From: a virus
DNA: 64,000 nt
Reading direction: 5' to 3' (one strand)
Virus record (IMG/VR): IMGVR_UViG_3300045988_122441
Part shown: positions 1 through 64,000 of the stretch, piece by piece
Numbering within the stretch: the stretch's first letter is position 1
Layout of the letters: each line of letters opens with the position of its first letter
The notes under the pieces: model-generated
The model's database searches: none
What the model was told of the DNA's origin: nothing
The model's input: only the letters and a program-made list of their open reading frames with translations
Program-made: the position numbers and the translations under genes

Positions 1-1
1 T

Positions 2-208
2 GATAGAAACTGGGAAAAAGGAATGCCATTTTCAAGATATGTTGATTCAGCAAAGCGTCACTTAGACAAATACATAATGGGTATGACAGACGAAGATCAT
101 TTAGCTGCTGCTGCATGGAACATTTTTGCAATCATGCATCATCAGGAGCTTGGACAGACGGAGTTGGATGATATGCCACATTATGATTGTAAATATGAAC
201 ATGAATAA
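2..208 (+). CDS. 3' part of a gene cut by the window edge; DUF5664 / dATP-dGTP diphosphohydrolase N-domain-like helical protein
   Basis: Frame is open from nt 2 (DRNWEKGMPFSRYVDSAKRHLDKY..DEDHLAAAAWNIFAIMHH). The SAxRHL..DHLAAAxWN pattern matches my memory of that family. Stop at 206-208. Confidence 0.4.
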   Translation, partial: DRNWEKGMPFSRYVDSAKRHLDKYIMGMTDEDHLAAAAWNIFAIMHHQELGQTELDDMPHYDCKYEHE

Positions 209-218
209 GGAGAAAAAT

Positions 219-860
219 ATGCAGAGAAAAGAAACAAACTATTACGACATCGATGTTGATATTGACGAAACACTCTTAAAAATGGGTCTGGTAGATGACA
301 TCTTCTACGTGAGAGACCTTAAACAGAGAAAGCTGTTTCTGACAGCTAATGTAGATCAGTTCTCCATAGGCGATATCACAAAACATATCATGCAGTACAA
401 CGCAGAGGATAAGGGAGTTCCGGTAGAACAGCGACAGCCGATTCTTCTGTACGTGGCGTCCAATGGGGGGGATGTCGATGCCGGTTTCGAGCTGATCGAT
501 GCCATCCTTGCAAGCAAAACGCCTGTTTACACTATCAATCTGGGCTACCAGTACAGCATGGGATTCTTAATTGGACTGGCAGGTCATAAGAGATACGCTA
601 CACAGAATGCGAAATTCCTTATGCATGATGGTTCAAATCTCATCTGGAATTCTGGAACAAAAGCACAGGATCAGATGGAATTCCAGAAACGTGTAGAGCA
701 GAGAATCAAACAGTATGTAATTGCACATAGCAACGTCACAAGTGAAGAGTATGACAGCAAATTACGTGTTGAATGGTATCTGTTTGCTGACGAAGCGAAG
801 GAGAAAGGATTCTGTGACCACATCTTAGGTGTGGATTGCGATATGGATGAAATTGTGTAG
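219..860 (+). CDS. ClpP-family serine protease
   Basis: AAGGAG at 207-212, then ATG at 219. ClpP-like core: ILLYVASNGGDVDAGFELIDAI..TINLGYQYSMGFLIGLAG..FLMHDG (Ser and His motifs present). The ORF-track start at 126 overlaps the previous gene and is unlikely. Confidence 0.8.
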   Translation: MQRKETNYYDIDVDIDETLLKMGLVDDIFYVRDLKQRKLFLTANVDQFSIGDITKHIMQYNAEDKGVPVEQRQPILLYVASNGGDVDAGFELIDAILASKTPVYTINLGYQYSMGFLIGLAGHKRYATQNAKFLMHDGSNLIWNSGTKAQDQMEFQKRVEQRIKQYVIAHSNVTSEEYDSKLRVEWYLFADEAKEKGFCDHILGVDCDMDEIV

Positions 861-872
861 GAGGCTTGACAT

Positions 873-1703
873 ATGGACAAGGAATATCTTGGATTTAAGG
901 AACTCGTGATTACAGGGGAAGAGGCTAATGACCTCTTCAACCCTGAGTCTGAGAATACGTTCGGATGCCTGCAGAACGAATATTTGATTGCATCTGACGA
1001 ACATGGAAGCGCCATCGGCAAATTCAAATGCGATGGACATAAAGTTGTGAAGATTCCGTATAAGGCTATCGAAACAAGATTCGCAGGAAAAGTAAAGCCT
1101 AGAAATCCGCAACAGGAACTTGCTATTGATATGCTTTATGACGAGAACACAACAGTCAAAATTATTGCAGGAAAGTTTGGCACTGGTAAGGACTTCTTAA
1201 TGTGCTCTGCGGCAATCGATCTGCTTGAACATGATAAATTTGAAAAGATTGTGTATGTCAGAAACAATATCGAAGTGAAAAATTCTAAGCCAATCGGTCA
1301 TTTACCGGGTTCTTATAATGAAAAACTCTTACCATTTGCGATGCCTTTAGCCGACCATCTGGGAGGAGTAGACGGTCTGGAACTGATGATTGGTCACGGA
1401 AAGATTGAAATCGTTCACTTAGGATTTATCAGAGGTAGAGACATTAAGAACTCAATCATTATTTGTTCCGAAGCAGAGAACATGACAAAGGAGCATATAC
1501 AGTTACTTCTCGGAAGAGTCGGAGAGGGTTCCTCATTATGGATCAACGGAGATTTTAAACAGTGTGATGCAGATGTATTCAGAGAGAATAGCGGTCTGAT
1601 GATTGCTGTTGATAAGCTGAAAGGTCATCCAAGATTCGGATATGTGAAGCTTCTCAAGACAGAGCGAAGTGAAACTGCTGCTATGGCAGATTTGCTTGAT
1701 TAG
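873..1703 (+). CDS. phoH: PhoH-like ATPase
   Basis: P-loop GKFGTGKD. PhoH-type C-terminal block: IEIVHLGFIRGRDIKNSIIICSEAENMT..LLGRVGEGSSLWINGD. Confidence 0.75.
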   Translation: MDKEYLGFKELVITGEEANDLFNPESENTFGCLQNEYLIASDEHGSAIGKFKCDGHKVVKIPYKAIETRFAGKVKPRNPQQELAIDMLYDENTTVKIIAGKFGTGKDFLMCSAAIDLLEHDKFEKIVYVRNNIEVKNSKPIGHLPGSYNEKLLPFAMPLADHLGGVDGLELMIGHGKIEIVHLGFIRGRDIKNSIIICSEAENMTKEHIQLLLGRVGEGSSLWINGDFKQCDADVFRENSGLMIAVDKLKGHPRFGYVKLLKTERSETAAMADLLD

Positions 1704-1714
1704 GAGGTAACTGA

Positions 1715-3937
1715 ATGATTGTAATGAAGAGAGATGGTCGAGAAGACCAATATACAAAAACAAAGATACATACGGCGATTTGTAAAGCGATCGTCGAAGT
1801 CAACGGAGCAGGGGATACTTCCCTTGCTACCGTTATCACAAACCGTCTGGACTCAAGATATCGTAAGAGAAAGAGAACAATTTCTGTGGAAGAAATCCAG
1901 GATGATATCGAAACAGAACTGATGAAAGAGCAGGCGTTTGAAGTAGCTAAAGCGTATGTGAGATACAGATACAAACACGAAATGAAGCGTAACGGCAATG
2001 GGATTGACAGAAAAATTCTCACAATCGTAGATGGTGTAAATGAGGAAGTAATACAGGAAAACTCCAATAAGAATCCAACAATCTTATCTACCCAGAGAGA
2101 TTATATCGCAGGAGAAATCAGTAAGGATATCACAAGAAACACATTGCTTCCAAAAGACATTCAGCACGCTCATGACGAAGGGATTATCCATTTCCATGAT
2201 TCGGATTATTTCGTACAAAGAATGCATAACTGTTGCCTTGTAAACCTCGGAGATATGCTTCAGAACGGTACAGTAATATCTGATACGCTGATTGAAAAAC
2301 CACACAGCTTTTCTACTGCTTGTAATGTCGCCACTCAGGTTGTAGCACAGATTGCTTCAAATCAGTATGGTGGTCAGAGTATTTCGTTATCACATCTTGC
2401 GCCTTTCGTAGATGTAAGTAGAAGAAAAATTCGTAAGGATGTAGAGGAAGAAATTGCAGCTTGCAACGGAGACGTAAACAGTATCAATTCTATTGTAGAA
2501 AAGAGACTGAGAGAGGAAATCAAGCGTGGCGTACAGACAATTCAGTACCAGGTACTGACATTGATGACAACGAATGGTCAGACCCCATTTATCACTGTCT
2601 TTATGTATCTTGGAGAAGTAGAAGATGAACGAACCAAAGCTGATTTGGCAATGATCATTGAAGAGGTTGTACGCCAGAGATATCAAGGTGTTAAGAATGA
2701 AAAAGGCGCGTGGATTACTCCTGCATTCCCGAAACTGATTTATGTCCTTGAGGAAGACAACATTCGTGAAGATAGCGAATACTTCTATCTGACAAAATTA
2801 TGTGCAAAGTGTTCTGTGAAACGTCTTGTACCGGATTATATCTCTGAAAAGATGATGTTGCAGAATAAGATTGATGCGAATGGCGATGGTCATTGTTTCC
2901 CATGTATGGGATGCAGAAGCTTCCTGACTCCTTATCTTGATGAGAACAGAAAGCCTAAATATTACGGAAGATTCAATCAGGGTGTTGTTACAATTAATCT
3001 TCCAGATGTAGGACTTTCTGCTGTGAAAAAGATGGAGGGAATCACTTACGTTAATGACGAGCAATATCAGAAACGTAAGGAAGAAATTTTCTGGGAAATC
3101 TTTGAAGAGAGATTGGAGCTGTGCCATAGAGCACTGCGTCTTCGCCACGAAAGATTGCTCGGAACACTGTCGGATGCTTCTCCAATCCATTGGCAGAATG
3201 GTGGACTTGCAAGATTAAAGAAAGGTGAGACCATCGATAAGCTCCTATATGGTGGCTATTCCACGTTATCTCTCGGATATGCCGGATTGTATGAATGTGT
3301 TAAGGCAATGACCGGAAAGAGTCATACAGACGACGAAGCAAAACCGTTTGCACTTGCTATTATGCAGAAGATGAATGATAAATGTGCAGAGTGGAAAGCA
3401 GCAGAAAACATTGATTATTCATTATATGGGACTCCGATTGAGTCTACTACATATAAGTTTGCTAAATGCCTCCAGAAGCGTTTTGGAGTGATTGAAGGAA
3501 TCACGGATAGAAACTACATCACAAATAGTTACCATGTTCATGTGACAGAAAAAATCAATGCATTTGACAAACTCAGATTTGAATCAGAATTTCAGCTGTT
3601 AAGTCCTGGAGGAGCTATTTCATACATTGAAACTGCGAATCTGAGCAATAATGTCGAAGCGGCAATAAAGGTTATCCAGTACATCTACGACCACATCATG
3701 TATGCAGAATTGAACACGAAGTCTGATTTCTGTCAGGAGTGTGGATATGATGGAGAAATCCAGATCGTAGAGAACGAGGATGGAAAATATATCTGGGAAT
3801 GCCCGAATTGCGGAAATAGAGACAGAGCTAAGATGAATATCGCAAGAAGAACATGCGGTTATATCGGAGTTAATGACTTCAATCAGGGACGTACACAGGA
3901 AATCAAAGAAAGATATGTGCATTTAGGCGGTGAATAA
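1715..3937 (+). CDS. nrdD: anaerobic ribonucleoside-triphosphate reductase (class III)
   Basis: AGGAGG at 1702-1707. N-terminal ATP-cone (VMKRDGREDQYTKTKI). C-terminal Zn site (CQECGYDG..CPNCG) and glycyl-radical tail (RTCGYIG..RYVHLG). 740 aa. Confidence 0.9.
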   Translation: MIVMKRDGREDQYTKTKIHTAICKAIVEVNGAGDTSLATVITNRLDSRYRKRKRTISVEEIQDDIETELMKEQAFEVAKAYVRYRYKHEMKRNGNGIDRKILTIVDGVNEEVIQENSNKNPTILSTQRDYIAGEISKDITRNTLLPKDIQHAHDEGIIHFHDSDYFVQRMHNCCLVNLGDMLQNGTVISDTLIEKPHSFSTACNVATQVVAQIASNQYGGQSISLSHLAPFVDVSRRKIRKDVEEEIAACNGDVNSINSIVEKRLREEIKRGVQTIQYQVLTLMTTNGQTPFITVFMYLGEVEDERTKADLAMIIEEVVRQRYQGVKNEKGAWITPAFPKLIYVLEEDNIREDSEYFYLTKLCAKCSVKRLVPDYISEKMMLQNKIDANGDGHCFPCMGCRSFLTPYLDENRKPKYYGRFNQGVVTINLPDVGLSAVKKMEGITYVNDEQYQKRKEEIFWEIFEERLELCHRALRLRHERLLGTLSDASPIHWQNGGLARLKKGETIDKLLYGGYSTLSLGYAGLYECVKAMTGKSHTDDEAKPFALAIMQKMNDKCAEWKAAENIDYSLYGTPIESTTYKFAKCLQKRFGVIEGITDRNYITNSYHVHVTEKINAFDKLRFESEFQLLSPGGAISYIETANLSNNVEAAIKVIQYIYDHIMYAELNTKSDFCQECGYDGEIQIVENEDGKYIWECPNCGNRDRAKMNIARRTCGYIGVNDFNQGRTQEIKERYVHLGGE

Positions 3938-3939
3938 AG

Positions 3940-4452
3940 ATGTATTACGGCAAGATAAGAGATTGTGATATTGCGAATGGAAAAGGTGTGAGAGTGAGCT
4001 TGTTTGTATCTGGATGCAGAAATCATTGTAAGAACTGCTTTCAGCCAGAAACATGGAATTTTGATTACGGAACTCCATATACAGAAGAAACCGAAGAGTA
4101 CATTATCCAGTTATTATCAAAGCCGTATATTCAAGGTCTGACAATACTCGGAGGGGAGCCGTTTGAGCCAGAAAATCAACGTGGTTTAATACGACTCCTC
4201 AAAAGAGTCAAATCTGATTGTCCAGAAAAAGATATATGGTGCTATACCGGATATACTCTTGAACAAGCATTAACAGATGGAGCTTCTTGCAGATGTGAGG
4301 TTACAGATACATTCCTTTCAATGATAGATACATTGGTAGATGGACGATTTGTAGAGAAATTAAAAGACATCTCTTTAGAGTTTAGAGGCTCTTCAAATCA
4401 GCGAATAATTAGCATGAAAGAATGGAGAGAGCAGCATGAGCAGAAAGAATGA
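3940..4452 (+). CDS. nrdG: anaerobic RNR activating radical-SAM protein
   Basis: CxxxCxxC cluster (GCRNHCKNCF). Sits immediately downstream of nrdD. GGEPF motif present. Confidence 0.85.
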   Translation: MYYGKIRDCDIANGKGVRVSLFVSGCRNHCKNCFQPETWNFDYGTPYTEETEEYIIQLLSKPYIQGLTILGGEPFEPENQRGLIRLLKRVKSDCPEKDIWCYTGYTLEQALTDGASCRCEVTDTFLSMIDTLVDGRFVEKLKDISLEFRGSSNQRIISMKEWREQHEQKE

Positions 4453-4663
4453 ACTGAAAAGATCAATCGCATGGCATAGCATTAAATATGTTTTGACAGC
4501 AATATTTATGGTGCTTAATCTTCTCGGAATACTGCATTGGTATTGGGTGTGGATATTTTTCCCGATCCTGTTATCGCTGGGGATAAAGATACTGATATTA
4601 GTTGTACTTAGTTTCTTTGTTTGCGTATTACCGAGATGGACTGAGAGGTGGACGGAAGAATGA
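4436..4663 (+). CDS. small membrane protein, unknown function
   Basis: 75-aa ORF with two hydrophobic helices (VLTAIFMVLNLLGILHWYWVWIFFPILLSLGIKILILVVLSFFV). Overlaps both neighbouring genes in operon style. Confidence 0.5.
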   Translation: MSRKNELKRSIAWHSIKYVLTAIFMVLNLLGILHWYWVWIFFPILLSLGIKILILVVLSFFVCVLPRWTERWTEE

Positions 4664-5088
4664 GAAGATTATTTATTATGAGAAAAGATTTACATATGTC
4701 TACAGGAAAACTGCTTGCACAGGTAATGCACTGTGCCGAAGCATACTGGACTTCAAAGATTCGTAAGGGTAATTTATACCGAACAAACGATGGACAGTAT
4801 ATGGCGCAAATGACAATGCCTGTTGAAGTGTATACAGACTATGTATGCGGATCATTCACAAAGACAGTGTGTGAGGCAAAGAATAAGAACCAGTTGCTTA
4901 AAGCAAAAGCCATTGCAGATGAGTTGGGTCTTGTGGAAGACATTGATTATGGGTGTATTTATGATAACTGCCTTACAGAGCTTGAGCCAGAAGAAGATAA
5001 CGGCACAACACTTACTGGCATTTGGTTTTGTCCGTTAGATGATGAGATTGCTCACAAGATCAGTAAAAAATATCAATTATATAAATAG
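4660..5088 (+). CDS. peptidyl-tRNA hydrolase, PTH2 family-like
   Basis: Signature RKDLHMSTGKLLAQVMHCAE matches the PTH2 DLxMxxGKxxAQxxHA motif. C-terminal D..TE..G..T..G..P block is also present. GAGGTGG lies about 9 nt upstream of ATG 4660. Confidence 0.6.
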   Translation: MRRLFIMRKDLHMSTGKLLAQVMHCAEAYWTSKIRKGNLYRTNDGQYMAQMTMPVEVYTDYVCGSFTKTVCEAKNKNQLLKAKAIADELGLVEDIDYGCIYDNCLTELEPEEDNGTTLTGIWFCPLDDEIAHKISKKYQLYK

Positions 5089-5099
5089 GAGAGAAAATA

Positions 5100-5555
5100 A
5101 TGACAACAGTAAATATGAATGTAAAGAAATTAAATAATGATTCCATCGTACCTACAAAAGGCTCTGAATATGCGGCAGGACTTGATTTATACGCATATAT
5201 CGAATCCGGTGCGGTTGATATCCCGGCAGGATCGACAGTAAAAATCGGAACAGGTGTTGCAGCAGAAATTCCAGTAGGATGTTTTGGCGGTGTATTTGCG
5301 AGAAGCGGACTTGCTACAAAACGAGGATTAAGACCATCTAACTGTGTAGGTGTAGTTGATTCTGATTATCGTGGAGAAATCATCGTTGCCGTACATAATG
5401 ATTCGGATAAGTGCGAAACAATTCATCATGGAGATCGTATTGCTCAGTTGGTTATCATGCCGTACATTAGTGTTAGCCTACAGGAAGTTGAAGAGTTATC
5501 TGATACGGAACGTGGAGCTGGCGGGTTTGGTAGCACAGGAGTTTCGCTGTCATAA
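5100..5555 (+). CDS. dut: dUTP diphosphatase
   Basis: All dUTPase motifs present: AAGLDLYA, ARSGLA, GVVDSDYRGEI, GDRIAQLV, RGAGGFGSTG. Confidence 0.9.
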   Translation: MTTVNMNVKKLNNDSIVPTKGSEYAAGLDLYAYIESGAVDIPAGSTVKIGTGVAAEIPVGCFGGVFARSGLATKRGLRPSNCVGVVDSDYRGEIIVAVHNDSDKCETIHHGDRIAQLVIMPYISVSLQEVEELSDTERGAGGFGSTGVSLS

Positions 5556-5560
5556 TGCAA

Positions 5561-5590
5561 AGAGGTGGGCGTAAGCCTGCCTCTATTTTA
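5561..5590 (+). terminator. hairpin plus U-rich tail after dut
   Basis: AGAGGTGGG-cgtaag-CCTGCCTCT forms a 9-bp stem with two G-U pairs in plus sense, followed by ATTTTAT. Near-duplicate of the hairpin at 7485-7515. Confidence 0.5.
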
Positions 5591-5608
5591 TAAGGAGATA
5601 TTATACAT

Positions 5609-5797
5609 ATGGAGAAAATATTGATGAGCCTCAAAGAGGTATGTGAGTACACAGGGTGGGGAGAAACAAAGGTCAGAGAGATACTGAAAAGACCTAATAG
5701 TACGTTTACAGTGATACTTGGAAATAGACTGTATGTTAATAAGAAGAAATTCGATGAATACTTAGATAGATGCGCGAAATACCATATCCCTGTGTAA
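5609..5797 (+). CDS. excisionase-like / MerR-type HTH DNA-binding protein
   Basis: 62 aa. LKEVCEYTGWGETKVREILKRP is an HTH_17/Xis-like motif. Lies directly upstream of the integrase. Confidence 0.55.
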   Translation: MEKILMSLKEVCEYTGWGETKVREILKRPNSTFTVILGNRLYVNKKKFDEYLDRCAKYHIPV

Positions 5798-5829
5798 AAG
5801 TTTGCAGTTGTATTTTTGCGTAAAATAGT

Positions 5830-5852
5830 GTAATGTATATGTGTAAGTTGAT
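5830..5852. repeat. left copy of a 23-bp inverted repeat bracketing int
   Basis: GTAATGTATATGTGTAAGTTGAT. Its reverse complement occurs at 7462-7484 with one mismatch. Confidence 0.8.
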
Positions 5853-5877
5853 GCTGTAGTCAATATAGAAAGGAATA

Positions 5878-7080
5878 TTGATTATGGGAAGAGACTTAAA
5901 TGGTAAAGAACTGGGCAGAGGATTTAGTCAGAGAAAGGACGGTAGATACGAAGCCAGAGCCGTTATATGCGGCACAAAAATAGATATTTATGACATGAAT
6001 CTAGCAAAGCTGAAAAAGGAATTTGAAGCTGAGAAAGCTAGAGTGTTACGAGACGAAAAGAATGTAAGACCTAACGTCACGTTTGGAGAGTGGTATCAGG
6101 AATGGTTTGAAAAGTGTAAATCACCTCAGTTAAAATCTGATGTAAGCAGAAAGACGTATGACAGAAAAGTAAGAAATACCTACTGTAAAATTCTCGGAGA
6201 GAAACGAATGGAAAATATCTCTCAGATGAATATGCAGGCTGCTACAACAGAGTTGATTGAGAAAGGATATACAGACCGTTCTGTAAGAGAAGCTCTCGGA
6301 ATTGTGAACGAATGTATGGAGATTGCTATTGTAAACCACATCATCAATGTAAATCCATGCGTAGGAATTAAAATCCAGAATGCAAACGAGCGTAAAGAAA
6401 GAAGAGTTATGAAGCAGTGGGAACAGGACTTATTCTTGAACGAGGTCAAGGATAGATATTACTACGAAGCGTACAAGATTCTTCTTCTAACTGGAATGAG
6501 AATCGGAGAGTTCTCTGGGTTGCAATGGCGAGATGTTGACTTCGAGAATAAAGTCATCAATATTAATAGATCCATGCAGACCGCATATATTGACGGAAGA
6601 AAGATCGAGGAACTTACTACACCGAAAACAGCCAACTCATACAGAGCAATCCCGTTCTTTGGAGAAACAGAAGCTTGTTTGAAGAGCTGGAAGAAGAAGC
6701 AGGACGAGTATAAGAAACGTCTGGGTGACAGATGGAGAGCAAGACCTGAGTTAGGCGATCTTGTTTTTACAAGCACTGTAGGCTCGCCTGTGACTCGATA
6801 TGTCATTGTACATGACATAGACAAAGTAGTCCAGAACATCAATCTCAAAGAGATGACAAAGGCATTCAGAGAGCACAGAGAGCCAGTGATGTTTGAACAC
6901 TTACATCCACATGCTTTTCGCCACACATTTGCAACACGTTGTTTTGAAAAAGGGCTTGACCCATTGTTTGTACAGAGTATAATGGGACATGCCAATTATG
7001 CAACTACGGTGTCATATACACATATATTAGACGATTTGCGTCAGAAAGAGGTGCAGAAGGTTGGTAACTTCTTAGAGTAA
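5878..7080 (+). CDS. int: tyrosine integrase (phage integrase family)
   Basis: Catalytic block LHPHAFRHTFATR..GHANYATTVSYTHI. The upstream R is in LLLTGMRIGEF. An alternative ATG start is at 5884. Confidence 0.9.
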   Translation: MIMGRDLNGKELGRGFSQRKDGRYEARAVICGTKIDIYDMNLAKLKKEFEAEKARVLRDEKNVRPNVTFGEWYQEWFEKCKSPQLKSDVSRKTYDRKVRNTYCKILGEKRMENISQMNMQAATTELIEKGYTDRSVREALGIVNECMEIAIVNHIINVNPCVGIKIQNANERKERRVMKQWEQDLFLNEVKDRYYYEAYKILLLTGMRIGEFSGLQWRDVDFENKVININRSMQTAYIDGRKIEELTTPKTANSYRAIPFFGETEACLKSWKKKQDEYKKRLGDRWRARPELGDLVFTSTVGSPVTRYVIVHDIDKVVQNINLKEMTKAFREHREPVMFEHLHPHAFRHTFATRCFEKGLDPLFVQSIMGHANYATTVSYTHILDDLRQKEVQKVGNFLE

Positions 7081-7085
7081 GAGAG

Positions 7086-7445
7086 TTGCGTAAACCTTAC
7101 ATTGCGTCGAGATTGAAGAATCCGCGATACAGTAAGCTCGAAAAGAGTTGCGTAAAAGTTGCGTAGATAGCAGAATTTAATCTCCGTAAGCCCTTGAAAT
7201 ACAAGGAGTTAAGAAAATACTTCGCAATTCAGATGGGAATGTAAGTACCTCAGCAAACTAAATCGTATAAGCCTTATAATTACTTGAAATTCAATGACTT
7301 GCAGAAGGCTTGTGTCTAATATGTGGTTTGAGTAACTATCATAAAGTATCGTATTTTAAGGAAAAATATCATATGGTTTTGCGTCAAAGTTGAGTAGCGA
7401 ATTGCGTAAGATAAATTTTGATTATCTTCAGCGAAGTTTACGCAA
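7086..7445. repeat. cluster of TTGCGTAAA-type 9-mers (candidate integrase arm-type sites / attP region)
   Basis: TTGCGTAAA at 7086 and 7148. TTGCGTAGA at 7159, TTGCGTCGA at 7102, TTGCGTCAA at 7379, TTGCGTAAG at 7402. Inverted copy at 7437-7445. One more copy at 5816-5824 upstream of int. Confidence 0.5.
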
Positions 7446-7461
7446 AATGATGGGTTACAGT

Positions 7462-7484
7462 ATCAATTTACACATATACATTAC
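7462..7484. repeat. right copy of the 23-bp inverted repeat
   Basis: ATCAATTTACACATATACATTAC is the reverse complement of 5830-5852 (22/23). Confidence 0.8.
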
Positions 7485-7515
7485 GGGGTGGGTGAAAGCC
7501 TGCCCCTTTCTTTTT
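7485..7515 (+). terminator. rho-independent terminator for the plus-strand block
   Basis: GGGGTGGG-tgaaag-CCTGCCCC (8-bp stem, two G-U pairs in plus sense), followed by TTTCTTTTT. Confidence 0.65.
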
Positions 7516-7555
7516 GAGAAAAAGAAGGCAGACTGGTAAATCAAACCAGTCTGCC
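7516..7555 (-). terminator. rho-independent terminator ending the minus-strand late array
   Basis: Perfect 11-bp stem GGCAGACTGGT / ACCAGTCTGCC (7527-7537 / 7545-7555), followed on the minus strand by TTCTTTTTCTC. Confidence 0.75.
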
Positions 7556-7589
7556 TATATTTATATACACACTCACAATTTGTTACATA

Positions 7590-7880
7590 TTACTTTTCTG
7601 CTCTTAACAGCGTCACGTCGATATCGGAAGTATCGGTATCAGCGTCTGTGTTAGTGTATGCAGTAGCGTCAATCGTATAGTCAACGACTCTTACGATAAT
7701 GAAGTCGCTTTTAGCATACCCCTCTTCATTGAGCATCTTTTCAACTCTTTTATCCAAAGCTTCTTTGGAACCGAGTTCAAGCGGAATTACCTCACCGTCA
7801 ATATTTGTTGTCAAATATTTATACAGCGTTTCGTAGTTATCACGCTTAGCCTGAGCAATCATAATTCTATACATTCTCAA
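7590..7880 (-). CDS. hypothetical protein
   Basis: 96-aa ORF, last gene of the minus-strand array. No motif recognised. Confidence 0.5.
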   Translation of the reverse strand: MRMYRIMIAQAKRDNYETLYKYLTTNIDGEVIPLELGSKEALDKRVEKMLNEEGYAKSDFIIVRVVDYTIDATAYTNTDADTDTSDIDVTLLRAEK

Positions 7881-7891
7881 GCACCTCCTGT

Positions 7892-8419
7892 TTAATGCTT
7901 TGTCTTAGCTTTTGCGTTCTTCACGTATGTAGCAGTACCGTCAAATTTGTGCTTATACTGTTCCGGCGGCTGTTTCGGCAATGCACGTATTTCGTCCATA
8001 AGACCTTCCACGAATGAGTTGCCATGCTCATGCTGATAGATTAAGAATCTACGCTCTAAGCATTCCATAGAGTAGTCATCAATCCAGCCCTGCTCATATA
8101 CAAAGAAATGATGACGTTCTGTTACATAAGCTTTGATACTTTCCTTGTCAGACTCAATCAGCATAGTAATACTATCATTGATCTTGTCTACAGAATCATT
8201 TGTATCTTCCTTAGCTTCCTTCAGCTCGTCTACATCTTCTTTAATCGTGTCAATCTCTTCTCGTTCGTCATGGTCTTTATCATAGTATTTGCGGACACGA
8301 TCACAAGCCCAGTCGATAAAAGACACTACTCCCTTAACAGCAAGACACAGAATTACTGTGTACATGATAATATCTGTGGGAGAATAGTTTGTAAGTAATT
8401 TTTCCATATTTCCCTCCAA
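7892..8419 (-). CDS. hypothetical N-terminally membrane-anchored protein
   Basis: 175 aa. One N-terminal TM helix (IIMYTVILCLAVKGVVSFI), then an acidic coiled region. Confidence 0.5.
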   Translation of the reverse strand: MEGNMEKLLTNYSPTDIIMYTVILCLAVKGVVSFIDWACDRVRKYYDKDHDEREEIDTIKEDVDELKEAKEDTNDSVDKINDSITMLIESDKESIKAYVTERHHFFVYEQGWIDDYSMECLERRFLIYQHEHGNSFVEGLMDEIRALPKQPPEQYKHKFDGTATYVKNAKAKTKH

Positions 8420-8470
8420 AAGTTACATGCCGGAAATATGCAAGGGCGGAATGACCCGCCCGAACATAGA

Positions 8471-10069
8471 TTACAGTTTTACGCAGTAATCAAGAGAAAT
8501 CCATCCGGCTCCGGATTTCAGTTTTCCCCAGCCCTTAGTAGAGCCAGTTCCTGCTTTTTCCTCAACAATAGTGAAAGTTCCCTTTCCGGTGTATTTACCA
8601 GTAATAGGATAGTTTGTGCCAGCTCCAGAACGAATTCTGAGATCACTTGCGTCAACACGAACTTTGTACGGTACGTTGCTTGCAGCTGGTTTTGAGGAGG
8701 AACCAGATACGGTGGAACCAATCGTACAATAAGACGCATTTGCAAGGTAAATCCAGCCAGCACCAGACTTCAGTTTTCCCCATCCGTTGCTGAGAGCGGT
8801 AATTGTGAATACACCCTTGCCAGTCTGACCAACAATATCGCCGTTCGGTGTTTTTCTGATGTTCAAATCAGATACCAGAACATTGACTGTGAACGGAGTG
8901 TTCGGGAAGTTGGTGTTTGTCTTTGACGGGGTAGTAGTGCTTGTAGAACCAGAAGAGCTTCCTCCGGTAGATGTAGAGCCGCTTCCCAGCAATGCATTGA
9001 TACGATTTGCTAAATCACCGTATCTTGAATATAGCCAGTTACCAGGGCAACTCTTGTTCGCAAAGAAGCGATGAGCAGTCAGAACCATCTCATTGCTCTT
9101 TGGTTCGTATGCCAGAGCTGCTTCCTTACTGCCTTTCCAAACTACTTTGGTTTTGCCGTTTCTACGACAGATATCAGCGCAAAGCTTAATCAGTTTTTCG
9201 TAAACGACATCGTTCATTTCGTAAGGTTCTTTCATACCGCTTGCACACTCAATGGTGATTGCTCGCTGGTCGTTTGCATTACTGGATGAACACCAGCTAC
9301 GATTAGCCTCGTCCACGCATAACACAACTCGTCCATCTTTACCGATACCATAGTTACAGCTTGCCTGTACGGAAGAACTTGTAAAGCAGCTGCCGATAGA
9401 TTCAGCGGAGAGCTGTCCAACAACGCAATGCGGTGTTAATCTGTCGATTGAGTGAGTACGTCTGCCGCTGTGGTTAGGACTCTTTACCACACAATCTACA
9501 AGTGAACTGTTTGTGTAACCCATAGTCGTACCTCCTTCTGTCTGAGTTGTTTTTGAAGCAAATTTGTCGTAATATACCTGACCGTAGGATGCTCTGCGGC
9601 TCTGTACAGCAGAACTCTGGTCAGCAGGACGCTCATACTTTAAGAGCACAGCATTTGATGCCTGCAGAACGGAAGTAGCACTACGCAGTTCAGAGAGAAC
9701 AGTACCGTAGTTTTCACTCAGTTCCTTGTACATGAACTCAAGCTGCATCTCCAGATCACCAATAGATGTACCTTTAGACTGACAGAATGCAAGTAATGCC
9801 TGCTTTCTGCTCCAATAAGTCCACTGGCACAAACCATAGCCAGCACTGTCTCGTACAAAATTCTTGTATGATCCGTTATCGACTGCTGCCGTATAAGCCG
9901 CATCGGTATATCCGAGTTTCTTTTCAAATGAATTTTGCAGGTTGGTAGGGACTAATCCGCTTTCTGCGTAGATGTTTCCCATGAGACCTGCGGCTCCGTA
10001 TTTGCTCATTCCCTTGCCAATACAAAAGTTCCAGATGCGTTCTTCATTTGTCGTTCCTGTTAATGCCAT
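8471..10069 (-). CDS. modular endolysin: lysozyme-like domain + N-acetylmuramoyl-L-alanine amidase + two SH3b repeats
   Basis: N-terminus GAAGLMGNIYAESGL..CQWT (phage tail lysozyme-like). Middle HSIDRLTPHCVVG..AITIECA (amidase_2-like). Ser/Gly/Thr linker. Two repeats ending GWGKLKSGAGWI. Confidence 0.85.
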   Translation of the reverse strand: MALTGTTNEERIWNFCIGKGMSKYGAAGLMGNIYAESGLVPTNLQNSFEKKLGYTDAAYTAAVDNGSYKNFVRDSAGYGLCQWTYWSRKQALLAFCQSKGTSIGDLEMQLEFMYKELSENYGTVLSELRSATSVLQASNAVLLKYERPADQSSAVQSRRASYGQVYYDKFASKTTQTEGGTTMGYTNSSLVDCVVKSPNHSGRRTHSIDRLTPHCVVGQLSAESIGSCFTSSSVQASCNYGIGKDGRVVLCVDEANRSWCSSSNANDQRAITIECASGMKEPYEMNDVVYEKLIKLCADICRRNGKTKVVWKGSKEAALAYEPKSNEMVLTAHRFFANKSCPGNWLYSRYGDLANRINALLGSGSTSTGGSSSGSTSTTTPSKTNTNFPNTPFTVNVLVSDLNIRKTPNGDIVGQTGKGVFTITALSNGWGKLKSGAGWIYLANASYCTIGSTVSGSSSKPAASNVPYKVRVDASDLRIRSGAGTNYPITGKYTGKGTFTIVEEKAGTGSTKGWGKLKSGAGWISLDYCVKL

Positions 10070-10089
10070 AGAGAAATCAATCCCCTTTC

Positions 10090-10112
10090 GTAAATAATTT
10101 AATTAGCATGAC
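10090..10112 (-). promoter_or_regulatory. copy 1 of a conserved 23-nt motif (minus sense GTCATGCTAATTAAATTATTTAC); candidate phage promoter
   Basis: Lies 21 nt upstream of the endolysin ATG. Five further copies occur in the same orientation (see findings). Confidence 0.45.
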
Positions 10113-10134
10113 TGTCTAACAAGAAAGACGGGCT

Positions 10135-10530
10135 TTAATTCCCGTCCTTGCTAGTAGCTGCTGTATTTGTTTTTACAATTTCACGCAGAGTATCCAATGC
10201 AGAATCAATCTGCTCGTCAATCCATTCAATCAGAGCTTTCTGATCTACGACTTTAGAGAGAATAGGATATTCCTCATAGATCTGCTTGATTACCTGAGCA
10301 CGTTTGATAGAGCCTGCTTCGCTCCATTCCTGCCAGTCAACCTCTGCATCACTAATCATTTTCAGAATAGTTGTCTGAATCTGTTTCTTAGCGATTTCAA
10401 TCTTTTCATCCTGGCTCTTAGACATATAATCCTGAGTTTTCTTCACGATGCCGATGACAAGACCGATGCATACGAGAATGCTTGTCCAGTTATCGTTCAG
10501 GAGCTGTAAAAATTTCTGTAATCCTTCCAT
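10135..10530 (-). CDS. putative holin (LL-H-like: one N-terminal TM helix plus a helical tail)
   Basis: TM helix WTSILVCIGLVIGIV followed by a charged helical region. Sits just upstream of the endolysin. Confidence 0.5.
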   Translation of the reverse strand: MEGLQKFLQLLNDNWTSILVCIGLVIGIVKKTQDYMSKSQDEKIEIAKKQIQTTILKMISDAEVDWQEWSEAGSIKRAQVIKQIYEEYPILSKVVDQKALIEWIDEQIDSALDTLREIVKTNTAATSKDGN

Positions 10531-10536
10531 AATCTG

Positions 10537-10923
10537 TTACCCCTTTCCTGATTCTGAATTGCTTGTTATTTCCTGTTCTTTCATAGCAGTCTCATAGACT
10601 ATTCCACCTTCTGTGTTCTCAGCCTTTGACTTGCTGTAATATCCGAAGATAACAGGTGCGAGAGAAGCTACAATACCGAGCAGGGCATAAGCCTGAGATA
10701 AATCGCAGAGTCTGTGTGATTCATACATGAACCAGATAGCGATGCAGAAAACAAGAATAACCATAGCCCAGAGAACAAGCTTACTGTTGGAGATACTTCT
10801 GGACTTCTTCTGCCGACCTTTTGCTCGCTCAGCCTTGAGCTTTCTAAGGCGTGCCTTGCTTTCATTCTCATGCTTGATACGCAGCATCTCAGCGTTATAT
10901 TCTTTTTCACTGATATATCTCAT
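10537..10923 (-). CDS. two-TM membrane protein (possible holin/antiholin partner)
   Basis: Basic N-terminus, then LVLWAMVILVFCIAIWFMY and AYALLGIVASLAPVIFGYY. Located in the lysis neighbourhood. Confidence 0.45.
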   Translation of the reverse strand: MRYISEKEYNAEMLRIKHENESKARLRKLKAERAKGRQKKSRSISNSKLVLWAMVILVFCIAIWFMYESHRLCDLSQAYALLGIVASLAPVIFGYYSKSKAENTEGGIVYETAMKEQEITSNSESGKG

Positions 10924-11023
10924 TGTTTCACCACCTTTGCGGCACTATATATAGAGAAAGAAATGATGATGAAAACTATATATAGCATCTTAGCGTTTAT
11001 AAAACGTGAATTTGATATGCATA

Positions 11024-11383
11024 TTACTTTTCATCCGTATAGTAAATAGCTGCTGGTTTGATTGCAGTATCTGTTGCAACATACATATCCGAATCATTTA
11101 TCAGCATTCGCCTAAATACGGTGTATAAAAATGTTTCATCAATACCCGGCTGAGCAATAATCTTGTTTGCTCTTATGCCACGAGCTGCATCACTTGCATA
11201 GGCAAACCGAATCGTTGTCCCGTCTACCAGTTCAATCCAGCAGCCGCAACGTGACTTAATCATTTTGTTAATCATGTCATGCGGGTATGAGTCCAAAACC
11301 TTACTGAACATCTCATCTCTCCATTCAATGTCATGATATACAATCAAAATTCGTTGTCTTAATATTGTAGATAAATCGTTCAT
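11024..11383 (-). CDS. hypothetical protein
   Basis: 119-aa ORF whose start overlaps the stop of the upstream gene (ATGA-type coupling). No motif recognised. Confidence 0.5.
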   Translation of the reverse strand: MNDLSTILRQRILIVYHDIEWRDEMFSKVLDSYPHDMINKMIKSRCGCWIELVDGTTIRFAYASDAARGIRANKIIAQPGIDETFLYTVFRRMLINDSDMYVATDTAIKPAAIYYTDEK

Positions 11384-11823
11384 TTCTTCTCCTTAAATTT
11401 CCATCGATAATACGGCTTTTCTTCTCCAAAAAACCAGTAGCGTTCATAGTCATCAATCACAATCGCACACGCGGATAGTAATACCCACAACAGAGAGAAC
11501 GGCAGACAAATCTGACCAAGAATATTAAATGGCATATTTGAATAATCCCAGATGCCAAGTCCGAGCCACAAATTCAATATGCATCCAGATATGAATTCTC
11601 CAGTTGTTACAATGCACGATCCAATGATTGCTTGCAGCCAAATTGGTGTATCCATTGATAAGACTTCATTAATAAGTCCAATGCATACGCCGCATACACC
11701 TGCAAGAATGAACATACTGATATGGCTATATCCCCTCCACACGATTTCAATCACGTAGTAAATAGACCCCATCACAGTAAACAGCGACAGATATTTAAGG
11801 CATAATGATAGAGCCTTTTTCAT
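11380..11823 (-). CDS. multi-pass membrane protein (about 4 TM; possibly DUF1113-like)
   Basis: 147 aa and almost entirely hydrophobic helices. Family assignment is only a weak recollection. Confidence 0.5.
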   Translation of the reverse strand: MKKALSLCLKYLSLFTVMGSIYYVIEIVWRGYSHISMFILAGVCGVCIGLINEVLSMDTPIWLQAIIGSCIVTTGEFISGCILNLWLGLGIWDYSNMPFNILGQICLPFSLLWVLLSACAIVIDDYERYWFFGEEKPYYRWKFKEKK

Positions 11824-11870
11824 CGTACAACCTCCGTATGTATGCAGAGAGCCGGATAAACCGACTCAGT

Positions 11871-11893
11871 GCATATTATTTAATTAGCTTGAC
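11871..11893 (-). promoter_or_regulatory. copy 2 of the 23-nt motif
   Basis: Minus sense GTCAAGCTAATTAAATAATATGC, 47 nt upstream of ATG 11823. Confidence 0.4.
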
Positions 11894-11896
11894 ACA

Positions 11897-12451
11897 TTAA
11901 GCCTCTGCGTTTGCCTGAGAATACAGCATCTTCAGAACTTCAGACTGATAAGCCTCCGGAATGTCAACGCCGTACTCCACAGCACAAACATCATTGATAT
12001 CAGTCATGCTCTCGATATAGTCTCTCAGAGAGTTAAAGTATGTAGTCTGGAATTCAATGCAGTTCTCCATTGCTGTATTCAGAGCCACTACCTCATCCTT
12101 TGTGTAGAATTTACAAGACTCGCCATCTGCATGATACGGGAGAACCGTGATGCCAGCATTGGCTCTGTCATTCAGCTTAGAAATTTTCAGCTGGTCTGCA
12201 ACTTCAAGACTGAAGTGATGAGATTTCTTGTCAGACAGGGTGATGTCAAATCCCTGTGTGATAACTTCATTGCAGGCAACGCTCATCTCTGCAATCTTTG
12301 CAGCTTTTACATCGTCAATGTTATCGTTTGTTACAACACCGGATTTGATAAGCTGCTCCATAACAGCGCCCTTGATTTTATCTGGCACTGCATCGAATTC
12401 CTTTTCACCATTGTAAACAAGGTCTGTCCAAAAATTGATTAACTGAATCAT
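11897..12451 (-). CDS. hypothetical protein, tail-fibre-associated (DUF4376-like C-terminal half?)
   Basis: 184-aa ORF downstream of the fibre/DGR genes. The resemblance is recalled, not verified. Confidence 0.45.
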   Translation of the reverse strand: MIQLINFWTDLVYNGEKEFDAVPDKIKGAVMEQLIKSGVVTNDNIDDVKAAKIAEMSVACNEVITQGFDITLSDKKSHHFSLEVADQLKISKLNDRANAGITVLPYHADGESCKFYTKDEVVALNTAMENCIEFQTTYFNSLRDYIESMTDINDVCAVEYGVDIPEAYQSEVLKMLYSQANAEA

Positions 12452-12465
12452 ATAACACCCTCCTC

Positions 12466-12738
12466 TTAAATTAATGCGCTCAGCTCAATAATGCACTGTT
12501 TCATTTTTTCTGCTTCTGTCATTTCGCGGATAATGAATCTAGTATGACCATCCTCGCTCCAAATGTTTGTACAGGTCATATCCTTATAATCAACACCGCC
12601 AATATTTACACTGGATAAATTGGCATCAGACAGAATCTCAATATTAACTTCATCATCTGTGATGTAGTTGTTGCCATTCAGTGTAGCGTGAATCTCTGTT
12701 CCGTTTGCGAGGATAATATTGTAAATAGTATTTTCCAT
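12466..12738 (-). CDS. hypothetical small protein
   Basis: 90 aa. GGAGG lies 9 nt upstream of ATG 12738. The start overlaps the 3' tail of the RT gene by 86 nt. Confidence 0.5.
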   Translation of the reverse strand: MENTIYNIILANGTEIHATLNGNNYITDDEVNIEILSDANLSSVNIGGVDYKDMTCTNIWSEDGHTRFIIREMTEAEKMKQCIIELSALI

Positions 12739-13966
12739 CTATAAAACCTCCAAATAAGTCGTAGTAAAGAAGATTTAAGTTGTCACGTTGTATCTTACTC
12801 ATTAAGTATGCATGACCGCCAATCCAGGAACGAAACATATTCTCTATTTCTTCCTGTGTGCGTTCGCCTCTTTGTACTTTTCTACTCAATGCTTTGAGCT
12901 TACGTCTCATATCAACAATTCTCTGTGGGTTGATTTTCCTTATCACTCTTCCTGTATCAGTGAGAGAGTAGGATATCTGCAGAAAGCGATAGTAGTCTGA
13001 TAGCTTTACTATTCTTGTTTTCTTTCTGTTCAACGTCATTCCGAGTTCTGTTGCTTTAGCTGCAATCTTAGCTTCAAGTTCAATCAGATACTCTTTGCTC
13101 TGGGAAATCACATAGCTGTCATCCATATATCTGCCGTAGAATTTCTGACCTTCAACGATCTTGACGAAATTATCTATCTGAGTTGGATAGTATATGCCGA
13201 TAATCTGGGAACACTGATCTCCGATATTTACAGATTTCCTCATGAATTTCTCGCCTGTATGAGCAGATTTTGGAACGTTCAGTCTGTAGTCAGCAGAATT
13301 GAATGGCGTTTCCATACAATGTTCATATTCCTCGTCTGTCATATACGAGACATCAATCTTAAAATTATCGAATATTAAATCCAATAACCACAGCGAAAAT
13401 TCATCATGCACATGTTTTGCAATTTCTTGATAAGCAATATCATGCGGTATATTGTCATAGAATTTGCTGTAATCCATTAAAAGTATGTAGCCGTCATTCC
13501 CGTACAGCCGATAGTATTTGTGTAGATGCTCCTCGAATCTTTGTCTGCTAAAAGTAATTCCTTTCCCTTTCAGCGACGCTCCGTTATCATAAATTAGATA
13601 GGAGAGCAGACTCGGAGCCAAAATATTATCACAAAGAGAATGGCGGATAACCCTGTCAGACATCTGTAAACCTGTAATAGGTCGTGTTTTGCCACGCTCA
13701 CTGATAATAAACTCAGTAGAAGCTTTTGACTGATATGCCCTGTCTTTTAAAGCAGCTTTACTCTTAACGATATGTGGCAAGAAATTCATTTCATATTTCT
13801 GCACTTGAGGTTTCCAATCGGAATCTTTCTTTGCAGCCAAATATGCATGATAAAGTGAGTTTAAATTATATACAACATGACACCCATCTTCAAAATGTGT
13901 GTTTGTATCTGTCATTTCTTTCCAAAATATTTGACGTGTATAGCAATCAGTCGTAACGAATTGCAT
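12653..13966 (-). CDS. DGR reverse transcriptase
   Basis: RT motifs LLMDYSKFYDNIPHD, NIGDQCSQIIG (the DGR hallmark I/LGxxxSQ), YGRYMDDSYVIS (YMDD), LNRKKTRIV. Confidence 0.9.
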   Translation of the reverse strand: MQFVTTDCYTRQIFWKEMTDTNTHFEDGCHVVYNLNSLYHAYLAAKKDSDWKPQVQKYEMNFLPHIVKSKAALKDRAYQSKASTEFIISERGKTRPITGLQMSDRVIRHSLCDNILAPSLLSYLIYDNGASLKGKGITFSRQRFEEHLHKYYRLYGNDGYILLMDYSKFYDNIPHDIAYQEIAKHVHDEFSLWLLDLIFDNFKIDVSYMTDEEYEHCMETPFNSADYRLNVPKSAHTGEKFMRKSVNIGDQCSQIIGIYYPTQIDNFVKIVEGQKFYGRYMDDSYVISQSKEYLIELEAKIAAKATELGMTLNRKKTRIVKLSDYYRFLQISYSLTDTGRVIRKINPQRIVDMRRKLKALSRKVQRGERTQEEIENMFRSWIGGHAYLMSKIQRDNLNLLYYDLFGGFIDGKYYLQYYPRKRNRDSRYTEWQQLHHR

Positions 13967-14061
13967 CGCCTTTGTCTTTTAGCACATTCCTGTGCAAGGA
14001 CAATTTCTCCTTTCTTCGTTTCTTGTATCTGCATATAGCATAATTAAACAAGTGGAAGAAA

Positions 14062-14174
14062 TCGGACGAACGCCATTAGAATTAGACGCGTTGTTGTTGT
14101 TCGCATTGCCGTTGTTGTTCACATTACAGAAGTTAGTCGCAGACCTCACACCACGCAGCCAATAGTTGAAGCGA
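14062..14174 (-). repeat. DGR template repeat (TR)
   Basis: Minus sense GTCGCTTCAACTATTGGCTGCGTGG...AATGGCGTTCGTCCG, rich in AAC codons. Aligns to VR1 (offset exactly 800 nt) and to VR2. Lies 95 nt upstream of the RT start. Confidence 0.9.
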
Positions 14175-14216
14175 CAAACGGCGCAAAACATGCAGAAATT
14201 GCCCTGATTAGTTTCC

Positions 14217-14771
14217 TTATGCTGTCACAGATTCTTTCTCTCTGTCTAAAATGCTTTTACGAATTTTGTTGTCAGATTTTCTCCAACCTTTGATTAGCAC
14301 CTGTTCTTGCATAATCATATTTGTGATATTTTCATATTTCTCTATATTGACAGGCAGAGTAGTGATGATATACTGTAATTCCTGTATCAGGTTCTCGCAG
14401 TAACCAAGAGCTAAGTCCTGATGTATTCTTCGTTCATCACACTCACTAATGAATTGCGGACATATTTCATTAGCTAGAAAAATTTCATGTACCATATCAC
14501 GGGTAATTTGTATAATTGCTTTCTGCTCATCTGGTATAAACCATTCTACAAAAGCCTCGTATCGCTCTCTGCGTTTCTCTACGCCGCGATCATAACCATC
14601 TTTCTGTTTTTGACTCCACTTGTTGTATGCTTCCGGTTTTGGTCTTTCTTCATATTCCCTTAGTCCGAATTTTCTCAGAGCAAGGTCAGTTATAACCGTC
14701 CGAACTTTATACGCATGATGCTCAACCTCAAATGGTGATGGCTTTCTATTTGCTTTCAGTACCGACATCAT
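14217..14771 (-). CDS. avd: putative accessory variability determinant (Avd-like helical bundle protein)
   Basis: Occupies the canonical avd slot between target and TR. Basic and helical. The C-terminal half resembles four-helix-bundle Avd proteins (..LALGYCENLIQELQYII..IKGWRKS). At 184 aa it is longer than typical Avd. Confidence 0.5.
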   Translation of the reverse strand: MMSVLKANRKPSPFEVEHHAYKVRTVITDLALRKFGLREYEERPKPEAYNKWSQKQKDGYDRGVEKRRERYEAFVEWFIPDEQKAIIQITRDMVHEIFLANEICPQFISECDERRIHQDLALGYCENLIQELQYIITTLPVNIEKYENITNMIMQEQVLIKGWRKSDNKIRKSILDREKESVTA

Positions 14772-14785
14772 TTCCTCCGTATTAA

Positions 14786-14810
14786 CCCACCCACCCGGAG
14801 GTGGGATGGG
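14786..14810 (-). other. GC-rich hairpin downstream of VR1
   Basis: CCCACC-cgga-GGTGGG core with flanking imperfect extension, between the target stop (14844) and the avd start (14771). Could be a terminator and/or a DGR target-recognition hairpin. Confidence 0.4.
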
Positions 14811-14843
14811 ATTAAAGATATTGCATTGTATTTCTTGTCAATA

Positions 14844-15776
14844 TTAATTAACGAAGAAAAACGGACGAACGCCAAGAGAATTAGACGCGTCGTAGTTGCT
14901 CGCATCGCCGTAGCTGCCCACAAAACAGAAGCCAGTCGCAGACCCCACACCACGCAGCCAACAGGTGAAGCGACGGTGAATGTATTCAGGAGCGAGAGCG
15001 AACAGTGGGAACTGAGAGTTGATACATCCAACTTCGTAACCGCTATTAGCCCATACTTTTGTTCCGTATACCATTGTCTCGGACATCAGCTCAACTTTAC
15101 AGTCATACCAAGCCCATCCAGAAGCCTGTCCATCAGCAGTTGCGTTTGGCAGGATATCTCTGTAGGACATTACGTGAGAAGAACCGAAGTCATTCACGAT
15201 TTTCTGAGTAGCCTGTGCAAGGTTTGTAGTTCTCATATCAGAGTTTGCGTATGCTCCAGTAGTAACGTTGTTTGCAGCGCCTTCTGTATACTGACCGCTA
15301 TCTGTGTTATGCATCTGTGCATTGTACAGAGCAGAGTCAGGAACAAGGCACATGCAGTTACCGAGAGAAGACTTATCTCCAATCTGCTTTCCGAGGTTGA
15401 ATCCAGCAACTCGATATACAGTGCCGTTGATTGTCAGGTAATCACCTACAAACAGGTCGTCAAATGTACCTGCCTGAATAGCTTTTGACATAGCGGAGGT
15501 GTAGGAAGTACCTAAGTTCTTACCTCTGAAAATAGAGTTATGACCTCCTGCGTTGTTTCTTGCTGCACCTGTGTACAGCTCATTGATTGCGGCTGGGAGA
15601 GTTTTTGTACCCTGATCCAGACCATAAGTTTTGCTCATCAGCTTGTTAAGGGCGGCAGTGGAGAGATTTCCGAAAGTCACACCCTTAGTACCATTCGCAC
15701 CGTCAACTGGGAGTACATCAGTATCAGCAACAGAAGTAACAGCGGAAAGGTCTTTAATTCTTGTTGTATTTGCCAT
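14844..15776 (-). CDS. DGR target 1: tail-fibre / receptor-binding protein with a C-terminal C-type-lectin-fold variable region
   Basis: Fibre-like N-terminus (MANTTRIKDLSAVTSVADTDVLPVDG). C-terminus ..FTCWLRGVGSATGFCFVGSYGDASNYDASNSLGVRP is encoded by VR1. Confidence 0.85.
   Translation of the reverse strand: MANTTRIKDLSAVTSVADTDVLPVDGANGTKGVTFGNLSTAALNKLMSKTYGLDQGTKTLPAAINELYTGAARNNAGGHNSIFRGKNLGTSYTSAMSKAIQAGTFDDLFVGDYLTINGTVYRVAGFNLGKQIGDKSSLGNCMCLVPDSALYNAQMHNTDSGQYTEGAANNVTTGAYANSDMRTTNLAQATQKIVNDFGSSHVMSYRDILPNATADGQASGWAWYDCKVELMSETMVYGTKVWANSGYEVGCINSQFPLFALAPEYIHRRFTCWLRGVGSATGFCFVGSYGDASNYDASNSLGVRPFFFVN
14862..14974 (-). repeat. DGR variable repeat 1 (VR1)
   Basis: 113 nt. There are 17 differences from TR, all at TR adenines (17 of 29 A positions). 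The 84 non-A positions are all identical. Confidence 0.9.
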
Positions 15777-15791
15777 AGTATATTCCTCCTC

Positions 15792-17693
15792 TTATATACC
15801 TAATTTCTTTTCTAGTTTTTCTATACGGTCATTGAAATCCTGCATTTGCAGTTCGTCGTATAGCAATCTAACCAATAAAAAATGAGTATACTCAATGCAG
15901 TAATACTCATTTTCATCGTCTGGATTTAATTTTCGTGTGCCAAGCATCAGGAGTTTATCTTCAACTCCATGCCTAGCAAATGCATTTCGTAAATCTTGCG
16001 CCAGTATTCCGACACATAATTCCTCGTGGTCATAATCTGGTGCTGACATTCTAAACTGTACGAATCGGACTTCACCAACAGCCTGAATAATATTTCTTGC
16101 TATTGGTTCAATATCACGTTTCATACGTCTGTCTGATAGACTTCCACTCCATGTTCCATCAAGGAAGCCCTTTCCTGTTTGAGCCTTCACATGAACACCA
16201 TCTGATGCGGCATAAATGGAACCATTCTTTTGCTGAGTACCATTGTTGTTATAGTACCAGTCAGCCCATCCATAACCTCCTGATGTTGTTTCGTTCATTA
16301 ATTGAACACCTTTGAGGATACGCATCAACATAGCGCAGTCGATTCCGGCACGATTGGCTGTTTTACCGAAAGCAATACCATCACCACCAGCCTTATAGTC
16401 CATTGTTGCGAAGCCGTTTGATAATGTCATAGTGGCGACGGCTTCTTTCCCAGCTTTATCTCTGATGGTAAGTCTGATATCATATGCCTGCGTATCAGAC
16501 ACAGCAATTACACGGGTGTCACTCATATTTAATGAACTTGCGCTGATAGCAAGATTTGTCCATGCTGACTGACCTGCGATTCTATATTGCAGAACAGGAG
16601 TGATGGTATTGCCGGATATGCTACTTACAGAACCATTTGATACAATTTTCGCATGGTCTCCCGTATCGTCAGCTATGAAGTTACTTGTTGTACTTCCAGT
16701 TCCTCGTGATGCAGATATTTTCGCTGTAGGCAGGCTATAATCAGACACGGTAACTTTCATGGTTGCGGAGTTCGTCCTTCCACGACTATCTTTAGCGGTA
16801 ACTGTTATCGTTTTTTCTCCAGTTGATGTAAACGGGTCAAAAGTATACTCGGTTCCGCTTGAAGCAGTTTTGTCAGACATCCCGGTTACAGATATCTTGA
16901 GTGATGAAATAGTAGAGCTGTAGCTGCCAGATGCCGAGGGCTTAACCTTAACCCCAGATAGTAACTTCGCATAACATCCGAACGTGCTATTGGTGTTCGT
17001 GAGTGATGAGATGCTACATGACGGCTTCACACTTGCCGGGACATTGCATGTAAAAGATATGGACTTGCTTCCAATTTTGGTATTACCATTGTATGTATCG
17101 CAATATAATGTACCAACTCCTGAAGTGGCGTTTGGAACCATATGTGCCAGATCAAGAGGCGGAGTCCACGATACACTGGTGCTGGAAGATTTCGTGCATA
17201 TAGTGCCAGATTTTGTGCCGTATAAATATGTAATGGTGTGTGTAAAGCTTGTGCTTGCACGAGATACAGAAATTGTTCCGGCGCTGCCCATTGTAAGAGT
17301 TCCACACGAAATGGAAGATGCTCGTGGTATAACGTTAAGGGAGAATGTCTTGCTCTTACTTTTGTTGATAGCCCACTCATAAATACCAGCTTCAACAGAG
17401 ATGGAAAAAGACTTTGAACCATCGGCATTGTGATTCAATGTTTTGGAGCCACTACATATTTGTGTACCATTATATGCATCCGTGTGATGGCTGGAATCGC
17501 GATAAAATACCTGACTGCCATCAATTTTAATTCTAACCTCGCTGACTCGAACCCATCCAGAATATGAGCCGCTACCTTTGAGTGTCCATTTAATAGTGGA
17601 TTTGTTATTAGCTATATCCTGGGTTGCCGTCCAGCTCAGCGTGACACTGCGCTGTGAATATTCGCCAGTTGTCACGCTTCCGCTTAAAGCCAT
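15792..17693 (-). CDS. tail fibre protein with a C-terminal S74 intramolecular-chaperone domain
   Basis: N-terminus resembles DUF859 siphovirus proteins (SVTLSWTATQD..IKWTLKGSG). C-terminus SDRRMKRDIEPI..GILAQDL.. is typical of the endosialidase-chaperone (Peptidase_S74) domain. Confidence 0.7.
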   Translation of the reverse strand: MALSGSVTTGEYSQRSVTLSWTATQDIANNKSTIKWTLKGSGSYSGWVRVSEVRIKIDGSQVFYRDSSHHTDAYNGTQICSGSKTLNHNADGSKSFSISVEAGIYEWAINKSKSKTFSLNVIPRASSISCGTLTMGSAGTISVSRASTSFTHTITYLYGTKSGTICTKSSSTSVSWTPPLDLAHMVPNATSGVGTLYCDTYNGNTKIGSKSISFTCNVPASVKPSCSISSLTNTNSTFGCYAKLLSGVKVKPSASGSYSSTISSLKISVTGMSDKTASSGTEYTFDPFTSTGEKTITVTAKDSRGRTNSATMKVTVSDYSLPTAKISASRGTGSTTSNFIADDTGDHAKIVSNGSVSSISGNTITPVLQYRIAGQSAWTNLAISASSLNMSDTRVIAVSDTQAYDIRLTIRDKAGKEAVATMTLSNGFATMDYKAGGDGIAFGKTANRAGIDCAMLMRILKGVQLMNETTSGGYGWADWYYNNNGTQQKNGSIYAASDGVHVKAQTGKGFLDGTWSGSLSDRRMKRDIEPIARNIIQAVGEVRFVQFRMSAPDYDHEELCVGILAQDLRNAFARHGVEDKLLMLGTRKLNPDDENEYYCIEYTHFLLVRLLYDELQMQDFNDRIEKLEKKLGI

Positions 17694-17717
17694 ATATTTT
17701 CACCTCCAGTCTATTAA

Positions 17718-20700
17718 TTACCTGCCCCCTAAGTACCTAAATGACAGGTTGCCATTAGAACGGGGAATAAAAGCAAATTTGCCAAGCTGTAATCGTTCTA
17801 AGATTTCAGCATCAGTTACATATAGCTTATTGTTACTGAAGTATGCTACTTCGTCAGTACCCTGATAGAAGCTCAGTTTCTGTTCGCTTAACAGCATAGA
17901 CAGCTGCTTAGAGACATCCTGACTTGATATCTTTCTCGTGATACGCAAACCAGCATCTTCCATTGAGAAACACTCTGTTGTCTTCTCAATATCAACAATT
18001 TTGCCATTGATAGCATCGACCTGCACAATGTATGTGTTGATATCGGTTTGTACCCTATCAACTTGCTGTTGTGTAGTTACGCTGCTTTTACGAATTTCTT
18101 CGATACGTCCATCTTCACCCACCAAATCATCAAAGTCTTTACGATTGATGGTTACCTGGTTCAGAACGTCAGAAATAATTTCTCTTAACTCATCAGATAT
18201 ATCGCCAAGGTTTTTGTCTGTATAATTCAACAAATCCTCTGGGGCAGGATAATAGTCTGTAGGACGGTTTCCTTTCTCTAACTGAATGTAGTCAATAGCG
18301 TAGTAATCATTTCCATTCATATTGTCAGTGATACGCAGGACGTTGGAAAGATTTCCAACATTTCCAGTCGTCAATAGCTGACCAGACGATGTTGCAAAAT
18401 TGTAACGTGCGTCAGTAACTAGCTCGAATTCTGTATCCTCAAGCGTCAGAACTGTATATACCTTGTTCCATCCAGAAGACAACTGTATTTGCTGCATGTC
18501 TGTTGTCTGCATAACGCCATTGGCATTTGCAAGGCATACGTTAATAGTTGTATTCTGGCGGGAGTATACATTCATTGATACCGTGAGTTTAGTACCAATG
18601 GAGGCAGAAATTAGATTATCTGTGTATACTTCATAGTAAACAGCCTTAGCTGTATTAGATCCGGTTCCGGACTGAATCTTAATTACTTTTTTGGCTTCAA
18701 TCTCATCTTCAGTGATGCTATAAACACCATCGCTGCCATAATAATGACATCCTTCAAGCGCATCAGATTTCTTGAGCAAGTTTCTTGCACCAATCATCAT
18801 ATTTGCGCTATCTACCAGAATAGGAATAGTTTGGATATCGAGCAGGTTATTATCATTTGGAGCTTGACTGGCTTTATGCATTTCTACTGTATAGAACGTA
18901 GGCATATCAGCCTCTCCATAGATTGTGAATGACTGCTCGGCAACATTACCAGAAGAACTAAATACCTCTTCTGTTCGGTTGTCACTATATGTCTTTGTAA
19001 TGACAAAACGGCAAGGGTAGACCTCGCGATCACCATTGCCATCTCTGTAATATCCTCTAACTTTAACCGTATCCGGTGTGATGATGTTGTTTCCATCAAT
19101 CTTAACTGCGGATGTATCAACTTCAAGGAAATATGTTCTTCCTGTCACTCCGGTATCACCCTGTTTTGCATTTGTATACGTCACAGTTGAATTACCGTCT
19201 GAATAGTTGACAGTAGTTCTTGTCCAGAGAATCATACCGTCTGAAAGTTCTGGCATCTCATCTGACCATTTGTTTGTAACAAATATTCTCGAAGAATTGT
19301 CAACCAGTGATAATCCACCGCTAGTGATAAGCTCGACTGATTCTGGCGGGGTAGTGCTTTTCTCGGTTGTTGCGATATATTCTATTTTTGTAGAGGTAAT
19401 TGTAACATCAGCACCCTTGATAAGAGACCATGTGTACTTCGTAGGGTCTGTACTATCAGCCTCAATATTATCTGTGTACTGTCCGATATATTTTTTATCA
19501 GTACCAACAGTCGTGTTGAATCCGGTTTTTCCATCAGCTGAGTCTGCGTAAGCTATATGAACATAGCCATTCTCACCCGGCGTACCATTTTCACCGACGT
19601 ACTTAGACCACTTATACGCACTTGCGGCTGTTGGTGCGGTAGAAGTGGTTGTAGATGTAGTACCGATATATTTTGTTGCGCTTGAAGGTGTTGTGGTCAT
19701 TCCGCTACCATTTGCATCAGTAGCATATCTTATCCAGAGATAAGAGGATACACCGTCAAAGTAATCGACTCCTTTAACAGGCGTTTTACCATCAGCACCC
19801 TTGATAAGAGACCATGCATAATCTTTGTAGTTTCCGCTATCAGCCTGTACATTATCAGAGTACACACCAATATATGTTGCTCCGGTAAACTCGGATTTAG
19901 AGAATCCCTCTTTACCATCAGCACTCATAGCGTATGCGAAATGCACATAGCCGTTCTTGCCTGGAATACCGTCCTCGCCGTCTTTTCCTGCAAACTTAGA
20001 CCATGTATAGGAGTTTGCCGTGTCAGGGTCTTTGATGACATCATTCACGCAGATACCAATGTAGTCTGAAGGAACTTCTGATATCTGGCTATCTGTAGGA
20101 TTTGGATATGCGGAATATTTGATATGAACATAATTGCTTGAACCATCACGTCCATCACGTCCATTGATTCCGTCGATTCCATCCGTACCATCGATACCCT
20201 GTCTTGACACGCTATATGTTACCGTAGAATTTCCATCTGAGTAATTGACCGTAGTTCTCGTCCACAGATATGATCCTTCAATAACATTCGGAACTGTTGT
20301 GAGCCACTTATTTGTAGCCAGCTCGTTTCCATTATGGTCTACAATGATTTTTCCATCATTTGTCGCCATTGAGTTTGCGGATGGTGGGATAGTACCGCTG
20401 TCGCTCGGAATATACACAACCTCCGTGGAAACGATATACACACTTGTACCATCTTCTCCACGAATTTGTGACCAAGCATATTTTTTGTAGTCTGTACTAT
20501 CTTCTTTCACATTGTCGGTATAAACACCGATATGTGTAGCTCCTTCGTATTCGACTACACTGAAGTTCACACTACCATCTGCTGACTGAGCGTACGCAAA
20601 ATGCACATAACTATCTGCACCTGCTGTACCGTCCTTACCGTCTTTACCAGTAAATTTACTCCATGTATAAGAGCTTGCTGTTGTTGGGTCGTTCACGTTT

Positions 20701-23700
20701 TCATCGACGCAGATACCGATATATGTAGATGGAACTTCGGTCATTAATTCATCTGTTGGATTTGCGACCGGGCTGTATTTGATATGAATGTAGGATGATT
20801 TACCGTCTACGCCATCACGTCCCGGAAGACCTTGACCGCCATCAGCACCGGCTTTCAGTTTTGCAATTCGGAATTTCTTGCTGACAGATAACTTGTCCAT
20901 ATAGATTAAATCAAATACGACCTCACCAACACTTGTGGTTAAGTTCTTGATCGTGTATCTATGGTTTGTCTTGTCCCATTCACCTACAATCCCACTTGTG
21001 GCAGTGATTGTCCACTTCAGGTCAGATGATTTTGTGATATCCGTACTTCCAGAGAATACAAGCACATCTGTATAGCAATCAGTGAAATTGCCTCCGTTGC
21101 CATTAGAGTCGGTAGTGATACCGATGTATTCATTTGTAAGCTGTACCACGAGAGCAGCAGCTTCTTGCTTGATGGTCTTGTCAATATAAGAGCCAAGGTC
21201 ATCGCTGGTTGTCATTTGGATATGTCTACCGTTGATTTTGATATTTCCATCATCATCCACATACACATATTTTGTGTAAGAACCATCTTTGTTCTTACGC
21301 TGAAGTGTAAATAGATCCTTGTTCGTATCAGAAGCATCGGCAGTAATCGTCATACCATTCTGGTCAATCTTCACAGAGCCTGATGTATTGTAAATACCAA
21401 GCTCATTTCCAAGAATGATATTACCGACAATCTTATGTGCGATAATACCGTAGTCTTCTTTATATGTACCTGTCTCCGGGTCATAGTAAATATACTTACC
21501 AAGACCTGTTTTAACAGTTTTCCACCCATCGTTTGTGTAATAAAATCCATGATTGATAATCTTTGTCTGTTCTGCACTATAGTCGTCTCCGAATTCGTTC
21601 TTTTCTCTCATCAGGAGACCGGATTCATCAACAACCATATTCTGATTATCTGCAGCATTTACGATTCTTTTATTCGTAAGGTTCAGACCGTTCTCAACCA
21701 TGTCCATAATCTGCTTATTCGCATTATTTCCCTTATTAGCCTGATGCTGTACCATAGAGTATGATGTAGCCATAGATTGAGCCTGAGCCAGAATACTCTG
21801 TGTATCTGACATATAGTCCAGTCCATATGTGACATCTGAAAACTCTACATCGAGCTTATCAAGATTGTCGTAATCAATCTTATAAGAAGTCAGTCGAAGC
21901 TTATATACCACTCCGTCAATTTCGATGTGAACCCAGTTACCGACCTCGAAATTAACAAGAAGAGGAGAGAATGTTGCGTTGCCTTTTACAAGATAAAGCT
22001 GATCGTGAGTAATAATATGGACTCCATCCAACGTGACGATTGGAACCGGAGATTCTTCCACATCCTGCTCTTTAACCAGAAGGAAGTTGTTAAGGTTGCA
22101 ACTGATTGTATGCTGTAATGTTGCAGATTTTACGATTTCACGTTCGGCGTTTTTGATAAATTCTTTTGCCTGAGCAATCAGTTCTGTGTCTGATAACCCA
22201 TCAGAAATGAAATTGTCATTCTGGTATGTATCATCACGTCTGAAAGAACAGAACTCTACCCATAAAGTTTCCCCAAGGTAGCTTCGGAGATCAAGCTTGT
22301 TGGCAATAGCCTGACGCTGTTTCTCAATGTAATCCAGTACGCCATCTGGATTACTTCTTGTACCTCTAAGTTTCAGAACCTCTGCCTCACGTTCTCTTAA
22401 TTCATCCTGAATCCATACGCTTCTGTTGTAGTACGGTAAATACATAGATGCATACAATTCATTTTCAGGGTCAGCTACTCCCTGTTGAATTAAGATATCC
22501 AGACATCCACGAGCAATGCTCGCAAGGATATTGAGGTTATCCACGCTATAGAATGACAGTGCCTGTTTGAACTCGGACTCGCTCTTCTTAAACAGAGCAA
22601 CAGTTCCTGTAGCATCTACATCATTCTTTTTCATAGCCTTCTCAATCTGACATTTGATGAAGTCCGGTGTTGCGTCAGAAACGTATACGGTCAATACTGC
22701 AGATGTTGCCGTATCCTCTTCATCTGAATATCCAGTAAGAGTGACGGTTCCCTTCCACACCTTCGCTTCGTATGTGTTACACTTCGCTGTGATTCTATAC
22801 AAAGAAGTATCAATAAATACCTTCGCATAATTCTGTACAGCAGATGTAACAGTAGCAGAAGATGAGATCTCTGCATTCTGAATGCCAAGAGGAGATAAAG
22901 TATTTGTGGTGAGCTTTGCAAGCTCTTTTGCGGCAGTTGTCTTCTCACCATGCTCCGATGCTGGAGCCAGAGTGGTCTTTAATAAGCTATAGAAATTCAA
23001 TGCAGAATAATATACATCTGTCAACGCAGAGTATCCTACGATTGGATATTTTACATTTGTCAGAGTATCATCATACAGCTTGTATTTATTGATAAGAGCG
23101 TTATACTCAGAAATTACAGTAGATGGAATATCTATCTGTTTTTTAGTTGAGTACGACTCATATTCTGTGTCATAAGCTTTCAGCTTATCCTGTAAAGCCT
23201 GTGACATATCCGCACGAACAGAATCACTCAAATACCAAATATACTGACTGCCACTAGGATTGATATTACGAATCGTCGCAGTCATCAAATCATCGCCAGC
23301 AACGAGGCGGAAACAGTTTTTTACACTGTCCTTATTTGATGAATAGGTAATATCTCCGGCGAAATTCTCGTGACTGAGAAAAATGCCGCTGTCAGTGCCA
23401 TATCCGTAATTGATATTCGCAGAGCCACACTTCGGGCATACCTTTGTAGTGAATGAGCCACGTTCGCCACATTCCATACATCGGTCATTCAGATCATATA
23501 CAGAAATAGTTCTATGAATTTTGCCATCGTTATTCGTATATTCGCCATATTTAAAAAGGCATTCTACTTCATTTGCGATGTCATCAAATGCATCTTTTAT
23601 ACTCGAGCCGTCCCATGAAAATGTTCGTTGTAGATTTGCAATAGATGAATCTACATGTACAATAGTATAATGAGATGCTTTGTCTTTTAAAATTCTGTCC

Positions 23701-24167
23701 AGAGCAGATGCCTCTGGATTCTTTGGGTCATAGATAATCGTAGGAGAGTAGTCGTCTCTCGCAATATCATCTTCTGTGTTAATTTCAACACCATTCAATG
23801 TAAGCTGACCAAGCTCTGCTTCCTGTAAATGAATTCCTTGACAATGTTTGATTGTACAGTCATTCTCATCAACTTCTACAGAAAGCTCATACCACGGATT
23901 GAACGTAGACGTATCAAGATGTGGTATATACACCAGTCTGAAATCCCTGATATCATCCCATAACTGGCATTCAACACCATCGATCTCCTTATAAACATCA
24001 AAGGATATCTCAGCAGTTTCTACAAGTGCATTTGCATTCGTCAGTGATTGGACATTGTGAATAATTCCTTGTTTGGTTCCGCCACGATAAGAAAGAACGA
24101 GATCTGGTGTAATTGGCTGACCGTCAGGACTTATTTCAATAAGACCTCCATATAAAGAAGTATTCAC
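17718..24167 (-). CDS. very large tail tip / minor structural protein (Tal-like, 2149 aa) with collagen-like repeat modules
   Basis: Directly follows Dit. N-terminus is like phage minor structural proteins. Six internal modules are bounded by G-x-DG-x-DG triplets (see the repeat feature). Confidence 0.7.
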   Translation of the reverse strand: MNTSLYGGLIEISPDGQPITPDLVLSYRGGTKQGIIHNVQSLTNANALVETAEISFDVYKEIDGVECQLWDDIRDFRLVYIPHLDTSTFNPWYELSVEVDENDCTIKHCQGIHLQEAELGQLTLNGVEINTEDDIARDDYSPTIIYDPKNPEASALDRILKDKASHYTIVHVDSSIANLQRTFSWDGSSIKDAFDDIANEVECLFKYGEYTNNDGKIHRTISVYDLNDRCMECGERGSFTTKVCPKCGSANINYGYGTDSGIFLSHENFAGDITYSSNKDSVKNCFRLVAGDDLMTATIRNINPSGSQYIWYLSDSVRADMSQALQDKLKAYDTEYESYSTKKQIDIPSTVISEYNALINKYKLYDDTLTNVKYPIVGYSALTDVYYSALNFYSLLKTTLAPASEHGEKTTAAKELAKLTTNTLSPLGIQNAEISSSATVTSAVQNYAKVFIDTSLYRITAKCNTYEAKVWKGTVTLTGYSDEEDTATSAVLTVYVSDATPDFIKCQIEKAMKKNDVDATGTVALFKKSESEFKQALSFYSVDNLNILASIARGCLDILIQQGVADPENELYASMYLPYYNRSVWIQDELREREAEVLKLRGTRSNPDGVLDYIEKQRQAIANKLDLRSYLGETLWVEFCSFRRDDTYQNDNFISDGLSDTELIAQAKEFIKNAEREIVKSATLQHTISCNLNNFLLVKEQDVEESPVPIVTLDGVHIITHDQLYLVKGNATFSPLLVNFEVGNWVHIEIDGVVYKLRLTSYKIDYDNLDKLDVEFSDVTYGLDYMSDTQSILAQAQSMATSYSMVQHQANKGNNANKQIMDMVENGLNLTNKRIVNAADNQNMVVDESGLLMREKNEFGDDYSAEQTKIINHGFYYTNDGWKTVKTGLGKYIYYDPETGTYKEDYGIIAHKIVGNIILGNELGIYNTSGSVKIDQNGMTITADASDTNKDLFTLQRKNKDGSYTKYVYVDDDGNIKINGRHIQMTTSDDLGSYIDKTIKQEAAALVVQLTNEYIGITTDSNGNGGNFTDCYTDVLVFSGSTDITKSSDLKWTITATSGIVGEWDKTNHRYTIKNLTTSVGEVVFDLIYMDKLSVSKKFRIAKLKAGADGGQGLPGRDGVDGKSSYIHIKYSPVANPTDELMTEVPSTYIGICVDENVNDPTTASSYTWSKFTGKDGKDGTAGADSYVHFAYAQSADGSVNFSVVEYEGATHIGVYTDNVKEDSTDYKKYAWSQIRGEDGTSVYIVSTEVVYIPSDSGTIPPSANSMATNDGKIIVDHNGNELATNKWLTTVPNVIEGSYLWTRTTVNYSDGNSTVTYSVSRQGIDGTDGIDGINGRDGRDGSSNYVHIKYSAYPNPTDSQISEVPSDYIGICVNDVIKDPDTANSYTWSKFAGKDGEDGIPGKNGYVHFAYAMSADGKEGFSKSEFTGATYIGVYSDNVQADSGNYKDYAWSLIKGADGKTPVKGVDYFDGVSSYLWIRYATDANGSGMTTTPSSATKYIGTTSTTTSTAPTAASAYKWSKYVGENGTPGENGYVHIAYADSADGKTGFNTTVGTDKKYIGQYTDNIEADSTDPTKYTWSLIKGADVTITSTKIEYIATTEKSTTPPESVELITSGGLSLVDNSSRIFVTNKWSDEMPELSDGMILWTRTTVNYSDGNSTVTYTNAKQGDTGVTGRTYFLEVDTSAVKIDGNNIITPDTVKVRGYYRDGNGDREVYPCRFVITKTYSDNRTEEVFSSSGNVAEQSFTIYGEADMPTFYTVEMHKASQAPNDNNLLDIQTIPILVDSANMMIGARNLLKKSDALEGCHYYGSDGVYSITEDEIEAKKVIKIQSGTGSNTAKAVYYEVYTDNLISASIGTKLTVSMNVYSRQNTTINVCLANANGVMQTTDMQQIQLSSGWNKVYTVLTLEDTEFELVTDARYNFATSSGQLLTTGNVGNLSNVLRITDNMNGNDYYAIDYIQLEKGNRPTDYYPAPEDLLNYTDKNLGDISDELREIISDVLNQVTINRKDFDDLVGEDGRIEEIRKSSVTTQQQVDRVQTDINTYIVQVDAINGKIVDIEKTTECFSMEDAGLRITRKISSQDVSKQLSMLLSEQKLSFYQGTDEVAYFSNNKLYVTDAEILERLQLGKFAFIPRSNGNLSFRYLGGR
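19410..20850 (-). repeat. six tandem protein modules (about 70-100 aa each) inside the 2149-aa tail gene
   Basis: Recurring pattern (G-x-DG)n-..Y(V/I)H(F/I)(A/K)Y(A/S)..YIG(V/I)..(Y)(T/A/K)WS..(G)xDG. A duplication of about 1 kb is visible in the twin spurious plus ORFs starting MTVVLV at 19207 and 20245. Confidence 0.6.
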
Positions 24168-24961
24168 GCAATCACCACCTTCGCAATCGGATTATATGAA
24201 ATAGAGTATGTGCAAGGGAGATTAAACGTCAGTTTGTTTAATACATTGCCATACTCATTGTTGATTCGGATAAATTTGTAGTTAAAGTCATCTCCAAGTT
24301 CATGCGATTTATTACTTGATAAGATTTGCAGGAGATGAGTAAATGTGAGTGTTTCTCCAGAAGAGCATCCACGAACAACAGTTGTTCTGTTATCGAATCC
24401 GTTTGTGATTTTTAAATCACCTGCGGCTTTGAGAGTAATTGTGATGTCAGGGTAGATATATCCTTCATCATCACTTGTGTCACTGATACTCACAGTACCG
24501 TCCTTTGCTACTGATCCGCTGATATTTACCTTGTCTTTATATCCGAATGGTGCGGTAGCAGTAAAAGTTAAATTGAATCCGATGCAAGCAGAATCGGCAT
24601 GAACCTCTTCGACATTGAATGTTCCATTCCAGAAGATACCTTCGTAATCATCGCCACCAGCTCTGAATTCGGACGCAACTGGACTTTCCAGCCATCGCTT
24701 CAAAGCTGCAGCTTCCTTTGGCGTAACCGCAGTCCCGGCATTATTACCGAGTTTACATATTGACATTTCTGCAACAAATGCACCGTCATAAACCGAATAT
24801 ATAATCGGAAAATATCGACCGCCAAACATTGATATTGAAGTAAGTTCTCGCTGTGAATCTGTTGTTACGGCTCCGACAGAGCCAGAACCATCAAACTCGC
24901 AAAGCATGTAGCCATGGTCATTTAACGACTCTCCTCGAAAAGTAAAATCACATCTATCCAT
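24164..24961 (-). CDS. distal tail protein (Dit-like)
   Basis: 265 aa, located between the tape measure gene and the Tal-like gene, with a stop/start overlap to the next gene. Called from position and size only. Confidence 0.55.
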   Translation of the reverse strand: MDRCDFTFRGESLNDHGYMLCEFDGSGSVGAVTTDSQRELTSISMFGGRYFPIIYSVYDGAFVAEMSICKLGNNAGTAVTPKEAAALKRWLESPVASEFRAGGDDYEGIFWNGTFNVEEVHADSACIGFNLTFTATAPFGYKDKVNISGSVAKDGTVSISDTSDDEGYIYPDITITLKAAGDLKITNGFDNRTTVVRGCSSGETLTFTHLLQILSSNKSHELGDDFNYKFIRINNEYGNVLNKLTFNLPCTYSISYNPIAKVVIA

Positions 24962-24982
24962 ACGTCCTCCTCCTTTCGTAAT

Positions 24983-25285
24983 TTATACTTTGAACTGTCT
25001 ATTTAACTGATTAAATTTCTTTTCATATTCCTTGCGTATTTTGCGGACGGCAAATACAGCATCTTTATACTGTTTTCGATATTCAAGAGCTTCTTGAATT
25101 CTTGCATTCCACTCAGCACGTAAGGTATCCACGCTTCCGATAATCTGCTCATAGTGTTGATTCTTATCTGAAAGCTGTGCGTTTTCTGTACGCAAAGCTC
25201 TATTTTCATTTTTGAGTTTTTCGTTCTTTTCCTGTAGGCTTTTGATAGTGCGTTCCTGCATATCAATTTTTCTGTTTAAATTCAT
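24983..25285 (-). CDS. coiled-coil hypothetical protein
   Basis: GGAGG upstream of ATG 25285 (MNLNRKIDMQERTIKSLQEKNEKLKNENRAL...). The longer ORF-track start at 25345 overlaps the TMP end. Confidence 0.45.
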   Translation of the reverse strand: MNLNRKIDMQERTIKSLQEKNEKLKNENRALRTENAQLSDKNQHYEQIIGSVDTLRAEWNARIQEALEYRKQYKDAVFAVRKIRKEYEKKFNQLNRQFKV

Positions 25286-25338
25286 ATCCTTTTCCTCCAA
25301 TAGAAAGAGAGGCAACATAATAATTGCCTCTCTAGTTA

Positions 25339-28300
25339 CTACCACTGATATTTATTTTTCGAGAGCTTACTGCCACCAGATAACTGGTCAACAGTCATGG
25401 AACGAATCATCTTTTCAAATTTTCCGTCCTTACGCATCTGGTTCATAAAATCGTTGTAGTCTTGTACATGTTCTATCGGAATTGTTACCTGATAGGTGAT
25501 GTCTCCGATATTTGTTGTATCTTTTCCGGATATAGGCGCACTTACCTTAGCAAGCTGTGATAATACATTTGCAGCGCCCTCATCTCCTCCAAACAACTTG
25601 CTCAAAGGATTATTTCCATCAGCAATGCTTCTCATAGCATCTTTCAATGCAATGAAGTTCTGTGTGTCCTCTGGGTTTAGAACCATTTCTGGCTCTGTAG
25701 GAGAACCGTCAAGCCAAGCTACTCCGGTATAGTCGGCAAGACCACCTTTCTTGAATGCGCTGTAGTAATACTGGGATAATTTGCTCTTTCCGGTCTTTAC
25801 CCAGTAATTGTACAGATCACCATTGTTTGCATGAGCATTAATGTATTTCTGTACGGCAGCCGCATTAGAAGCACCAAACTTTGCTGTCAACCGCTTCTTT
25901 CTGTCAGGGTCATTTCCCCATCCAGACTTAGAGCCGTAAATCCAGATAGCTGCGGCAACACCACGTTTCACGTCCTCATTGAATTTTGGTTTCGTAGAGG
26001 TAGTCGTAGGTGTTTTTGGCGTGCTAGTAGATGTAGGCGGCTTCGCAGAAGTGTCTGTTTTGGTAGATGGAGTTGCAGAAGACACTGTCTTGTTAGCCTG
26101 ATTATCGCTTTCTTTGACCATAGCACCAATTTTGTATGCTATTTTTGTAATCACATCATTGACTGATGTAAGTTGTGTCAAGAAAGACTCTCCGTACTTT
26201 GTGATGATAGAGTATCCGCCACCCTCATTTGACCAAATGGACTTCATGGCAGCAGATAAATCATATCCAACTTTGTCGCTCTGTGTCTGTAACGTAGTGC
26301 TAATTGTTGCAGAGTTGGCATTGATTGTATCAATCATGTCAGAAATCAAAGCATCGATATTATCAAGACGTTCATTCAGAATTGCCTCGTACTCATCATA
26401 CAGATTATCAAGGAGCTTTTTCTGCTCACTGATATAGTGCTCATACTGCGTCTCCTCAAGGTCGTCCATAGCGTCAGCCAGGTCAACCTGAATCTTTTGT
26501 ATGGTAGCTCTAGTCTCTTCTGAATTATCACCGGAATATGCAGATAACTGTTTCTGCAGTTTAGCAATCTCTGATGACTGTTTTTCAATATCTTTCTGAT
26601 AATCATGTAGGTCTTTGGCGGTATCCATTGCCTCAGTGTATTTGTCAATCAAATCCTGTAAGGCATCAAGTTCTTTTTCGATACCATTAGCCACGAGGTC
26701 TTTAATTGCTTGCTTTTCATCCTCAGCCGCAATGATTGAATCACGCTGTGCCTCCAGTAATTCCTGGCGATGCTGTAACAGCGTTGTATTGTTTGGGTCT
26801 TTTGCAATCTCTGCATTTAACTTCTTCAATTCTTCTGCATACTTATCAGCCTGAGCCATGTATACATTGTAGTTTTGACCACGAAGACCTAGTGTTGCCA
26901 TACCAGTATCGGTAAATTTACCGTTATCAGTAAACAAATCAGTGTTCTCCATTAAGTCAATCATAAAGTTGGCTTCATCAGTAATATTACTGATCTGCTC
27001 TTGCAGATACTCAAACCGTTCCCACTTGATTTCTCGTATCGAATTATTGAATTCGATGACAGCGGTTTCAGACTTCTGAATAGATTCTTTTACCGAATTG
27101 ATATCGTTCTGCATGTCATACCATGCTTCACTGCCTTCTTTGATTTCTCCAGAATTTACAGCTTCTGACATTGCTTTTGTGAGAGAAGCAAGTTCCTTCT
27201 TCTGAATAGCAATATTCTGTTTTTCAACATTTCGCATAGCTTCATAGAATTTGGTACTTGCAAGATATCCGCGAGCTTCAAGGTTATCAATACCGTTGTC
27301 ATAGGTATTAGTCAGATGCTCCAACAGACTAAGTTGATTCTCAAAATCGTTTGAGAGATTATCAAATCTATCTTTATATAGGCTGGCAATTTCTTCATGC
27401 AATTCTGCGACGGCATCTTTTGCTTTAATTGCTTTCTCATAGAAATCTTGATAATCCTTAATCTTATCAGCAAGGTCTTCGTCTGTGACGGTTGTGATAT
27501 CAATAGAACCATTCTGAATCTTTTTGACCCAAGATTGATCCAGACCAAGCGAGTTGGCTTTCGCCATATATCCCTCGTATGCCTTGTTTTCTACATCAAT
27601 CTTCTTTGTAATAGCTGCCATTTCTTTGACGGTAGCTTTATTACGGGTGCTAAGAGTTTGGAATGCACTGTCGGCTGTTATCTTTAGCCGATCAATAGCC
27701 TCTGTAGCTCTATCGACAGCTATGGCAATAAGGTCAAATACTTCTTCAAATTCTTTTTCTTTGGTAGATGTAGAATTTGATTTTGATTTTGAACTTCCGC
27801 TAGACCTTGTCCTGGAACCGCCGGATGATTTAGAACCACTTGAACTCTTCTTAGAAGAAGATGGTTTTCTGCTTGTAGAAGAGGCACTCGGTTTATATGG
27901 CTTATAACCACCAGTGACCATTGCAGTACCGCTTACAAGGGCAGAAGCTCGTCCGGCAACATAGCCATTCTCCAACAGACTTTCTGTTTGTCTATGGTTG
28001 AATACAATAGCTCCAGCAGGTATATCTCTGAATTCAGCACCGTTGTCGCCAACTGTATACCACTTGCCTGTGCGTGGGTCTACGACGATTTCTCGTCCAA
28101 GTTCTCCAACAAGTGTACGTCCTCCTGGGGCAGTTCCCCAGTCGCCGCCCACTCTTGCAGTACCGCCCGCATGAGCAGTACCATTAACACTGACATCTCC
28201 AGTCTTCACGTAATTTACATATCTTGTGATAGTGCTAAATGAACCTGGAAGATTTGCTGTATCCGCAACATAATTAACTGTTCTGTTAATAGATGGGAAA

Positions 28301-31039
28301 GAGGTTGGCAATAAATCCGTCTTAGGGTCATAGATCACGTCGCATGTCTTAGACTCTGGATTGTACCCATCAATAGCGGAGGCATCTACTTTTGCCTGAA
28401 CATTAATTGTTTCTGCCGATAAATTTGCGATTGATGTCTGAATAGATTCTACGGACGTAGAGTCTATATTCAACTTCGCTTTAATATCTGGCGAAAGATT
28501 CTGAATTTCAGAAGCGAGAGAGTTTACCTGAGATTCAGCCTCGCTAGTGTCAGCACCTACTTTCTGCTTGATTTCCAGATCATTTGTGGCATTCTGGAAT
28601 TGCTGCAGAAGTGAGATTGCGTTGCTGACTTCGCCCTCAACCTGAGAAGCATCGACACGCATAACATCAGGCTGTGAAAGGAGCTGCTTCTGTGTAAGGC
28701 AATACTGAATAACAGCGTTGGCATTGTCAATGCTCGAAGCATCGACATCCGGTCTAGCTTTAATGCTATCCATCTCAGCAATCGTTGCATCGAGGGCATT
28801 GATCTGTTCCTCTGTTGTAGAAAGATCAGATACATCCATCTTAATTTTCAGATCGCTGTTGCCGTCTAACTGTCGTAACGATTCAGCAGCTTCATTGGCT
28901 TCTACAGCTAAATCACCTACTGTTTTAACTGCTTCGTCTCCCCAGTCAAATTCAGCACCTTTCAACTGTAATTCATCGAAAAATGCCTGGACAACACCAG
29001 AAGATAAGTTCAGTCCCTCTGCGAAGTCCTCCATCTTCTTGCCACCGAGGACTTTAAATCCGTCATCTTCGCTATATGACATCAGTCCGGCATCAACAGA
29101 TTTCTGAAGGAATTTATCAATATCAAGACCGTCAACAACTCCGTCGTCATCGAATCTCAGATACTGTTTGAAGTCCGACATATAGGACTCAATAGCACCG
29201 AGATCTTCACGATCAACAGAATCTGGTACGATGAAATCTACGGCAGCTTCAAATTTCTTTGAACCAAAGTTCCCATAGATATCAGAGTTCGCATCGTATG
29301 TATCACGAATTTGCTGTATAGCACTAACAGTATCATTCGCCATATCTCCATAATCAGAAGCACTCTGTGCATTTAACCAATGCTGGTAAGCACCAACAGC
29401 TTCCTGAATAGAAGCGGAGAGTAAGTCGTACTGAGCACATGTATCAGCAATAGCACTGTTTTCATCCAGTAAGGCATCTATTGAAGCCTGTATGCTGTCG
29501 GCTGTTTCGCCTTCTGCAAAACTTGCATCCCGTAACTGCTGACGATATTGTTCAATCTGTCGTGCGTTCTCAAGATATTGAGATTGTGCCAGTGCCTTGT
29601 TTGTGTTGTTGATAGCAACCTGTTCGTCTGCTTTGGCTTTAGCAATTTCTGCTACTTTATCCGCATTTAACTGCATTGTGCCATTGACATACTCAAGAGC
29701 ACTTCGATAATCTGCGAGTTCATCAGAATTGAAATCTTCTACGGATATAGACTTTCCGGTCATCTGACCGTTTAATACAGACTGTACTGCATCAATCTGA
29801 GATGTCAGCTCCTGCGTTGCTTTAGTTGTATCGTCTACGGCATTCTGAATTCTTTCTGCATTGGATACGACAGCCTCGCCCGCATCGTCCGTAGCTTCTG
29901 CACTGGAATTGATAAGATCTACGAAGTCGCTGATTGATAATCCGGCACCTTCAATGGCAGAAGCGAGTTCAGGATATTTTTCCTTTACATCGTCAACCGA
30001 TATACCAGCTCCGTCAGTAGCCTTTGCTAATTCTGTGAGTTCATCCTTAGCCTTCTTGTATTCATCGCTATTTAATATTTCATTAAATTGCATCTGTTTC
30101 CAAGCAGTAGGGTCTAATTCTGAGTAGATATAGGCAATCTGGTCATCAATCTGACTTAACACATCTGAAGCGCCGTCAACCTTTGCAAGTTCTTCTTCGG
30201 GGAGAGCTTTAAGCGTGTCTCTATATTCTGTAAGAAGTTTTACCTGATCCCAGATAGAATCTGTTAAATCCTGATTCAGATCGTCGTAATGTTGGATGTC
30301 TTCTTCCAACCATTTGATATCATTCTCATTTCCATCCTTCTGTGCTTTTGCAAGCTCATCCTTAGCTTCTTGCTTCAAAGCATCGAACTGTTTTATAGCT
30401 GCAAGCATAGAAGAAACATCAGTCGGCTCGACAGTAAGACCAGCATTATTCCCCGTCATCTGAGCATAATCTTGACGCTCTTTGGTTTGACTTGCACTGA
30501 TTTCATTTTTGAAATTCTTTTTATATGCTGAAACAGTATCTTCAGCAGCTTGTCTGGCTGCTTTATTTTCTTCTCTTTCAGCTAAGTCCTGCTGAATTAA
30601 CAGCTGTTCAGTAGCATCTTTGAGCTTCTGGAGTTCTGCCTCCTCCACAAATGTAAGATGTTCTTTACCAAGCAGCTCATCCATAGAAGCCTTTGTTGTG
30701 TCTAATTCTGAGTTGACACTTTCGAGATTAGACTGAGCTTCTTGATAAGCACTGTATGAATCACGCATCTTATCATTAGCTTCTGATGCAGATACATATG
30801 CCTTTGATATTGCGTAAATACCTGCGGCAACGGCAGCCGCAATAGCGACAATCGGTACAAGTGTTCCGGATAACGCAGCAGCTCCAGCAGATAATGTTCC
30901 GAATACGCCAGCTCCACTCGAAGCGGCTGCAGCCATCTTTGCAATCGCATCTCCTACACTACCGAAAGATAACTGTAGCGCCACGAATACATCTGATAAA
31001 GACTTTATTCCTCCGATGTCTTTAGTAACAGACAATAGA
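25339..31039 (-). CDS. tail tape measure protein, 3' exon (C-terminal ~1900 aa)
   Basis: Long coiled-coil sequence. N-terminal hydrophobic Ala/Gly-rich segment. TMP-type block GGDWGTAPGGRTLVGELGREIVVDP. No SD before the ORF-track ATG at 31056, so it probably needs splicing to the 5' exon. The 5' boundary is approximate. Confidence 0.7.
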
Positions 31040-32042
31040 CATGTCGGGTATTTCATGGTAAAATTGAATAAAATCTATGGGAGGTATATTTATGGCTTTG
31101 ATAAAATGTCCCGAGTGCGGACAAGATGTGTCTGATAAAGCAATACAATGCATCCATTGTGGATATCCTTTAAATATCCAGAAAGATAGTGCTTATGATA
31201 TTATCTATAATGGATTTGAAAATAATTCATTAAAATACAAGTATCAAGCAAATCTGATAGGATGTATAAGACAACTGCTGAAATTAGATTTAACAACTGC
31301 GAAAATGATTATTGACAACCCACCATATACTCTTTTCCATTCTGTATCAAAAGAACAGGCAGAATGGATTATTACAACATTAAAACCGTTTCAATGCAAT
31401 GTTACTGCAAACGAATCTAATAGCGATATTCAGTCAAATATTGAAATTGATTCTTATATGGCAAACGGATCAACATTGATATGCCCGCATTGTGGTTCTA
31501 ATGAAGTTATAACAGGTCAAAGAGGCTTTTCATTATTAACCGGATTTATAGGCAGTAATAAAACCATCAATAGATGTGGAAAATGCGGATATAAATGGGA
31601 ACCGTAATTTATGTCTTCTTATCGACGCTGACATATGCGTACCATGATTAGAGTGAGAGATAAGTTCTCACTACACGAGGACTATACATTAAAAGTCGCT
31701 ACACTAGGCAGTAGCGGCTCAAAGGGTGGGTAGTCTCTGAGGATGAAGCTGTGAGTCTTCGTCCGGCTGATGTCATCCTATCTGCAGAAATATCTGCGTA
31801 GCACTTAGGCTTACTATCACCATATGCCATCCAATCATTTGTTTCTGCCTTTCGCAACGTTCACGCTTATTGTTTCCAATTACGTTGTAGTATGATTGGT
31901 TTAACCAGTTTCCCAGCAATTACCCCTTTGTGTGATTTGTTTTAAAACGCTCACCCATAGCCTTGGCTCATATCTCCAAAATTGATATGTCCTTGACCAT
32001 GCCGACCTCTGTTACAGATAACCCATGATTTTGGGTCAAGCC
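31040..32042 (-). mobile_element. group I intron in the tape measure gene (catalytic core about 31950-31650; splice sites approximate)
   Basis: Read in minus sense. P-like AAUUGCUGGGAAA. Q-like GCCUAAGUGCUACGCAG. R-like UCAGAGACUAC. S-like GUAUAGUCC. Pairings seen: P3 CAAAGGG (31930-31924) / CCCUUUG (31726-31720); P5 CCAAUCAU / AUGAUUGG; P7 GACUA / UAGUC; P8 CGCUAC / GUAGCG; P9 AGUGAGA / UCUCACU. Confidence 0.7.
31092..31607 (+). CDS. double zinc-ribbon protein with a ribosomal L7/L12 C-terminal-like middle domain, encoded antisense within the intron
   Basis: GGGAGG at 31079-31084, then ATG 31092. CPECG..CIHCG and CPHCG..CGKCG ribbons. Middle segment LIGCIRQLLKLDLTTAKMIIDNPPYTLFHSVSKEQAEWIITTL resembles the L7/L12 CTD. 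Confidence 0.65.
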   Translation: MALIKCPECGQDVSDKAIQCIHCGYPLNIQKDSAYDIIYNGFENNSLKYKYQANLIGCIRQLLKLDLTTAKMIIDNPPYTLFHSVSKEQAEWIITTLKPFQCNVTANESNSDIQSNIEIDSYMANGSTLICPHCGSNEVITGQRGFSLLTGFIGSNKTINRCGKCGYKWEP

Positions 32043-33829
32043 ACGTTCTTGATAATTTTGGCTATTCCTAATCCTACAAGAATGGTCTTTAATGAACCAA
32101 ACGTGCTGATTACTTTATCAATAGCCTCTACAATACCTCTAAGAGCATCGACAGCTCCTTTTGTAAAGTCTGAGTCGAAAACGTCAGAAGAGAGTTCCTG
32201 AAATGCAGCTTTCAGCTCTCCAACTTTTGCCTTAGTGGTATCCATGTAAATATTGTTTGCTTCTGTTGCAGTTCCAGCAGAATCCATAGCACTTGCATAA
32301 GCACCGATAGCATCCTTGATATTAGTGATTGTAGACATAATACCTGATGTATTACGTGTACCACCAAGAATTTCTGCAACACGAGACTGGGATACATCTT
32401 CCATGTTGTCCCAAACTTCTGCAAGCTGTACGAAGATGTCATACATATCCTTATATGTGTTTTCATCTTTCATGATGTCAACGCCGGATAATGCCATGAT
32501 TTCTTCTCTATACTTAGACAGACCCTGAGCTAATCCGTCTGTCTCTTCACCCATTTCCTCAAGCTCTGTTGTAGCCCCTCGGATACGAGCACTTACTGTT
32601 TTCCACATTGTACCTGTGGTTTCAGCATTCTGAAGGGATGCGTTTGTTGCGGCGAACAAAGCAGCACTCTTCTCGAAGTCAGTTCCAGAAGCATGGAGTG
32701 CAGCACCACCTCGCTGAAACGCAGCCATAAGTTCCTCGGCTGAGATAGCGTATTCCTGACCTACCTTTACGAGCACATCTGATACGTGTTCTGCATCACT
32801 TGCATCCATTTCGTATCCCTTTATGATAGAAGTAATACCAGTTGTAGCAGTGTCCACGTCAGTGTTACCGACATTTGCCATGATATTTGCATATTTAGCC
32901 AAATTCGATGAATCGCTCATGTTGTATCCGAGTCGAGCAAATGTTTCGATAGATGATGCTACATCAGTTACACTCTGACCAAGCTCTTTTGCAAGAGAGA
33001 TGGACTTCGTAAGAAACGCTTCCATTTGAGAATCAGAGGCTCCAGTTACAATCTGGATCTGAGCCATAGCACTTTCGACTTCAACAGCAGCAGAGACCAT
33101 CTGTTTTACAGTTCTAATCGCATACATGATTGCCTGTGAAACCGTCAACCATGAAGAGAATTTTGAAGCCAGACCGGATATTCTGTCACCAAATGACTGT
33201 GTATTTTCTCCAGCTGTTCTGATAGCAGTTGATGCATCAGTTACAGTTGCTTTAATAGAGGCAAAACGCTCTTTGAACTGTTCAGCCGAAACAGATCCAT
33301 TCATTAACCCTGTTTTTAACGCTTCTAATGCAGTGATCTGGTCTTTAAGCGCAGAATAGCTTGTACTGGTATTACCGTTTCTTGCCGCAGTCCATTTCTG
33401 AGTATTTACAGTTACCTGTCCAAGAAGATTGTTTACTTTGGTCAAAGCATCTGTATGTTTCTTTGTGCCGACTGCAAAAGCATTTTCACTCGCTGCAGCC
33501 TGTTTTGTAGCATCGGCGGCTTTCCTTGTAGCATTGGCATTAGCATTTTTTGCCTGTGTGTTGGCATTGATAGCTGCGGTATCTTTTACCCATATTCCTG
33601 AATTGGTCTTTGTGTATCCACCTGCTAACTTTGCCGCATTTGCGCTCGATGCAGCCTTAGTCATAGATTCAATCTGCTGTCTCATAGAAGACAGGGACGA
33701 ATCATCAAATTTAAGTTTTATTTTCGGTGGATTAGCATTGACCTGAGAAACCAGACTGGTAATTCCCGCCTGAAATTCAGCATAGCTCAACGAAGTATCC
33801 ACGCCGACTGTCAGTAAAATGTCAGCCAT
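32036..33829 (-). CDS. tail tape measure protein, 5' exon (N-terminal ~595 aa)
   Basis: TP901-type TMP core (QIQIVTGASDSQMEAFLTKSISLAKELGQSVTDVASSIETFARLGY). The frame stops at UGA 32038-32036, exactly where the intron-like sequence begins. Confidence 0.75.
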   Translation of the reverse strand: MADILLTVGVDTSLSYAEFQAGITSLVSQVNANPPKIKLKFDDSSLSSMRQQIESMTKAASSANAAKLAGGYTKTNSGIWVKDTAAINANTQAKNANANATRKAADATKQAAASENAFAVGTKKHTDALTKVNNLLGQVTVNTQKWTAARNGNTSTSYSALKDQITALEALKTGLMNGSVSAEQFKERFASIKATVTDASTAIRTAGENTQSFGDRISGLASKFSSWLTVSQAIMYAIRTVKQMVSAAVEVESAMAQIQIVTGASDSQMEAFLTKSISLAKELGQSVTDVASSIETFARLGYNMSDSSNLAKYANIMANVGNTDVDTATTGITSIIKGYEMDASDAEHVSDVLVKVGQEYAISAEELMAAFQRGGAALHASGTDFEKSAALFAATNASLQNAETTGTMWKTVSARIRGATTELEEMGEETDGLAQGLSKYREEIMALSGVDIMKDENTYKDMYDIFVQLAEVWDNMEDVSQSRVAEILGGTRNTSGIMSTITNIKDAIGAYASAMDSAGTATEANNIYMDTTKAKVGELKAAFQELSSDVFDSDFTKGAVDALRGIVEAIDKVISTFGSLKTILVGLGIAKIIKNVA

Positions 33830-33911
33830 TTATTTATCTCACCGCCTTTTTGAATATAAAGAAAAGGACTGGCTTATACACCAATCCTTTCACTAAATGT
33901 TTACTATGTGT

Positions 33912-34460
33912 TTAAGAAAAATCACCGCTTACAGAAATGTCAATGACATTGTATTCGGATGCGTAACTTCCCATAAAACTGCTGACGGCATCATCTACGA
34001 AATGAGCACCCGGTATCACAGTTCTACTCCAAGTTTCTTGACCGTGCCATATACCATGAACACGATTCATTTCATGATCCACACCGTTATTTAACAGTGC
34101 GGCTAAATTACTAATACCTCCGTACTTACCAGGAACCAACGAAGGTCTGCTCAGGTTTCCAGTAAAGAAGATTTCAATCGTATATACATTTGCTCCAGCC
34201 GGAACAGCAGAAGAGTGGCTAAGCTCTGAAATTGCGGCAGCAGCTTCTGAGCTTATACCGGAACTGCTGATCGAGTTTCTAAGAACTTCTATGAACTTTT
34301 CAGCAGCTTCCTCTGGCGTATGTGTTTTACCTCCGGACTTTAAAGTTATGGTTCCAAGCATAACTTTAGCAACCGTACTGTTTACTTTTGCCTGACCAGC
34401 GCCGCTTCCCATATGAGCCTGTGCTTTCGCAAGTATGGAATCCATATTGATAGAAGCCAT
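33912..34460 (-). CDS. hypothetical protein in the tail-chaperone position
   Basis: 182 aa with its own AGGAG and ATG 34460, immediately after the stop of the upstream gene. No motif recognised. Confidence 0.5.
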   Translation of the reverse strand: MASINMDSILAKAQAHMGSGAGQAKVNSTVAKVMLGTITLKSGGKTHTPEEAAEKFIEVLRNSISSSGISSEAAAAISELSHSSAVPAGANVYTIEIFFTGNLSRPSLVPGKYGGISNLAALLNNGVDHEMNRVHGIWHGQETWSRTVIPGAHFVDDAVSSFMGSYASEYNVIDISVSGDFS

Positions 34461-34462
34461 AA

Positions 34463-35074
34463 TTATTTATCTCCTGTAGGCATCTGCACAACCTTTGAGT
34501 CTTTAGATTTGTCCATATATGCCTGTACGACTTTTCCTTCGTCTATATTTCCATCAGACATTGCATGGATAAGAGCTGCTAGATCATCTGGGTTCACTCC
34601 GGCATAGATCCCCGCAATCTGATTTACCAGATTTTCACACTCATCATTGATATGCTGCATCTGATTCATAACTGCCTGTATATTTGCCTGTGCAATATTA
34701 GAAACTTTATGCTCAATAGCATTGATAATTTCACCGAACTGACGACCCTCGATATGGTTCAGAACGGCATCTACAATATCTGAATTATAGATAACCGCAT
34801 ATCGTGTAGGTAAGTCTTCTGGCAGATTGAAGTTAGCGTACATCTCCAGTAAGCAGCTTTTGATTGCAAAGTCTTTAACTTCTGGCAGGTATTCGCCATC
34901 ATCACCGAAGCAAGTTTTTGTCACGTAGTCAACAAATTCCATCATGGTTTCCATCGAGAGAACTCTATTTACGACAACGCTCATGCCGTTCCACTCAAAT
35001 TCTGCAGTAGGTTCTGAAATTTTGTTTACAGCTTCGATCAGTGTAGACGCATCAATTCTATTTGCTTTTTCCAT
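34463..35074 (-). CDS. putative tail assembly chaperone
   Basis: Acidic ~200-aa protein upstream of the TMP. GGAGGAAGAAAATA precedes ATG 35074 (MEKANRID..). The ORF-track start at 35134 is less likely. Confidence 0.45.
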   Translation of the reverse strand: MEKANRIDASTLIEAVNKISEPTAEFEWNGMSVVVNRVLSMETMMEFVDYVTKTCFGDDGEYLPEVKDFAIKSCLLEMYANFNLPEDLPTRYAVIYNSDIVDAVLNHIEGRQFGEIINAIEHKVSNIAQANIQAVMNQMQHINDECENLVNQIAGIYAGVNPDDLAALIHAMSDGNIDEGKVVQAYMDKSKDSKVVQMPTGDK

Positions 35075-35546
35075 TATTTTCTTCCTCCATTTTCTCTTTT
35101 TGGGCTTCTCGCTTAGCCTTTCTTCGGATAGCACGTTGTTTCTTTACATATTCGTAAGAGCACCATCCTCCATCAATTCCTGAATAAGTCACCCATCTAT
35201 AATCTACGTCCGGGAATTTATACCAAAATAATTTCCTTTTGATATTTGCGACCGAATCCGGACATCCTTTTGTGTCAATAACGACCTCAGTTCCGTCCTT
35301 ATATACAATGAAAAAATCCGCAACGTAGGTAATTGGGTGAACGTTTTTGTCGTCGTGTTTGAACTTTGGTTGTAACTCATATGGTTTCTGAAGCTCAAAT
35401 CTTACCACATCGCCACTCTCCACTAGGGGGCAAAGTACATCACGATAATATTTCATTTCCAGTATGGAATCGAATACGATACCATCATAAGTACGATTTG
35501 AAGTGTCTTTATCGACATTGAATTTCGTTCTTGCGATAATAATCAC
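35058..35546 (-). CDS. DUF1064-family PD-(D/E)xK-like nuclease
   Basis: YDGIVFDSILEMKYYRDVL..GDVVRFELQKPYELQP..ITYVADFFIVYKDGTEVVIDTKG..IKRKLF matches the DUF1064 pattern (FDSxxE..Y..L / YxADF / xxDxKG). Confidence 0.65.
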   Translation of the reverse strand: MIIIARTKFNVDKDTSNRTYDGIVFDSILEMKYYRDVLCPLVESGDVVRFELQKPYELQPKFKHDDKNVHPITYVADFFIVYKDGTEVVIDTKGCPDSVANIKRKLFWYKFPDVDYRWVTYSGIDGGWCSYEYVKKQRAIRRKAKREAQKEKMEEENNGKSK

Positions 35547-35557
35547 CTCATGAAAAT

Positions 35558-35592
35558 AAGGCTACACCTTACAAAAAGATGTAGCCATGTGC
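35558..35592 (-). terminator. hairpin plus U-run
   Basis: GGCTACA / TGTAGCC stem. On the minus strand it is followed by TTATTTTC. Lies downstream of the 35605-35901 gene. Confidence 0.4.
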
Positions 35593-35604
35593 TATATGTA
35601 ATTG

Positions 35605-35901
35605 TTACTCAGTATCTTCCTCTTCGTCAAAATCGTCCTCGAACCAAGAATCTTCCCCGTCACATTCGTCGAGGTCACTATAGTCCGAAGACGATGGAGT
35701 AGGTTCGTTAAGTGGAACTACCGGCTCTGCATCATTCGCTCGTGATGCCTCAATCTCTGCAAGGTAAACACTACCATGCTCGGGGCAACACGCAACGTCC
35801 TGATACCGGAAGATACCTTCAATACGCCGAAGTGTGTGGCAGTATTCATACTCTTTACCACACACTTTGCAAATTCTAGTTGCTGTAGGCATTATTCCCA
35901 C
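35605..35901 (-). CDS. small zinc-ribbon protein with an acidic tail
   Basis: CKVCG..C..CCPEHG cysteine pattern. C-terminal Asp/Glu-rich tail. Confidence 0.5.
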   Translation of the reverse strand: MGIMPTATRICKVCGKEYEYCHTLRRIEGIFRYQDVACCPEHGSVYLAEIEASRANDAEPVVPLNEPTPSSSDYSDLDECDGEDSWFEDDFDEEEDTE

Positions 35902-35981
35902 CTTCCTAATTCCGTAAAGAGACTCTTAGCAGCCTCGTCTATAATTGTCTTGCTGTCATTCGTGAACAATGCCTGCGCTCT

Positions 35982-36773
35982 TCATTCAGCGTCTGCTGTA
36001 TTCACCCCGAACACAGTATATGTCCACAGGGAGCCGCCTGCGCCACAAGCTCCTGCCAGAGATTCAGCCTCAAAAGCGTGCGCTGTCTGGTTCTCACCCA
36101 TCTCCAGAGAGAACTCGCCAGAGAAGTCAGCCTTCGGGATAAAGAACTGAATTCTGTAAACATTGCCACATTTGTCTTCGCCAAGAGCATCGACATACAG
36201 TGTGCATTTTTCAGAATATACATCGCTTTCGTTGTTGAGCACGTCGGCTTTGATACGTCTCTTGTAGTAAACAACAACCTCTGTTCCATCCGCTACATCT
36301 GTATGGAAAGTGATAGCTTTTGATGCTGGCGCATATGCAAACTTACCAGCTGCAGCAGCAGATGCCTGTGTTAATTCCTGACTAAGACTACCGTCAGCAT
36401 TGCGAATGTACAGGGCTTCGATTTCTGCTCCTGTAGTTCCGACAGCTTTATAAAGAGTGGAAGCCTTACCGCTTGCGACGGTCAGATAGTCTGTCCACAT
36501 AACATCTGTAGCCTTAGACTCAAATTTTCCACCTGTCTGTGCTTCAAGCAGACCGCCGGATACGAGACCGTTTGTACCACTGATTGTTACTGCCTTATTA
36601 CGTTTCAGATTTGCAAGCTTACGTCCGCCCTTACCAGTAATCTCAGTAGAATCCTGAGTGTTAGCGATTGTCGCATTCTGAAGTTCATCAAGTGTGAATT
36701 TATAATTACCAGTAACGACATCAAAGGCTGTAATTGTTTCCAGACTTGTGATAGTGATATCTTTGATATTCAT
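35982..36773 (-). CDS. major tail (tube) protein
   Basis: 263 aa. First gene after the connector genes and upstream of the chaperone/TMP genes. Predicted beta-rich sequence. Called from position. Confidence 0.55.
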   Translation of the reverse strand: MNIKDITITSLETITAFDVVTGNYKFTLDELQNATIANTQDSTEITGKGGRKLANLKRNKAVTISGTNGLVSGGLLEAQTGGKFESKATDVMWTDYLTVASGKASTLYKAVGTTGAEIEALYIRNADGSLSQELTQASAAAAGKFAYAPASKAITFHTDVADGTEVVVYYKRRIKADVLNNESDVYSEKCTLYVDALGEDKCGNVYRIQFFIPKADFSGEFSLEMGENQTAHAFEAESLAGACGAGGSLWTYTVFGVNTADAE

Positions 36774-36795
36774 AATGTTCCTCCTATTGATTTAT

Positions 36796-37518
36796 TTAGT
36801 GAACAAGCCAGTTCAAATCTTTCTGGCTTAATTCTTTTGGATTTATTGTTCCGGTATAAATACCGTACATTCTGTTGTCATAATCAGTCTTTTTAATAAC
36901 CTGCCGAACACTTTCGTTGAATTGATAAATAGAAAGTTCTCTTGTCCCCTCAAAATCATATTTAAACTGTTCGGTATTGACCATTGCGATTATGAGAGAT
37001 TCCAACTGTGAGTCCTCTTTCCTGTCTTTATGTCGTTTGAGTTTCTCACGAGCACGTCTTAGCATATAGTCTTTGGCTTCATCATTGGCTGGTCGCCTGT
37101 GATTCTTTTCTAGGTGGTGCAATTTCCGCAACACAGAAGCCATCTGACTATGAATAGCTCTGTCAATCGTAATGTCGTGCTTTTCATCACGAATGACAAA
37201 TTTACCATTTTGCGGGCTGATTCCAATTTCAAAATCAGACAGATCCATATCTCCAAACACGAGGCTCAGAACATATTTGTCCATCTGTTTGATATTTTCA
37301 AAAAGCAGTACGAATAACTGCCAAGCATTGATGGTTGTAAAGTCAATACCTAAATCATCAAGCTGCACCATAAAATCAATCGGCATGGCTGTAATAGCGG
37401 ACACAACATTGTAATATGAGTCCTCATTATCCAACACCTGTCCAACTGTCGGTATGGAAATATGTATCGAATCATTGATTGCATAAGAATCACGATAAAG
37501 CAGATGTAATGCTGACAT
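36796..37518 (-). CDS. hypothetical structural-module protein
   Basis: 240-aa ORF in the head-tail joining region. No motif recognised. Confidence 0.45.
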   Translation of the reverse strand: MSALHLLYRDSYAINDSIHISIPTVGQVLDNEDSYYNVVSAITAMPIDFMVQLDDLGIDFTTINAWQLFVLLFENIKQMDKYVLSLVFGDMDLSDFEIGISPQNGKFVIRDEKHDITIDRAIHSQMASVLRKLHHLEKNHRRPANDEAKDYMLRRAREKLKRHKDRKEDSQLESLIIAMVNTEQFKYDFEGTRELSIYQFNESVRQVIKKTDYDNRMYGIYTGTINPKELSQKDLNWLVH

Positions 37519-38030
37519 TATCCTGTCTTACGATTAATAGGAGTCGGTTTCTTCGGATTGTATTGCATATTGAAATCCTTTGCATGGAATGTCATAAGCT
37601 TTCCGTTGAAGTCTGTCATTGGGGCAAACCTTTTTACCGCATATAGCTCAAGCTCACCAAGACCATATTTCCTACTTCCATTAATCGCTTTTGCGATTTC
37701 TACACAGAGCTTATCGGTTCTAACGCCACCTCCATTAGGAAGACGAAGCTTACTTCTGTGTGTAAATACCCATATATACAGAACTGGGTATAAGAACGTT
37801 TTATTTGCACTTGCCTCCTGAATGTCAACATCGAAGCAAATGAATGTTTTGCCGTGTTCAACAGTATCCGGGATATACTCACATGGAAATACCTGTGTAT
37901 ATGCCAATTTCGTAGCATCCTCAAACTTGATATCTGAATTAAGAAGAGATACGATATCCTTGTTTGTCAGAATGTCGCCCATTAGCTGATTTTTGTAGTC
38001 ATAAAATTCTTCTAACTGCATTACAGCCAC
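37518..38030 (-). CDS. putative tail completion / neck protein
   Basis: 170 aa, translationally coupled to its neighbours. Called from position only. Confidence 0.4.
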   Translation of the reverse strand: MAVMQLEEFYDYKNQLMGDILTNKDIVSLLNSDIKFEDATKLAYTQVFPCEYIPDTVEHGKTFICFDVDIQEASANKTFLYPVLYIWVFTHRSKLRLPNGGGVRTDKLCVEIAKAINGSRKYGLGELELYAVKRFAPMTDFNGKLMTFHAKDFNMQYNPKKPTPINRKTG

Positions 38031-38782
38031 CCCTTCTTTCCAGTATCTGATGCAGAACTGTCATCCTTATCATCTACGATATCTGATGTATTTTCTTTCG
38101 GGAAATGCAGATAATAATTTGCAATTCCTAACTCGAAGTTGTCATTATCTGTTGAAACAACCTCTTGTAGTACGAAAGAGTAAATACCATGACCGTTATA
38201 TGTTTTACCAACCTTTAATGGTTTGGTAAGAAGATAAGCATTCATCTCGGATGACTCTGGGTCATCTATAAGAAAGCGACAATTACGTGCAAATTTCACA
38301 GTGTAAGAATTACGAGCAATCGTCATCGCAATACGGGAGTCGCCTCTCGTTACAAAGAAATCTTTATCTTCATATTCTCCAGTCAGGTACTTTGTACCAT
38401 CCTCGATAACACACCATTGCTCATGTATCACATGATCTGAGTCGATCCATTTGAGTAAGAAATTGCATTGCAATAACTTAACTCTGGTTCGCAGCTCAGT
38501 ATTGGCATCTTTTTCTGTTATAAGCCAATGATTATCATCCCATTCTACAAGACCTCCACATGTAAAATCCTCTCCAGGAAGAGAGTGCATGATTTTTTCA
38601 TTTAAGTTATCAGAGTCATCTATAATAACCGAGCGTTCCTCACCATCAACTATCACATTGTGATATGATAAAGAATCCGGAAGCTTCTCTCTTAATCTAC
38701 GTGAAGTACGAAATAGAGCAGCCTCTCGCTTAGTCTTGCCTTGAGCACATACACGGCTCTCATATACATCCCAGATTCCCAT
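38021..38782 (-). CDS. hypothetical head-tail module protein
   Basis: 253 aa, overlapping start/stop with neighbours. Confidence 0.4.
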   Translation of the reverse strand: MGIWDVYESRVCAQGKTKREAALFRTSRRLREKLPDSLSYHNVIVDGEERSVIIDDSDNLNEKIMHSLPGEDFTCGGLVEWDDNHWLITEKDANTELRTRVKLLQCNFLLKWIDSDHVIHEQWCVIEDGTKYLTGEYEDKDFFVTRGDSRIAMTIARNSYTVKFARNCRFLIDDPESSEMNAYLLTKPLKVGKTYNGHGIYSFVLQEVVSTDNDNFELGIANYYLHFPKENTSDIVDDKDDSSASDTGKKGWL

Positions 38783-38784
38783 GC

Positions 38785-39126
38785 TTACACCTCCGCAACA
38801 GTAAAATACTCTTCAAGCTTATTGCATACAGAGATAGCATGAAAAACTTCGCGTCTTACATCGCTCACGGTGCAATCAGGTGTATCAATCAGATATTCCA
38901 AAATAGCCATGAGTGTGAGATAAGATGAATTTACTTTCAGCTCAGGAATCAATCCTTTACCTCCTATTAACTCGACACGCAAGCTACGCATATATGTCTG
39001 TAATGACTCTTCTCCATTTTCTCGCATAGGGAGAATCTTAAAAAATCGATTTACGAGATCGTGGAAATAATTCTTTACGAGATCATTCCGAACTACTTGT
39101 CCGGTAATCGTTACCACACCACTCAT
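38785..39126 (-). CDS. hypothetical head-tail connector-region protein
   Basis: 113 aa with a coupled stop/start. Confidence 0.4.
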   Translation of the reverse strand: MSGVVTITGQVVRNDLVKNYFHDLVNRFFKILPMRENGEESLQTYMRSLRVELIGGKGLIPELKVNSSYLTLMAILEYLIDTPDCTVSDVRREVFHAISVCNKLEEYFTVAEV

Positions 39127-39572
39127 AAGTGTAAGTCCGTCAGATCTCCAGTATTAAAGGAATACTCCCGAATCATCTGAGTGTAGTCCTTTTTTGCATC
39201 TGCATATGCGTTCCCTACACGCAAAAGCAGCTCAGCAGGAGAGTAGGTTGTGAAATCCTGCGTATTAATAGCATTTTCCAATAACTCCTGCTTGTACACG
39301 TATGGCTTTAGCCACTGTACGACCATTCCTTCTGAAACAATATCCGCAATTTCAGTTAAATCATCATCTGGAACGTCCACGTTGAACACTCTTGTTTCAT
39401 CGTCACCAGTGGTGGAAAAGTCATACTGACAAATTTTTCTAAATCCGCTGATTGCTCGTTTCATGTAACCAATAACAACACTGTCCCTTTGAGATTGTTC
39501 AAGAGAAAGTAAATCACGCTCAGTTACTTTTTCGAGAAAAGAGCCGATGAACACGTCGTAAGAAACGCTCAT
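39123..39572 (-). CDS. putative head-tail connector (gp6-like position)
   Basis: 149-aa acidic protein located shortly after the capsid gene. Confidence 0.4.
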   Translation of the reverse strand: MSVSYDVFIGSFLEKVTERDLLSLEQSQRDSVVIGYMKRAISGFRKICQYDFSTTGDDETRVFNVDVPDDDLTEIADIVSEGMVVQWLKPYVYKQELLENAINTQDFTTYSPAELLLRVGNAYADAKKDYTQMIREYSFNTGDLTDLHL

Positions 39573-39583
39573 ACGAAACCCTC

Positions 39584-40156
39584 CTATCTTTCAATCAGCT
39601 CAACTCCAAGAGACTCCTCTAATGCGGCAATCGCTTTATTGGAATCAATCTCCCCCTCAGCGATCAGAACTCTGGCACGGTAGGCTACAGATTTCTTCTG
39701 ACCGTCAGACATTCCTCCGATAATCTGAGAGATAGTTTCAGCATCTTTCTGGAAAATCTCGTCGAAATCTTCAATGCGTACTGCATTTCGATAGAATCGC
39801 TGTACGCCAAGATAATCTACGATCCAGTCCTCATCAAACATAAACCAGTTGTTTTCAAAGAATTTCTTATAAGAGTTCTTTGCGTTTTTCAGCTCTCTGA
39901 GTTCCATTTCCTGTTCAGCTCCGAATTGATCCCACACAAATCGTTCTCCTGTATGCTTGCTAACATATACCAGTCGTCCCTGAAAACCATTGCGAACAGT
40001 TACGTACTGTTCAGGGTCAATATCTTTTGGAACAATAGGTTTTACAGTTTTTTCAGCAGCTTTTCTAGTCCGAGTTTTTCTCTTTGGAGTTTCGGCAGCT
40101 ACGGATTCTGTAACTGCATTCTGTTCCACAACCTGAGTTTCAGTTTTAACTTCCAT
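39584..40156 (-). CDS. hypothetical protein with a basic N-terminal tail
   Basis: 190 aa, directly downstream of the capsid gene. Confidence 0.4.
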   Translation of the reverse strand: MEVKTETQVVEQNAVTESVAAETPKRKTRTRKAAEKTVKPIVPKDIDPEQYVTVRNGFQGRLVYVSKHTGERFVWDQFGAEQEMELRELKNAKNSYKKFFENNWFMFDEDWIVDYLGVQRFYRNAVRIEDFDEIFQKDAETISQIIGGMSDGQKKSVAYRARVLIAEGEIDSNKAIAALEESLGVELIER

Positions 40157-40217
40157 AAGTTACTCCTTCCGTTCATAAACGGGAGCCATTACAGCTCCCG
40201 TTGCATTCTTATTTCGA

Positions 40218-41234
40218 TTACGCATTCATTTCGTAACGACCAACACCAGCGTTACCACCAGCCAGGACGATACCCATTCCGTACTTCTCGCCGTACAGGT
40301 ACTCCTGTGTGAAGTCTGCGTTGCTCATCGGGTCGCCCATGAGAACGATAGGACTTCCTTCGTATACGACTTTAATCGGCTTGTCATCACCAGCGATGAT
40401 AGTGATAACATCGTCATCGAATACGAACTCAGTAGAACCTACTTTATGGCGCTGTGGAGCAGCTACTACAGGAGTTCCGTAGAACTTGCCATAGTATCCC
40501 ATATTGTAGAGATCGTCTTTAGCACCATCGTTCTGGATAGAAGCTTTCAGCTTACGCAGTGCTTTCTTTGTGCCGATGATTGTAGCCTGCTGTCCGTTAG
40601 CAGCTGCTTCAACATGAGAAATCAGGTCTAACAGCTCATCCTCGTCGTATGCACCTGCAACCGGGAAATATGTAGTACCGCCGAACTGGTCAGCAGTAGC
40701 ACCACTCCACAGAGTGTAGATATCATTCAGAAGTTTCTGACGGAAGGACTCGGATACTTTGTTGATAAAGTCGTTGAAATCAACACGACCTGCAAGTACA
40801 CGGTTCAGTTCCTCGTAAATTCTGACTGTCTTGAGAGAAGTCGGAATAGATGCCTCAGATACACCGCCGAGTCTCTGACGTCTGATACCCTGAGTACCAT
40901 CAGCTGCTTCAGAAACTACAAACAGGTTTCTATCCTCAACGAGGAAGATGTTCTTGTCACCTTCAGGAACATTACGGAAATCAACCAGAGCATTGAAATA
41001 TTCGTCGCCCTGAAGACCCTCAACAACAGTTCTGCTCAGTGTCTCCTCCAGAAGAGAGAACAGACCTGCACATTTACCGTCTCTGATTTTCTTGTAATCC
41101 AGAACGGTGCTTCCGCCATTAGCCTCGATCAGAGCCTGTCTAAGCAGCTCCTGAGACTGACCTACGGAATATTTTTCAACCTTGCCTTTGTAACCATCAA
41201 CAGCAAGTTTTACAATATCTTTAATTTCAGCCAT
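40218..41234 (-). CDS. major capsid protein
   Basis: 338 aa. Strong AAGGAGG and its own copy of the 23-nt motif. Follows the scaffold/protease-like gene. Called from size and position. Confidence 0.6.
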   Translation of the reverse strand: MAEIKDIVKLAVDGYKGKVEKYSVGQSQELLRQALIEANGGSTVLDYKKIRDGKCAGLFSLLEETLSRTVVEGLQGDEYFNALVDFRNVPEGDKNIFLVEDRNLFVVSEAADGTQGIRRQRLGGVSEASIPTSLKTVRIYEELNRVLAGRVDFNDFINKVSESFRQKLLNDIYTLWSGATADQFGGTTYFPVAGAYDEDELLDLISHVEAAANGQQATIIGTKKALRKLKASIQNDGAKDDLYNMGYYGKFYGTPVVAAPQRHKVGSTEFVFDDDVITIIAGDDKPIKVVYEGSPIVLMGDPMSNADFTQEYLYGEKYGMGIVLAGGNAGVGRYEMNA

Positions 41235-41250
41235 TATAAAAATCCTCCTT

Positions 41251-41273
41251 GTAAATTATTTAGTTAGCATGAC
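41251..41273 (-). promoter_or_regulatory. copy 3 of the 23-nt motif
   Basis: Minus sense GTCATGCTAACTAAATAATTTAC, abutting the capsid gene SD. Confidence 0.45.
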
Positions 41274-41284
41274 TGACGATTTTT

Positions 41285-41794
41285 TTAGTCAATCTTGATA
41301 ACGTAGTATGTATATCGACCAGCAATCTCAACATCGATAATCTTTCCAACAGTTGTCGCACCGGAAGTTGCGGATGCTGCAACATTCAGTTTTGTACCAG
41401 CTGCAAGCTCTACGATATTTCCCTTTGCAGGAGATGCGAGACCCGTCAGAGCTTCTTTAGTTACAGAGAACATATTTCCAGAATGGAGTCTATATCCTCT
41501 ACAAGCCTTACCAGCCGGGTTGATGAATTCATCCAGGTTGCGGAGTCTTTCATCATACGGTACTTCAGGAGCAGCGATCAGTACGACCTCTCGAATAGGT
41601 GTATCTTTTGCGACATCTTCTCCGAGGAATACCTCGCGCTCACCGTCCATAAGCTCAGAAGCTTTCAGGACACTTCCGTTTTCAATTTCGGTAGCAGTAG
41701 TTTTAGCTGTACCCATGTATTTAACAGACACCAGTTCACTACGAACATCAGTACCAGTCATGTTGTCTGTTCTAACAACGCCATATTTAGCCAT
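41285..41794 (-). CDS. hypothetical head protein (decoration/scaffold-adjacent)
   Basis: 169-aa ORF between the scaffold-like and capsid genes. Confidence 0.4.
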   Translation of the reverse strand: MAKYGVVRTDNMTGTDVRSELVSVKYMGTAKTTATEIENGSVLKASELMDGEREVFLGEDVAKDTPIREVVLIAAPEVPYDERLRNLDEFINPAGKACRGYRLHSGNMFSVTKEALTGLASPAKGNIVELAAGTKLNVAASATSGATTVGKIIDVEIAGRYTYYVIKID

Positions 41795-41808
41795 AAATTT
41801 TTACCTCC

Positions 41809-43383
41809 TTATTCTTTAGCAGAGAAGCCATACTCCTCAAAAAGACCGCCATAAGGCTGGTCTGCCTTGTTATTTTCTGGTGTTTCAATAGGCAGTTTAG
41901 GAGCCTTCTGACTGAAATTCATTTTAGTCTGTACTCCACGTCTACCACGAATTGCATAACATTTCTCCTCAAGAGCATCCAGTTCAAACTTCATGCAGTC
42001 AGCATCGCAATCTGTCTTCAGATTTTCAAATGCTTCTACACCTACAAGGTCTTCAAACTTAGCGAATACTTCTGCGATTTCAGATTTACGAGCTTTCTCC
42101 ATAGCAACTGTTTCTGTATCAGCTTTAAACTTACGAAGCTCCTCAAGCTCTGCCTCCATAGAAGTAATCGTTTCAGATGCGTTCTGGTATTTTGCTTCAA
42201 ACTCAGCAGAAGCAGCAGACTTGTCGGTAATTACCTGTTCCATCTGCTCGAATACCTGTGCAATAGGAGAAACCTGCTCGCCCTCATCAAAGTCAGCGAT
42301 TACATATTTCTTACGCTTTTTGTTCTCAAAATCGATTTCAATACTGTCTCCGTTTGTCTTATAAGAGAATCCATAGAGCAGCCAATCGGTTCTGTCCCAG
42401 CAGTAAATTTCCATAGCGTCAAAGTCACAATCTACAAAGAAATAGCGACTACATTCGCCCCATTCACACTGGATTTTCTCTGCATCGAGTGCTCGCATGA
42501 TTTCATCAACGACGTTACTTGTAAGGGCGAATTTATTTTTATCTGTATCAACCTCTGGGTCAGACTTTTTGTCAGCCTCTGTGATTGCTTTGAATTTTTC
42601 TTCAAGCTCCTCAACAGTAAAATCATCAATGGAGAAATCAAGAGTATTAACATCAATGCCATACTTTTCAATTAAATTCTGTTTATCCAATCCTTTACTT
42701 CCTCCTTCCATTGAGTATTTGTGTGAGTGTATATTGTCAGTCTCATCAGAGACAGTGACATCTTTTAAACTATCCTTTAGCTCAAGCATCATCTTAGAAA
42801 ATTCCTGTTTGAAATCCTGTTTTGAAAATGCAAGAGATGCAGATTCATAGCACGGTTCAACACCGATCAATGCAAATGCTGTAAACTCGAAATCCTTAAT
42901 ACAGTAAATCCCATTGATGGTTTCACCATCCTTGACGGTAATTTCCATGCTTTGAGCTGTAATTCCATCTTTTTTGATTTTTCTGTAAGCCTCCTGGCGC
43001 TTCCAGATCAGAACCTCGGCGCACAGATACTCGTTTACAGTACCGTCATCTTCTTCGACAGTTTCCCAGTATACTTTTGCTGTCTGTGGAACTACGCCAA
43101 TAGGCTGAGTTAGATTCACAAGAATCAAACTGCCGTCATCCTTGCGGACAAGTTCCATGTCATGACCACCGAGAGTATCAGTCTCTCTGTCGTAATTGCA
43201 TACAACCGGGCAGTTGTAAATCGTTTTGATGCAACTTTCAAATACATCTTTGGAAATAGAACTGCCATTTCGGTTATCTCCTGTATATGCAATGCGAAGA
43301 ATCCCGGAATCAAAAGAAGAGTTAATCTCGCATAAATCGGTTAAAGATGATGCGTATGTAAGATTTAAAATCTCTGTTTTCAT
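41809..43383 (-). CDS. putative prohead scaffold / protease fusion
   Basis: 524 aa. Globular N-terminal ~190 aa, then a long acidic coiled-coil. Lies between portal and capsid. No catalytic motif confirmed. Confidence 0.4.
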   Translation of the reverse strand: MKTEILNLTYASSLTDLCEINSSFDSGILRIAYTGDNRNGSSISKDVFESCIKTIYNCPVVCNYDRETDTLGGHDMELVRKDDGSLILVNLTQPIGVVPQTAKVYWETVEEDDGTVNEYLCAEVLIWKRQEAYRKIKKDGITAQSMEITVKDGETINGIYCIKDFEFTAFALIGVEPCYESASLAFSKQDFKQEFSKMMLELKDSLKDVTVSDETDNIHSHKYSMEGGSKGLDKQNLIEKYGIDVNTLDFSIDDFTVEELEEKFKAITEADKKSDPEVDTDKNKFALTSNVVDEIMRALDAEKIQCEWGECSRYFFVDCDFDAMEIYCWDRTDWLLYGFSYKTNGDSIEIDFENKKRKKYVIADFDEGEQVSPIAQVFEQMEQVITDKSAASAEFEAKYQNASETITSMEAELEELRKFKADTETVAMEKARKSEIAEVFAKFEDLVGVEAFENLKTDCDADCMKFELDALEEKCYAIRGRRGVQTKMNFSQKAPKLPIETPENNKADQPYGGLFEEYGFSAKE

Positions 43384-43428
43384 CTATAACCTCCGTAATA
43401 CAAAGACCCGCATGAGTAACCATGCGGG

Positions 43429-43605
43429 CTAAAAAGTTAAAATGTCTGAAAGAGCAAATGTTCCGTCATTCATGGAGAAACACAATTCCTCTTTATTTTT
43501 AAATACATACATTTTTTTGGTGTTGTCTGCTTTCAGTAATGTATATCCCTGAGATAGAAGTATATCTCTATCTGATTCACTAAAAGCATATATGAATTTT
43601 TTCAT
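43429..43605 (-). CDS. small hypothetical ORF (58 aa, below the ORF-track cut-off)
   Basis: Read by hand: MKKFIYAFSESDRDILLSQGYTLLKADNTKKMYVFKNKEELCFSMNDGTFALSDILTF. Fills the portal-scaffold gap. Confidence 0.35.
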   Translation of the reverse strand: MKKFIYAFSESDRDILLSQGYTLLKADNTKKMYVFKNKEELCFSMNDGTFALSDILTF

Positions 43606-43618
43606 GAATCATCACCGC

Positions 43619-45136
43619 CTATCCCCAATCAGAACTCTGCTCGGCGGATTGCTCTCCACTATCCGTCAAATCCGTTTCATCTGACTGTGGTCTGCCGCCT
43701 TCATCGGTTGGAGCATTACTGTCCGTAGATGTGGTATTGCCACTCATCTGAGTAGAACTCTGAATTGGTCTAAACATATCTTGCAGACCCATAACCTCTG
43801 TTTCAAGGAAACTCATAGCATCAAGTTCTGCCTGTCCAAGTCCCTGAGACGCTGCATACATTGCAATCGTAGGAAGTCCGTATGAAGCAGCTTTGAGATA
43901 TGCATCACCCATTTCTTTTCGGTTGTACGGAGATACATCCAGAAAAGTGACTTTAAAATTCTTTCCATAGCTTTGAGACTGTATAAATCTGTTCACAGCG
44001 TCTTCAATGCTTCGTACAATGCCGAATGTAAGACTTTGGTCGGCTTTTATTGATAATGAAAGAGCATTAGCAGATGCCTTTTCATTATTAAACAGAAGCG
44101 AAGATACACCAGCTGATGTGAAAATATTCTGCTCTGCATCTGCTATTGTATTTGTATCGCCAGTATTAGACTTCTCGAAGCCGATCTTCGTAATAGGCAT
44201 CGGAGTAAGGATGGAACCAACTTCTTCAGGAAGGACAGAATCTAAGTTCTGCCAGAATTCTTTTGCCTTGTTCAAATCAATACCCCAGTTGCCATCTTTA
44301 TCCATAGGAAGAGCCATTACAAGCATTGCATAGTTTTCCAATGCTGTTTTGGTTAATTTCAACTGCTTATAATCCTCAAGGTCATACAATTCTCTTAATA
44401 TACCGATGAACGGTGGTAGAGAATACGCCAGGATATCATTATTGACCTTAATTGCAAATGAAGTTGGAGAATCCAATTCAAGCCATCTTGATGTACGCTG
44501 TTTCTGGTAAACAGCGTATTTTGTCTTAAATTCCTGCGGATAAAACTCCAATAAAGCACTATGAGAATCAAAGTATGAGAAGTCAAAGGATACATTCAAT
44601 ACATTTCCTTCGATTGTGGATATAGCACAATAATCACTAGGCAGCTGTTGGATAGTGATATTATCATTTGTCACCCACATAGTTCCGTAGAATGTATCCT
44701 CTCGTAAGCAGACGGTTAGGATTTTCGGGAACTGAGTTTTAATGCTCATCGCAGACAGAGCATTTAATACCTTACGATAGTTTCTATTTATCGTTTTGGC
44801 GTTGGTAGATTTAGGGTCAATCTTATACGGAGACACTACATATGCTAAATCAGACAGACTTGCAAAATACTGAATGATTCTTCTAAAATGAGAAGATGCG
44901 CCATATATATATGTAACAGCATTACGAATCTGCTTTTCATATGTATATGGGTTAGCAAGATATCCCTGTACATCTTCTTTAGAATACAAAGAGAATGTAG
45001 GAGTAGTAGTGTTATTGTTTAGGTCTCTAGTAATTAATCTGTTAAGAACAGCAAATTTGCTAGAAATACCTATCATGCCGGAAAAATCTTTGACACTAGA
45101 ATCTCCAACTTGCTTTTGTTCTGCCATACAATCCAT
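43619..45136 (-). CDS. portal protein
   Basis: 505 aa, immediately downstream of and overlapping the large terminase. Acidic C-terminal tail. Confidence 0.6.
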   Translation of the reverse strand: MDCMAEQKQVGDSSVKDFSGMIGISSKFAVLNRLITRDLNNNTTTPTFSLYSKEDVQGYLANPYTYEKQIRNAVTYIYGASSHFRRIIQYFASLSDLAYVVSPYKIDPKSTNAKTINRNYRKVLNALSAMSIKTQFPKILTVCLREDTFYGTMWVTNDNITIQQLPSDYCAISTIEGNVLNVSFDFSYFDSHSALLEFYPQEFKTKYAVYQKQRTSRWLELDSPTSFAIKVNNDILAYSLPPFIGILRELYDLEDYKQLKLTKTALENYAMLVMALPMDKDGNWGIDLNKAKEFWQNLDSVLPEEVGSILTPMPITKIGFEKSNTGDTNTIADAEQNIFTSAGVSSLLFNNEKASANALSLSIKADQSLTFGIVRSIEDAVNRFIQSQSYGKNFKVTFLDVSPYNRKEMGDAYLKAASYGLPTIAMYAASQGLGQAELDAMSFLETEVMGLQDMFRPIQSSTQMSGNTTSTDSNAPTDEGGRPQSDETDLTDSGEQSAEQSSDWG

Positions 45137-46883
45137 TCACCGCCTTTCTTCTATAATTTGGAGCTTTAATGATAAACATATCGGATGCTCCATCACCGAT
45201 ATTCTGTCGCTTACTCATTTTGTTTTCAATTTGCATAGCAACATAGTAGTTATACGAAAGACTGGAATATCTATCTTTACGCATTCCAGCACGTTCTGTA
45301 ATTTTGATTTTTCCACCAGACTCTTCATATAAAAGCTTTGTAAGCTCATCTACGAGTAGAGTTGTGTGGATATACGGAAGCTGAAGTGACATTTTGTCTG
45401 AGTCAGAAAGTGAATTATATCCACGTATCTCTGCTAGGTATTTTTCAGCATCGTATTCTGTTGAGAGTAATCGCATTCGACCACTGCGGAATGCTTCCCT
45501 TAACATAAAAGCACAGTCTGAATTAAACTGAGCACTTGCCTTGATTGACCAAATAACCTTCTTTGCACCAATAACGGTACATCTTGAAGCCATCTCTGCA
45601 TTATTGCAACAAGACAATGCTGGGTATAGTTCTCCGGTATCTGGGTTGACCATATCCCTTGCTAAAGCATCATACACACCAAGACCGAGACCGTTTGTAT
45701 CCAGCACAATATAATCACATTTGTAATCTTCGTACAGTTTACGAATATATAGTGCCTGTTCATCAGTTCTCATTCCTTCGCAAGCATCCGCATATACAAT
45801 ATTGCTTGAATATCGACCAGCTCTCGAAGGCTTCATTTGGTTAATAAAGATAGCAGTAGCATCGTTATTGTTCTTTCTGCTTGACATTAATGCAATATCT
45901 GCAGAAAGGACTCTTATTTCACCATTATTCTTCTCCTGAATTCTGATGCTCTGGGAATTATTCAGTTTAGATGCAATTTCATCTGGTAACATTGGATATT
46001 TGATGGTTCTGTTTTTGGATATAGTAGGGAAGTCGAAAAATGCTCCGTCTTCAGAGCCATACCATAAAGCATCCATCTCCATACTCCATTTAATTTCGCT
46101 GAAATCACTTTCTGACATGTCATCAGCAACTGTTTCAGGGTCAAGCAATCCCTCTTCGATAGATAATTCATATGGGAATCCGCATACGAATTGATGTCTG
46201 TTCTCATCCTTCATAATTTCAAAGGTATCCATACACTTCGTATATGACCAATGATCTTTGAAATAAGCAGAAGATAGGTACATAGTTAAGTTCTTTTCTT
46301 TTGCGTACTCAATCTTTTTCTCAGCGTCTGTCAGTTCCTCGTATCTAGGCATACGTCTTAATGTAAGGAACTTTTTCAGAACAGTGTCGATCGTATCTTT
46401 TGAGATCAGTCGATACTCATCCAGTAGCAGCACATTACATCTGTTACCTCTGGCGTTATCAGAGGCTGTTACTACCTTGATGACGCTTGTATTGAAGAAT
46501 ACAATCTGTGCATTGGTTCCATTGATCTTCGATTGCTTGTCATCTATTTCAGCCCTCAATTCTTCTGATTGAGGCTTCAATTCAAGAAGTATCTTCTCAA
46601 GAACGTTGATAGCCTGTCCTCTGGTTCCGGACGCAATACAAATTTTTGTACCCGGATATAAGATGCATCTTACGACGCAGTAAATAGCACTGATGTATGT
46701 CTTACCAAGACCACGACAAGCAATTAATACAAACGTGGTACTCCAGAACATCATTGCAAGTAAGATTCGCTGAAATAGTCTTAACTGAATGTGTAAATAG
46801 TCTTCGGCAAACTTATCAGGATTGGCACGATAAAAGGCGCCCCATATAGCAGCGCCCTCCATGACAGATTCATATCTATCCAT
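45096..46883 (-). CDS. terL: terminase large subunit
   Basis: Walker A CRGLGKTY and Walker B VLLLDEY. C-terminal nuclease-sized domain. 595 aa. Confidence 0.85.
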   Translation of the reverse strand: MDRYESVMEGAAIWGAFYRANPDKFAEDYLHIQLRLFQRILLAMMFWSTTFVLIACRGLGKTYISAIYCVVRCILYPGTKICIASGTRGQAINVLEKILLELKPQSEELRAEIDDKQSKINGTNAQIVFFNTSVIKVVTASDNARGNRCNVLLLDEYRLISKDTIDTVLKKFLTLRRMPRYEELTDAEKKIEYAKEKNLTMYLSSAYFKDHWSYTKCMDTFEIMKDENRHQFVCGFPYELSIEEGLLDPETVADDMSESDFSEIKWSMEMDALWYGSEDGAFFDFPTISKNRTIKYPMLPDEIASKLNNSQSIRIQEKNNGEIRVLSADIALMSSRKNNNDATAIFINQMKPSRAGRYSSNIVYADACEGMRTDEQALYIRKLYEDYKCDYIVLDTNGLGLGVYDALARDMVNPDTGELYPALSCCNNAEMASRCTVIGAKKVIWSIKASAQFNSDCAFMLREAFRSGRMRLLSTEYDAEKYLAEIRGYNSLSDSDKMSLQLPYIHTTLLVDELTKLLYEESGGKIKITERAGMRKDRYSSLSYNYYVAMQIENKMSKRQNIGDGASDMFIIKAPNYRRKAVNGLYGRTKASWRF

Positions 46884-47911
46884 TATTCATCACCATCCTG
46901 ACTTTCTGAGTACGCATCGATCAATAAAGATTCATCGTCCTCATCTTCGTATTCAGGCTTTTCTACTCGAAGTCTATTAATTTCATCCTCATACAACCTG
47001 GTATATCCATTCTTTACACCGCACATTTTGCATATATGCCCCAGCCATGTGAACACGTATTTTTTAATGCGGTTGACATCCTGTAAAGATTTATCAATTT
47101 CAGGTAATGGACGTTTGTTCTCATACCTAAATAACCATACGCCAAGCGGAGTGTTAGCTATTGAAGCATCCAGTTCGTCAGATTTCTTTTGAGCTGGCTT
47201 GAGGTTTAAACTACCAATCAGTGTATTCAGTGAGTTTACGCTCTTGTCAATAGATTTTCCGGCAGCAGCGTCCTTCGATATACTTACTTCAAGATTGCAG
47301 AGCTGTCTCATTAACACGTCGCTACCGATATCATTTCCGCCAGCATCAGAGAAGGCATCTGGAAATTTTGAACTGTAATATTTGCGACGTTGTTCAAGCT
47401 GCTCATACATCTCTTTAGAATACCCAGTTCCCCAAAAGGCAATTACTTCTTGCGGGATATCCGGTTCATCGGCAGTATTTGACTCATCTGCCTCATCTGG
47501 TTCTATATCTTGTGGTTCTGCTGCAACCTGTGTAGTATCAAAAGACCACAGGATGCCCTCGTCGAGCAAAGTATCATCATAGCTTTTACCTGCACATGAG
47601 ACGCTATTGATACGAACAATATACTGTGTCATTAATGATCGCACAGAACTTTTCTTTACTACACTATCAAAAATACTTTCATTCCAGTATAAGTCTAGTT
47701 TACGGCATGTCTGTCTGACCGCCATTTTTGAGTCCTTACATTGTGCGAGATATTGACTATATATTTTGTCAATACACGATCTGCAATACGGGATGTACCC
47801 CAGACCTTTATATAGTTCTCCGTAACTTACAGGGAAAAATCCCTTTCTTTTGGAGTATCCAGTACCGCATGTGGGACAGATTACTTTATCTGTGTTCATT
47901 TCCAAAGCCAT
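46883..47911 (-). CDS. hypothetical protein in the small-terminase position (N-terminal zinc ribbon)
   Basis: CPTCG..CRSC. Acidic linkers. Directly upstream of and coupled to terL. Confidence 0.35.
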   Translation of the reverse strand: MALEMNTDKVICPTCGTGYSKRKGFFPVSYGELYKGLGYIPYCRSCIDKIYSQYLAQCKDSKMAVRQTCRKLDLYWNESIFDSVVKKSSVRSLMTQYIVRINSVSCAGKSYDDTLLDEGILWSFDTTQVAAEPQDIEPDEADESNTADEPDIPQEVIAFWGTGYSKEMYEQLEQRRKYYSSKFPDAFSDAGGNDIGSDVLMRQLCNLEVSISKDAAAGKSIDKSVNSLNTLIGSLNLKPAQKKSDELDASIANTPLGVWLFRYENKRPLPEIDKSLQDVNRIKKYVFTWLGHICKMCGVKNGYTRLYEDEINRLRVEKPEYEDEDDESLLIDAYSESQDGDE

Positions 47912-48375
47912 TATTCATCACCATCCTCTTCGTTAAAATCAGGTGATTCATAGCTGGATAGACGCTCAGCCAAAGAAAGTTCATACATTTTGGCACACAT
48001 CTTTAAATCCTTGCCAGATTCAAACTTTGGTACATACCTGCCAGAGACTTCAACATCTTCATGCGTGACTGGATGTTTATTAGTTCGCGGTTTTCTGTAG
48101 TTTAGAGAGAGAGTACCGAACCCTCTAATAGACACAGACTCACCTCGTTTTAAACTGTCACCAATAACCGCAAGGCAGGTGTCCATCATTGCCTCTACAT
48201 CGTCATATGTAAATAGAACACCTTTATCTGTTTTCTTGACAACAAAGTCTTTTGTATTTCCTTCGTCATCAGATATATGGAAAACCTGCTTTTGGGATGA
48301 GACAGGTTTCCGAATATTATTTTCTCGCATCACGTTTGCAATGCGACGGACTAATTCCTTTCTATTCATATTCAC
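47911..48375 (-). CDS. HU/IHF-family DNA-binding protein with an insertion
   Basis: MNRKELVRRIA.. and IRGFGTLSLNYRKPRTNKHPVTHEDVEVSGRYVPKFESGKDLK match the HU fold signature. Confidence 0.7.
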   Translation of the reverse strand: MNMNRKELVRRIANVMRENNIRKPVSSQKQVFHISDDEGNTKDFVVKKTDKGVLFTYDDVEAMMDTCLAVIGDSLKRGESVSIRGFGTLSLNYRKPRTNKHPVTHEDVEVSGRYVPKFESGKDLKMCAKMYELSLAERLSSYESPDFNEEDGDE

Positions 48376-48395
48376 AATCTCCTTTGTCTCTGTAT

Positions 48396-49424
48396 TTACA
48401 GGTCTCCCAAGCCTTTCTGCTCGGGCGCAACAATATCGCCATCTTTAAAGTACATTCCGATCTGTTCATCAGCATCAATGTCTTTGTACAACTGAACCAT
48501 ATCAGAAGACTCCCATGCGACAATACTCTGGATTACTCCGTCCGGGATTCCGGCTTTCGCAAGACTGGTGGTGAAATAATGTCGCAGGCTATGAATATAG
48601 GCTGGCTTGCCCGATAACCTTGAGAACGTATTTGACCAGCTATTAATGGTTGAGATCTGGATATGTTCTTCTGGATTCTTTGCATCGGGGAACAACCATT
48701 CGCTATCGCCATATTTGTCCAGACGACGATTGCGCCACATATCGAGATATGGGGTGAACTTCTTTGCAAGCGTGTAGCAGTTAATCATCTTGCCACCGCC
48801 TCTGCCTTTAGTTTTGATTGGAGCGCTTTTATACAAAGCCCCACCGCATACCAGTTTATCCTCATCAAAATCTGATATCTTGAATCTACATAATTCGGAT
48901 TTCCTTCTTCCACTGTACATTGCGAGAGCGAGATAGCAGGCTTTTTCATAATCCTTGCGCTCAACAAGCTTCTCCAACAACGCCTCAAGTTCAGAATCCT
49001 CCCATACTGTCTTTTCTCTGACAGGTCTATTCACCGGATTCTCTACTTTGTTGATAATATTTCTGAAATTAGGAAATTCATCATCCAATACGCTTTCAAT
49101 GAAATTGCTCATGGATGAGAGAGCAGCTTTCAACCTTCTGATTCTGGCTGGGCTATTCTCATTTGAATTTAAAAGCCAATTCTGATAAGCAACGATATTT
49201 CGTTTTGTCCAATTCACGAAGAATGTATTGTTGTTATGCTGTAAGCACCACACGAATGCAATCTGAATATCGTTTTCATATCCAGCAATAGTTGTTTCGC
49301 TTCTCTGGATTGAGCGAAGATAGTCCTTGAAGTCTTCAAGTAACTGTGTATTTTCTGGATTCACTTGCGCCAGCAGCTCTGGGCTAGTGATTGAGTTCAT
49401 TTTTGTCTTACGTCCCACGCGCAA
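48396..49424 (-). CDS. second tyrosine recombinase (XerC/D-like)
   Basis: N-terminal SAM-like domain. Catalytic ..RRKSEL.. and IHSLRHYFTTSLAKAGI..VQLY. The true start is probably GTG 49418 or ATG 49400. Confidence 0.85.
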   Translation of the reverse strand: MRVGRKTKMNSITSPELLAQVNPENTQLLEDFKDYLRSIQRSETTIAGYENDIQIAFVWCLQHNNNTFFVNWTKRNIVAYQNWLLNSNENSPARIRRLKAALSSMSNFIESVLDDEFPNFRNIINKVENPVNRPVREKTVWEDSELEALLEKLVERKDYEKACYLALAMYSGRRKSELCRFKISDFDEDKLVCGGALYKSAPIKTKGRGGGKMINCYTLAKKFTPYLDMWRNRRLDKYGDSEWLFPDAKNPEEHIQISTINSWSNTFSRLSGKPAYIHSLRHYFTTSLAKAGIPDGVIQSIVAWESSDMVQLYKDIDADEQIGMYFKDGDIVAPEQKGLGDL

Positions 49425-49449
49425 GTACCTCCTTTGTTATTATTTTGAA

Positions 49450-49532
49450 TGGGAAGTGATGGAGTCGAACCACCCGAGCCGTTAAGCAACTGATTTACAG
49501 TCAGCACCGCTACCTCTACGGGATAACTTCCC
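49450..49532 (-). tRNA. tRNA-Tyr(GUA): tRNA-Tyr (anticodon GUA), class II with a long variable arm
   Basis: Folded by hand. Acceptor GGGAAGU / ACUUCCC plus discriminator A. Anticodon stem GCUGA / UCAGU with loop CUGUAAA. 14-nt variable arm. T arm GGUGG-UUCGACU-CCAUC. CCA is not encoded. Confidence 0.85.
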
Positions 49533-49563
49533 AAATAAAAACCGGAGCATTTTACAGCTCCGG
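49533..49563 (-). terminator. rho-independent terminator
   Basis: CCGGAGC / GCTCCGG stem, followed on the minus strand by TTTTTATTT. Downstream of the phosphoesterase gene. Confidence 0.7.
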
Positions 49564-49572
49564 CTATGTCCG

Positions 49573-50778
49573 TTATGTAGTTTTTAAATCAATGTCATAA
49601 TGACACGCAATTCCAGTATCATCGCAGACGCATACCATCTGCTCAGGCGTACCATAGATTCTCTTCTGAACACAGAAGTCATCTACGCCCATGAAACTTC
49701 CAGCCATGACAGTTTTGATTCCCTGGATTGATTCGACACGATTATGATGCAGATGTCCTGACAGAATTGCATACACCGGCTTGCCTGCCAGCGTCTGTAA
49801 AGACTGTACTTTGGCGGCAGATCCGTCATAATCGCCATGAATGCCGAGATATGTCTTTCCTCGAATATCGACGGTATACATCGTTTCATCAATTTTGTCG
49901 TCCATGACGAATACATTCTTGAAATTCTGCAGTCTTGCCTTGATATACCACTCAACCAGATCATCTAAGCGTTCTGTATGCAGAGAGTTCTCTTTATTAG
50001 GAGAAATTCTACTATGATTACCAGCGACACTGATAAATGACACTGTGTTGAAATGTTTACTAAGTTCTGCTAAGAATGTAGATATCAGCTCCGATACACC
50101 TGTAATCTGCTGGATAACATTTTCCTTATTGGTAACAGCGATAGAATAGTGGATGTTTCCAGATATCAGATCGCCATTCGCCCATACAATGCAATTTTCG
50201 CTATTATGTCGTTTGCCAATTTCGATAATACGATCGAGGTAAGACCGCATCATCTCTACACAAATGTCAGAATTATAGACATTCCATGCGTTATGTACGT
50301 TTGCTCCATAATGGATATCATTCAGGCTTACCAACAGGTCATTATCAGAAGGTATAATATCATGTGGTTGATATTCAAGACCTTTCATATTGCCTTGCAG
50401 TATTGCATTAGTAAGAATTTCATTCAATTCTTCCTGTCTGGAGCGTACTCTAATGGAGCTGTTGAGAGCAACACGCTGATCGTACATTTTCTGCTTCTCT
50501 TTGCGTAACTCTAATATCTTTTCGTCGATTTCTGACATCATATTCTTATCACTAACAGCTGACAGATTCATGCTATCCATGAGTTCAAGCGTTTTTCGAC
50601 TGCCATACATCATACGTCTCGCAACATCACTCGAATAAGGTTGACCGTATACCTTTTCGGACAGTTCGACATAATCTACATCCGCAAGTGTACGATCAAC
50701 AAGCTTACCATAAATAAGTCGCTTATGATAATCCATAAGCGACTCTTGTGGTTGTCGTTCTATATTCATATTGAGCAC
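49573..50778 (-). CDS. calcineurin-like metallophosphoesterase (Mre11/SbcD-type motifs)
   Basis: Motifs NDIHYG, NGDLISG, AGNHSR, GIHGD, LSGHLHH. About 150 extra N-terminal residues. Confidence 0.7.
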   Translation of the reverse strand: MLNMNIERQPQESLMDYHKRLIYGKLVDRTLADVDYVELSEKVYGQPYSSDVARRMMYGSRKTLELMDSMNLSAVSDKNMMSEIDEKILELRKEKQKMYDQRVALNSSIRVRSRQEELNEILTNAILQGNMKGLEYQPHDIIPSDNDLLVSLNDIHYGANVHNAWNVYNSDICVEMMRSYLDRIIEIGKRHNSENCIVWANGDLISGNIHYSIAVTNKENVIQQITGVSELISTFLAELSKHFNTVSFISVAGNHSRISPNKENSLHTERLDDLVEWYIKARLQNFKNVFVMDDKIDETMYTVDIRGKTYLGIHGDYDGSAAKVQSLQTLAGKPVYAILSGHLHHNRVESIQGIKTVMAGSFMGVDDFCVQKRIYGTPEQMVCVCDDTGIACHYDIDLKTT

Positions 50779-50958
50779 CTACCCTTCGGCGCACACAGTA
50801 CACTCGTTACGGTATGCTTTAAGGAAAGCCATGATTCTGTCAGACTCTTCACAGAAATAATGATGTCTGCCAGATTTATGTTTCATGGTTCTACGGATAT
50901 GTGCATCTGGAAAACTTTTTAAAATTGCTTCCTTCTCAACCTTTGTTACTCTAACCAT
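50779..50958 (-). CDS. small hypothetical protein
   Basis: AAGGAG lies 7 nt upstream of ATG 50958 (MVRVTKVEKEAILKSF..). Confidence 0.45.
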   Translation of the reverse strand: MVRVTKVEKEAILKSFPDAHIRRTMKHKSGRHHYFCEESDRIMAFLKAYRNECTVCAEG

Positions 50959-51103
50959 TTCGATTCTCCTTCGACTCTTGTATTTATAGAACAATCACGT
51001 TCATATATTCCCTTCATACAAGCACCTCATCAAATACCTATATACGGTTGAGTATCAATACGATAAGAGTGGTAGCAAATTTATATCGTGCTAAAAAAAT
51101 AAT

Positions 51104-51889
51104 TTACACACCTAAATTTTTCCTTCGCATGATGTAGTTTACCCGCTGTTGAACGGCTATTTCTGTGGCGCACGCTTTGCAGAATTTCTGTTTCCGTCCT
51201 TTTTCTGGGTCTGTATATTTTACTGTAATACCGCAATTTTCGCATTCAAAGTACGGGTTACGTTTATGCTTTCTATATTTATATTTCATATACTGATACC
51301 CCAGATTGCGAAAATCTGATACCGATAAAGCAACAGGAGAGGAGCCATCTACGAAGCATACACGAACGTTTGTGTTATCAATACGCTTAGAGAATCGGAG
51401 TAACCCAGCATCTTTTAATACGCCGTATAATAAACATTGCCGTTTAATAGATGTATTAATATTTGCAAGAGCCATTATTTCATTATCCTTATTATTTACC
51501 CAGTAATCAGTCTCCGGTGATACAGCATACCAATATTTAGCAAGACACAGAAGAGTAAAGGCTAATCTCTCTAGCTGGACACCATCCAATGACTCGATAA
51601 GCTTCAGCTCATTCTCTGTAATATCGAGTTGGTCAATATCGACTGCTTCATATTTGAAAGCACTGGTTACTGCGTACTCAAGAGCTGCGTCCCATTTTGG
51701 GAGAGAAGCAAGTGGGTCGCATTGTAATAGGAAGATATCCAGTTTCTGACGTACTTCTTTTTTCTTTTCATACCCATTATCTATGTAATATCTCGCAATG
51801 CGACGCAATGTTTCAGATGGTTTCTTTCCAAGTGATTTGGACTGAATCATTTTTTCAGCCCAATCATTTTCTTTTAATACAATACTCAT
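51104..51889 (-). CDS. hypothetical protein with a C-terminal zinc finger
   Basis: 261 aa. CENCG..CKAC. Coupled to the upstream RNAP-like gene. Confidence 0.45.
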   Translation of the reverse strand: MSIVLKENDWAEKMIQSKSLGKKPSETLRRIARYYIDNGYEKKKEVRQKLDIFLLQCDPLASLPKWDAALEYAVTSAFKYEAVDIDQLDITENELKLIESLDGVQLERLAFTLLCLAKYWYAVSPETDYWVNNKDNEIMALANINTSIKRQCLLYGVLKDAGLLRFSKRIDNTNVRVCFVDGSSPVALSVSDFRNLGYQYMKYKYRKHKRNPYFECENCGITVKYTDPEKGRKQKFCKACATEIAVQQRVNYIMRRKNLGV

Positions 51890-54633
51890 TCGTTCACCTC
51901 TAATTTCTTTGATACTATTTTGAATCGTTCACCACAATACTCAATGTCACCATCTGCATCCAGTGTTGGGAAATTAACTGTGTGATTATGGTTTAATAAT
52001 AAATTATGTATAATTTCTGAGCCACACATATTCCAAGCAAATCTTTTGGATGAGCTTTTCTGGTAGCACAGATCCAGAACAATATTGCACAGAGCGGACT
52101 CATTCTGGCAGATAATATCACAGGATTTGCGGAACTCTGCATTCATTTCAGAAAGTTCTGTAAATGCGTCGTACTTGTCGATCTTTTCGCTCTGAGCAAA
52201 TACGGTATAGCTCTGCATTTTTTTGTTGTAGTCTTCATAAAGCTTTTTGATAGCCCTATATTGCGTGGTGGTATAATCCTCAGAAGCATTTTTCATAATC
52301 GTGTAATCAAACTTGATTTTGGAATTATGCTTTCTGATATACCCATCAAACTCTTGCTCGAATCGTTTGCATATTTTGTTCATGACACACTCGCCAGTAC
52401 CTACAGGCATCCGGTAGTCATAATATCTAAGAAAATCAGATTGCCGTTCTGTCAGCTCATCGGCAGGAACCATTCTCAACTCATCAACAGTCATCTGGAA
52501 TTCTCTCAGGCAGTTTCGATTCGTATTTTTTATGTATTGATTATATTGTTTCATGAGAGCTGGGTAGATATATCTCATAAAGTATGGCTTCTTGTCAGCA
52601 ACAATACTTCTATAGAAGTCCCTTAGTTCATCATCCTCGATTTTATTTGCAGCGTGTCTATCGTGCCATGTTCTCGGCATCGGCTTGCAAATAATTCCTT
52701 TCGCCTTGTCGATTGCATTCTGCTGATATAACTGACCGCATCTGATACGATAGGAGAGTGTGTCGTACTCAACACTTCCTTTTGGATAATGAGAACGAAC
52801 CTCGAACATTGATGTAATATAGTTTGTTGTCTGTCCGATGTCATTACCGAAGCTCTCAATATTGGAACGTACAAAATCGTCTTCAGTAGGAATTGTCTTA
52901 GCTGCCTTTCGCTGAGCGCACATAAGAGCCGGAAGCGGTTCTAACTTCTCAACGAGGATTCTATTGTCACTGAGCATGACCAAATCACCGTCAAAGTCCA
53001 TTCCGTTTAATGCAGCAGCTGCGGTGTCCCATGCGTTGAAAATCGTACAGGTCTTCATATGTTGATACCAATAATCAGCATCGGAGCTATGAACGGGATA
53101 TACCAAACGGATGTTATTGTGGCAGGTCATAGGCGCACGAAAACAAGCAAGCTTCTCTGAACCAAAATCTCTCCAGTATTTATTGTAGATTTCTCCAGAT
53201 TTCAACAGACCGGTTACTTCCAATCCAAACATGTTCTGGCAGAGTGCGTATGGATCACCAGACACTATAGAATAATTGCCATGAACTTTAAGTACGCCCA
53301 CTTTAGCTTCATCGATACGATTTTTGATAAGCTGGTATATTGCGTTTTGAACAAACGGGTCATCAATCATACGCTTATCAATCATAATTGCCTTTACAAA
53401 ATCATCATCCAGATTTTCAATATTGGACTCATTCATACCGATGCCTTTTAAAAACAGCAGTGTTTTACGCCAATCACCATGGAGAACGTCTTTGATTTCA
53501 TTCATAGTTGGGGCTATCAGTTCTTCAATCTCATCATCGGATAAATTGTAGCTCTGAATGAACTGATAGTTCAGTGAGTGCTCACTTTCCAATTCTTTTG
53601 GACAGGTCTTTGCGATTCCGAATGTGTATCCGTTGGATAATGAGTTTCGTACATACGCTTCGCAGCTATCATAACTATCCCAGAGCTTTACCATAGAAGT
53701 AGTGAGAATCAATTCTACATCACGCACATCGAAATCATTTCCCCACGCATCTTTGATAATGTATTTTCCTCCGGCAATCTTTTCTGCAAAATCTACATAA
53801 TCAAATGTGAAAGCCATTCCTTTTTCAAATGAGAAGCGGGTATTTGCTCCACTGATTGTATAGTCGAGTCCAAGCTCTTTGCTCCAACGCTCTGCGAGTG
53901 ATGGGAGCATCATTCCGAAACCATCTGATGCATCAAGATCAACCTTTTGCTGTTTCTGTAACTCCATTGTCGGTTCGCCATCGCATTCATCAGTCAGATA
54001 TACAATGTCAGAGAGGAACGAAGTCTCGCAGTCATTTACTACAGCGATTCCTTTCGGGAATGAAACTGGAGTAGAAGCACTACAGGTGAGAGCCTGATAC
54101 GCTTCGAGCTTTGCAGTAACCAGTTCTTTTTCTGGATTTCGTCCATTGGATATTCTGCGATGCAGTTCGTCAATAACCTTTTCGCTTACAAATACGATAG
54201 TGCTGTTCTTGATTCCACCATTGGTTCCGAGCAGGCGTCGATATTTTACGCCATTGATCTGAAAGCCTTTGCAGGCACGATAGTAGTCCTTTTCTTTGTC
54301 AATAATCAGAGTAACATAGTCTGCCTTATACTGAAGCTGATCCAAATCCTCATACAGTTTCTTAATGGCGTGTCTGTTTTTTACGCTGTTTGGAGCAGTT
54401 CTTAAACTGCGAATCTCTTCCTTGATTTTTTTAGCTTCAGCGTCTGCATCTGTGATGTCATTCAGATAATCAATCCAGCGCAATGTCTGGCTGTCCGCAA
54501 GAGATATCACTTCTTCATTCCTTCTTGCTTCCTCGATCGGGAGTGTTAGCCGCCAACGATGTTTACGAAGGCGGCTACTATGTAGCTTATAAATAAATTT
54601 TTGACAAGTAAGTTGCTTGCTAATTTTGAACAC
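51886..54633 (-). CDS. YonO-like single-subunit two-barrel RNA polymerase
   Basis: ACFRAPMTCHNNIRLV resembles the beta-prime NRAPTLH motif. LNGMDFDGDLVM resembles the universal NADFDGD metal-binding loop. 915 aa, similar in size to SPbeta YonO. GTG start with a weak SD. Confidence 0.65.
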   Translation of the reverse strand: MFKISKQLTCQKFIYKLHSSRLRKHRWRLTLPIEEARRNEEVISLADSQTLRWIDYLNDITDADAEAKKIKEEIRSLRTAPNSVKNRHAIKKLYEDLDQLQYKADYVTLIIDKEKDYYRACKGFQINGVKYRRLLGTNGGIKNSTIVFVSEKVIDELHRRISNGRNPEKELVTAKLEAYQALTCSASTPVSFPKGIAVVNDCETSFLSDIVYLTDECDGEPTMELQKQQKVDLDASDGFGMMLPSLAERWSKELGLDYTISGANTRFSFEKGMAFTFDYVDFAEKIAGGKYIIKDAWGNDFDVRDVELILTTSMVKLWDSYDSCEAYVRNSLSNGYTFGIAKTCPKELESEHSLNYQFIQSYNLSDDEIEELIAPTMNEIKDVLHGDWRKTLLFLKGIGMNESNIENLDDDFVKAIMIDKRMIDDPFVQNAIYQLIKNRIDEAKVGVLKVHGNYSIVSGDPYALCQNMFGLEVTGLLKSGEIYNKYWRDFGSEKLACFRAPMTCHNNIRLVYPVHSSDADYWYQHMKTCTIFNAWDTAAAALNGMDFDGDLVMLSDNRILVEKLEPLPALMCAQRKAAKTIPTEDDFVRSNIESFGNDIGQTTNYITSMFEVRSHYPKGSVEYDTLSYRIRCGQLYQQNAIDKAKGIICKPMPRTWHDRHAANKIEDDELRDFYRSIVADKKPYFMRYIYPALMKQYNQYIKNTNRNCLREFQMTVDELRMVPADELTERQSDFLRYYDYRMPVGTGECVMNKICKRFEQEFDGYIRKHNSKIKFDYTIMKNASEDYTTTQYRAIKKLYEDYNKKMQSYTVFAQSEKIDKYDAFTELSEMNAEFRKSCDIICQNESALCNIVLDLCYQKSSSKRFAWNMCGSEIIHNLLLNHNHTVNFPTLDADGDIEYCGERFKIVSKKLEVNE

Positions 54634-54643
54634 CTCATTTCAA

Positions 54644-54666
54644 GTAAATTATTTTATTAGCATGAT
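54644..54666 (-). promoter_or_regulatory. copy 4 of the 23-nt motif
   Basis: Minus sense ATCATGCTAATAAAATAATTTAC, ending 10 nt before the RNAP-like start codon. Confidence 0.4.
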
Positions 54667-54674
54667 TGCACAAA

Positions 54675-54902
54675 TCAATTATTGAACTCATTGATATACT
54701 CACGCCACGCACTTTCAAATTCTGATCGACCATCTTCGACTATTCGCTCTACGACATCATCTGTCAGTAAATCTCCATCAAGAGGATAGAAGTCCTCGCA
54801 TGGTGTTGCCTCGCTGCAGTTTTCTTTATATACACAGTTATTACATTTATGCTTCATTGATTGTATTTCCTCCCTGTACTGTTTCTTCAATCCAATTTTC
54901 AA
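54675..54902 (-). CDS. small Cys-rich hypothetical protein
   Basis: 75 aa with CNNC..C..C. Overlaps the end of the upstream ATPase gene. Confidence 0.4.
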   Translation of the reverse strand: MKIGLKKQYREEIQSMKHKCNNCVYKENCSEATPCEDFYPLDGDLLTDDVVERIVEDGRSEFESAWREYINEFNN

Positions 54903-56094
54903 GCAGATTCCTCATACGTCTGCTCGGTATGTATAAATATATTTCATCTCCATCCCGGATGGCTGATCGCCAGATCCACTGAACCATAATAGACAGAGCA
55001 TACATATCATCGTCAGCCTCTATGCCATGCTTGTGGTAAAATGTCTTTTCACCAACATTCATAAAGAGATTGACCAGATATATCATATAATGTCGGTTCC
55101 TATATTCGTTTGTCGCTTTCATATTAAATCGCAAGAATGACCTCGTATATCCTTTACCACTAATTTTGCATCGGCAGTCATTGAACGTACCCCACATTTT
55201 CTCACCGGCTGGAGCATTTCTCCAAATATTATTAATGCAGTTGTTGACATTATTCTTTAACTGTTCTACATTGTTTTCGTCTCTGCCAAACCAACTCATT
55301 GATAACGCATGATAGCTGTCACCGATATTGTTCATCCTATCATTATCCAGAATATGAATCATATCTTTTAAATGGCTGACATATTCCGGTGTATAGCCAG
55401 GGTAGTCACAGAATCGGTAGTGTCCTGACTCTGTTTTCTGGATACCAATATACTCATATGGAAGCTGGTACATCTCCAGAAAATGATGAAGCGATTGCCC
55501 TTTGAATATGTATGTCAGTATGATTACATCTTTGAATGCCGTGATTAACTCCGGTGGCAATACCCAATAAAAAAGATGTGTGCCAGCACTGTCTTCCATC
55601 TGAATTAACTGACGAACCTTTAAGAATTGCCGCAGCTCGTGATAAAGTCTTCCGTTATAATCTTCTTTGGCAAGATAGTAAGTATCCTCATCTCGAATAA
55701 TCAGCCCAGAGTCAATAGCTAATTGAATGTCATCCGGATGAAAATCATATTTCTCCAGAACATCTACGTTTTCATCAATGATGAGGCGATAGCCATATTC
55801 CCGGATGTCATCCAACATGTCCTCCGTATATCGCTTAAATGCTTGATGCGTGGTTGTGATATTCTTTCCTTGTTTAATAAGAGCAGCGGTATGCTCGCTT
55901 TTCTTAAATCCATACTCTTTTAGCTTGTCACTTGGTTCTACGAAATGCATTGACTTGCATCCATTCTTAATTCGTTCAGCTTCTTCCAAGTATGGTGTGA
56001 TGTATATGAACTTTTCTTCCTTATGTTCATTCATATACGTGATAGCAGCACTGGACTTGCCAGTACCCATGATTGCATCACAAACTTGGATCAT
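54847..56094 (-). CDS. P-loop NTPase (helicase-like)
   Basis: AGGAGG precedes ATG 56094. Walker A MGTGKSS, Walker B LIIDENV, TTHQAF motif. First gene of the leftward array. Confidence 0.55.
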   Translation of the reverse strand: MIQVCDAIMGTGKSSAAITYMNEHKEEKFIYITPYLEEAERIKNGCKSMHFVEPSDKLKEYGFKKSEHTAALIKQGKNITTTHQAFKRYTEDMLDDIREYGYRLIIDENVDVLEKYDFHPDDIQLAIDSGLIIRDEDTYYLAKEDYNGRLYHELRQFLKVRQLIQMEDSAGTHLFYWVLPPELITAFKDVIILTYIFKGQSLHHFLEMYQLPYEYIGIQKTESGHYRFCDYPGYTPEYVSHLKDMIHILDNDRMNNIGDSYHALSMSWFGRDENNVEQLKNNVNNCINNIWRNAPAGEKMWGTFNDCRCKISGKGYTRSFLRFNMKATNEYRNRHYMIYLVNLFMNVGEKTFYHKHGIEADDDMYALSIMVQWIWRSAIRDGDEIYLYIPSRRMRNLLENWIEETVQGGNTINEA

Positions 56095-56165
56095 TTTAAA
56101 CCTCCTTTTTACGATTTCTTTTTGTGATTTTACAACCTAAAAGTTGTAACTCATTTCTTAATCCG

Positions 56166-56178
56166 TTGATTATCAATG
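56166..56178. promoter_or_regulatory. palindromic operator-like site TTGATTATCAATG (copy 1)
   Basis: Identical 13-mer repeated at 56474-56486, inside the divergent control region. Confidence 0.4.
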
Positions 56179-56277
56179 TCTTACATGGGCGTTCCTAACA
56201 ACTATAGAAAAACACCATCTTTGCTTTTGATATAAGGCTGCTTGATAGAGCGTTAAATACACAGCGGATTCAACATT

Positions 56278-56300
56278 GTAAATAATTTAATTAGCTTTAC
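56278..56300 (-). promoter_or_regulatory. copy 5 of the 23-nt motif
   Basis: Minus sense GTAAAGCTAATTAAATTATTTAC, in the divergent control region. Confidence 0.4.
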
Positions 56301-56382
56301 AATCCAAAAATAAAATCTGCAATAAATAAGCAGATCATTTATTTAGCATTATTATACCATTGTTTGCATGGTATGTCAATAA

Positions 56383-56405
56383 GTAAATAATTTAATTAGC
56401 ATGTA
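56383..56405 (-). promoter_or_regulatory. copy 6 of the 23-nt motif
   Basis: Minus sense TACATGCTAATTAAATTATTTAC, in the divergent control region. Confidence 0.4.
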
Positions 56406-56473
56406 AAATGCAAGTAATTATTTTATAGGATCTGGTTCGCTGGTTACCGTCTTTTCTTATTGGATAGGTAATA

Positions 56474-56486
56474 TTGATTATCAATG
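56474..56486. promoter_or_regulatory. palindromic operator-like site TTGATTATCAATG (copy 2)
   Basis: Same 13-mer as 56166-56178. ATTGATTATCAAT is a perfect 13-bp palindrome. Confidence 0.4.
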
Positions 56487-56678
56487 AAGCATAAGAAAAT
56501 CCAATAACCAGCGGTGAGCCTATGTGAAAACAAGGCTGATTTTGGGAGTTTAAGCTGTATGTGGGAGATGAAGCGACTTCCTTACAATAGCAACAGACAG
56601 CAAGCAAAAATACCATAACTACCGCCCTATGTGATATAGTGTGAAAAGGGAACATAGATATATAGAATTGCAAATAGT

Positions 56679-56698
56679 TTTTCCTAGTGGGTTACGGT
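56679..56698 (+). promoter_or_regulatory. isolated copy of the 20-nt core TTTTCCTAGTGGGTTACGGT
   Basis: Identical to the core of each 59-bp tandem repeat at 58058-58234. Sits 27 nt upstream of the -35 box at 56725. Confidence 0.5.
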
Positions 56699-56724
56699 AA
56701 AGAATGAAACGTTATAAAATTAGC

Positions 56725-56753
56725 TTGACATTTCTATATATTCATGTTATGTT
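56725..56753 (+). promoter_or_regulatory. sigma-A-type promoter for the rightward gene block
   Basis: TTGACA (56725-56730), 17-nt spacer, TATGTT (56748-56753) preceded by TG. About 80 nt upstream of ATG 56835. Confidence 0.5.
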
Positions 56754-56834
56754 ATAGTTCCAAGCTACAAATTTACAAACAATCAAACAACCACAACCGC
56801 AACAGCGGAACACAAGAAAAGGAGACAAAGCGAA

Positions 56835-57989
56835 ATGACAAAACAGCAGACAGCAACAACAACCACAACAACAGCGTTTGAAACATTACTTGTAAACTTC
56901 TGTAACGAATACAGAAAAGACCGCAACAGCACAACTTTCACAGAAGTAGCAACAGACCTTGCAACAGCTATTGCATACTCAGTAATTAGAAAATGTCTTG
57001 ACCCACAAGCGAAAAGCGGAAAAACTAGCAACAGCGGTTGCAACCCTCAGTTAGAAGAAGTTAAAAGAAGCATTTACAGAGACACGAACACATTAAAGAA
57101 CATTGATTACAGTTGTGAAAAAGCATTCACAACAGTGTACAACGAAGATGGAGACAGACAGACAAAGACGTTAGACAGTGACTATAGATACGCATACAAC
57201 AAACTTACACAACAGACACTAGGGGATGGGATAGACCTTGTAAACACTGCTATCGTTTCACTTCTGGACGAATGCACAAAAGTAGACACGACAACAGAAA
57301 ATTTTCTTGAAACGGTGTACACCGTCCGCAAACTTAAAAAGAAAGTTTGGATTAAAGTGTCTGACAGCGTGAACGGATGGGAAACGGTGGAAACTTCCCC
57401 GATTCGTGAAGTATACAAGGCAGTTCGCCGCGAGGTTGCAAATAACCGTTCTTTAAATATTGATCCGTCGAATGGTTACCTGTACTTGGAAGATTTAGCA
57501 AAGGACGAAGAAAGCAACGAAGAAACAACCGTATATAGAAGATTAAACAAGTATACAGATCTAGCCGGAAACGTTACAGACTTTAATGGGGCGGTCAAAT
57601 TTGAAACTGTAGACAGTGGAAGCGTTGCGGACTATGACAAGATGACAGAAGCGTTAGAACTGACAGCACGACAGGCACAAGTATTACAGTTACGCATGTC
57701 GGGCTATGGTTGCGTTGCAATCGGTACATATTTAGGCGTTAAAGAAGAAAGTGTTAGAAGCGTATTACAGACAATACAGAAGAAAGCGGTTGAAAAACTT
57801 TCTTTACCGTCTTACCTTGTCGAAGCAATGACAGCACCAACAGCACCAAAAAGCAAATTGACAGACGAAGACAAGAAAGCAATTAGAAAAATGATTGAAG
57901 ACGGTCACACAATGAAATTTGTAGCAGACTTTTACAACGTTTCTAAAATGACAATTAGTAGAATTGTAAACGGACGCAAAGACAGATAA
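56835..57989 (+). CDS. sigma-factor-like / HTH transcription regulator
   Basis: AAGGAG precedes the ATG. Region-4-like HTH (LTARQAQVLQLRMSGYGCVAIGTYLGVKEESVRSVLQTIQKKA) plus a second C-terminal HTH (FVADFYNVSKMTISRIVNG). Confidence 0.5.
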   Translation: MTKQQTATTTTTTAFETLLVNFCNEYRKDRNSTTFTEVATDLATAIAYSVIRKCLDPQAKSGKTSNSGCNPQLEEVKRSIYRDTNTLKNIDYSCEKAFTTVYNEDGDRQTKTLDSDYRYAYNKLTQQTLGDGIDLVNTAIVSLLDECTKVDTTTENFLETVYTVRKLKKKVWIKVSDSVNGWETVETSPIREVYKAVRREVANNRSLNIDPSNGYLYLEDLAKDEESNEETTVYRRLNKYTDLAGNVTDFNGAVKFETVDSGSVADYDKMTEALELTARQAQVLQLRMSGYGCVAIGTYLGVKEESVRSVLQTIQKKAVEKLSLPSYLVEAMTAPTAPKSKLTDEDKKAIRKMIEDGHTMKFVADFYNVSKMTISRIVNGRKDR

Positions 57990-58001
57990 AGCAACAGTGA
58001 A

Positions 58002-58033
58002 AAGGGCGGAACACAACCGCCCTTTTTCTTTTT
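58002..58033 (+). terminator. rho-independent terminator
   Basis: AAGGGCGG-aacacaa-CCGCCCTT, followed by TTTCTTTTT. Confidence 0.8.
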
Positions 58034-58057
58034 GGATACAGTCCAAAACGTAACCCA

Positions 58058-58234
58058 CACGACAGCCGACAACTTCACAGGGGTTTTCCTAGTGGGTTAC
58101 GGTTGACAGTGTGGAACACGACAGCCGACAACTTCACAGGGGTTTTCCTAGTGGGTTACGGTTGACAGTGTGGAACACGACAGCCGACAACTTCACAGGG
58201 GTTTTCCTAGTGGGTTACGGTTGACAGTGTGGAA
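58058..58234 (+). repeat. three perfect tandem copies of a 59-bp unit
   Basis: Unit CACGACAGCCGACAACTTCACAGGGGTTTTCCTAGTGGGTTACGGTTGACAGTGTGGAA at 58058, 58117 and 58176. An inverted CGTAACCCAC lies at 58049-58058. Confidence 0.9.
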
Positions 58235-58239
58235 CACAA

Positions 58240-59040
58240 ACAAAAGACAGAGCGAAAAGGCTGAGAACTCAGAGAGTTCGCCTATGTCAGATGTGCGGTA
58301 TATAAATATGATCTGACATAGTACATAAACCGCCATGATTAATAAGTTTCTAAAGAAGAGTCTCTCTATATTGAGGGGCTTTTCTTTATGGGCTTATGTC
58401 CATACGACTGTGAGGTCTACCTGCTCACAGGTAATAAGTGCATATACCGGTATCTTTCGGGGTATCGTGAGGGCTACCTGTGTGATAGGAAATAAGTGAA
58501 CTATACCAGTTGAAGCGTTCAATATGGGAAATCCGGCAAAAGGACGCTATACAAATAGTTTCGGTGAGCCGACCTACCGACGGCTTTAGAATATCGGCAA
58601 AACTCTGCGGTTATCGTGGATTCCTTTAACCGATTTGAGGGAGTACATCTGCTATCAGATGCGTCGATGGTGCATGAGAGTTAGGCTCATGGTTTCGAGA
58701 TAGTGAAAATCCCCATAGTTCGGCAGTTCGTTAGATGTGAAACTTTGCCGCATAATCCTGAGTGCGTCAACATGAGGGATAGCAGGAAAAATCTGTTGAG
58801 GTTTCCAATCGTAGTGGTATCAGTACCCGAGGGTACATCGGCTATGTTCCGAGGAATTAAATGCCGGACTATTGCGGGATTTCCGATGCAGACGGAGTAT
58901 AGCGAAATAAAACTGAATATTAAGCGGAGTGTGCAAACATTCCGATAAACCTATATTGAGCGTCCGAGATTGTGTATATCGCATGGTTTCGGGCGTTCTC
59001 TTATGGGCTTATCCCATGTAACAAAGAAAATAGAGAATCC
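58240..59040 (+). ncRNA. candidate large structured non-coding RNA region (family unassigned)
   Basis: About 800 nt with only one weak GTG-started ORF. Appears more GC-rich than neighbouring DNA (by eye, not counted). Many hairpins. Two long stems (58356-58383, 58960-58996) pair fully only in plus sense because they need G-U pairs. An internal duplicated ~60-nt module is present. Confidence 0.4.
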
Positions 59041-59056
59041 AGGAGGAAAATCATTA

Positions 59057-59799
59057 TGGCAGAAAGTAAGAAAACAAAAGCAGAACTTCGTGAGACTGCT
59101 GAGGCTCTGTGCAGAGAGTATAACGACAATATTCAGAATGGGAATTTCCAGGAAACTACCAGACTGAACGACGAAATCGAGCAGGCGGTAAATGAGTATA
59201 CATCTATCGCAAAAGAAGAGTGCTTCGAGGCTCTCAAGGCAACTGAAAATCCTATGCTTGAGGCTGTAAAACAGCTGACATTCCCGACAATCCGTGCAAG
59301 AGATACAAAGCAGGGTGACGAAAAGATTCCGGTTAGGGTAATTGAGGATATCGAGAGACCTATCGACCTGCTGAAATTACATAAGGCAACTGAGGGTGGT
59401 ATCGGCGCAGACAAGAACTGGGCTTATAAGGTGGAGAAGCTGAACTTCCTGCTGACTGCTCAGAAAGCAAAGGATCTGGGTATCGACCCGAAAGAGGTAA
59501 ATGACAGCTTTGCTATGGCTGACATTTCTAAGGAAATCGACATGGGTAAGAATCCGACATCAAAGACAAACCTGCTGAAAACTCTGAACGTAGTTATTCA
59601 GGCTATGATCGGAGAGGAATATAAGGCGGTATCTCATGACGTGAACTTCCTGATGTCCGTATTTTCACGGAAAAATCGTGCGGCTTTAACTGTATCATGT
59701 GCAAACCACAAATATATGCGCCAGTATTGTGCGGAAATTTGTCACCGTATCGTAATGGGCGAGACTTACAAGATCGAGTTCCGCAAGATTCGTAAGTAA
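59057..59799 (+). CDS. hypothetical protein
   Basis: AGGAGG at 59041-59046, then ATG 59057 (MAESKKTKAELRE..). The ORF-track start at 58972 lies inside the structured region and is unlikely. Confidence 0.55.
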
Positions 59800-59810
59800 T
59801 CAGGGGATTT

Positions 59811-59867
59811 CCCACACTGATGAGCCGGAATAACGGCGAAACCGTCGGGAATCCGGCGGTCTGTGGG
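59811..59867 (+). ncRNA. hammerhead self-cleaving ribozyme (stem I open, type I topology)
   Basis: Stem I CCCACA / UGUGGG. Core CUGAUGA. Stem II GCCG-gaauaa-CGGC. GAAA. Stem III CCGUCGG-gaau-CCGGCGG. Then UC, with predicted cleavage after C59861. Every invariant core position is canonical. Confidence 0.85.
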
Positions 59868-59923
59868 TATTACACAAATAGCGAAAACCGATAGGTAAAA
59901 GCAGAAAGTGAGGCAATCAATCT

Positions 59924-60358
59924 ATGAGTGCAATGAGTATTGAGGAAATGCGGGAATATATGTCCCGTCCGGAGGGAAATTGTTGGGTAGGCGTGAGCAT
60001 GGCTAATGGCAATACAGCCATGGTTTCTCGCTACGGAATCACAGAGGAATTTATCTGTGAGTATGATGGGGAATCTTACGGTGATGAGATGGAAACTGAC
60101 GATCTGGACAAGGCTTTGAGATGGTTATGGAATCGCAAGGCAAATAAGGGTGGTATGAGTTTCTTGGTTTTCCGTCGGAGAGTTGAGCAGATGGTTAAAC
60201 GAGCTGGCGGTGGGATTTCTGTATCGTACAGAGCCGACCGGGAAAATGGCAGGCATATCGCAAGCTGCTCTGATGGTACAAAAATCATCGGTAGCACAAG
60301 CAGTTTAAAGGTTTCTGTTCGCTGGGGTTCCGGTCACGCAGCAGTGGCGGAATTGTAG
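59924..60358 (+). CDS. hypothetical protein
   Basis: 144-aa ORF after the ribozyme. No motif recognised. Confidence 0.5.
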   Translation: MSAMSIEEMREYMSRPEGNCWVGVSMANGNTAMVSRYGITEEFICEYDGESYGDEMETDDLDKALRWLWNRKANKGGMSFLVFRRRVEQMVKRAGGGISVSYRADRENGRHIASCSDGTKIIGSTSSLKVSVRWGSGHAAVAEL

Positions 60359-60384
60359 GCGGCTGTGAAAAGAGGTGTTTATGC

Positions 60385-60597
60385 GTGGGAAAAGCATATT
60401 TCACTATGCAGGAAATTCAGACATTAAAGCTGTATGAGTTGCCTACGAGGATTTATGAGGCAATTATCAGCGAGTTAGCACTTATCTTATGCGGTGGGGA
60501 AATCCTGCCGCTGATGTTACACGCAATAGTAGACAATGCAACATTAGCAGATTTAGATCAGTATGTAGATATCTATAAATTTGTGAAGATTATTTGA
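60385..60597 (+). CDS. small hypothetical protein
   Basis: 70 aa. GTG start 7 nt after AAGAGGTG. Confidence 0.4.
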   Translation: MGKAYFTMQEIQTLKLYELPTRIYEAIISELALILCGGEILPLMLHAIVDNATLADLDQYVDIYKFVKII

Positions 60598-60890
60598 TGA
60601 GGTTAATTATGCATTACACAGAATTTGATGAATGCGACGGAATGAGTCGCGAGGAATGGTTAGAATATCGCAGGGAAATCAGCAGAGAAGAACGAGAAGA
60701 AGAAGTTGAGCATCAAACGAAAATGATTTTTCAGAGGTTAATTGGAATTGGAATGCTCTTGCTTAGCGTTCTGATTTTCGTGGTCGCAAGCCATGCACAG
60801 GTAAGAGGTGACTTAGATGGTACTCCTCTTTTTATCACAGTACCATTGGGATTATACATGCTGTTCTCAAAAGAGTGCTGCATAGTTTAG
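60594..60890 (+). CDS. small membrane protein
   Basis: Acidic N-terminus and two hydrophobic helices (GIGMLLLSVLIFVVA; PLFITVPLGLYMLF). An alternative ATG start is at 60610. Confidence 0.45.
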   Translation: MMRLIMHYTEFDECDGMSREEWLEYRREISREEREEEVEHQTKMIFQRLIGIGMLLLSVLIFVVASHAQVRGDLDGTPLFITVPLGLYMLFSKECCIV

Positions 60891-60900
60891 GAGGTGCGCT

Positions 60901-61491
60901 ATGAAAGTATATAGAACTTCCGAGGTTTTAGCCGGAGGTAAATACGAGGTAGGCGATATCGTCAGTTACACAATGGAAGATGGCGAAGAAGTAGAGGCAT
61001 TAGCAGTAAAAGAGGAATTTGATAAACATGGGAATCTATGTATGGTATTCATACTTTTGGATTGTCTGAAAGAGGAATGCCGGATGAACCGTGATGATAC
61101 GAATGATGGAGGGTATGAGGAATCATATCTGAGAGAGCAACTCAGGACGGAATATCTTGAAAGATTTCCGGCATCATTGCGGTTGAATATGGTTCCGTTT
61201 GAAAACGGAGATCTGCTGAGAATCCCTACGGAACGTGAAGTTTTTGGAGAGAACAGATACGGTGAGGAAGAGCCGGATACGGTAGAACAATTCGAGGCGA
61301 TGAAAAAGAGAAGGAACCGTATGGCACTTGATGGGTCAAATGGTGGAACTCAGGCTTATTGGTTACAGAACAAACGTGTGAGGTCTGCGACTTACTTCTG
61401 TTGTGTGAACACCAACGGCTATGCGAACACCAACAACGCGTCTAATTCTCTTGGCGTTCGTCCGCTTTACAGAATCCGTAATTATCGGTAA
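60901..61491 (+). CDS. DGR target 2: small protein with a C-terminal C-type-lectin-fold variable region
   Basis: AGGAGG precedes ATG 60901. The C-terminus YWLQNKRVRSATYFCCVNTNGYANTNNASNSLGVRP is encoded by VR2. No signal peptide seen. Confidence 0.8.
   Translation: MKVYRTSEVLAGGKYEVGDIVSYTMEDGEEVEALAVKEEFDKHGNLCMVFILLDCLKEECRMNRDDTNDGGYEESYLREQLRTEYLERFPASLRLNMVPFENGDLLRIPTEREVFGENRYGEEEPDTVEQFEAMKKRRNRMALDGSNGGTQAYWLQNKRVRSATYFCCVNTNGYANTNNASNSLGVRPLYRIRNYR
61376..61464 (+). repeat. DGR variable repeat 2 (VR2), remote from the cassette
   Basis: 89 nt aligned to TR (14150-14062, minus sense). Eight differences, all at TR adenines. All non-A positions are identical, including the 3' GGCGTTCGTCCG. 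Confidence 0.85.
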
Positions 61492-61495
61492 TCTA

Positions 61496-61513
61496 GCCAC
61501 CATTTATGGTGGC
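61496..61513 (+). other. hairpin 5 nt after the target-2 stop
   Basis: GCCACCA-ttta-TGGTGGC, 32 nt downstream of the VR2 end. Possible DGR target-recognition hairpin or terminator stem. Confidence 0.4.
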
Positions 61514-61541
61514 GATTGGCTTTCAAAACGGAGGTGATCTG

Positions 61542-61691
61542 ATGGATTTAACGGTAAGGTTTTTGGTTGTAGAAACCAATACGGTAGTCGATAAAACATT
61601 TGATAACTACTTAGAATGCAAGCGGTTCGTTAATAAATGCAGGCATTCAAGAAAGATACAGTTGATATTTTACCCTACATTCAGGGATTAA
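61542..61691 (+). CDS. small hypothetical protein
   Basis: GGAGGTG lies 6 nt before ATG 61542. The ORF-track start at 61506 lies inside the hairpin. Confidence 0.4.
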   Translation: MDLTVRFLVVETNTVVDKTFDNYLECKRFVNKCRHSRKIQLIFYPTFRD

Positions 61692-61705
61692 GGAGAAATG
61701 GGAAT

Positions 61706-62209
61706 ATGTCAGAGAAAAAGAATAAAAAAAATTCAGTTGCACAGAGAATCATCATGGTTATTACGGCAGTTGTAATCGCGACATGTCTTGTGGGATTTAC
61801 AGCTACTCACGATAAATCTATACAGAATACATACGAATTCAACGGTGAGGAAATTACTGTTGATTATTCAGAAGCAGAAGAGTTCTTTTTAAAGGATTTT
61901 GAAAAAAGATATTACTTATATCGTCTGTATGATGCGAGCAATTTAACTGCGGATATATTAGAACACAGAAACGGAGATGTGATCGTCGAGAGATGCGTGG
62001 GAATTGTGACTGACGCAGAAACTGGCGATGGTATGATTTTAAACTCCGACCCGGATAGTTACTATATTTCGTACTCAAGGGTAGACGGAGTAAAAACCGG
62101 AACGGTAGTTGTGTCTTACATGGTGTATAGCACTACAGACAATTTTATTGACGGAATCGAAGAAAGATACGATTACGTGATATCGAGGGAATACGAACAG
62201 GAGGTATAA
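61706..62209 (+). CDS. N-terminally membrane-anchored hypothetical protein
   Basis: AAGGAG precedes ATG 61706 (MSEKKNKKNSVAQRIIMVITAVVIATCLVGF..). Confidence 0.5.
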   Translation: MSEKKNKKNSVAQRIIMVITAVVIATCLVGFTATHDKSIQNTYEFNGEEITVDYSEAEEFFLKDFEKRYYLYRLYDASNLTADILEHRNGDVIVERCVGIVTDAETGDGMILNSDPDSYYISYSRVDGVKTGTVVVSYMVYSTTDNFIDGIEERYDYVISREYEQEV

Positions 62210-62212
62210 GGT

Positions 62213-62494
62213 TTGATTAAAGAGGATATTATAACACAGATTGCAGCCGACACAATGACACGAAAAGTTCTTGTAGAGGAAGTTGTCAATTCTTTCTTAG
62301 ATAATATCGAGAAAGCTATGGTTAATGGTGACAATGTAATCATTAGAGGATTTGGTACATTTCAGACGACGGAAAGAAAAGCGAAAGTCGGAAGGAATAT
62401 CAAGGCTGGTATTCCGGTAAGAATTCCTGCTCACATTGAGCCTGTGTTTAAGCCGAGCGAGGCACTGAAGAAAAAAGTATACAGAGAGGTATAG
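62213..62494 (+). CDS. HU/IHF-family DNA-binding protein
   Basis: TTG start. ..IIRGFGTFQTTERKAKVGRNIKAGIPVRIPAHIEPVFKPSEALKKKV is a classic HU signature. Confidence 0.8.
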   Translation: MIKEDIITQIAADTMTRKVLVEEVVNSFLDNIEKAMVNGDNVIIRGFGTFQTTERKAKVGRNIKAGIPVRIPAHIEPVFKPSEALKKKVYREV

Positions 62495-62497
62495 TTT

Positions 62498-63109
62498 ATG
62501 CAGAGAATAGATGTAGAATCGTCCGAAATCTGGGATTACAGCCTAGAACATGAGGATGAATTATCAAAAAATCAGCATCTGATGGCTGAGAACGATGATT
62601 ATGGGATGGAAGTCTGGCTGACAATGGCTAACGGATCTCCGGAACTCATTGTTGAATGCGACGGTAATGAAATTTATCGAGAAGATATATTCAATGAGAA
62701 AGATGCAAAAAGGACAGCCGATCGGATATACGATGATTATTTAAGTATTAAAGCAATCGAAACAATGACGGATTCGGAAGATAAAACGGTTTATATCGAA
62801 GATGAATCCGAGGATGAGTATGACGATGAGCAGATGTTAATAGATGAAAGAGAGGAAGAAATTGATGCAGCTGTTAGAGATCTTGTGAATATTGTATCGG
62901 ATACAGGATGCTACAATCTGACAGATGAGGCTGTAGATGATTTAAAAGAACACTTTCTTGAGTATATGCATCGGAAATTGGGAATCAGTATCTACAGACC
63001 AATGTATCTTGAAGACGCAGACACTGGAGAGGATTACTTTACTGAGTATCCTTACGATGACATGGTTTTTGAAGACGATAATCCAATATACAAGCAGGAC
63101 AAAAATTAA
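62498..63109 (+). CDS. highly acidic hypothetical protein
   Basis: 203 aa with long Asp/Glu runs (SEDEYDDEQMLIDEREEEID). Confidence 0.5.
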   Translation: MQRIDVESSEIWDYSLEHEDELSKNQHLMAENDDYGMEVWLTMANGSPELIVECDGNEIYREDIFNEKDAKRTADRIYDDYLSIKAIETMTDSEDKTVYIEDESEDEYDDEQMLIDEREEEIDAAVRDLVNIVSDTGCYNLTDEAVDDLKEHFLEYMHRKLGISIYRPMYLEDADTGEDYFTEYPYDDMVFEDDNPIYKQDKN

Positions 63110-63158
63110 CCACAACAAGCCGACGATCTTTTCGTCGGTATGCTTACCTATGCTCGGC
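63108..63158 (+). repeat. 51-bp element, copy 1 (contains the hairpin CCGACGA-tctt-TCGTCGG)
   Basis: AACCACAACAAGCCGACGATCTTTTCGTCGGTATGCTTACCTATGCTCGGC is identical at 63950-64000. Confidence 0.85.
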
Positions 63159-63231
63159 TTCCGGGATGCCACCCAAGCGTAAGCGGATAACGCTAACGGA
63201 GTAAATATTAGAGAAAAAAGGAGAAATCATC

Positions 63232-63621
63232 ATGGCAAAAGTAAAAACAATGGGACAGGCAATCGTAGTAGTATCTGAGGTAAAACTGGAAGACATCAAG
63301 AAAATTCAGAAGTATCGTCCGGAGGCACTGGTTCTCAAAGGTGGCGAGGATAACAAAGAAGAAATCTTTAGAATCGGAATCGGTGACGGCAAGATCAATA
63401 CATACGGAGCTTCCTTCTGCGAGGAAACCCGTGATGATGAGAAGCTGGCGACCATTACCATGACAACAAACTACAATGGTGACGATATCAAAGGTTTCAT
63501 CGCTGATGAACTCGGCGGCGCTCTGACAAACCTCGGAAAACTGGAAAAGACACTCCCGGCAGTTCTGGATTCTATCGACAAGGAAAGAACAGCCATCATG
63601 GAAGGTATTACAATCGCCTAA
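63232..63621 (+). CDS. hypothetical protein
   Basis: AAGGAG precedes ATG 63232. 129 aa. Confidence 0.5.
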   Translation: MAKVKTMGQAIVVVSEVKLEDIKKIQKYRPEALVLKGGEDNKEEIFRIGIGDGKINTYGASFCEETRDDEKLATITMTTNYNGDDIKGFIADELGGALTNLGKLEKTLPAVLDSIDKERTAIMEGITIA

Positions 63622-63641
63622 TTCCGGCAGCTCTGGCTACC

Positions 63642-63672
63642 GCTTAACTGCGGTAGCCGGTTTTCAAAACAG
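63642..63672 (+). terminator. rho-independent terminator
   Basis: GGCTACCGC-ttaact-GCGGTAGCC, a perfect 9-bp stem, followed by GGTTTTC. Confidence 0.7.
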
Positions 63673-63719
63673 AATATGGTTCAAGTACATAGTTTTTAAG
63701 AAGAAAAGGAGATCAAACC

Positions 63720-63947
63720 ATGATTAAAGTTACAGTAGGAAATAACGTAAGAAGAAACAGCGTAATCGTAGACGAGCAGACAACTCTGAGAGCAGTTCTT
63801 GAGGACAATGACATTGATTACACAAAAGGAACAATGCATATGGACGGTTCCACACTGGAGCCGGGTGACCTGGATAAGACATTCGAGGAAATGGGGATCA
63901 AAGAGAAGACCTTCCTGCTGAATGTGGTAAAGGCAGACAATGCATAA
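63720..63947 (+). CDS. small hypothetical protein (possibly beta-grasp-like)
   Basis: AAGGAG precedes ATG 63720. 75 aa. Confidence 0.45.
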   Translation: MIKVTVGNNVRRNSVIVDEQTTLRAVLEDNDIDYTKGTMHMDGSTLEPGDLDKTFEEMGIKEKTFLLNVVKADNA

Positions 63948-63949
63948 TT

Positions 63950-64000
63950 AACCACAACAAGCCGACGATCTTTTCGTCGGTATGCTTACCTATGCTCGGC
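63950..64000 (+). repeat. 51-bp element, copy 2 (runs into the window edge)
   Basis: Identical to 63108-63158. Again starts at the stop codon of the preceding gene. Confidence 0.85.

Follow-up and report, generated by a model that had tools for sequence, protein, structure and literature searches.

To our knowledge, proteins encoded within bacterial and phage introns are generally assumed to be homing endonucleases written on the sense strand. The locus described here lies in a 64,000 nt stretch of DNA (the window; IMG/VR record IMGVR_UViG_3300045988_122441) from a large SPbeta-like phage of gut Clostridia. It raises the question of how a gene antisense to an intron, with a product which does not look like a nuclease, came to be kept within the tape-measure protein (TMP) gene, and what its role could be.

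The split tape-measure gene

The TMP gene is carried on the minus strand, encodes a product of ~2500 aa and is split by a group I intron. Exon 1 (32039..33829, minus strand; 597 codons) contains the PhageMin_Tail domain (PF10145, E 7e-26) and ends with AAC GUG GCU; the following in-frame codon, the first of the intron, is UGA. Exon 2 (25339..31032, minus strand; 1897 codons and the stop) starts with UCU GUU ACU AAA (S-V-T-K), and the motif S-x-x-K-x-x-G at this start is kept in all lineages. Its first 8 nucleotides (31032-31025) also form the exon strand of P10, and the boundary was placed at UCU 31032 because the conserved protein and P10 both begin there. The ATG at 31056 (MKYPTC...), which is the choice of ORF finders, was rejected as the start of exon 2, as relatives have stops there or no ATG, and G31075 was rejected as the boundary on the same grounds.

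The predicted ligated product reads KNVA|SVTK across the junction, and the predicted spliced RNA junction is AACGTGGCT|TCTGTTACT, also written AAGAACGTGGCT|TCTGTTACTAAAGAC. Uninterrupted, single-ORF TMPs of Brevibacillus phage Sundance, Enterocloster phage PMBT24 and contigs L149, L151, L159 and L162 align across NVA|SVTK, and we infer that removal of the intron would restore a continuous TMP gene. All of the uninterrupted TMPs found are distant (about 27-36% identity). No close intron-less TMP allele was found in a search with the junction peptide, and megablast with 15 kb of the sequence found no relative among GenBank phages.

Guide sequence and ribozyme core

The intron (32038..31033, minus strand) is 1006 nt long and runs from U32038 to the terminal G31033. 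As the 3' splice site is at 31033|31032, the antisense ORF, its ribosome-binding site and its promoter are all inside the intron; this site was absent from the initial annotation of the locus.

The internal guide sequence (32003..32015, minus strand) comprises the P1 and P10 strands. Its P10 strand, GUAACAGA (32015-32008), base-pairs with the 8 nt that open exon 2, and GGUCG (32007-32003) forms P1 with the end of exon 1, UGGCU (32043-32039), leaving a U.G pair at the splice site. This U.G pair is present in 14 of 14 lineages, and P1 covaries among them (UAUCU/GGAUA, UAGCU/GGCUA, UAGGU/GCCUA). Across the 14 lineages 92.3% of the P1 and P10 cells are paired, a percentage which is inflated because guide positions in some lineages came from a pairing-maximising search. 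The compensatory changes, seen at 9 of 13 pairs, are free of that inflation; the exon ends to which they are tied were defined independently. P10 has 8 bp in this intron and 5-12 bp in those of relatives, with compensatory changes at 6 of its 8 pairs. For L165 and L173 the automated P1/P10 calls were left out as apparently spurious, since a stop interrupts the exon peptide inferred from them; the strict pattern used for the 5' end of the intron gave no P1/P10 call in 11 lineages. The first hairpin (UGACCCA/UGGGUUA) was also considered as P1 and rejected, as it would leave the splice site without a U.G pair; this hairpin is an inserted element which separates the 5' splice site from the guide sequence.

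The ribozyme core (31625..31930, minus strand) is supported by covariation and comprises P3 (31930-24/31726-20), P4 (31917-13/31770-66), the P5 extension (31899-31831), P6 (31764-57/31748-41), P7 (31735-31/31684-80), P8 (31716-11/31702-697), P9 (31672-66/31658-52) and an extra hairpin, P9.1 (31640-37/31628-25). From P3 to P9.1, including the P3/P7 pseudoknot, it consists of 15 helices and 86 pairs, with all the standard helices present. Pairing in the alignment is 89.6%, compared to 35-42% when the structure is slid along it, and 42 core pairs have changed on both sides. The consensus J3/4-P4 and P7 sequences were also found in the intron (AAUUGCUGGGAAA, UCAGAGACUA and UAUAGUC). The core makes up the 5' 40% of the intron, and roughly 590 nt separate P9.1 from the 3' splice site. 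The heptamer GAUAAGA is conserved 3' of P9.1. A helix which would close the ORF cassette (CGAUA...UAUUG) was rejected, as inspection by eye found that it is not kept in L004.

Rfam, at its gathering and E-value thresholds, gave no hit for this intron type in the region, the core alone, Staphylococcus phage loci or 17 family loci. The present intron does not match RF00028 even at E<=10, likely because P5 carries an extension of ~140 nt and P1 has insertions. The case for an intron therefore rests on covariation, by which the element is classed as a group I intron. Genuine RF00028 introns have the same P5 module, which on other contigs lies inside RF00028 matches of 52-92 bits.

The antisense gene and its product

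The antisense gene (31092..31607, plus strand) encodes 171 aa, and its reading frame, stop included, lies wholly within the intron. A Shine-Dalgarno sequence, GGGAGG (31079..31084, plus strand), ends 7 nt before the ATG at 31092, and GGAGG-like motifs occupy the equivalent position in relatives. The family alignment starts at this ATG (MALIKCPEC) and not at the upstream ATG at 31077. More than 1387 homologues of the protein were found and dN/dS is 0.06-0.085; at the level of sequence comparison, the homologues, the purifying selection and the constant position confirm that the ORF did not arise by chance.

Three parts can be distinguished in the protein. Residues 1-27 form an N-terminal zinc ribbon (Pfam PF13240, E 2e-8), residues from about 34 to 110 a domain like the C-terminal domain of bL12, according to PF00542 and an AlphaFold2 model, and residues from about 128 to 171 a second zinc ribbon (CxxC...CxxC) with the conserved loop TGQRGFS..TGF.GSNKT.NRC. 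PF00542 (L7/L12 C-terminal domain) scores 25.6 bits in the window protein, below the cut-off of 25.9, whereas homologue P0080 reaches 57.8 bits. The model has a pLDDT of 84.9, and among PDB entries Foldseek matches it best to the C-terminal domain of E. coli L7/L12 (1ctf; TM 0.89, rmsd 1.7 A). The zinc ribbons are the best-conserved parts of the family, above the bL12-like domain, and the C-terminal one is a portable module which is present on other phage proteins too.

The protein should not be mistaken for bL12 itself. The full-length model TIGR00855 gives 16.9 bits against a cut-off of 84.4, and a zinc ribbon takes the place of the N-terminal dimerisation/uL10-binding domain and hinge. Because the uL10-binding domain is absent, incorporation into the ribosomal stalk is unlikely, and on these sequence features the source labels 'ribosomal protein L7/L12' for P0066 and P0092 are considered misnomers. 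On the factor-binding surface of bL12, the family majority keeps I69, R73, L80, E82 and K84; the window protein keeps I69, R73, L80 and K84, and is changed at K65Q, V66A, K70G and E82T.

Searches of Pfam, PHROGs, PADLOC, NCBIfam, PDB and BFVD for a nuclease motif or fold matched only zinc ribbons, bL12 and ClpS folds. No catalytic set of His, Asp or Glu is conserved in the family, the invariant residues being Cys, Gly, Pro, Asn and Trp. PADLOC, PHROGs and NCBIfam gave no functional assignment for the protein, and none emerged when the C-terminal module was compared with PDB sequences and with PHROGs.

Much of the initial annotation, which was made from the sequence alone, is borne out by these results. 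It had placed an ORF antisense to a group I intron, 3' of a P9 ending near 31650, with GGGAGG and an ATG and a length of 171 aa, and the covariation, the intron boundaries and the position of P9 agree with this. Its reading of the protein, with a zinc ribbon at each end and a middle resembling L7/L12, withstood the structural and remote-homology checks which it had proposed, as did its view that this is not a recognisable homing endonuclease. The ORF also passes the conservation test.

Promoter and base composition

A sigma-70-type promoter is predicted at 31036..31064 (plus strand), within the final 32 nt of the intron, and consists of TAGACA, a 17-nt spacer and a TG-extended TAAAAT. It matches the consensus at 10 of 12 positions and is the top site of the region. 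Across 35 distinct lineages the promoter is kept, with a score of 10.8 where controls give 7.2 +/- 1.3, while the surrounding sequence diverges, and in some of these lineages the -35 hexamer straddles the 3' splice junction. Plus-strand transcription is inferred to start near 31071-31074. Free-standing copies of the gene have a near-perfect promoter, TTGACA-17-TATAAT.

The gene also differs from its surroundings in composition. Its GC content is 31.5-32%, compared to 40-46% in the flanks, its GC skew is reversed, and it is the sole credible plus-strand gene within a 48-kb minus-strand block. Its transcription must oppose that of the TMP gene by virtue of its antisense position, as had been expected of a gene convergent with a late gene. 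No plus-strand terminator-like site was found within 30700-32300; because no intrinsic terminator follows the gene, one classical feature of a moron is missing and read-through into the ribozyme core is likely.

Distribution of the intron and the gene

The gene occupies the equivalent intron position in dozens of diverged phage contigs, and the intron lineage with its antisense gene is present in hundreds of gut viral contigs. As the initial annotation had advised, related introns were surveyed for alleles without the ORF, with two core-derived queries, a 24-mer and a 17-mer. All 13 assessable intron copies found in this way, independently of the ORF, carry an intact gene, and no degenerate copy was seen among them. 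Four ORF-less matches to the 17-mer (L220, L223, L224 and L231) were rejected as chance matches inside coding sequence. Protein identity among the intron-borne copies is as low as 27-36%, and the distance from the gene to the 3' splice site is 54-77 nt throughout the lineage. Because it is present in every assessable copy despite this divergence and at a constant distance from the splice site, the gene is regarded as an ancient, fixed part of the element, which speaks against the earlier idea of a recently landed passenger. The sequence comparisons suggest a gene which is fixed in the intron lineage and is not cycling, and the co-evolution of P1 and P10 with the exons is as expected for long vertical descent.

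Among the best 80 viral loci, 58 have the same divergent arrangement beside a giant exon 2, and in 68 the gene lies inside the TMP gene or one to two genes upstream of it. Where relatives have an uninterrupted TMP, the gene stands free, just upstream of the TMP gene and co-oriented with it, and some homologues are far from any TMP, in unrelated or non-tail contexts. At the same intron site, sister lineages have built up antisense cassettes of two to five genes; introns related to this one, 1.6-3.6 kb in length, hold further antisense genes for DUF6173, DUF2513 and PF00227 proteins. Pfam and PADLOC gave no functional assignment for these neighbouring cargo proteins.

Proposed explanation and alternatives

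The explanation in which moderate confidence is placed, taken as a whole, is that an autonomous accessory gene of the moron type, and not a mobility factor, became anciently fixed in the intron. On late transcription of the TMP gene, the intron would fold and excise itself along with the antisense gene, the unusually long P10 (8-12 bp) capturing the distant 3' splice site; splicing is deduced here from structure and homology. The 3' part of the intron would form an independent plus-strand transcription unit of promoter, ribosome-binding site and gene, which host RNA polymerase would read from its consensus promoter, uncoupled from late transcription. The intron would provide a neutral site for a moron-type gene within an essential operon, and the antisense protein, predicted to be cytosolic, zinc-binding and non-nucleolytic, would be dispensable for intron mobility. 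A moron had been one of the options in the initial annotation, and it gains from the conserved promoter, the low GC content and the free-standing copies with a promoter of their own. The leading guess for the mode of action, held with low confidence, is mimicry of the C-terminal domain of the bL12 stalk, whereby the protein would bind a usual bL12 partner (EF-Tu, EF-G, IF2, RF3 or the ribosome) and both zinc ribbons would provide targeting. This guess is weakly grounded because the zinc ribbons are better conserved than the bL12-like domain. The changes at several factor-binding positions in the window protein also count against stalk mimicry.

A pure moron model does not explain why the gene is adjacent to the TMP in both its intron-borne and its free-standing form, and it could have a function connected with either the TMP or the intron. 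A role tied to the tail, such as aiding the translation or handling of the giant TMP, would account for the adjacency seen in most of the best 80 loci and would suit a domain which in bL12 recruits elongation factors. It is quite improbable, however, for a gene which has its own predicted constitutive-type promoter and an antisense orientation in place of co-transcription with the tail genes, and which has family members in non-tail contexts. A maturase or splicing cofactor, binding the intron RNA and helping it to fold so as to reach the distant 3' splice site, would fit a long intron with a remote splice site and a gene present beside that site in every copy of the lineage, and the zinc ribbons and alpha/beta bL12 fold could bind RNA. 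This is equally doubtful, since homologues are free-standing in phages with an intron-less TMP and others are in unrelated contexts, the core has all its standard helices, and the long P10 is already an RNA-only solution. The maturases known to us are derived from LAGLIDADG proteins or reverse transcriptases, which also counts against this reading. It is unlikely that the zinc-ribbon/bL12-like protein founds a new class of intron-associated proteins, free of nuclease or LAGLIDADG ancestry, which secures the persistence of the intron by aiding splicing or by targeting the TMP site; this reading would account for the constant adjacency to the 3' splice site as well as for the TMP neighbourhood of the free-standing copies.

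The initial annotation had also proposed a new kind of mobility factor. Such a protein would be an endonuclease or nickase of novel fold which cuts the intron-less TMP gene at NVA|S, whether embedded or free-standing ('collaborative homing'). Alternation between embedded and free-standing forms is typical of homing endonuclease genes, and this family alternates between the intron and a site upstream of an uninterrupted TMP. Homing endonucleases commonly bind DNA through zinc ribbons, and those of the family give weak, zinc-ribbon-level matches to two models, an HNH PHROG (E 0.004) and the 'HEase' model of PADLOC (E 0.004-0.04). Mobility is nevertheless unlikely given a protein with neither a nuclease fold nor a conserved catalytic set, an intact gene in all assessable introns, no close intron-less alleles in the searches made, a guide sequence which has co-evolved with the exons, and homologues distant from any TMP. 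Finally, antisense transcription itself may be what is selected, in which case an RNA antisense to both the ribozyme and exon 1 would silence or time the TMP, for example in a lysogen, and the protein would be secondary. The conserved position of the promoter at the 3' splice site, its overlap with the junction in some lineages and the likely read-through into the core would agree with this, but the protein sequence is under strong purifying selection, and free-standing, co-oriented copies keep both protein and promoter where there is nothing to silence, which makes it very improbable.

Comparison with known systems

Group I introns have been described in the tape-measure genes of Bacillus cereus group prophages (Tourasse and Kolsto 2008, PMC2504315). 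As there, a self-splicing-type intron is found in the TMP gene of a Firmicutes phage, with P1 and the guide fitted to the site; the antisense gene is a difference, none being mentioned in the passages of that paper which were consulted. The 8-12 bp P10, the antisense unit in the 3' part and the lack of detection by RF00028 are further differences. The present introns offer a tractable system for asking how a ribozyme reaches a 3' splice site 0.6-3 kb away, for which the long P10 is a candidate answer.

Antisense genes within group I introns have a eukaryotic precedent in I-DirII of Didymium, a homing endonuclease gene in a nuclear rDNA intron. Other nuclear rDNA introns, for example L2066, also carry antisense homing endonuclease genes (PMC9548176). 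These resemble the phage locus in having a protein gene opposite the ribozyme strand, in a peripheral part of the intron. They differ in encoding His-Cys box nucleases which mobilise the intron, whereas the phage gene has a predicted bacterial promoter and no nuclease features.

Phage morons such as lom and bor of lambda and gp15 of HK97 share with this gene the promoter-plus-gene unit within a late structural operon, the deviant base composition and the dispensability for virion structure. Classical morons are intergenic, usually with a terminator at their end; the gene described here is inside another gene, where predicted RNA splicing would neutralise it, and has no evident terminator. A widespread phage intron lineage has kept an antisense, non-nuclease gene with a predicted promoter through deep divergence, which suggests that phage introns may shelter independent accessory genes within essential genes. 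A self-splicing intron would be a safe harbour, allowing accessory genes to reside within an essential late gene without imposing a cost on that gene.

Cargo other than homing endonucleases is known from fungal mitochondrial rps3, a non-endonuclease gene in an organellar group I intron, and from bacterial IStrons, group I introns with a transposase. The giant ND5-717 group I intron of corals likewise houses non-endonuclease genes (PMC6545197). The site of such cargo can be a peripheral loop or the 3' end of the intron, a feature shared with the phage introns. They are organellar and sense-strand, or transposase-carrying, in contrast to the antisense, promoter-equipped accessory genes of the phage introns.

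Virus-encoded proteins with a bL12 domain are already known (Mizuno et al. 2019, PMC6375957). The antisense protein is similar to these in being a phage-captured bL12 C-terminal domain, found in varied proteins and contexts and under purifying selection; the zinc-ribbon/bL12/zinc-ribbon architecture and the intron location do not appear in the passages of that study which were consulted. The locus provides a tractable system for the role of such phage-borne proteins. In annotation, Rfam misses the intron, and gene callers split the TMP in two, place the start of exon 2 on a false ATG and name the cargo 'ribosomal protein L7/L12'.

The antisense gene and its surroundings

The plus-strand ORF at 31092..31607 is present as the initial annotation described it, encoding 171 aa plus a stop, with GGGAGG, a putative ribosome-binding site, at 31079-31084, 7 nt ahead of the ATG. 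It is flanked by two long minus-strand frames, one of 597 aa (33829..32036) with a PhageMin_Tail domain (PF10145, E 7e-26) and one of 1905 aa (31056..25339), which ORF finders start at MKYPTC. Between ~7.9 kb and 56 kb the window is a single minus-strand structural block, of which this ORF is the sole credible plus-strand gene. Its GC content is 31.5-32%, against 40-46% in the surroundings, and the GC skew is reversed.

A predicted group I intron in the tape-measure protein gene

Comparative analysis shows that the gene for the tape-measure protein (TMP) is split by a predicted group I intron that is structurally complete. Rfam Intron_gpI (RF00028) had no match in this region or to the core alone, either at gathering score or at E<=10, and the assignment was accepted despite this because several independent lines agree. 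By blastn, 31800-31928 matches unannotated DNA of Staphylococcus phages, in phiIPLA-RODI behind a truncated tail-tube gene and in PMBT8 next to three RF00028 introns. The segment in common, a P5-extension module, ACTACAACGTA..GAAA..CGTGAAYGTT, lies at 31856-31891 (minus strand) and in loci L026-L138; it occurs in >119 viral contigs among the matches listed, and in L052, L075, L032, L042, L057 and L085 it falls within the P5 loop of RF00028 matches scoring 52-92 bits. Group I motifs are present at J3/4-P4 (AAUUGCUGGGAAA), J6/7-P7 (UCAGAGACUA) and P7' (UAUAGUC). The core was modelled by hand over a 12-lineage alignment, with the P3/P7 pseudoknot among its 15 helices. In this model 89.6% of cells are paired; sliding the partners lowers the figure to 35-42%, and shuffles give 80.4%. 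Both sides are altered in 42 of 86 pairs. Furthermore, TMPs encoded by a single ORF, those of Brevibacillus phage Sundance and Enterocloster phage PMBT24, can be aligned across the junction, as can those of four metagenomic relatives (31-36% identity). Prophage TMP genes are already known to contain group I introns (PMC2504315).

The intron is placed at 32038..31033 (minus strand, 1006 nt), as relatives at several divergence levels define the splice sites and the 5' site, exon 2 start and guide pairings fix both ends. The 5' splice site is the 32039/32038 boundary, where in all relatives exon 1 ends in xCU and U(G/A)ACC follows. Exon 2 starts at 31032 with a UCN codon preceded by G, and its protein begins S-x-x-K-x-x-G, the constant start of the conserved exon 2 protein in relatives. 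The ends of both exons pair with a guide sequence 29-51 nt inside the intron: P1 of the window joins GGUCG to exon UGGCU, and P10 joins GUAACAGA to UCUGUUAC. The corresponding pairs are GGAUA/UAUCU and AUAGCAGA/UCUGCUAU in viral locus L009, GGCUA/UAGCU and AAUUGUGGG/UCCACAAUU in L015, and GCCUAU/GUAGGU and AAUGA/UCAUU in L182, both helices varying in concert with the exon sequence across lineages. In a composite P1/P10 alignment of 14 lineages, for some of which the guide position was picked by a pairing search and the exon ends independently by reading frames, 92.3% of cells are paired versus 28-50% when slid, with compensatory change in 9 of 13 pairs and an invariant U.G. The long P10 may offset the distance from the core to the 3' splice site. 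The ATG at 31056 is intron-internal, in frame with exon 2 and without a Shine-Dalgarno sequence; the predicted spliced TMP has 2494 aa, joining ...KIIKNVA to SVTKDIGG... Public gene calls of relatives misplace the exon 2 start in like manner, and TMP exon 1 is 709 aa in L004, L006 and L007 against 597 aa in the window.

The P5 module marks a large phage intron subfamily (>119 viral contigs), of which RF00028 finds a part and misses members with longer insertions, the window intron included. A GAUAAGA motif at 31608-31624 (minus strand), directly after P9.1 and beside the ORF stop, is kept across lineages and is explained by none of the tested helices.

Selection, putative promoter and predicted transcription

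The antisense gene is real and under selection: dN/dS is 0.06-0.085 and there are >1387 homologues. Loci L003, L004 and L146 share 89-92% of nucleotides with the window across the ribozyme core; the figure falls to 66-73% for the ORF and to 62-80% for the exon flanks.

ORF, ribosome-binding site and promoter-like site are all intron-internal. The top promoter-like site of the region is TAGACA (31036-41), a 17-nt spacer and a TG-extended TAAAAT (31056-64) on the plus strand, with 10/12 consensus matches. A lone match has little weight by itself, and its weight comes from recurrence across lineages: an equivalent -35/17/-10 element is found 17-52 nt upstream of the ATG in 35 distinct lineages, the sequence around it not being conserved. 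The promoter score averages 10.8 in these lineages; random positions within those loci give 7.2 +/- 1.3, and the observed median is attained by only 0.4% of such controls. Host RNA polymerase would be expected to transcribe the gene from its own promoter without relying on the late operon, and splicing would take it out of the TMP mRNA. No plus-strand terminator was found downstream of the gene, and the transcript probably runs on into the antisense of the ribozyme.

Distribution and additional cargo

The closest homologues (42-92% identity) are likewise antisense at this position, in related contigs that carry YomU/V/W-type tail genes. Relatives are encoded by at least 543 viral stretches. 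Among the best 80 of these, 58 (plus one truncated locus) have the gene divergent from a giant frame on the minus strand that opens <=131 nt upstream of the gene's start. In 27 loci nhmmer picked up a copy of this ribozyme core beyond the 3' end of the ORF, on the other strand, and in most of them it lies right after the ORF stop. Related introns lacking a conserved ORF, named in the initial annotation as a refuting observation, were not encountered: ribozyme-only probes led to 13 assessable intron copies, and each has the gene, which is shown to be an ancient and constant component of this intron lineage.

Ten loci (L148-L162 type) have an uninterrupted TMP; there the gene is free-standing, co-oriented and two genes upstream of the TMP, and keeps a near-perfect TTGACA-17-TATAAT promoter. 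A few distant members are found in other settings, beside resolvase, PC4 and Metallophos genes in L012 and in Anaerostipes phage AC844P2. Bacterial-genome relatives are more distant and mostly from Clostridia MAGs, and no close relative was found in GenBank phages.

Other introns, such as the L182 and L206 types, have a more diverged core and the same 5' hairpin, P1 and P10; they span 1.6-3.6 kb and contain additional antisense genes. The sister introns measuring 2.8-3.6 kb (L009-L011, 5497-8546; L182, L206, L195 and L198, ~3940-7550) each have between two and five genes, most of them antisense, showing that the intron site can gather further cargo. This cargo, placed downstream of the zinc-ribbon/bL12 gene, includes a DUF6173 protein, a DUF2513 protein, a proteasome-like PF00227 protein and several unknowns (270-430 aa), with no PADLOC match.

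The encoded protein

Most homologues are of 160-200 aa and keep the three-part architecture proposed from the sequence, a zinc ribbon at each end and an L7/L12-like middle. Eight cysteines and the Pro, Gly, Ser, Asn and Trp of both ribbons are invariant, and the C-terminal ribbon has a conserved loop, TGQRG(F/Y)S..TGF.GS.KT.NRC. In an AlphaFold2 model (pLDDT 84.9, pTM 0.67) the central domain resembles the E. coli L7/L12 C-terminal domain 1ctf (TM 0.89), ClpS being the next-best fold; BFVD matches are viral bL12 and ClpS proteins. PF00542 scores 25.6 bits in the window protein (cut-off 25.9) and 57.8 bits in its homologue P0080. The bL12 N-terminal domain is missing, with TIGR00855 far under cut-off. 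Of the bL12 factor-binding positions, I69, R73, L80, E82 and K84 are retained in most family members; the window protein keeps I69, R73, L80 and K84 and has Q65, A66, G70 and T82 at the others. Some public gene calls label the protein 'ribosomal protein L7/L12'.

No nuclease or defence signal was found in Pfam, PHROGs, PADLOC, NCBIfam or PDB, which bears out the view that this is not a recognisable homing endonuclease; the PHROGs match is phrog_2546, of unknown function. The C-terminal module recurs in other phage proteins, joined there to unrelated N-terminal parts, and therefore acts as a portable module. Such fusions (CPxCGS..TGQRGYS..TGF.GSNKTVNRC..CG..WKP) are in L193 (3467-4381), L196, L199, L200 and L217, and one bears an HExxH-like motif, WHEFTH.

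Possible roles

The initial annotation offered a choice between a moron and a new mobility or maturase factor. The own promoter-like site and low GC favour the former, and the data fit a moron-type accessory gene for which the intron provides neutral ground within an essential gene. The only antisense intron ORFs known are those for His-Cys homing endonucleases in nuclear rDNA introns (PMC9548176). With no nuclease-like feature in this protein, a new homing factor is unlikely. A maturase, for which constant association with the ribozyme might speak and the free-standing copies beside uninterrupted TMPs might not, is slightly less probable. A regulatory antisense RNA, conceivable from the read-through into the ribozyme strand, is the least probable of these given the selection on the protein. 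The observation that the moron model accounts for least well is persistent nearness to TMP, as the gene stays close to it in both intron-borne and free-standing forms; this could point to a TMP-linked function, which we consider about as improbable as a maturase.

For the accessory gene itself, the best lead, a weak one, is that the protein would present translational GTPases or the ribosome with a mimic of the bL12 C-terminal domain, its zinc ribbons providing the targeting. Proteins with a bL12 domain have been described from viruses (PMC6375957). A partial survey of the literature turned up no earlier description of a non-nuclease gene, equipped with a promoter, lying antisense in a group I intron of phages or bacteria.

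Other elements

In Staphylococcus phage phiIPLA-RODI (KP027446, L001) the gene annotated as 'tail tube' (112 aa) seems to be truncated and is followed by ~800 nt of unannotated DNA with the P5 module and then a 337-aa ORF, 'Ioh'; 856-2993 is probably an unannotated, Rfam-negative intron. Staphylococcus phage PMBT8 (MK893987, L002) has tandem RF00028 introns at 2705-2976, 3053-3302 and 3372-3736 and a fourth, Rfam-negative element with the P5 module at ~2500-2620, 2500-3740 being unannotated throughout. L005 has a GIY-YIG/NUMOD3 endonuclease gene at 9975-10799; at this place L004 and L007 (10310-10953), like the window (35058-35546), carry a DUF1064 gene instead. A full-length RAGATH-16 RNA at 58646-58718 (plus strand; RF03047, 89.8 bits, E 2e-16) is the sole Rfam match at gathering score within the window, and RAGATH-18 is found in viral contig L085 (163-247), adjoining three tandem group I introns.

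Follow-up and report, generated by a model that had tools for sequence, protein, structure and literature searches.

Does this phage transcribe its late genes with an RNA polymerase (RNAP) of its own, and how would such an enzyme find its promoters? To our knowledge, no known relative of the cellular RNA polymerases is smaller than the YonO-type enzymes, of which YonO alone has been studied; arguments have been made that they resemble the single-chain ancestor of the cellular enzymes. We analysed a 64,000-nucleotide stretch of viral DNA (hereafter the window), in which a sequence-only reading had proposed a YonO-like polymerase. YonO of the Bacillus subtilis phage SPbeta is a strict DNA-dependent RNAP, with a strong preference for DNA templates; it extends RNA alone in vitro and is needed for late mRNA. 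The 2017 study explicitly left open both its promoter and whether it requires extra factors for promoter recognition (Forrest et al. 2017, PMC5467207). A search of literature and structures found no later paper or solved structure bearing on the promoters and cofactors of YonO.

The polymerase gene and its family

The proposed open reading frame (ORF) is present and contains both motifs quoted in its support; it lies on the minus strand, for which that reading had given no orientation. Its main features are as follows.

51886–54633, minus strand: gene of a YonO-family two-barrel RNA polymerase; 915-codon ORF opening at GTG, probable true start ATT at 54624–54622, giving 912 aa
53821–53925, minus strand: beta-like barrel active-site residues D237, R266 and K271, equivalent to QDE-1 D709, R738 and K743
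53101–53148, minus strand: segment ACFRAPMTCHNNIRLV (residues 496–511), the counterpart of beta-prime NRAPTLH; its invariant residues R499 and P501 correspond to QDE-1 R962 and P964
52984–52998, minus strand: catalytic aspartate triad DFDGD (D546, D548, D550), aligned on DNDGD of YonO by BLASTP

The second quoted motif, LNGMDFDGDLVML, covers residues 542–554 (nt 52972–53010, minus strand). Translation probably begins at the ATT, which is codon 4 of the ORF, and not at the GTG, because homologues can be aligned only from residue 4, the GTG sits within the Shine-Dalgarno sequence GAGGTG, and an in-frame stop lies just 5' of the equivalent codon in 26 of 71 related loci.

In the profile comparison, the Pfam family PF05183 (RdRP) matched residues 111–569 with 54.1 bits (cutoff 23.8, E 1.4e-14). 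Pairwise, residues 122–610 matched SPbeta YonO by BLASTP at E 8e-28, with 25% identity over 507 columns, and tblastn found SPBc2 yonO at E 3e-21; among NCBI protein names, the polymerase matched P0241, 'DNA-directed RNA polymerase YonO'. The earlier remark that very few such enzymes have been characterised holds, although in phages of gut Clostridia the family is very common: 1,859 clusters at 50% identity matched (E<=1e-3), some of them in cultured Lachnospiraceae. The PF05183 score, the YonO match and these clusters together place the polymerase motifs far beyond chance.

An alignment of 82 homologues showed D237, R266, K271, R499, P501, D546, D548 and D550 to be invariant. They correspond to D709, R738, K743, R962, P964, D1007, D1009 and D1011 of QDE-1, the set that is invariant in all two-barrel RNAPs, and their spacing is nearly the same (29/5 and 2/45 residues, versus 29/5 and 2/43 in QDE-1). 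Both the triad and R-x-P are aligned with YonO, in which the 3D>3N mutant, equivalent to D546/D548/D550, is inactive (PMC5467207). The proposed YonO-like RNAP is thus supported by the profile, by pairwise homology and by invariant R-x-P and DxDGD motifs. The ORF is genuinely a two-barrel RNA polymerase of the YonO family, a further member of an enzyme family already known. It is predicted to encode a catalytically competent, single-chain RNAP with two double-psi beta-barrels, whose activity we infer to be DNA-dependent.

The structure comparison pointed the same way, so that all in silico checks suggested along with the sequence-only reading were positive. The AlphaFold model (pLDDT 81.7, pTM 0.77) predicts with confidence two double-psi beta-barrels in one chain, and Foldseek matched it best to QDE-1/RDR2 (E 1e-17, TM 0.45–0.50, ~900 columns). 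These PF05183 proteins have the eight invariant residues at near-identical spacing, but are only 13–14% identical to the window enzyme, which lies in a phage late-transcription module. The Thermus phage non-virion RNAPs of the P23-45 group (P32 gp64, P74 gp62) are likewise phage-encoded, single-chain, two-barrel enzymes; the fold match to these minimal polymerases is significant (E 4e-7 to 4e-6) but low in TM (0.24–0.36), with no detectable sequence similarity and from another phage group and gene context.

Giant virion-packaged proteins are the form that RNAPs take in crAss-like phages. The motifs had been likened to those of YonO, of crAss-like RNAPs and of beta-prime; DxDGD and R-x-P are indeed common to all, but the branch is that of YonO and cellular RdRPs and not that of the crAss-like virion enzyme. 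Identity with the latter (phi14:2 gp66) was rejected, as the polymerase has 915 aa, not >2000 aa, and gp66 is absent among the 50 PDB matches listed by Foldseek, of which the first 23 are those at E<=1e-3. Identity with multisubunit beta-prime, in which conservation extends past the barrel to clamp, bridge helix and trigger loop, was also rejected, since its fold matches appear only at E>=8e-3 with TM<0.1 and no PDB sequence matched.

Eukaryotic RdRPs of the QDE-1/RDR2 type copy RNA or single-stranded DNA (ssDNA) for silencing. The window enzyme might similarly be an RNA-dependent polymerase or a primer maker, amplifying or priming on RNA or ssDNA instead of transcribing late genes: PF05183 is named 'RNA-dependent RNA polymerase', the top fold matches are RdRPs, QDE-1 uses ssDNA templates too (PDB 7y7r–7y7t), and homologues in phages PMBT24, TR-TP1 and Perkons are annotated as RdRP. 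Such database names come from the Pfam label and not from experiments, however, and YonO, the sole characterised bacterial or phage member, strongly prefers DNA and is required for late mRNA. Since the window also has the genomic module of YonO, we consider an RNA-copying or priming role very improbable.

A complete zinc ribbon on the neighbouring gene

The C-terminal region of the polymerase can be aligned with YonO up to the first knuckle of the YonO zinc ribbon. Three features describe what follows.

51922–51951, minus strand: vestigial half of a zinc ribbon at the C-terminal end of the polymerase, where GDIEYCGERF aligns with QCExCGKRI, the first ribbon knuckle of YonO
51104–51889, minus strand: gene of a 261-aa partner protein, which shares 4 nt (ATGA) with the polymerase gene at the stop codon of the latter
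51170–51244, minus strand: zinc ribbon of the partner, with invariant C216, C219, C237 and C240, homologous to YonO tail residues 792–832

The half-ribbon has lost its first Cys and has no second knuckle. A CxxC...CxxC ribbon on the polymerase chain was found in 0 of 120 polymerases of the window clade, versus 105 of 108 YonO-clade proteins, and the distribution in cis versus in trans is complementary (0/120, 105/108, 113/120). This loss defines a sub-type, which is still inside the YonO/PF05183 family. Thus, besides being only ~25% identical to YonO, the window polymerase differs from it in lacking a complete ribbon, the ribbon being found on a separate protein encoded downstream.

The relation between the partner ribbon and the YonO C-terminal tail was detected by hhalign (probability 92%, P 5e-7). 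In a specificity control with a YonO-tail HMM, ranks 1–146 among 10,223 ORFs were all partner ORFs. Linkage is strict: behind the polymerase gene, a partner homologue comes next in 79/79 IMG/VR loci, most of which have the 4-nt overlap, and in 77/77 loci of bacterial genomes, down to 45% polymerase identity, so that adjacency is kept in all 156 loci and stop/start overlap in most.

The partner model (pLDDT 90.9) comprises a helical N-domain, a winged-helix-like domain (~residues 104–190, nt 51320–51580) and the C-terminal ribbon. Its weak fold matches are nearly all winged-helix DNA binders; none of the matches to solved structures is significant (best E 0.07), so the term winged helix reflects topology and these weak matches. 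YonO has only the ribbon, without the other partner domains. Because the polymerase keeps a half-ribbon, its history is not one of simple gene fission, and the partner ribbon need not replace the lost one.

A zinc-finger protein had been noted near the polymerase, and Cys-rich or zinc-ribbon ORFs are found on both sides of it (54675–54857 and 51104–51889). The 261-aa neighbour is most likely not incidental context but a functional partner of the polymerase, with which it presumably interacts, physically or functionally. What appears to be new here is the pairing of a polymerase that lacks a complete ribbon with a separate, homologous ribbon on a winged-helix partner.

Operon, late block and candidate control sites

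The surrounding genes and DNA elements are arranged as follows.

56351–56379, minus strand: consensus sigma-70/sigma-A type promoter, TTGACA-17-TATAAT with TG, 12/12 match, upstream of the YonV-like gene
54847–56094, minus strand: YonV-like protein gene, first of the polymerase operon; weak DEAD/P-loop similarity, PF27199 YonV_C in relatives
54675–54857, minus strand: small Cys-rich ORF of 60 aa with the pattern CxxC...C...C, flanked by the YonV-like and polymerase genes; relatives have a 56-aa ORF in the same place
8471–50958, minus strand: co-directional late block of ~42 kb, presumed by analogy with SPbeta to be transcribed by the phage polymerase
54644–54661, minus strand: repeat motif (CAT)GCTAAyTAAATwATTTAC, located 7 nt ahead of the Shine-Dalgarno of the polymerase gene; a candidate for an operator or for a phage-specific promoter
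56383–56400, 56278–56295, 41251–41268, 11871–11888 and 10090–10107, minus strand: further copies of this 22-nt repeat, of which there are 7 in all
51090–51107, plus strand: the only plus-strand copy among the 7
51041–51065, minus strand: conserved hairpin site (central TTG-N5-CAA), directly upstream of the TGATG box
50999–51036, minus strand: single-copy conserved TGATG box, TGATGAGGTGCT-TGTAT-GAAGGGAATATA, intergenic, after the partner gene and ahead of the late block; a late-promoter candidate

The consensus promoter is presumed to be the host-RNAP promoter of an operon comprising the YonV-like gene, the small Cys-rich ORF, the polymerase and the partner. The P-loop ATPase and HU proteins earlier reported nearby correspond to the YonV-like, ATPase-like protein and to an ORF at 47911–48375, respectively. 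All late genes lie downstream of the polymerase on the same strand: a small ORF, a YonJ-like exonuclease, a Xer-like recombinase, HU, a YonG-like protein, TerL, portal, capsid-like, tape measure, tail and host-range proteins, a DGR and an endolysin. The 1905- and 2149-aa ORFs of the window are the tape measure and host-range protein.

Module order is as in SPbeta, with HU, the YonJ-like exonuclease, YonG, the terminase YonF and the portal YonE downstream of the polymerase, and relatives carry the Pfam domains YonV_C, YonG and YonD. The window thus has the genomic module in common with YonO and also a predicted role in late transcription; it differs from SPbeta in its YonV-like gene upstream on the same strand, in its non-ATG polymerase start and in its host, which is gut Clostridia and not Bacillus. 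SPbeta late genes are transcribed by YonO as one operon that starts a few genes downstream of yonO (PMC5467207), and by analogy the window polymerase would be specific for its late genes. The beta-like barrel residues and the SPbeta-like gene order, both missed by the sequence-only reading, strengthen it.

The 22-nt repeat occurs 7 times versus 0.08 expected. It is multi-copy, lineage-specific and evolves in concert within each phage; its first copy abuts the sigma-A promoter of the polymerase operon, and others abut ribosome-binding sites of late genes (capsid-like, endolysin). The repeat is a second candidate control site, which would also fit an operator of the SPBRE type. In SPbeta, a repeat-binding master repressor acts at the yonP–yonO promoter (Kohm et al. 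2023, PMC10516654). Like SPBRE, bound by MrpR, the window repeat is AT-rich, ~15–25 bp long and present in several copies, one of them at the promoter region of the polymerase operon; the two differ in having no sequence similarity and in the window copies at late-gene ribosome-binding sites. No MrpR-like repressor was identified in the window, where the second recombinase looks Xer-like.

These properties bear on whether the polymerase works alone, as YonO does when extending RNA in vitro, with the 261-aa protein an independent winged-helix regulator that is merely co-expressed, for instance a repressor or activator acting on the 22-nt repeat. Concerted evolution of the repeat is operator-like, the SPbeta repressor offers a precedent, and the extra partner domains have no counterpart in YonO. 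Nevertheless, we regard this arrangement as rather unlikely: the homology between the ribbons is specific, with a complementary cis/trans distribution, the two genes are adjacent in 156/156 loci and overlap in most, and the YonO study itself left room for extra promoter-recognition factors.

The hairpin/TGATG element (50999–51065) sits where a late promoter would be expected, and we infer that it is a candidate promoter. The TGATG box has one match in the window (E 8.6e-5) and is detectable only in relatives of ~61% identity or more, with none in SPbeta, BUCT082, PMBT24, c-st, TR-TP1 or Perkons. The hairpin is strong in relatives (-10 to -22 kcal/mol), with 85% of cells paired, compensatory changes in 10/10 pairs and covariation of 0.40 vs 0.15; in the window it is degenerate (-1.2 kcal/mol).

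In about half of the loci, a TATAAT-like hexamer lies inside the TGATG box, which leaves room for a host-type promoter. Host RNAP, redirected by a sigma-like protein (384 aa, 56835–57989) or another activator, could then transcribe the late genes from the TGATG box and/or the 22-nt repeat, leaving the YonO-like enzyme with a more restricted or another target. Matches to sigma-70 region-4/HTH were found in the 384-aa protein, some boxes contain TGnTATAAT, and the first repeat copy adjoins the sigma-A promoter. The sigma match is under its curated cutoff, however (TIGR02937, 34 bits versus 42.9), about half of the loci have a -10-like hexamer without the essential A at its second position, and no consistent -35 was found. 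As the SPbeta precedent also gives late genes to YonO, host-driven late transcription seems improbable.

A working model and its bearing

We consider it likely that, as a whole, a YonO-type polymerase and a partner factor transcribe the late block. The model builds on the observed homology, full catalytic residue set, synteny, strict gene linkage, ribbon homology and conserved DNA elements, and on the predicted fold. After infection or induction, host RNAP would transcribe the operon from 56351–56379; the polymerase would be translated from its weak ATT start, and the partner by translational coupling through the ATGA overlap. The polymerase would then transcribe the ~42-kb block from 50958 down to 8471 as one long unit or a few, in the manner of YonO in SPbeta. 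With its winged helix and YonO-type ribbon, the partner may supply in trans the ribbon function lost by the polymerase and serve in initiation or specificity as a DNA-binding factor. Its recognition sites would be the hairpin/TGATG box, close behind the partner gene, and/or the 22-nt repeat.

More tentatively, as possible rather than probable, we propose that this large clade of gut-Clostridia phages has a two-component enzyme, in which a dedicated ~30-kDa winged-helix/zinc-ribbon initiation factor directs a ~105-kDa catalytic chain by reading a phage-specific promoter (hairpin plus TGATG box or 22-nt repeat); its ribbon would be the very module that is part of the chain itself in YonO. If so, no simpler 'core + specificity factor' system would be known among two-barrel RNAPs, and it would answer how YonO-type enzymes find promoters. 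The partner is a concrete candidate for their missing initiation factor, and comes with two candidate DNA recognition sites. Confirmation would provide a minimal model of the way in which two-barrel polymerases gain promoter specificity, and possibly a compact orthogonal system for transcription in anaerobic Firmicutes.

Known phages also carry the pair of polymerase and small zinc-ribbon ORF seen in the window. Their polymerases match that of the window over its full length, with 38–40% identity in c-st (CST179/178 + CST177) and the Enterocloster phages PMBT24 and CB473P1-3, and 30% in Bacillus phage BUCT082; in c-st, PMBT24 and BUCT082 a partner ORF again follows the polymerase gene. The ORF downstream of the TR-TP1 polymerase has no ribbon. 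In c-st and CB473P3, group I introns interrupt the polymerase genes within the DxD|GD codons, whereas the window gene is intact.

A YonO-type polymerase with a two-barrel active site

The polymerase was first noticed from two peptides, ACFRAPMTCHNNIRLV and LNGMDFDGDLVML, and both were found in one ORF (residues 496–511 and 542–554, respectively, with DFDGD at 546–550); its minus strand is a detail missing from that sequence-only reading.

51886–54633, minus strand: polymerase ORF, 915 codons

The proposed YonO-like identity was borne out. The protein matched PF05183, the Pfam RdRP family, at 54.1 bits (curated cutoff, 23.8), and BLASTP aligned its residues 122–610 with YonO (E = 8e-28), placing FRAP on LRSP and DFDGD on DNDGD. 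It also carries the eight residues that Ruprich-Robert and Thuriaux listed as invariant in all two-barrel RNAPs (QDE-1 D709, R738, K743, R962, P964, D1007, D1009 and D1011; PMC2919709). Their counterparts, D237, R266, K271, R499, P501, D546, D548 and D550, are among the invariant columns of an 82-sequence alignment that takes in both the window clade (polymerases close to that of the window) and the YonO clade (those close to SPβ YonO). The residue spacing is 29/5 and 2/45 in the polymerase and 29/5 and 2/43 in QDE-1. Because all eight invariants are present with QDE-1-like spacing, the active site is, as judged from sequence, whole in both barrels, beyond the beta-prime-like one noticed earlier.

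An AlphaFold2 model built on the 82-sequence alignment was confident (mean pLDDT 81.7, pTM 0.77). The profile and structure comparison proposed with the sequence-only reading gave, beside the PF05183 match, a predicted fold nearest the eukaryotic RdRPs QDE-1 and plant RDR2 (Foldseek against PDB, E ~1e-17, TM 0.45–0.50, ~900 columns). Next ranked two minimal two-barrel RNAPs, from the Thermus phages P32 and P74 (E 4e-7 to 4e-6), and multisubunit beta-prime appeared only at E ≥ 8e-3. YonO and crAss-phage entries were absent among the 50 PDB matches listed, the first 23 of which had E ≤ 1e-3. The beta-prime-type motifs of the sequence-only reading are present, but the protein is no practical beta-prime homologue and is not a crAss-type virion RNAP.

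Searching GenBank phages by tblastn returned 40 records, including Clostridium phage c-st (40% identity), Enterocloster phages (38%), Bacillus phage BUCT082 (30%), and yonO of SPβ and its relatives (~25%, E about 1e-21 to 1e-26). The family comprises 1,859 clusters (50% identity) at E ≤ 1e-3 and 574 at E ≤ 1e-30. Megablast of the polymerase region against GenBank phages found no match, a PDB sequence search gave spurious enkurin/TFIID matches only, and NCBIfam held no model for the polymerase, its partner, or the YonV-like and YonG-like proteins. We regard family membership and an intact active site as very probable; the polymerase has all testable defining features of the YonO/PF05183 family except a zinc ribbon in cis. 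By itself it adds one more member to a known family, whose c-st and PMBT24 homologues are already labelled YonO-like or RdRP. New are the obligatory pairing of the polymerase gene with a winged-helix/zinc-ribbon gene, a vestigial ribbon on the polymerase, frequent non-canonical polymerase start codons, and a conserved element downstream of the gene pair.

Polymerase translation probably does not begin at the GTG at 54633. By comparison with relatives, we place the start at ATT 54624–54622, because the GTG sits within a Shine–Dalgarno-like GAGGTG, alignment with all homologues begins at residue 4 of the ORF, and an in-frame stop lies ≤4 codons upstream of the start-position codon in 26 of 71 related loci. 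At this position the 71 relatives have ATG (23), ATA (13), TTG (12), ATT (9), CTG (8) or ATC (4), and a strong GAGGTG Shine–Dalgarno lies 6–9 nt upstream of the non-canonical start codon. This pattern suggests that polymerase translation may be deliberately throttled in the window's subclade.

A probable partner protein with a zinc ribbon in trans

The partner, a 261-aa ORF at 51104–51889 on the minus strand, overlaps the polymerase ORF by 4 nt at its stop codon. Its homologues include c-st CST177 (E = 6e-27), annotated as 'YonO homolog (C-ter only)', and the ORF directly after the PMBT24 polymerase (E = 4e-10). The polymerase–partner gene pair was present in 79/79 IMG/VR loci (60–99% identity), mostly with an ATGA overlap, and in 77/77 bacterial-genome loci, down to 45% identity.

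A terminal CxxC...CxxC zinc ribbon was found in 105 of the 108 full-length YonO-clade polymerases, in none of 120 window-clade polymerases, and in 113 of 120 members of the small partner family. Aligned by hhalign, partner-family residues 209–253 fall on YonO 792–832 (probability 92%, P = 5e-7). As a specificity control, an HMM built from 86 YonO-clade tails only was run against 10,223 six-frame ORFs from the collected loci, in which partner ORFs had been assigned independently, from an N-terminal stretch of 205 residues that lacks the ribbon. Ranks 1–146 were all partner ORFs, 97 of them at E ≤ 1e-3, and no unrelated ORF appeared before rank 147 (E = 0.04); for the partner of the window itself, E was 0.0036. 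The end of the window-clade polymerase, GDIEYCGERF, aligns on the first knuckle of the YonO ribbon, QCExCGKRI, with the first Cys replaced, C900 retained and the second knuckle gone. By these alignments, the window clade has a vestigial half-ribbon in cis and a complete ribbon in trans; because the former still stands beside the latter, the history is no clean gene fission.

The AlphaFold model of the partner was very confident (pLDDT 90.9, pTM 0.83). A PDB search with it gave no significant match (best E = 0.07), and the weak matches were almost all winged-helix DNA binders (Rep initiators, Fur/PerR, ArsR, ORC, and TFIIE/C34-type winged helices). In BFVD, its full-length matches were uncharacterised proteins of gut siphoviruses (TM 0.73–0.80, 17–20% identity), followed by HTH proteins. 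Pfam, PHROGs and NCBIfam gave no function for the partner, and we found no description of such a polymerase partner in the literature. With moderate confidence, we infer that the partner is a DNA-binding factor working with the polymerase; that it acts in specificity or initiation is a more tentative proposal, at somewhat under even chances. Whether YonO needs extra factors in promoter recognition was explicitly left open (PMC5467207).

Some partner homologues (proteins P0128, P0130, P0134 and P0217; loci L034 and L068) are longer, at ~375–382 aa. Of those listed, two have a GIY-YIG (PF01541) domain, suggesting that a homing endonuclease was fused to, or inserted at, the 3′ end of the partner gene.

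Late gene order and candidate control elements

The window represents a large phage or prophage, of siphovirus type, from gut Clostridia. Its polymerase has a 99%-identical counterpart on a 114.8-kb IMG/VR contig and a 97% copy on a contig binned as uncultured Ruminococcus sp.; relatives of 45–75% identity occur in members of the Oscillospiraceae and Lachnospiraceae, some of them cultured (Lacrimispora, Frisingicoccus caecimuris and [Clostridium] aerotolerans). The module is also seen on contigs in MAGs labelled Odoribacter, Prevotella, Alistipes, Bacteroidaceae, 'archaeon' and Candidatus Nanosyncoccus (loci L098, L099, L107, L110, L112, L116, L117, L125 and L170); with their Clostridia-type module, these contigs are most likely mis-binned phage sequence rather than a sign of real hosts.

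Gene order around the polymerase, in the direction of transcription
54847–56094, minus strand: YonV-like protein, first in order
minus strand: 60-aa Cys-rich ORF, between the YonV-like and polymerase genes
minus strand: polymerase, then the 261-aa partner ORF, then a 145-nt gap
50779–50958, minus strand: 59-aa ORF, first past the gap
minus strand: YonJ-like metallophosphatase exonuclease
48396–49424, minus strand: Xer-like tyrosine recombinase, between exonuclease and HU
minus strand: HU, YonG-like protein, large terminase, portal
minus strand: capsid-like protein, tape measure, tail and host-range proteins, diversity-generating retroelement (DGR)
8471–10069, minus strand: endolysin, last in order

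SPβ has the same order: yonO, yonN (HU), yonK, yonJ (exonuclease), yonG, yonF (terminase) and yonE (portal). YonK likeness was not detectable in the small ORF at 50779–50958; relatives of 74% identity carry the Pfam domains YonV_C, YonG_N/C and YonD_N. YonO is a strict, processive DNA-dependent RNAP with an essential aspartate triad, and reads the SPβ late genes as a single operon, starting a few genes beyond yonO in the downstream direction (Forrest et al., PMC5467207). A perfect sigma-70-type promoter (TTGACA-17-TATAAT, with TG upstream) lies at 56379–56351, ahead of the YonV-like gene. The simplest reading, built on observed homology and synteny, is a two-step cascade in which host RNAP would make the phage polymerase, which in turn would make the ~42-kb late transcript(s). 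We consider late-gene transcription by the polymerase likely.

The late genes could instead be controlled through a protein encoded divergently from the polymerase operon, which gave repeated sigma-70 region-4/HTH matches and may serve the phage as a sigma-like factor or regulator; its TIGR02937 score was 34 bits, below the cutoff of 42.9. The divergently transcribed region also holds a RAGATH-16 RNA.

56835–57989, plus strand: 384-aa protein with sigma-70 region-4/HTH matches
58646–58718, plus strand: RAGATH-16 RNA (Rfam, 89.8 bits, above gathering)

A catalytically competent YonO-type RNAP, transcribing late genes with a partner factor, is probably the best explanation as a whole.

The gap after the partner gene has one layout common to 45 distinct related loci: a hairpin (central TTG-N5-CAA), 3–5 nt, an invariant TGATG within TGATGrGGTGy, a TAtAAT-like hexamer and then GAAgGGAAATATA. 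In the inner helix, 85% of cells are paired, with double-sided changes at 10/10 pairs, and the covariation score of 0.40 compares with 0.15 in shuffles (0/500 reached the observed value) and at most 0.22 in slid controls. Over the 64-kb window, the box profile hit a single site, 51036–50999 on the minus strand (E = 8.6e-5). The element was seen only in relatives of ~61% identity or more; the profile found none in SPβ, c-st, PMBT24, BUCT082, TR-TP1, Perkons or the 45–50% identity clade, and Rfam gave none at E ≤ 10. In the window's own lineage the hairpin is degenerate (−1.2 kcal/mol versus −10 to −22 in relatives). We hypothesize that the region is a candidate late promoter, because its position matches the YonO-dependent start site in SPβ; the hairpin could terminate the early operon or belong to the recognition site. 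The gene pair, the vestigial ribbon, the frequent non-canonical starts and this element together turn the question of how YonO-type enzymes find promoters into specific experiments.

Two other readings of the element were rejected. A hammerhead-like core (UGAUGA...GAA) fails at many loci, which have G where A is needed and miss the preceding C, and a conserved mini-ORF from the ATG of TGATG is contradicted by one locus reading ATG-TAG and by 1-nt indels. A canonical sigma-A promoter does not fit about half of the loci, where the A at −11 is missing. At an analogous place in c-st, between the polymerase module and the HU gene, lies a RAGATH-18 RNA (L002 14965–15025, plus strand), which is unrelated to the element.

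A second candidate element is the 18-mer GCTAATTAAATTATTTAC, extending to ~22 nt with a 5′ CAT (consensus (CAT)GCTAAyTAAATwATTTAC), which occurs in 7 copies in the window versus 0.08 expected.

10090–10107, 11871–11888, 41251–41268, 54644–54661, 56278–56295 and 56383–56400, minus strand: repeat copies
51090–51107, plus strand: inverted copy at the partner's stop codon

Upstream of the YonV-like gene, two copies bracket the sigma-A promoter region; another precedes the polymerase Shine–Dalgarno by 7 nt, one adjoins the Shine–Dalgarno of the capsid-like gene and another that of the endolysin gene, and one lies 47 nt before a 147-aa ORF. The repeat often adjoins ribosome-binding sites of early as well as late genes, and in relatives the same positions are taken by versions particular to each lineage. 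One possibility is a promoter for the phage polymerase, with a short leader; another is an SPBRE-like operator, SPBRE being the repeat to which the SPβ master repressor MrpR binds at ten promoters, including that of yonP, the gene just upstream of yonO (Kohm et al. 2023, PMC10516654). An MrpR-like repressor role for the second 'integrase' (48396–49424) found no support: the protein looks Xer-like, and no MrpR similarity was found.

Recombinases, tail genes and intron-like inserts

The Xer-like recombinase is kept between the exonuclease and HU genes of the late module in all close relatives, and a conventional tyrosine integrase lies near the NrdD/NrdG/PhoH genes. The DGR adjoins the tail and host-range genes; its template and variable repeats share 85% identity and differ at adenines of the template (A>G 11, A>T 7, A>C 2). 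Two tape-measure ORFs match consecutive profile regions of phrog_4211 and lie ~1 kb apart, the gap holding a plus-strand ORF; this arrangement may reflect an insertion or a split gene.

5878–7080, plus strand: conventional tyrosine integrase
12653–15776: DGR
12653–13966, minus strand: DGR reverse transcriptase
14059–14175: DGR template repeat
14858–14974: DGR variable repeat, 3′ end of the 310-aa ORF 14844–15776
25339–31056: tape-measure ORF, 1905 aa
31077–31607, plus strand: 176-aa ORF in the tape-measure gap
32036–33829: tape-measure ORF, 597 aa

The polymerase genes of c-st (L002 10672–10988) and Enterocloster phage CB473P3 (L091 2345–2771 and 3060–3506) contain inserts. In both phages an ORF-less insert splits the catalytic DxD|GD precisely at the D548/G549 junction (window numbering), and CB473P3 has a second after ~residue 642. 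The inserts match group I introns over the full length (E = 1.6e-4 and 3.8e-8), with scores under the Rfam gathering score. Such group I-type inserts explain the split PHROG families 25339/35857, as well as the many half-length database proteins stopping at ~548 or beginning at ~553.

Follow-up and report, generated by a model that had tools for sequence, protein, structure and literature searches.

A large, conserved phage RNA with RAGATH-16 at its centre, most likely the 5′ leader of an uncharacterised gene

In the window analysed here, a 64,000-nucleotide stretch of the virus record IMGVR_UViG_3300045988_122441, about 0.8 kb (58240-59040) lie between a set of tandem repeats and a gene starting at 59056, and the question raised by this locus is whether such DNA acts through a protein, as DNA, or as RNA, and in the last case what kind of RNA it encodes. 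The preliminary description had read it as a large structured RNA, and an Rfam family match together with compensatory changes in relatives supports this reading. That description is partly confirmed as a whole: its stems, its duplicated module and the lack of a conserved ORF stood, whereas its statements on a sole ORF, on GC content and on the inner stem of the module did not.

No credible protein can be read in 58240-59040. None of the ORFs is conserved, and the frames are disrupted in close relatives by indels of 1-2 nt, a 56-nt deletion and an insertion of about 64 nt; a conserved coding signal in homologues, named beforehand as one finding that would speak against an RNA, was not seen, such indels destroying every ORF. 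The 81-codon GTG frame, taken at first for the sole ORF, is one of several short ones (Table 1), and the GC content (0.43-0.46) exceeds that of the surroundings only marginally (0.40-0.42 in the upstream gene, 0.43-0.46 in the downstream gene). Folding of 58320-59020 gave -236.5 kcal/mol for the plus strand (z = -5.85) and -172.7 kcal/mol for the minus strand (z = -2.03; 20 shuffles each). The stems include G-U pairs, and pairing in the helices survives G-U as well as compensatory changes. Identity to the related contigs L001 and L004 is 90-92% in the RNA region and about 81% at the start of the gene. That the stretch is not RNA, and consists of short coding genes or of a DNA element (an origin, a packaging site or a protein-binding array) with incidental hairpins, is highly improbable: tandem repeats and a perfect palindrome at the left edge, where many assemblies break, and the presence of short ORFs would suit it, but the ORFs are not conserved, helix pairing is maintained, folding is strongly strand-asymmetric and an Rfam covariance model matches. 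This reading is largely refuted for 58340-59017, and a DNA-level role is plausible for 58057-58330 only; the structured RNA probably does not span all of 58240-59040, as had been suggested, since the left ~100 nt (58240-58340) resemble promoter or operator DNA.

The stretch is a real, conserved and highly structured phage RNA, with RAGATH-16 at its centre. A scan with all Rfam models, proposed with the original observation, placed this known family (RF03047) centrally in the region, at 89.8 bits where 65.6 is the gathering score, and over model positions 1-72 of 72 (E = 4e-18; 2e-16 for the whole window). Alignment to the model shows the P1 hairpin, P2 around the P2a hairpin and the conserved strand CGAGAUAGUGAAAAUCCC, and the motif lies near a gene associated with hammerhead or twister ribozymes. 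Two of the perfect stems seen by eye, CATCTG/CAGATG and CATGAG/CTCATG, correspond to P1 and P2a of RAGATH-16, and GTACC/GGTAC (58823-58836) forms the first hairpin of a covarying pair; the stem at 58282/58311 is also present, as an 11-nt inverted repeat (58282-58292/58311-58321). As to a known or a new class, RAGATH-16 is known as one domain, and the RNA is neither ROOL nor GOLLD: the eight matches that the scan of 57900-59150 listed at E <= 10 include none to ROOL, GOLLD, HEARO, OLE or raiA, and these families gave none at E <= 0.05 across the whole window either. The 57900-59150 scan (E <= 10) likewise gave no match to RAGATH-4 (RF03153), which is present in relatives of other clades, nor to the covariance models of hammerhead, twister, twister-sister, pistol, hatchet and HDV-like ribozymes. 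No mention of RAGATH-16 was found in the literature searched; the main text of PMC5737381 does not mention RAGATH, and the other RAGATH papers found deal with RAGATH-18. A double RAGATH-16 in a Prevotella MAG was discarded as a scaffold gap artefact.

Table 1. Features of the locus in window coordinates.
Feature	Position	Strand	Remarks
Tandem repeats	58057-58237		three exact copies, 59-nt spacing; between the upstream gene's terminator (57999-58027) and the RNA
Perfect 11-bp palindrome	58282-58321	+	overlies weak sigma-70-like promoter ATGTCA-17-TATGAT, 58284-58312
Short ORFs in 58240-59040	58703-58948; 58335-58499		81 aa, GTG; 54 aa, ATG; others 30-48 aa
Terminator-like hairpin 1	58352-58402	+	15-bp stem 58352-58366/58373-58387, U-rich 3′ arm
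Small hairpin after hairpin 1 stem	58389-58402	+	UGGGC-UUAU-GUCCA
Two tandem ~57-nt modules	58408-58510	+	(G)UGAGGNCUACCUG...AGGNAAUAAGUG...UAUACC
Dispensable stem-loop domain	58512-58566	+	AGCGU.../...ACGCU; cleanly deleted in some relatives
Two 5′-extension helices	58568-58632	+	compensatory changes
First helix	58568-72 (or 58576-80) with 58594-98	+	GCCGA (or ACCGA) with UCGGC; relatives GCUGA/UCAGC
Second helix	58608-13 with 58627-32	+	CGGUUA with UAACCG; relatives CGGUCA/UGACCG
RAGATH-16 motif (RF03047)	58646-58718	+	P1 hairpin, P2/P2a, near-invariant strand CGAGAUAGUGAAAAUCCCC
Post-RAGATH-16 domain	58721-58780	+	proposed H-type pseudoknot and helix S3
Proposed pseudoknot S1	58722-25 with 58746-49	+	covaries (GC/AU)
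Proposed pseudoknot S2	58735-38 with 58750-53	+	covaries in other sequence type
Helix S3	58755-59 with 58776-80	+
Variable hairpin	58785-58806	+	GGAAA.../...UUUCC; read by eye from sequences
Twin hairpins, C-YNAG-G loops	58823-58867	+	covariation
Twin hairpin H1	58823-36	+	GUACC-CGAG-GGUAC
Twin hairpin H2	58846-57	+	GUUC-CGAG-GAAU; nested in UCGGC 58838-42 / GCCGG 58863-67
Conserved single-stranded motif	58895-58906	+	GAGUAUAGCGAA (consensus GAGUAnnGnGAA)
Small hairpin	58926-58943	+	GGAGUGU-GCAA-ACAUUCC; L002 GGAAUGC-GUAA-GCAUUCU, compensatory
Long terminator-like hairpin	58944-59013	+	29 pairs; ends 42 nt before start codon
Alternative hairpin	59003-59017	+	AUGGG-CUUAU-CCCAU
RBS GGAGG	59042-46	+
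247-aa gene	59056-59799	+	808 homologues
Type-I hammerhead ribozyme	59800-59884	+	directly 3′ of the gene's stop codon

All relatives are uncultivated viral or metagenome contigs, and blastn of 58000-59060 against GenBank phages (INPHARED) gave no match. The covariation analysis advised for homologous intergenic regions of related phages revealed compensatory changes in many helices, inside and well outside RAGATH-16. P2 and P2a are 100% paired in 12 diverse sequences, with both-side changes in seven of ten pairs; a test covering the twin hairpins found 98% of cells paired and both sides changed in 11 of 17 pairs, a result reached by none of 500 shuffles, while slid controls pair at 35-48%. 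H1 and H2 were both found in 19 of 21 diverse leaders, with widely different stems. The whole-leader alignment comprises 347 columns, and MAFFT misaligns its middle part between two sequence types, so the helices of that part were examined in sub-alignments or by direct reading. Pairing at the pseudoknot and S3 amounts to 83.5% of cells, compared with 34-46% in slid-partner controls, and in the other sequence type S2 occurs as GUGC/GCAU, CGC/GCG, CUC/GAG and CAC/GUG. The variable hairpin is replaced, again by eye, by unrelated ones (CAAAGU/ACUUUG in L008, CGCGA/UCGCG in L024, CGCAAA/UUUGCG in L003). The place of the 18-nt hairpin before the terminal one is filled in other clades (L028, L030, L031, L034, L055, L095, L112, L118 and L125) by the 131-nt RAGATH-4, about 175-250 nt 3′ of RAGATH-16 in the same leader.

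The order of these elements is constant in relatives: the tandem-repeat array is followed by RAGATH-16, the pseudoknot, the twin C-YNAG-G hairpins, the GAGUAnnGnGAA motif, the small hairpin (or RAGATH-4), a terminator-like hairpin of 24-39 bp and the RBS, and from the pseudoknot to the terminal hairpin it is kept even between leaders of only 43-58% identity. To judge from these comparisons, RAGATH-16 is one domain of a larger leader RNA, and 58646-59017 represents the core of a phage leader RNA family.

The terminal hairpin of this core has an upper stem rich in G+C, followed by UUCUCUUAU, and GAUAA.CCUAUA/UAUGGG.UUAUC as its lower stem; among 21 diverse leaders, 13 proved to have an equivalent of 24-39 pairs and five more show it by eye, with quite different upper-stem sequences. 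The alternative hairpin takes the 3′ strand of the lower stem, so that only one of the two can form at a time. Each of the 15 leaders tested has a hairpin on that strand, with clear re-use of the lower-stem strand in 14, and its stems vary (UUAUAGGCU/AGCCUAUAA in L008, GUGAUAA/UUAUCAC in L028, GAGCC/GGCUC in L140); taken singly, it beats shuffles (fraction <= 0.05) in eight of the 15 and is no better than them in seven. An intrinsic terminator is a G+C-rich stem-loop directly followed by a U run. The U-tracts after the upper stems of the 58352-58387 and 58944-59013 hairpins (UUUUCUUUAU and UUCUCUUAU) are themselves paired in the extended stems, the tract after the long hairpin is interrupted in many relatives (e.g. 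UUCGCUUGAG), and neither hairpin was listed by a consensus terminator scan; both may not terminate at all. The length of the long hairpin in the family is compatible with an RNase III substrate (about two helical turns). The RBS appears free in the predicted minimum-energy fold, and no ligand, protein partner or RBS-sequestering structure was identified for the leader.

The RNA is tied to its downstream gene. The RAGATH-16 core lies 344-470 nt upstream of a homologue of the 247-aa protein in more than 60 related uncultivated phage contigs, and this placement holds in every contig showing both, down to 32% protein identity; homologues without RAGATH-16 upstream mostly have 36-43% identity, besides a group at 58-60% (L094, L105, L108, L127 and L130). 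The protein belongs to no Pfam, PHROG or NCBIfam family and has no sequence match in the PDB; its AlphaFold model is good (pLDDT 85), and with this model Foldseek retrieved no fold from the PDB and, from BFVD, just two Siphoviridae proteins, both uncharacterised. On the other side of the gene, the hammerhead scored 31.6 bits with Hammerhead_HH9 (E = 5.6e-4), below the gathering score; the canonical core (CUGAUGA 59817-23, GAAA 59838-41) and three stems can be read directly, and cleavage is predicted after C59861. Of 79 related loci, 27 have a hammerhead core 3′ of the gene; others have twister or HDV-like ribozymes there.

Since the long hairpin ends only 42 nt short of the ATG, with no promoter-like site in between, the RNA is most likely the 5′ leader of the 59056 gene rather than a free-standing RNA gene; on the plus strand, a scan limited to sigma-70-like promoters found no site from 58313 to the ATG. 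We propose with moderate confidence that ~58320-59050 (+) is a cis-acting 5′ leader controlling or processing the mRNA of 59056-59799. Transcription would start 3′ of the repeat array, for which the weak promoter at 58284-58312 is a candidate in this phage, possibly with the phage's own sigma-like protein, encoded just upstream at 56835-57989, and the folded leader would act in cis on its own transcript. The long hairpin would either serve as an attenuator that is read through or be cut, RNase III being one enzyme for which its length would suffice. The basal 3′ strand would then pair anew with the following 5-9 nt, giving the mRNA a small hairpin at its 5′ end. With the hammerhead cutting on the 3′ side as well, the outcome would be a discrete mRNA encoding the 247-aa protein, and the leader would set how much of this mRNA there is or how stable it is. 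In this model the transcript start, as well as any termination, read-through or cleavage, is what we infer. Hairpin 1 lies upstream of RAGATH-16, and therefore the conserved core cannot help the polymerase past it. Antitermination through pairing of the twin-hairpin loops (CCGAGG) with the terminator 3′ arm fits the window, but was rejected because it fails in clades with other terminator stems.

Conserved position beside a gene is not specific to leaders, as phage synteny can also keep a protein gene and an independent RNA gene together. It seems rather unlikely that the RNA is a stable, free-standing non-coding molecule working in trans, of the sort proposed for other large phage-borne RNAs; such a molecule would be set free at the long hairpin by termination or cleavage, and here hairpin 1 would bound it too. 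It might form an RNP with the 247-aa protein, read-through into the gene being then incidental. Such an RNA would agree with the size (370-700 nt) and many domains, with a terminator-like hairpin at the end and, in the window's clade, two homologous hairpins flanking ~560 nt, with conservation above that of the neighbouring coding DNA, and with the strict coupling to one protein family without known fold; moreover, the near-invariant single-stranded CGAGAUAGUGAAAAUCCCC and GAGUAnnGnGAA and the C-YNAG-G loops resemble tertiary or protein contacts and not a simple switch. However, with no promoter-like site between hairpin and gene, the gene would need transcription through the RNA, the distance to the start codon is nearly fixed, and other clades have the 3′ hairpin only.

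RAGATH motifs, of which a 2017 paper is reportedly the source, were collected as candidates for new ribozymes because of their ribozyme-associated gene context, and to our knowledge those that still bear the name are the ones not shown to cleave. The first point favours an unrecognised self-cleaving or catalytic RNA that makes the mRNA 5′ end, as a counterpart of the 3′ ribozyme, and so does the finding that self-cleaving ribozymes of three unrelated classes follow the gene in different clades, which implies that RNA cleavage around the gene is under selection. Nevertheless, this explanation is improbable: besides the lack of demonstrated cleavage among motifs that keep the name, no ribozyme family matched in 57900-59150 at E <= 10, and 400 nt far exceed the size of small self-cleavers.

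RAGATH-16 and RAGATH-4 are catalogued as separate short motifs without known function; in the window and its relatives they appear to be portions of a single conserved leader RNA of much greater length, which is coupled to one family of uncharacterised phage genes, the gene being flanked by the long hairpin of the leader on one side and by a self-cleaving ribozyme on the other. We tentatively suggest that RAGATH-16, RAGATH-4 and the unmodelled elements that go with them, including a switchable long hairpin, form one phage RNA of 400-700 nt that, with the ribozyme, brackets a conserved gene in an undescribed RNA-processing or regulatory cassette. If so, the large RNA might represent a riboregulator or a catalytic RNA of a new type, or form an RNP with the 247-aa protein, and the cassette could explain the gene neighbours common to hammerhead and twister ribozymes. 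Why these share neighbours was stated to be unknown in a 2019 review (PMC6765202), and the compact ~1.6-kb cassette offers a concrete setting for testing this question. For detecting and sorting such RNAs, the larger leader also offers more to align to than the 72-nt model and is the better target.

Compared with known systems, the locus matches RAGATH-16 over the whole 72-position model, with P1, P2, P2a and the conserved 3′ strand, and in lying at a phage gene with an adjoining hammerhead; however, here and in all relatives examined the 72 nt are embedded in a structured RNA of at least 370 nt, and the pseudoknot, twin hairpins, single-stranded motif and long terminal hairpin, as well as the extra 300 nt 5′ in this clade, are absent from the Rfam model. 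RAGATH-4 (RF03153) lies in the leader of other clades between the GAGUAnnGnGAA motif and the terminal hairpin, and with its conserved 3′ tail GUUUAUCAUUGA contributes the 5′ strand of the lower stem of this hairpin, whereas the window has the 18-nt hairpin at 58926-58943 instead. Attenuation leaders (riboswitch, T-box) and phage antitermination RNAs (lambda nut, HK022 put) place a structured 5′ leader and a U-tailed hairpin before the regulated gene; in outline the window RNA is similar, with a structured leader, a hairpin before the gene and a strand with two alternative partners, but it shares no sequence or model similarity with them and its RNA is several times larger. Unlike in attenuators, the competing strand is the hairpin base and not the terminator stem, and in the window a terminator-like hairpin also lies 5′ of the conserved core. 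The T7 early region and Bacillus phage SP82 have hairpins between their genes that RNase III processes; like these, the hairpin of the leader is long (24-39 bp), imperfect and intergenic and stands between segments of transcription units, and by analogy its cleavage would leave a small hairpin at the mRNA end. ROOL and GOLLD, like HEARO, OLE and raiA, are large, multi-domain, often phage-borne RNAs without known function, but none of their models matches, and the window RNA is fixed before one gene family, with a terminator-like hairpin just before the RBS. ROOL and GOLLD have been described near tRNAs (PMC5737381).

The window's clade adds to the core a 5′ extension of 300 nt (58338-58640), which contains both the duplicated 57-nt module and a further terminator-like hairpin. 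This hairpin 1 repeats, in truncated form, the 3′ half of the 58944-59013 hairpin, paired with an unrelated new 5′ arm, and shows a compensatory A-U to C-G change in the relative L170. CTATATTGAG and TTATGGGCUUAU, the repeat flanking both, occur exactly only at these two hairpins within 64 kb, which excludes them as a general promoter or terminator signal. The duplication of the module was noted from the start and is real (58410-58423/58467-58480 and 58429-58440/58487-58498, spacing 57-58 nt), but the inner stem CCUG/CAGG proposed for its first copy is broken in relatives (CCUA...CAGG), whose change a competing 7-bp stem, CUGUGAG/CUCACAG, accommodates as U-G. In a metagenome scan the module was found only in the window's own phage clade, three matches outside it being attributed to chance, in apparently unrelated DNA without a nearby RAGATH-16 core; by this distribution it is a clade-specific add-on outside the widely conserved core. 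The following stem-loop domain is lost through the 56-nt deletion in L007, L002, L171, L179 and L190. Within it, GGAAAUCC (58526-58533) could pair with GGAUUUCC (58877-58884), a plausible long-range helix that cannot be essential, because its 5′ partner is deleted in some relatives.

At the left edge, the palindrome and the promoter-like site beneath it make 58282-58321 probable promoter or operator DNA, with a putative transcription start near 58320; at the same place L001 and L004 have a different palindrome, followed by TATAAAT. Every related phage carries its own tandem array here, with other units and copy numbers, and the contigs of many relatives end at this array.

The region 58240-59040 had been described preliminarily as an ORF-poor, hairpin-dense stretch and a candidate large structured RNA of a known or a new class: the structured RNA is real, yet it is not a new class. 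Scanning with all Rfam models identified a known family, RAGATH-16 (RF03047), which scores 89.8 bits (gathering score, 65.6) and is the sole above-threshold match in the whole window; the centre of the RNA is a RAGATH-16 member and shows all three defining features that are testable. Relaxing the cutoff to E <= 10 over 57900-59150 brought up nothing credible beyond it, and ROOL, GOLLD, HEARO, OLE, raiA, RAGATH-4 (RF03153) and the ribozyme families were absent among the eight matches listed; membership of the 58240-59040 RNA in RAGATH-4, in the other families named or in any ribozyme family was rejected. A search of one literature library found no mention of RAGATH-16. What is new with respect to Rfam is the extent of the RNA around RAGATH-16, and the linkage of RAGATH-16, RAGATH-4, a terminal hairpin, a gene and a ribozyme; two orphan motifs and a ribozyme context become one defined cassette.

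Features of the RNA locus and its surroundings, in window coordinates
Feature	Position	Strand	Remarks
Sigma-70-region-4/HTH protein gene	56835-57989	+	384 aa
Strong terminator	57999-58027		
Tandem repeat	58057-58237		three exact copies, spacing 59 nt
ORF, 54 aa	58335-58499		ATG start
Hairpin 1	58352-58387	+	terminator-like
Small hairpin after hairpin 1	58389-58402	+	
Two 57-nt modules	58408-58510	+	
Stem-loop	58512-58566	+	wholly missing in some relatives
Two extension helices			compensatory changes: GCCGA/UCGGC to GCUGA/UCAGC; CGGUUA/UAACCG to CGGUCA/UGACCG
RAGATH-16	58646-58718	+	
ORF, 81 aa	58703-58948		GTG start
Pseudoknot S1	58722-25/58746-49		covaries within window's type
Pseudoknot S2	58735-38/58750-53		invariant in window's type, covaries in other type
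Helix S3	58755-59/58776-80		changes on both sides
Twin hairpin H1	58823-58836	+	covariation
Twin hairpin H2	58846-58857	+	covariation
Long hairpin	58944-59013	+	29 pairs
Alternative pairing	59003-07 with 59013-17	+	AUGGG with CCCAU
247-aa protein gene	59056-59799	+	
Type-I hammerhead, complete	59800-59884	+	directly 3' of 247-aa stop codon
Hammerhead parts	59811-16/59862-67; 59817-23; 59824-37; 59838-41		stem I; CUGAUGA; stem II; GAAA; then stem III, GUC

The + strand of 58320-59020 has a fold energy of -236.5 kcal/mol (z = -5.85), the - strand one of -172.7 kcal/mol (z = -2.03), and the structure of this interval exceeds chance. All the stems named in the preliminary description exist in the sequence, namely the 11-nt perfect inverted repeat at 58282/58311, CATCTG/CAGATG and CATGAG/CTCATG, which the Rfam alignment places as P1 and P2a of RAGATH-16, and GTACC/GGTAC, a covarying hairpin; the duplicated module of about 57 nt was found again by a repeat search. 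Its claim of GC-richness is marginal, the region (0.43-0.46) being slightly above the upstream gene but equal to the downstream one. Several short ORFs can be read rather than a single one, including further frames of 30-48 aa; none is conserved. Six close relatives disrupt the frames with indels of 1-2 nt, a deletion of 56 nt (58512-58566) and some 64 nt inserted after 58929.

Relatives were gathered by a DNA pattern search with the conserved RAGATH-16 strand and by a search with the downstream protein. More than 100 loci were collected from contigs of uncultivated phages, 60-130 kb long, together with a few MAG contigs labelled Oscillospiraceae, Prevotella or Muribaculaceae; GenBank phages contained nothing similar to the region. 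The whole region is common to six relatives at 80-99% identity; relative to loci L001 and L004, identity is 90-92% over the RNA part (58338-58929) and about 81% at the start of the adjacent gene, and in the remaining loci blastn detects the RAGATH-16 core alone. Reading of the sequences revealed the same order in every locus read: the sigma-like gene, a strong terminator, an array of tandem repeats that varies among phages in unit and copy number, a variable 5' part, RAGATH-16 with ~110 nt of conserved sequence, twin hairpins and an GAGUAnnGnGAA motif, the 131-nt RAGATH-4 motif or, in its stead, a small hairpin, and lastly the long hairpin, a ribosome-binding site and the homologue of the 247-aa gene. 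In all contigs showing both, this homologue is preceded by the RAGATH-16 core at a distance of 344-470 nt, a spacing still kept at 32% protein identity (L165); the core is missing upstream of some homologues, mostly of 36-43% identity, and likewise in L094, L105, L108, L127 and L130, with homologues at 58-60% identity.

RNAalifold analysis of 12 leaders (43-88% identity) recovered P2 and P2a of RAGATH-16 and two downstream hairpins, with 98% of cells paired and changes on both sides in 11 of 17 pairs; this pairing was equalled by none of 500 shuffles, and slid controls pair at 35-48%. The Rfam match and the covarying helices bear out the structured RNA, and a non-RNA reading is excluded for 58340-59017. 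Beyond the Rfam model, H1 and H2 are both present in 19/21 diverse leaders, with constant C-YNAG-G loops on many different stems (GUACC, AUCUC, CACC, CGCC, ACAUC, GUCCC or GUGCC in H1; GUUC, CCCAUC, GCUC, AAUC, UUACAUUC or CUUAUC in H2). The sequence immediately 3' of RAGATH-16 occurs in two types, both of which are fitted by one H-type pseudoknot, S2 pairing in the other type as GUGC/GCAU, CGC/GCG, CUC/GAG or CAC/GUG; in the window's type, 83.5% of cells pair in the pseudoknot and S3, vs 34-46% when slid. Between S3 and the twin hairpins, reading by eye found an unrelated hairpin in each clade at the same place. The + strand RNA is a conserved, multi-domain molecule that contains RAGATH-16 and is fixed before one gene family.

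The 3' end of the RNA is a long hairpin that can pair in two alternative ways. By automated search, 13 of 21 diverse leaders have a hairpin of 24-39 pairs that stops 14-43 nt short of the start codon, and an equivalent one was seen by eye in five more (L008, L024, L090, L091, L165); the upper stems are G+C-rich and very different among leaders, and are followed by a U-rich 3' side. The 3' strand of the lower stem has an alternative partner in the few nucleotides that follow: all 15 leaders tested form a small hairpin on it, with clear re-use of the strand in 14 (not L038) and stems that vary by leader (UUAUAGGCU/AGCCUAUAA, GUGAUAA/UUAUCAC, GAGCC/GGCUC), and it individually stands out from shuffles in only 8 of the 15. 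In RAGATH-4 clades the conserved tail of the motif, GUUUAUCAUUGA, makes up the 5' side of the lower stem; thus, RAGATH-16, RAGATH-4 and the long hairpin are parts of one RNA. A conserved loop, GUUAUGAGA, recurs across several clades at the tip of the long or the preceding hairpin (L008, L024, L091 and L138), and is absent from the window.

The long hairpin is separated from the ATG by 42 nt, which include the ribosome-binding site (GGAGG, 59042-46), and no sigma-70-like site occurs on the + strand from 58313 to the 247-aa gene; therefore, the gene is probably transcribed through the RNA, barring an unrecognisable phage-specific promoter within the hairpin. The leading proposal, about as likely as not, is that the RNA is a cis-acting 5' leader of the 247-aa mRNA. 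The long hairpin would act as an attenuator (weak terminator), as a site of double-strand-specific cleavage, or as both; read-through or cleavage would free its 3' strand, allowing the small hairpin to form at the mRNA 5' end, while the 3' end would be set by the hammerhead, yielding a discrete mRNA whose amount or stability may depend on the leader. The likeness to attenuation leaders, phage antitermination sites and phage RNase III processing sites is one of layout only. The main rival, a stable trans-acting RNA or RNP freed at the long hairpin, is rather unlikely; the large size of the RNA, its near-invariant single-stranded segments and the strict coupling to one protein family speak for it.

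The 247-aa protein has 808 homologues and matches no Pfam, PHROG or NCBIfam family. Its AlphaFold model is confident (pLDDT 85.4), with a predicted N-terminal helical hairpin, a beta-hairpin and a helical domain; in a structure search no solved fold matched it, the only hits being two uncharacterised Siphoviridae proteins, so the modelled fold may be new. A self-cleaving ribozyme lies 3' of the gene: the hammerhead scores below the Rfam gathering threshold (31.6 bits, E 5.6e-4), but its catalytic core is canonical, as is each of the three stems; the sequence predicts cleavage after C59861. Hammerhead cores occur within 200 nt 3' of the gene in 27/79 related loci, and others carry Twister-P1 or HDV-like ribozymes there. 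The reason why twister and hammerhead ribozymes share gene associations is not known, according to a 2019 review (PMC6765202). That the RNA itself is a new ribozyme agrees with this genomic context and is improbable. Nine loci (L028, L034, L095, L112, L118, L123, L125, L129, L131) have an RNA cluster 1-3 kb past the gene, comprising a hammerhead, 1-3 twister-P1 (most of them scoring slightly under the gathering threshold), RAGATH-36 and tRNAs, replaced by HDV-like ribozymes in L132; the window ends at 64000 and shows no downstream cluster.

The span from the repeats to RAGATH-16 is ~400 nt in the window vs ~100 in L015, the extra part being 58338-58640. Within it, hairpin 1 shares CTATATTGAG and (C/T)TTATGGGCTTAT with the long hairpin, strings found exactly nowhere else in the 64 kb; in hairpin 1, a truncated copy of the long hairpin's 3' half pairs with a 5' arm that is new and unrelated. 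In one relative an A-U pair of hairpin 1 has become C-G by compensatory change, which suggests selection on the hairpin itself, beyond mere duplicated sequence. A metagenome pattern scan confined the 57-nt modules to the window's clade: 18 human-gut contigs bear them, all of this clade, with 80-99% identity to the window in those matched by BLAST. Three further matches to the pattern were dismissed as chance, in apparently unrelated DNA with no RAGATH-16 core nearby. For module 1, the changes in relatives favour a 7-bp CUGUGAG/CUCACAG stem over the CCUG/CAGG proposed previously; for module 2 they give mixed evidence. The 58282/58311 palindrome overlies a weak promoter-like site (9/12 matches), and in L001 and L004 another palindrome occupies the equivalent place; this part is read as putative promoter/operator DNA.

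Each related phage has a different array at the repeat site, of 1-7 copies with a common core like CCCCUUUGCGGUUA.GGGUG, and about 20 of 80 related contigs end inside or right beside it, a sign that assemblies may break at the repeats. The array could be a set of promoter or activator sites for the upstream sigma-like protein, whose sigma-70 region 4/ECF-sigma-like part is joined by extra HTH domains, and whose gene is kept directly upstream of the repeats and RNA in relatives. As a candidate phage sigma factor, the protein may serve the RNA-plus-gene unit; this unit has no good host-type promoter after the terminator, and its transcription via the phage's own factor would fit. The divergent intergenic region 56100-56830 is AT-rich (GC 0.30-0.35), with the cumulative GC-skew minimum near 56200, and is probably an early-promoter and/or origin region; perfect or near-perfect sigma-A promoters flank it on both strands (56379-56351, -; 56725-56753, +), thus the sigma-like gene is an early gene. 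The rightward cluster also includes an HU/IHF-type DNA-binding gene at 62213-62494 (+; Pfam Bac_DNA_binding, E 1e-25). Elsewhere, a sub-threshold match to the Bacillus sRNA ncr952 at 44412-44522 (+; 32.9 bits vs gathering 100, E 0.0015) is probably due to chance, and a tRNA-Tyr (GTA) gene lies at 49449-49533 (-).
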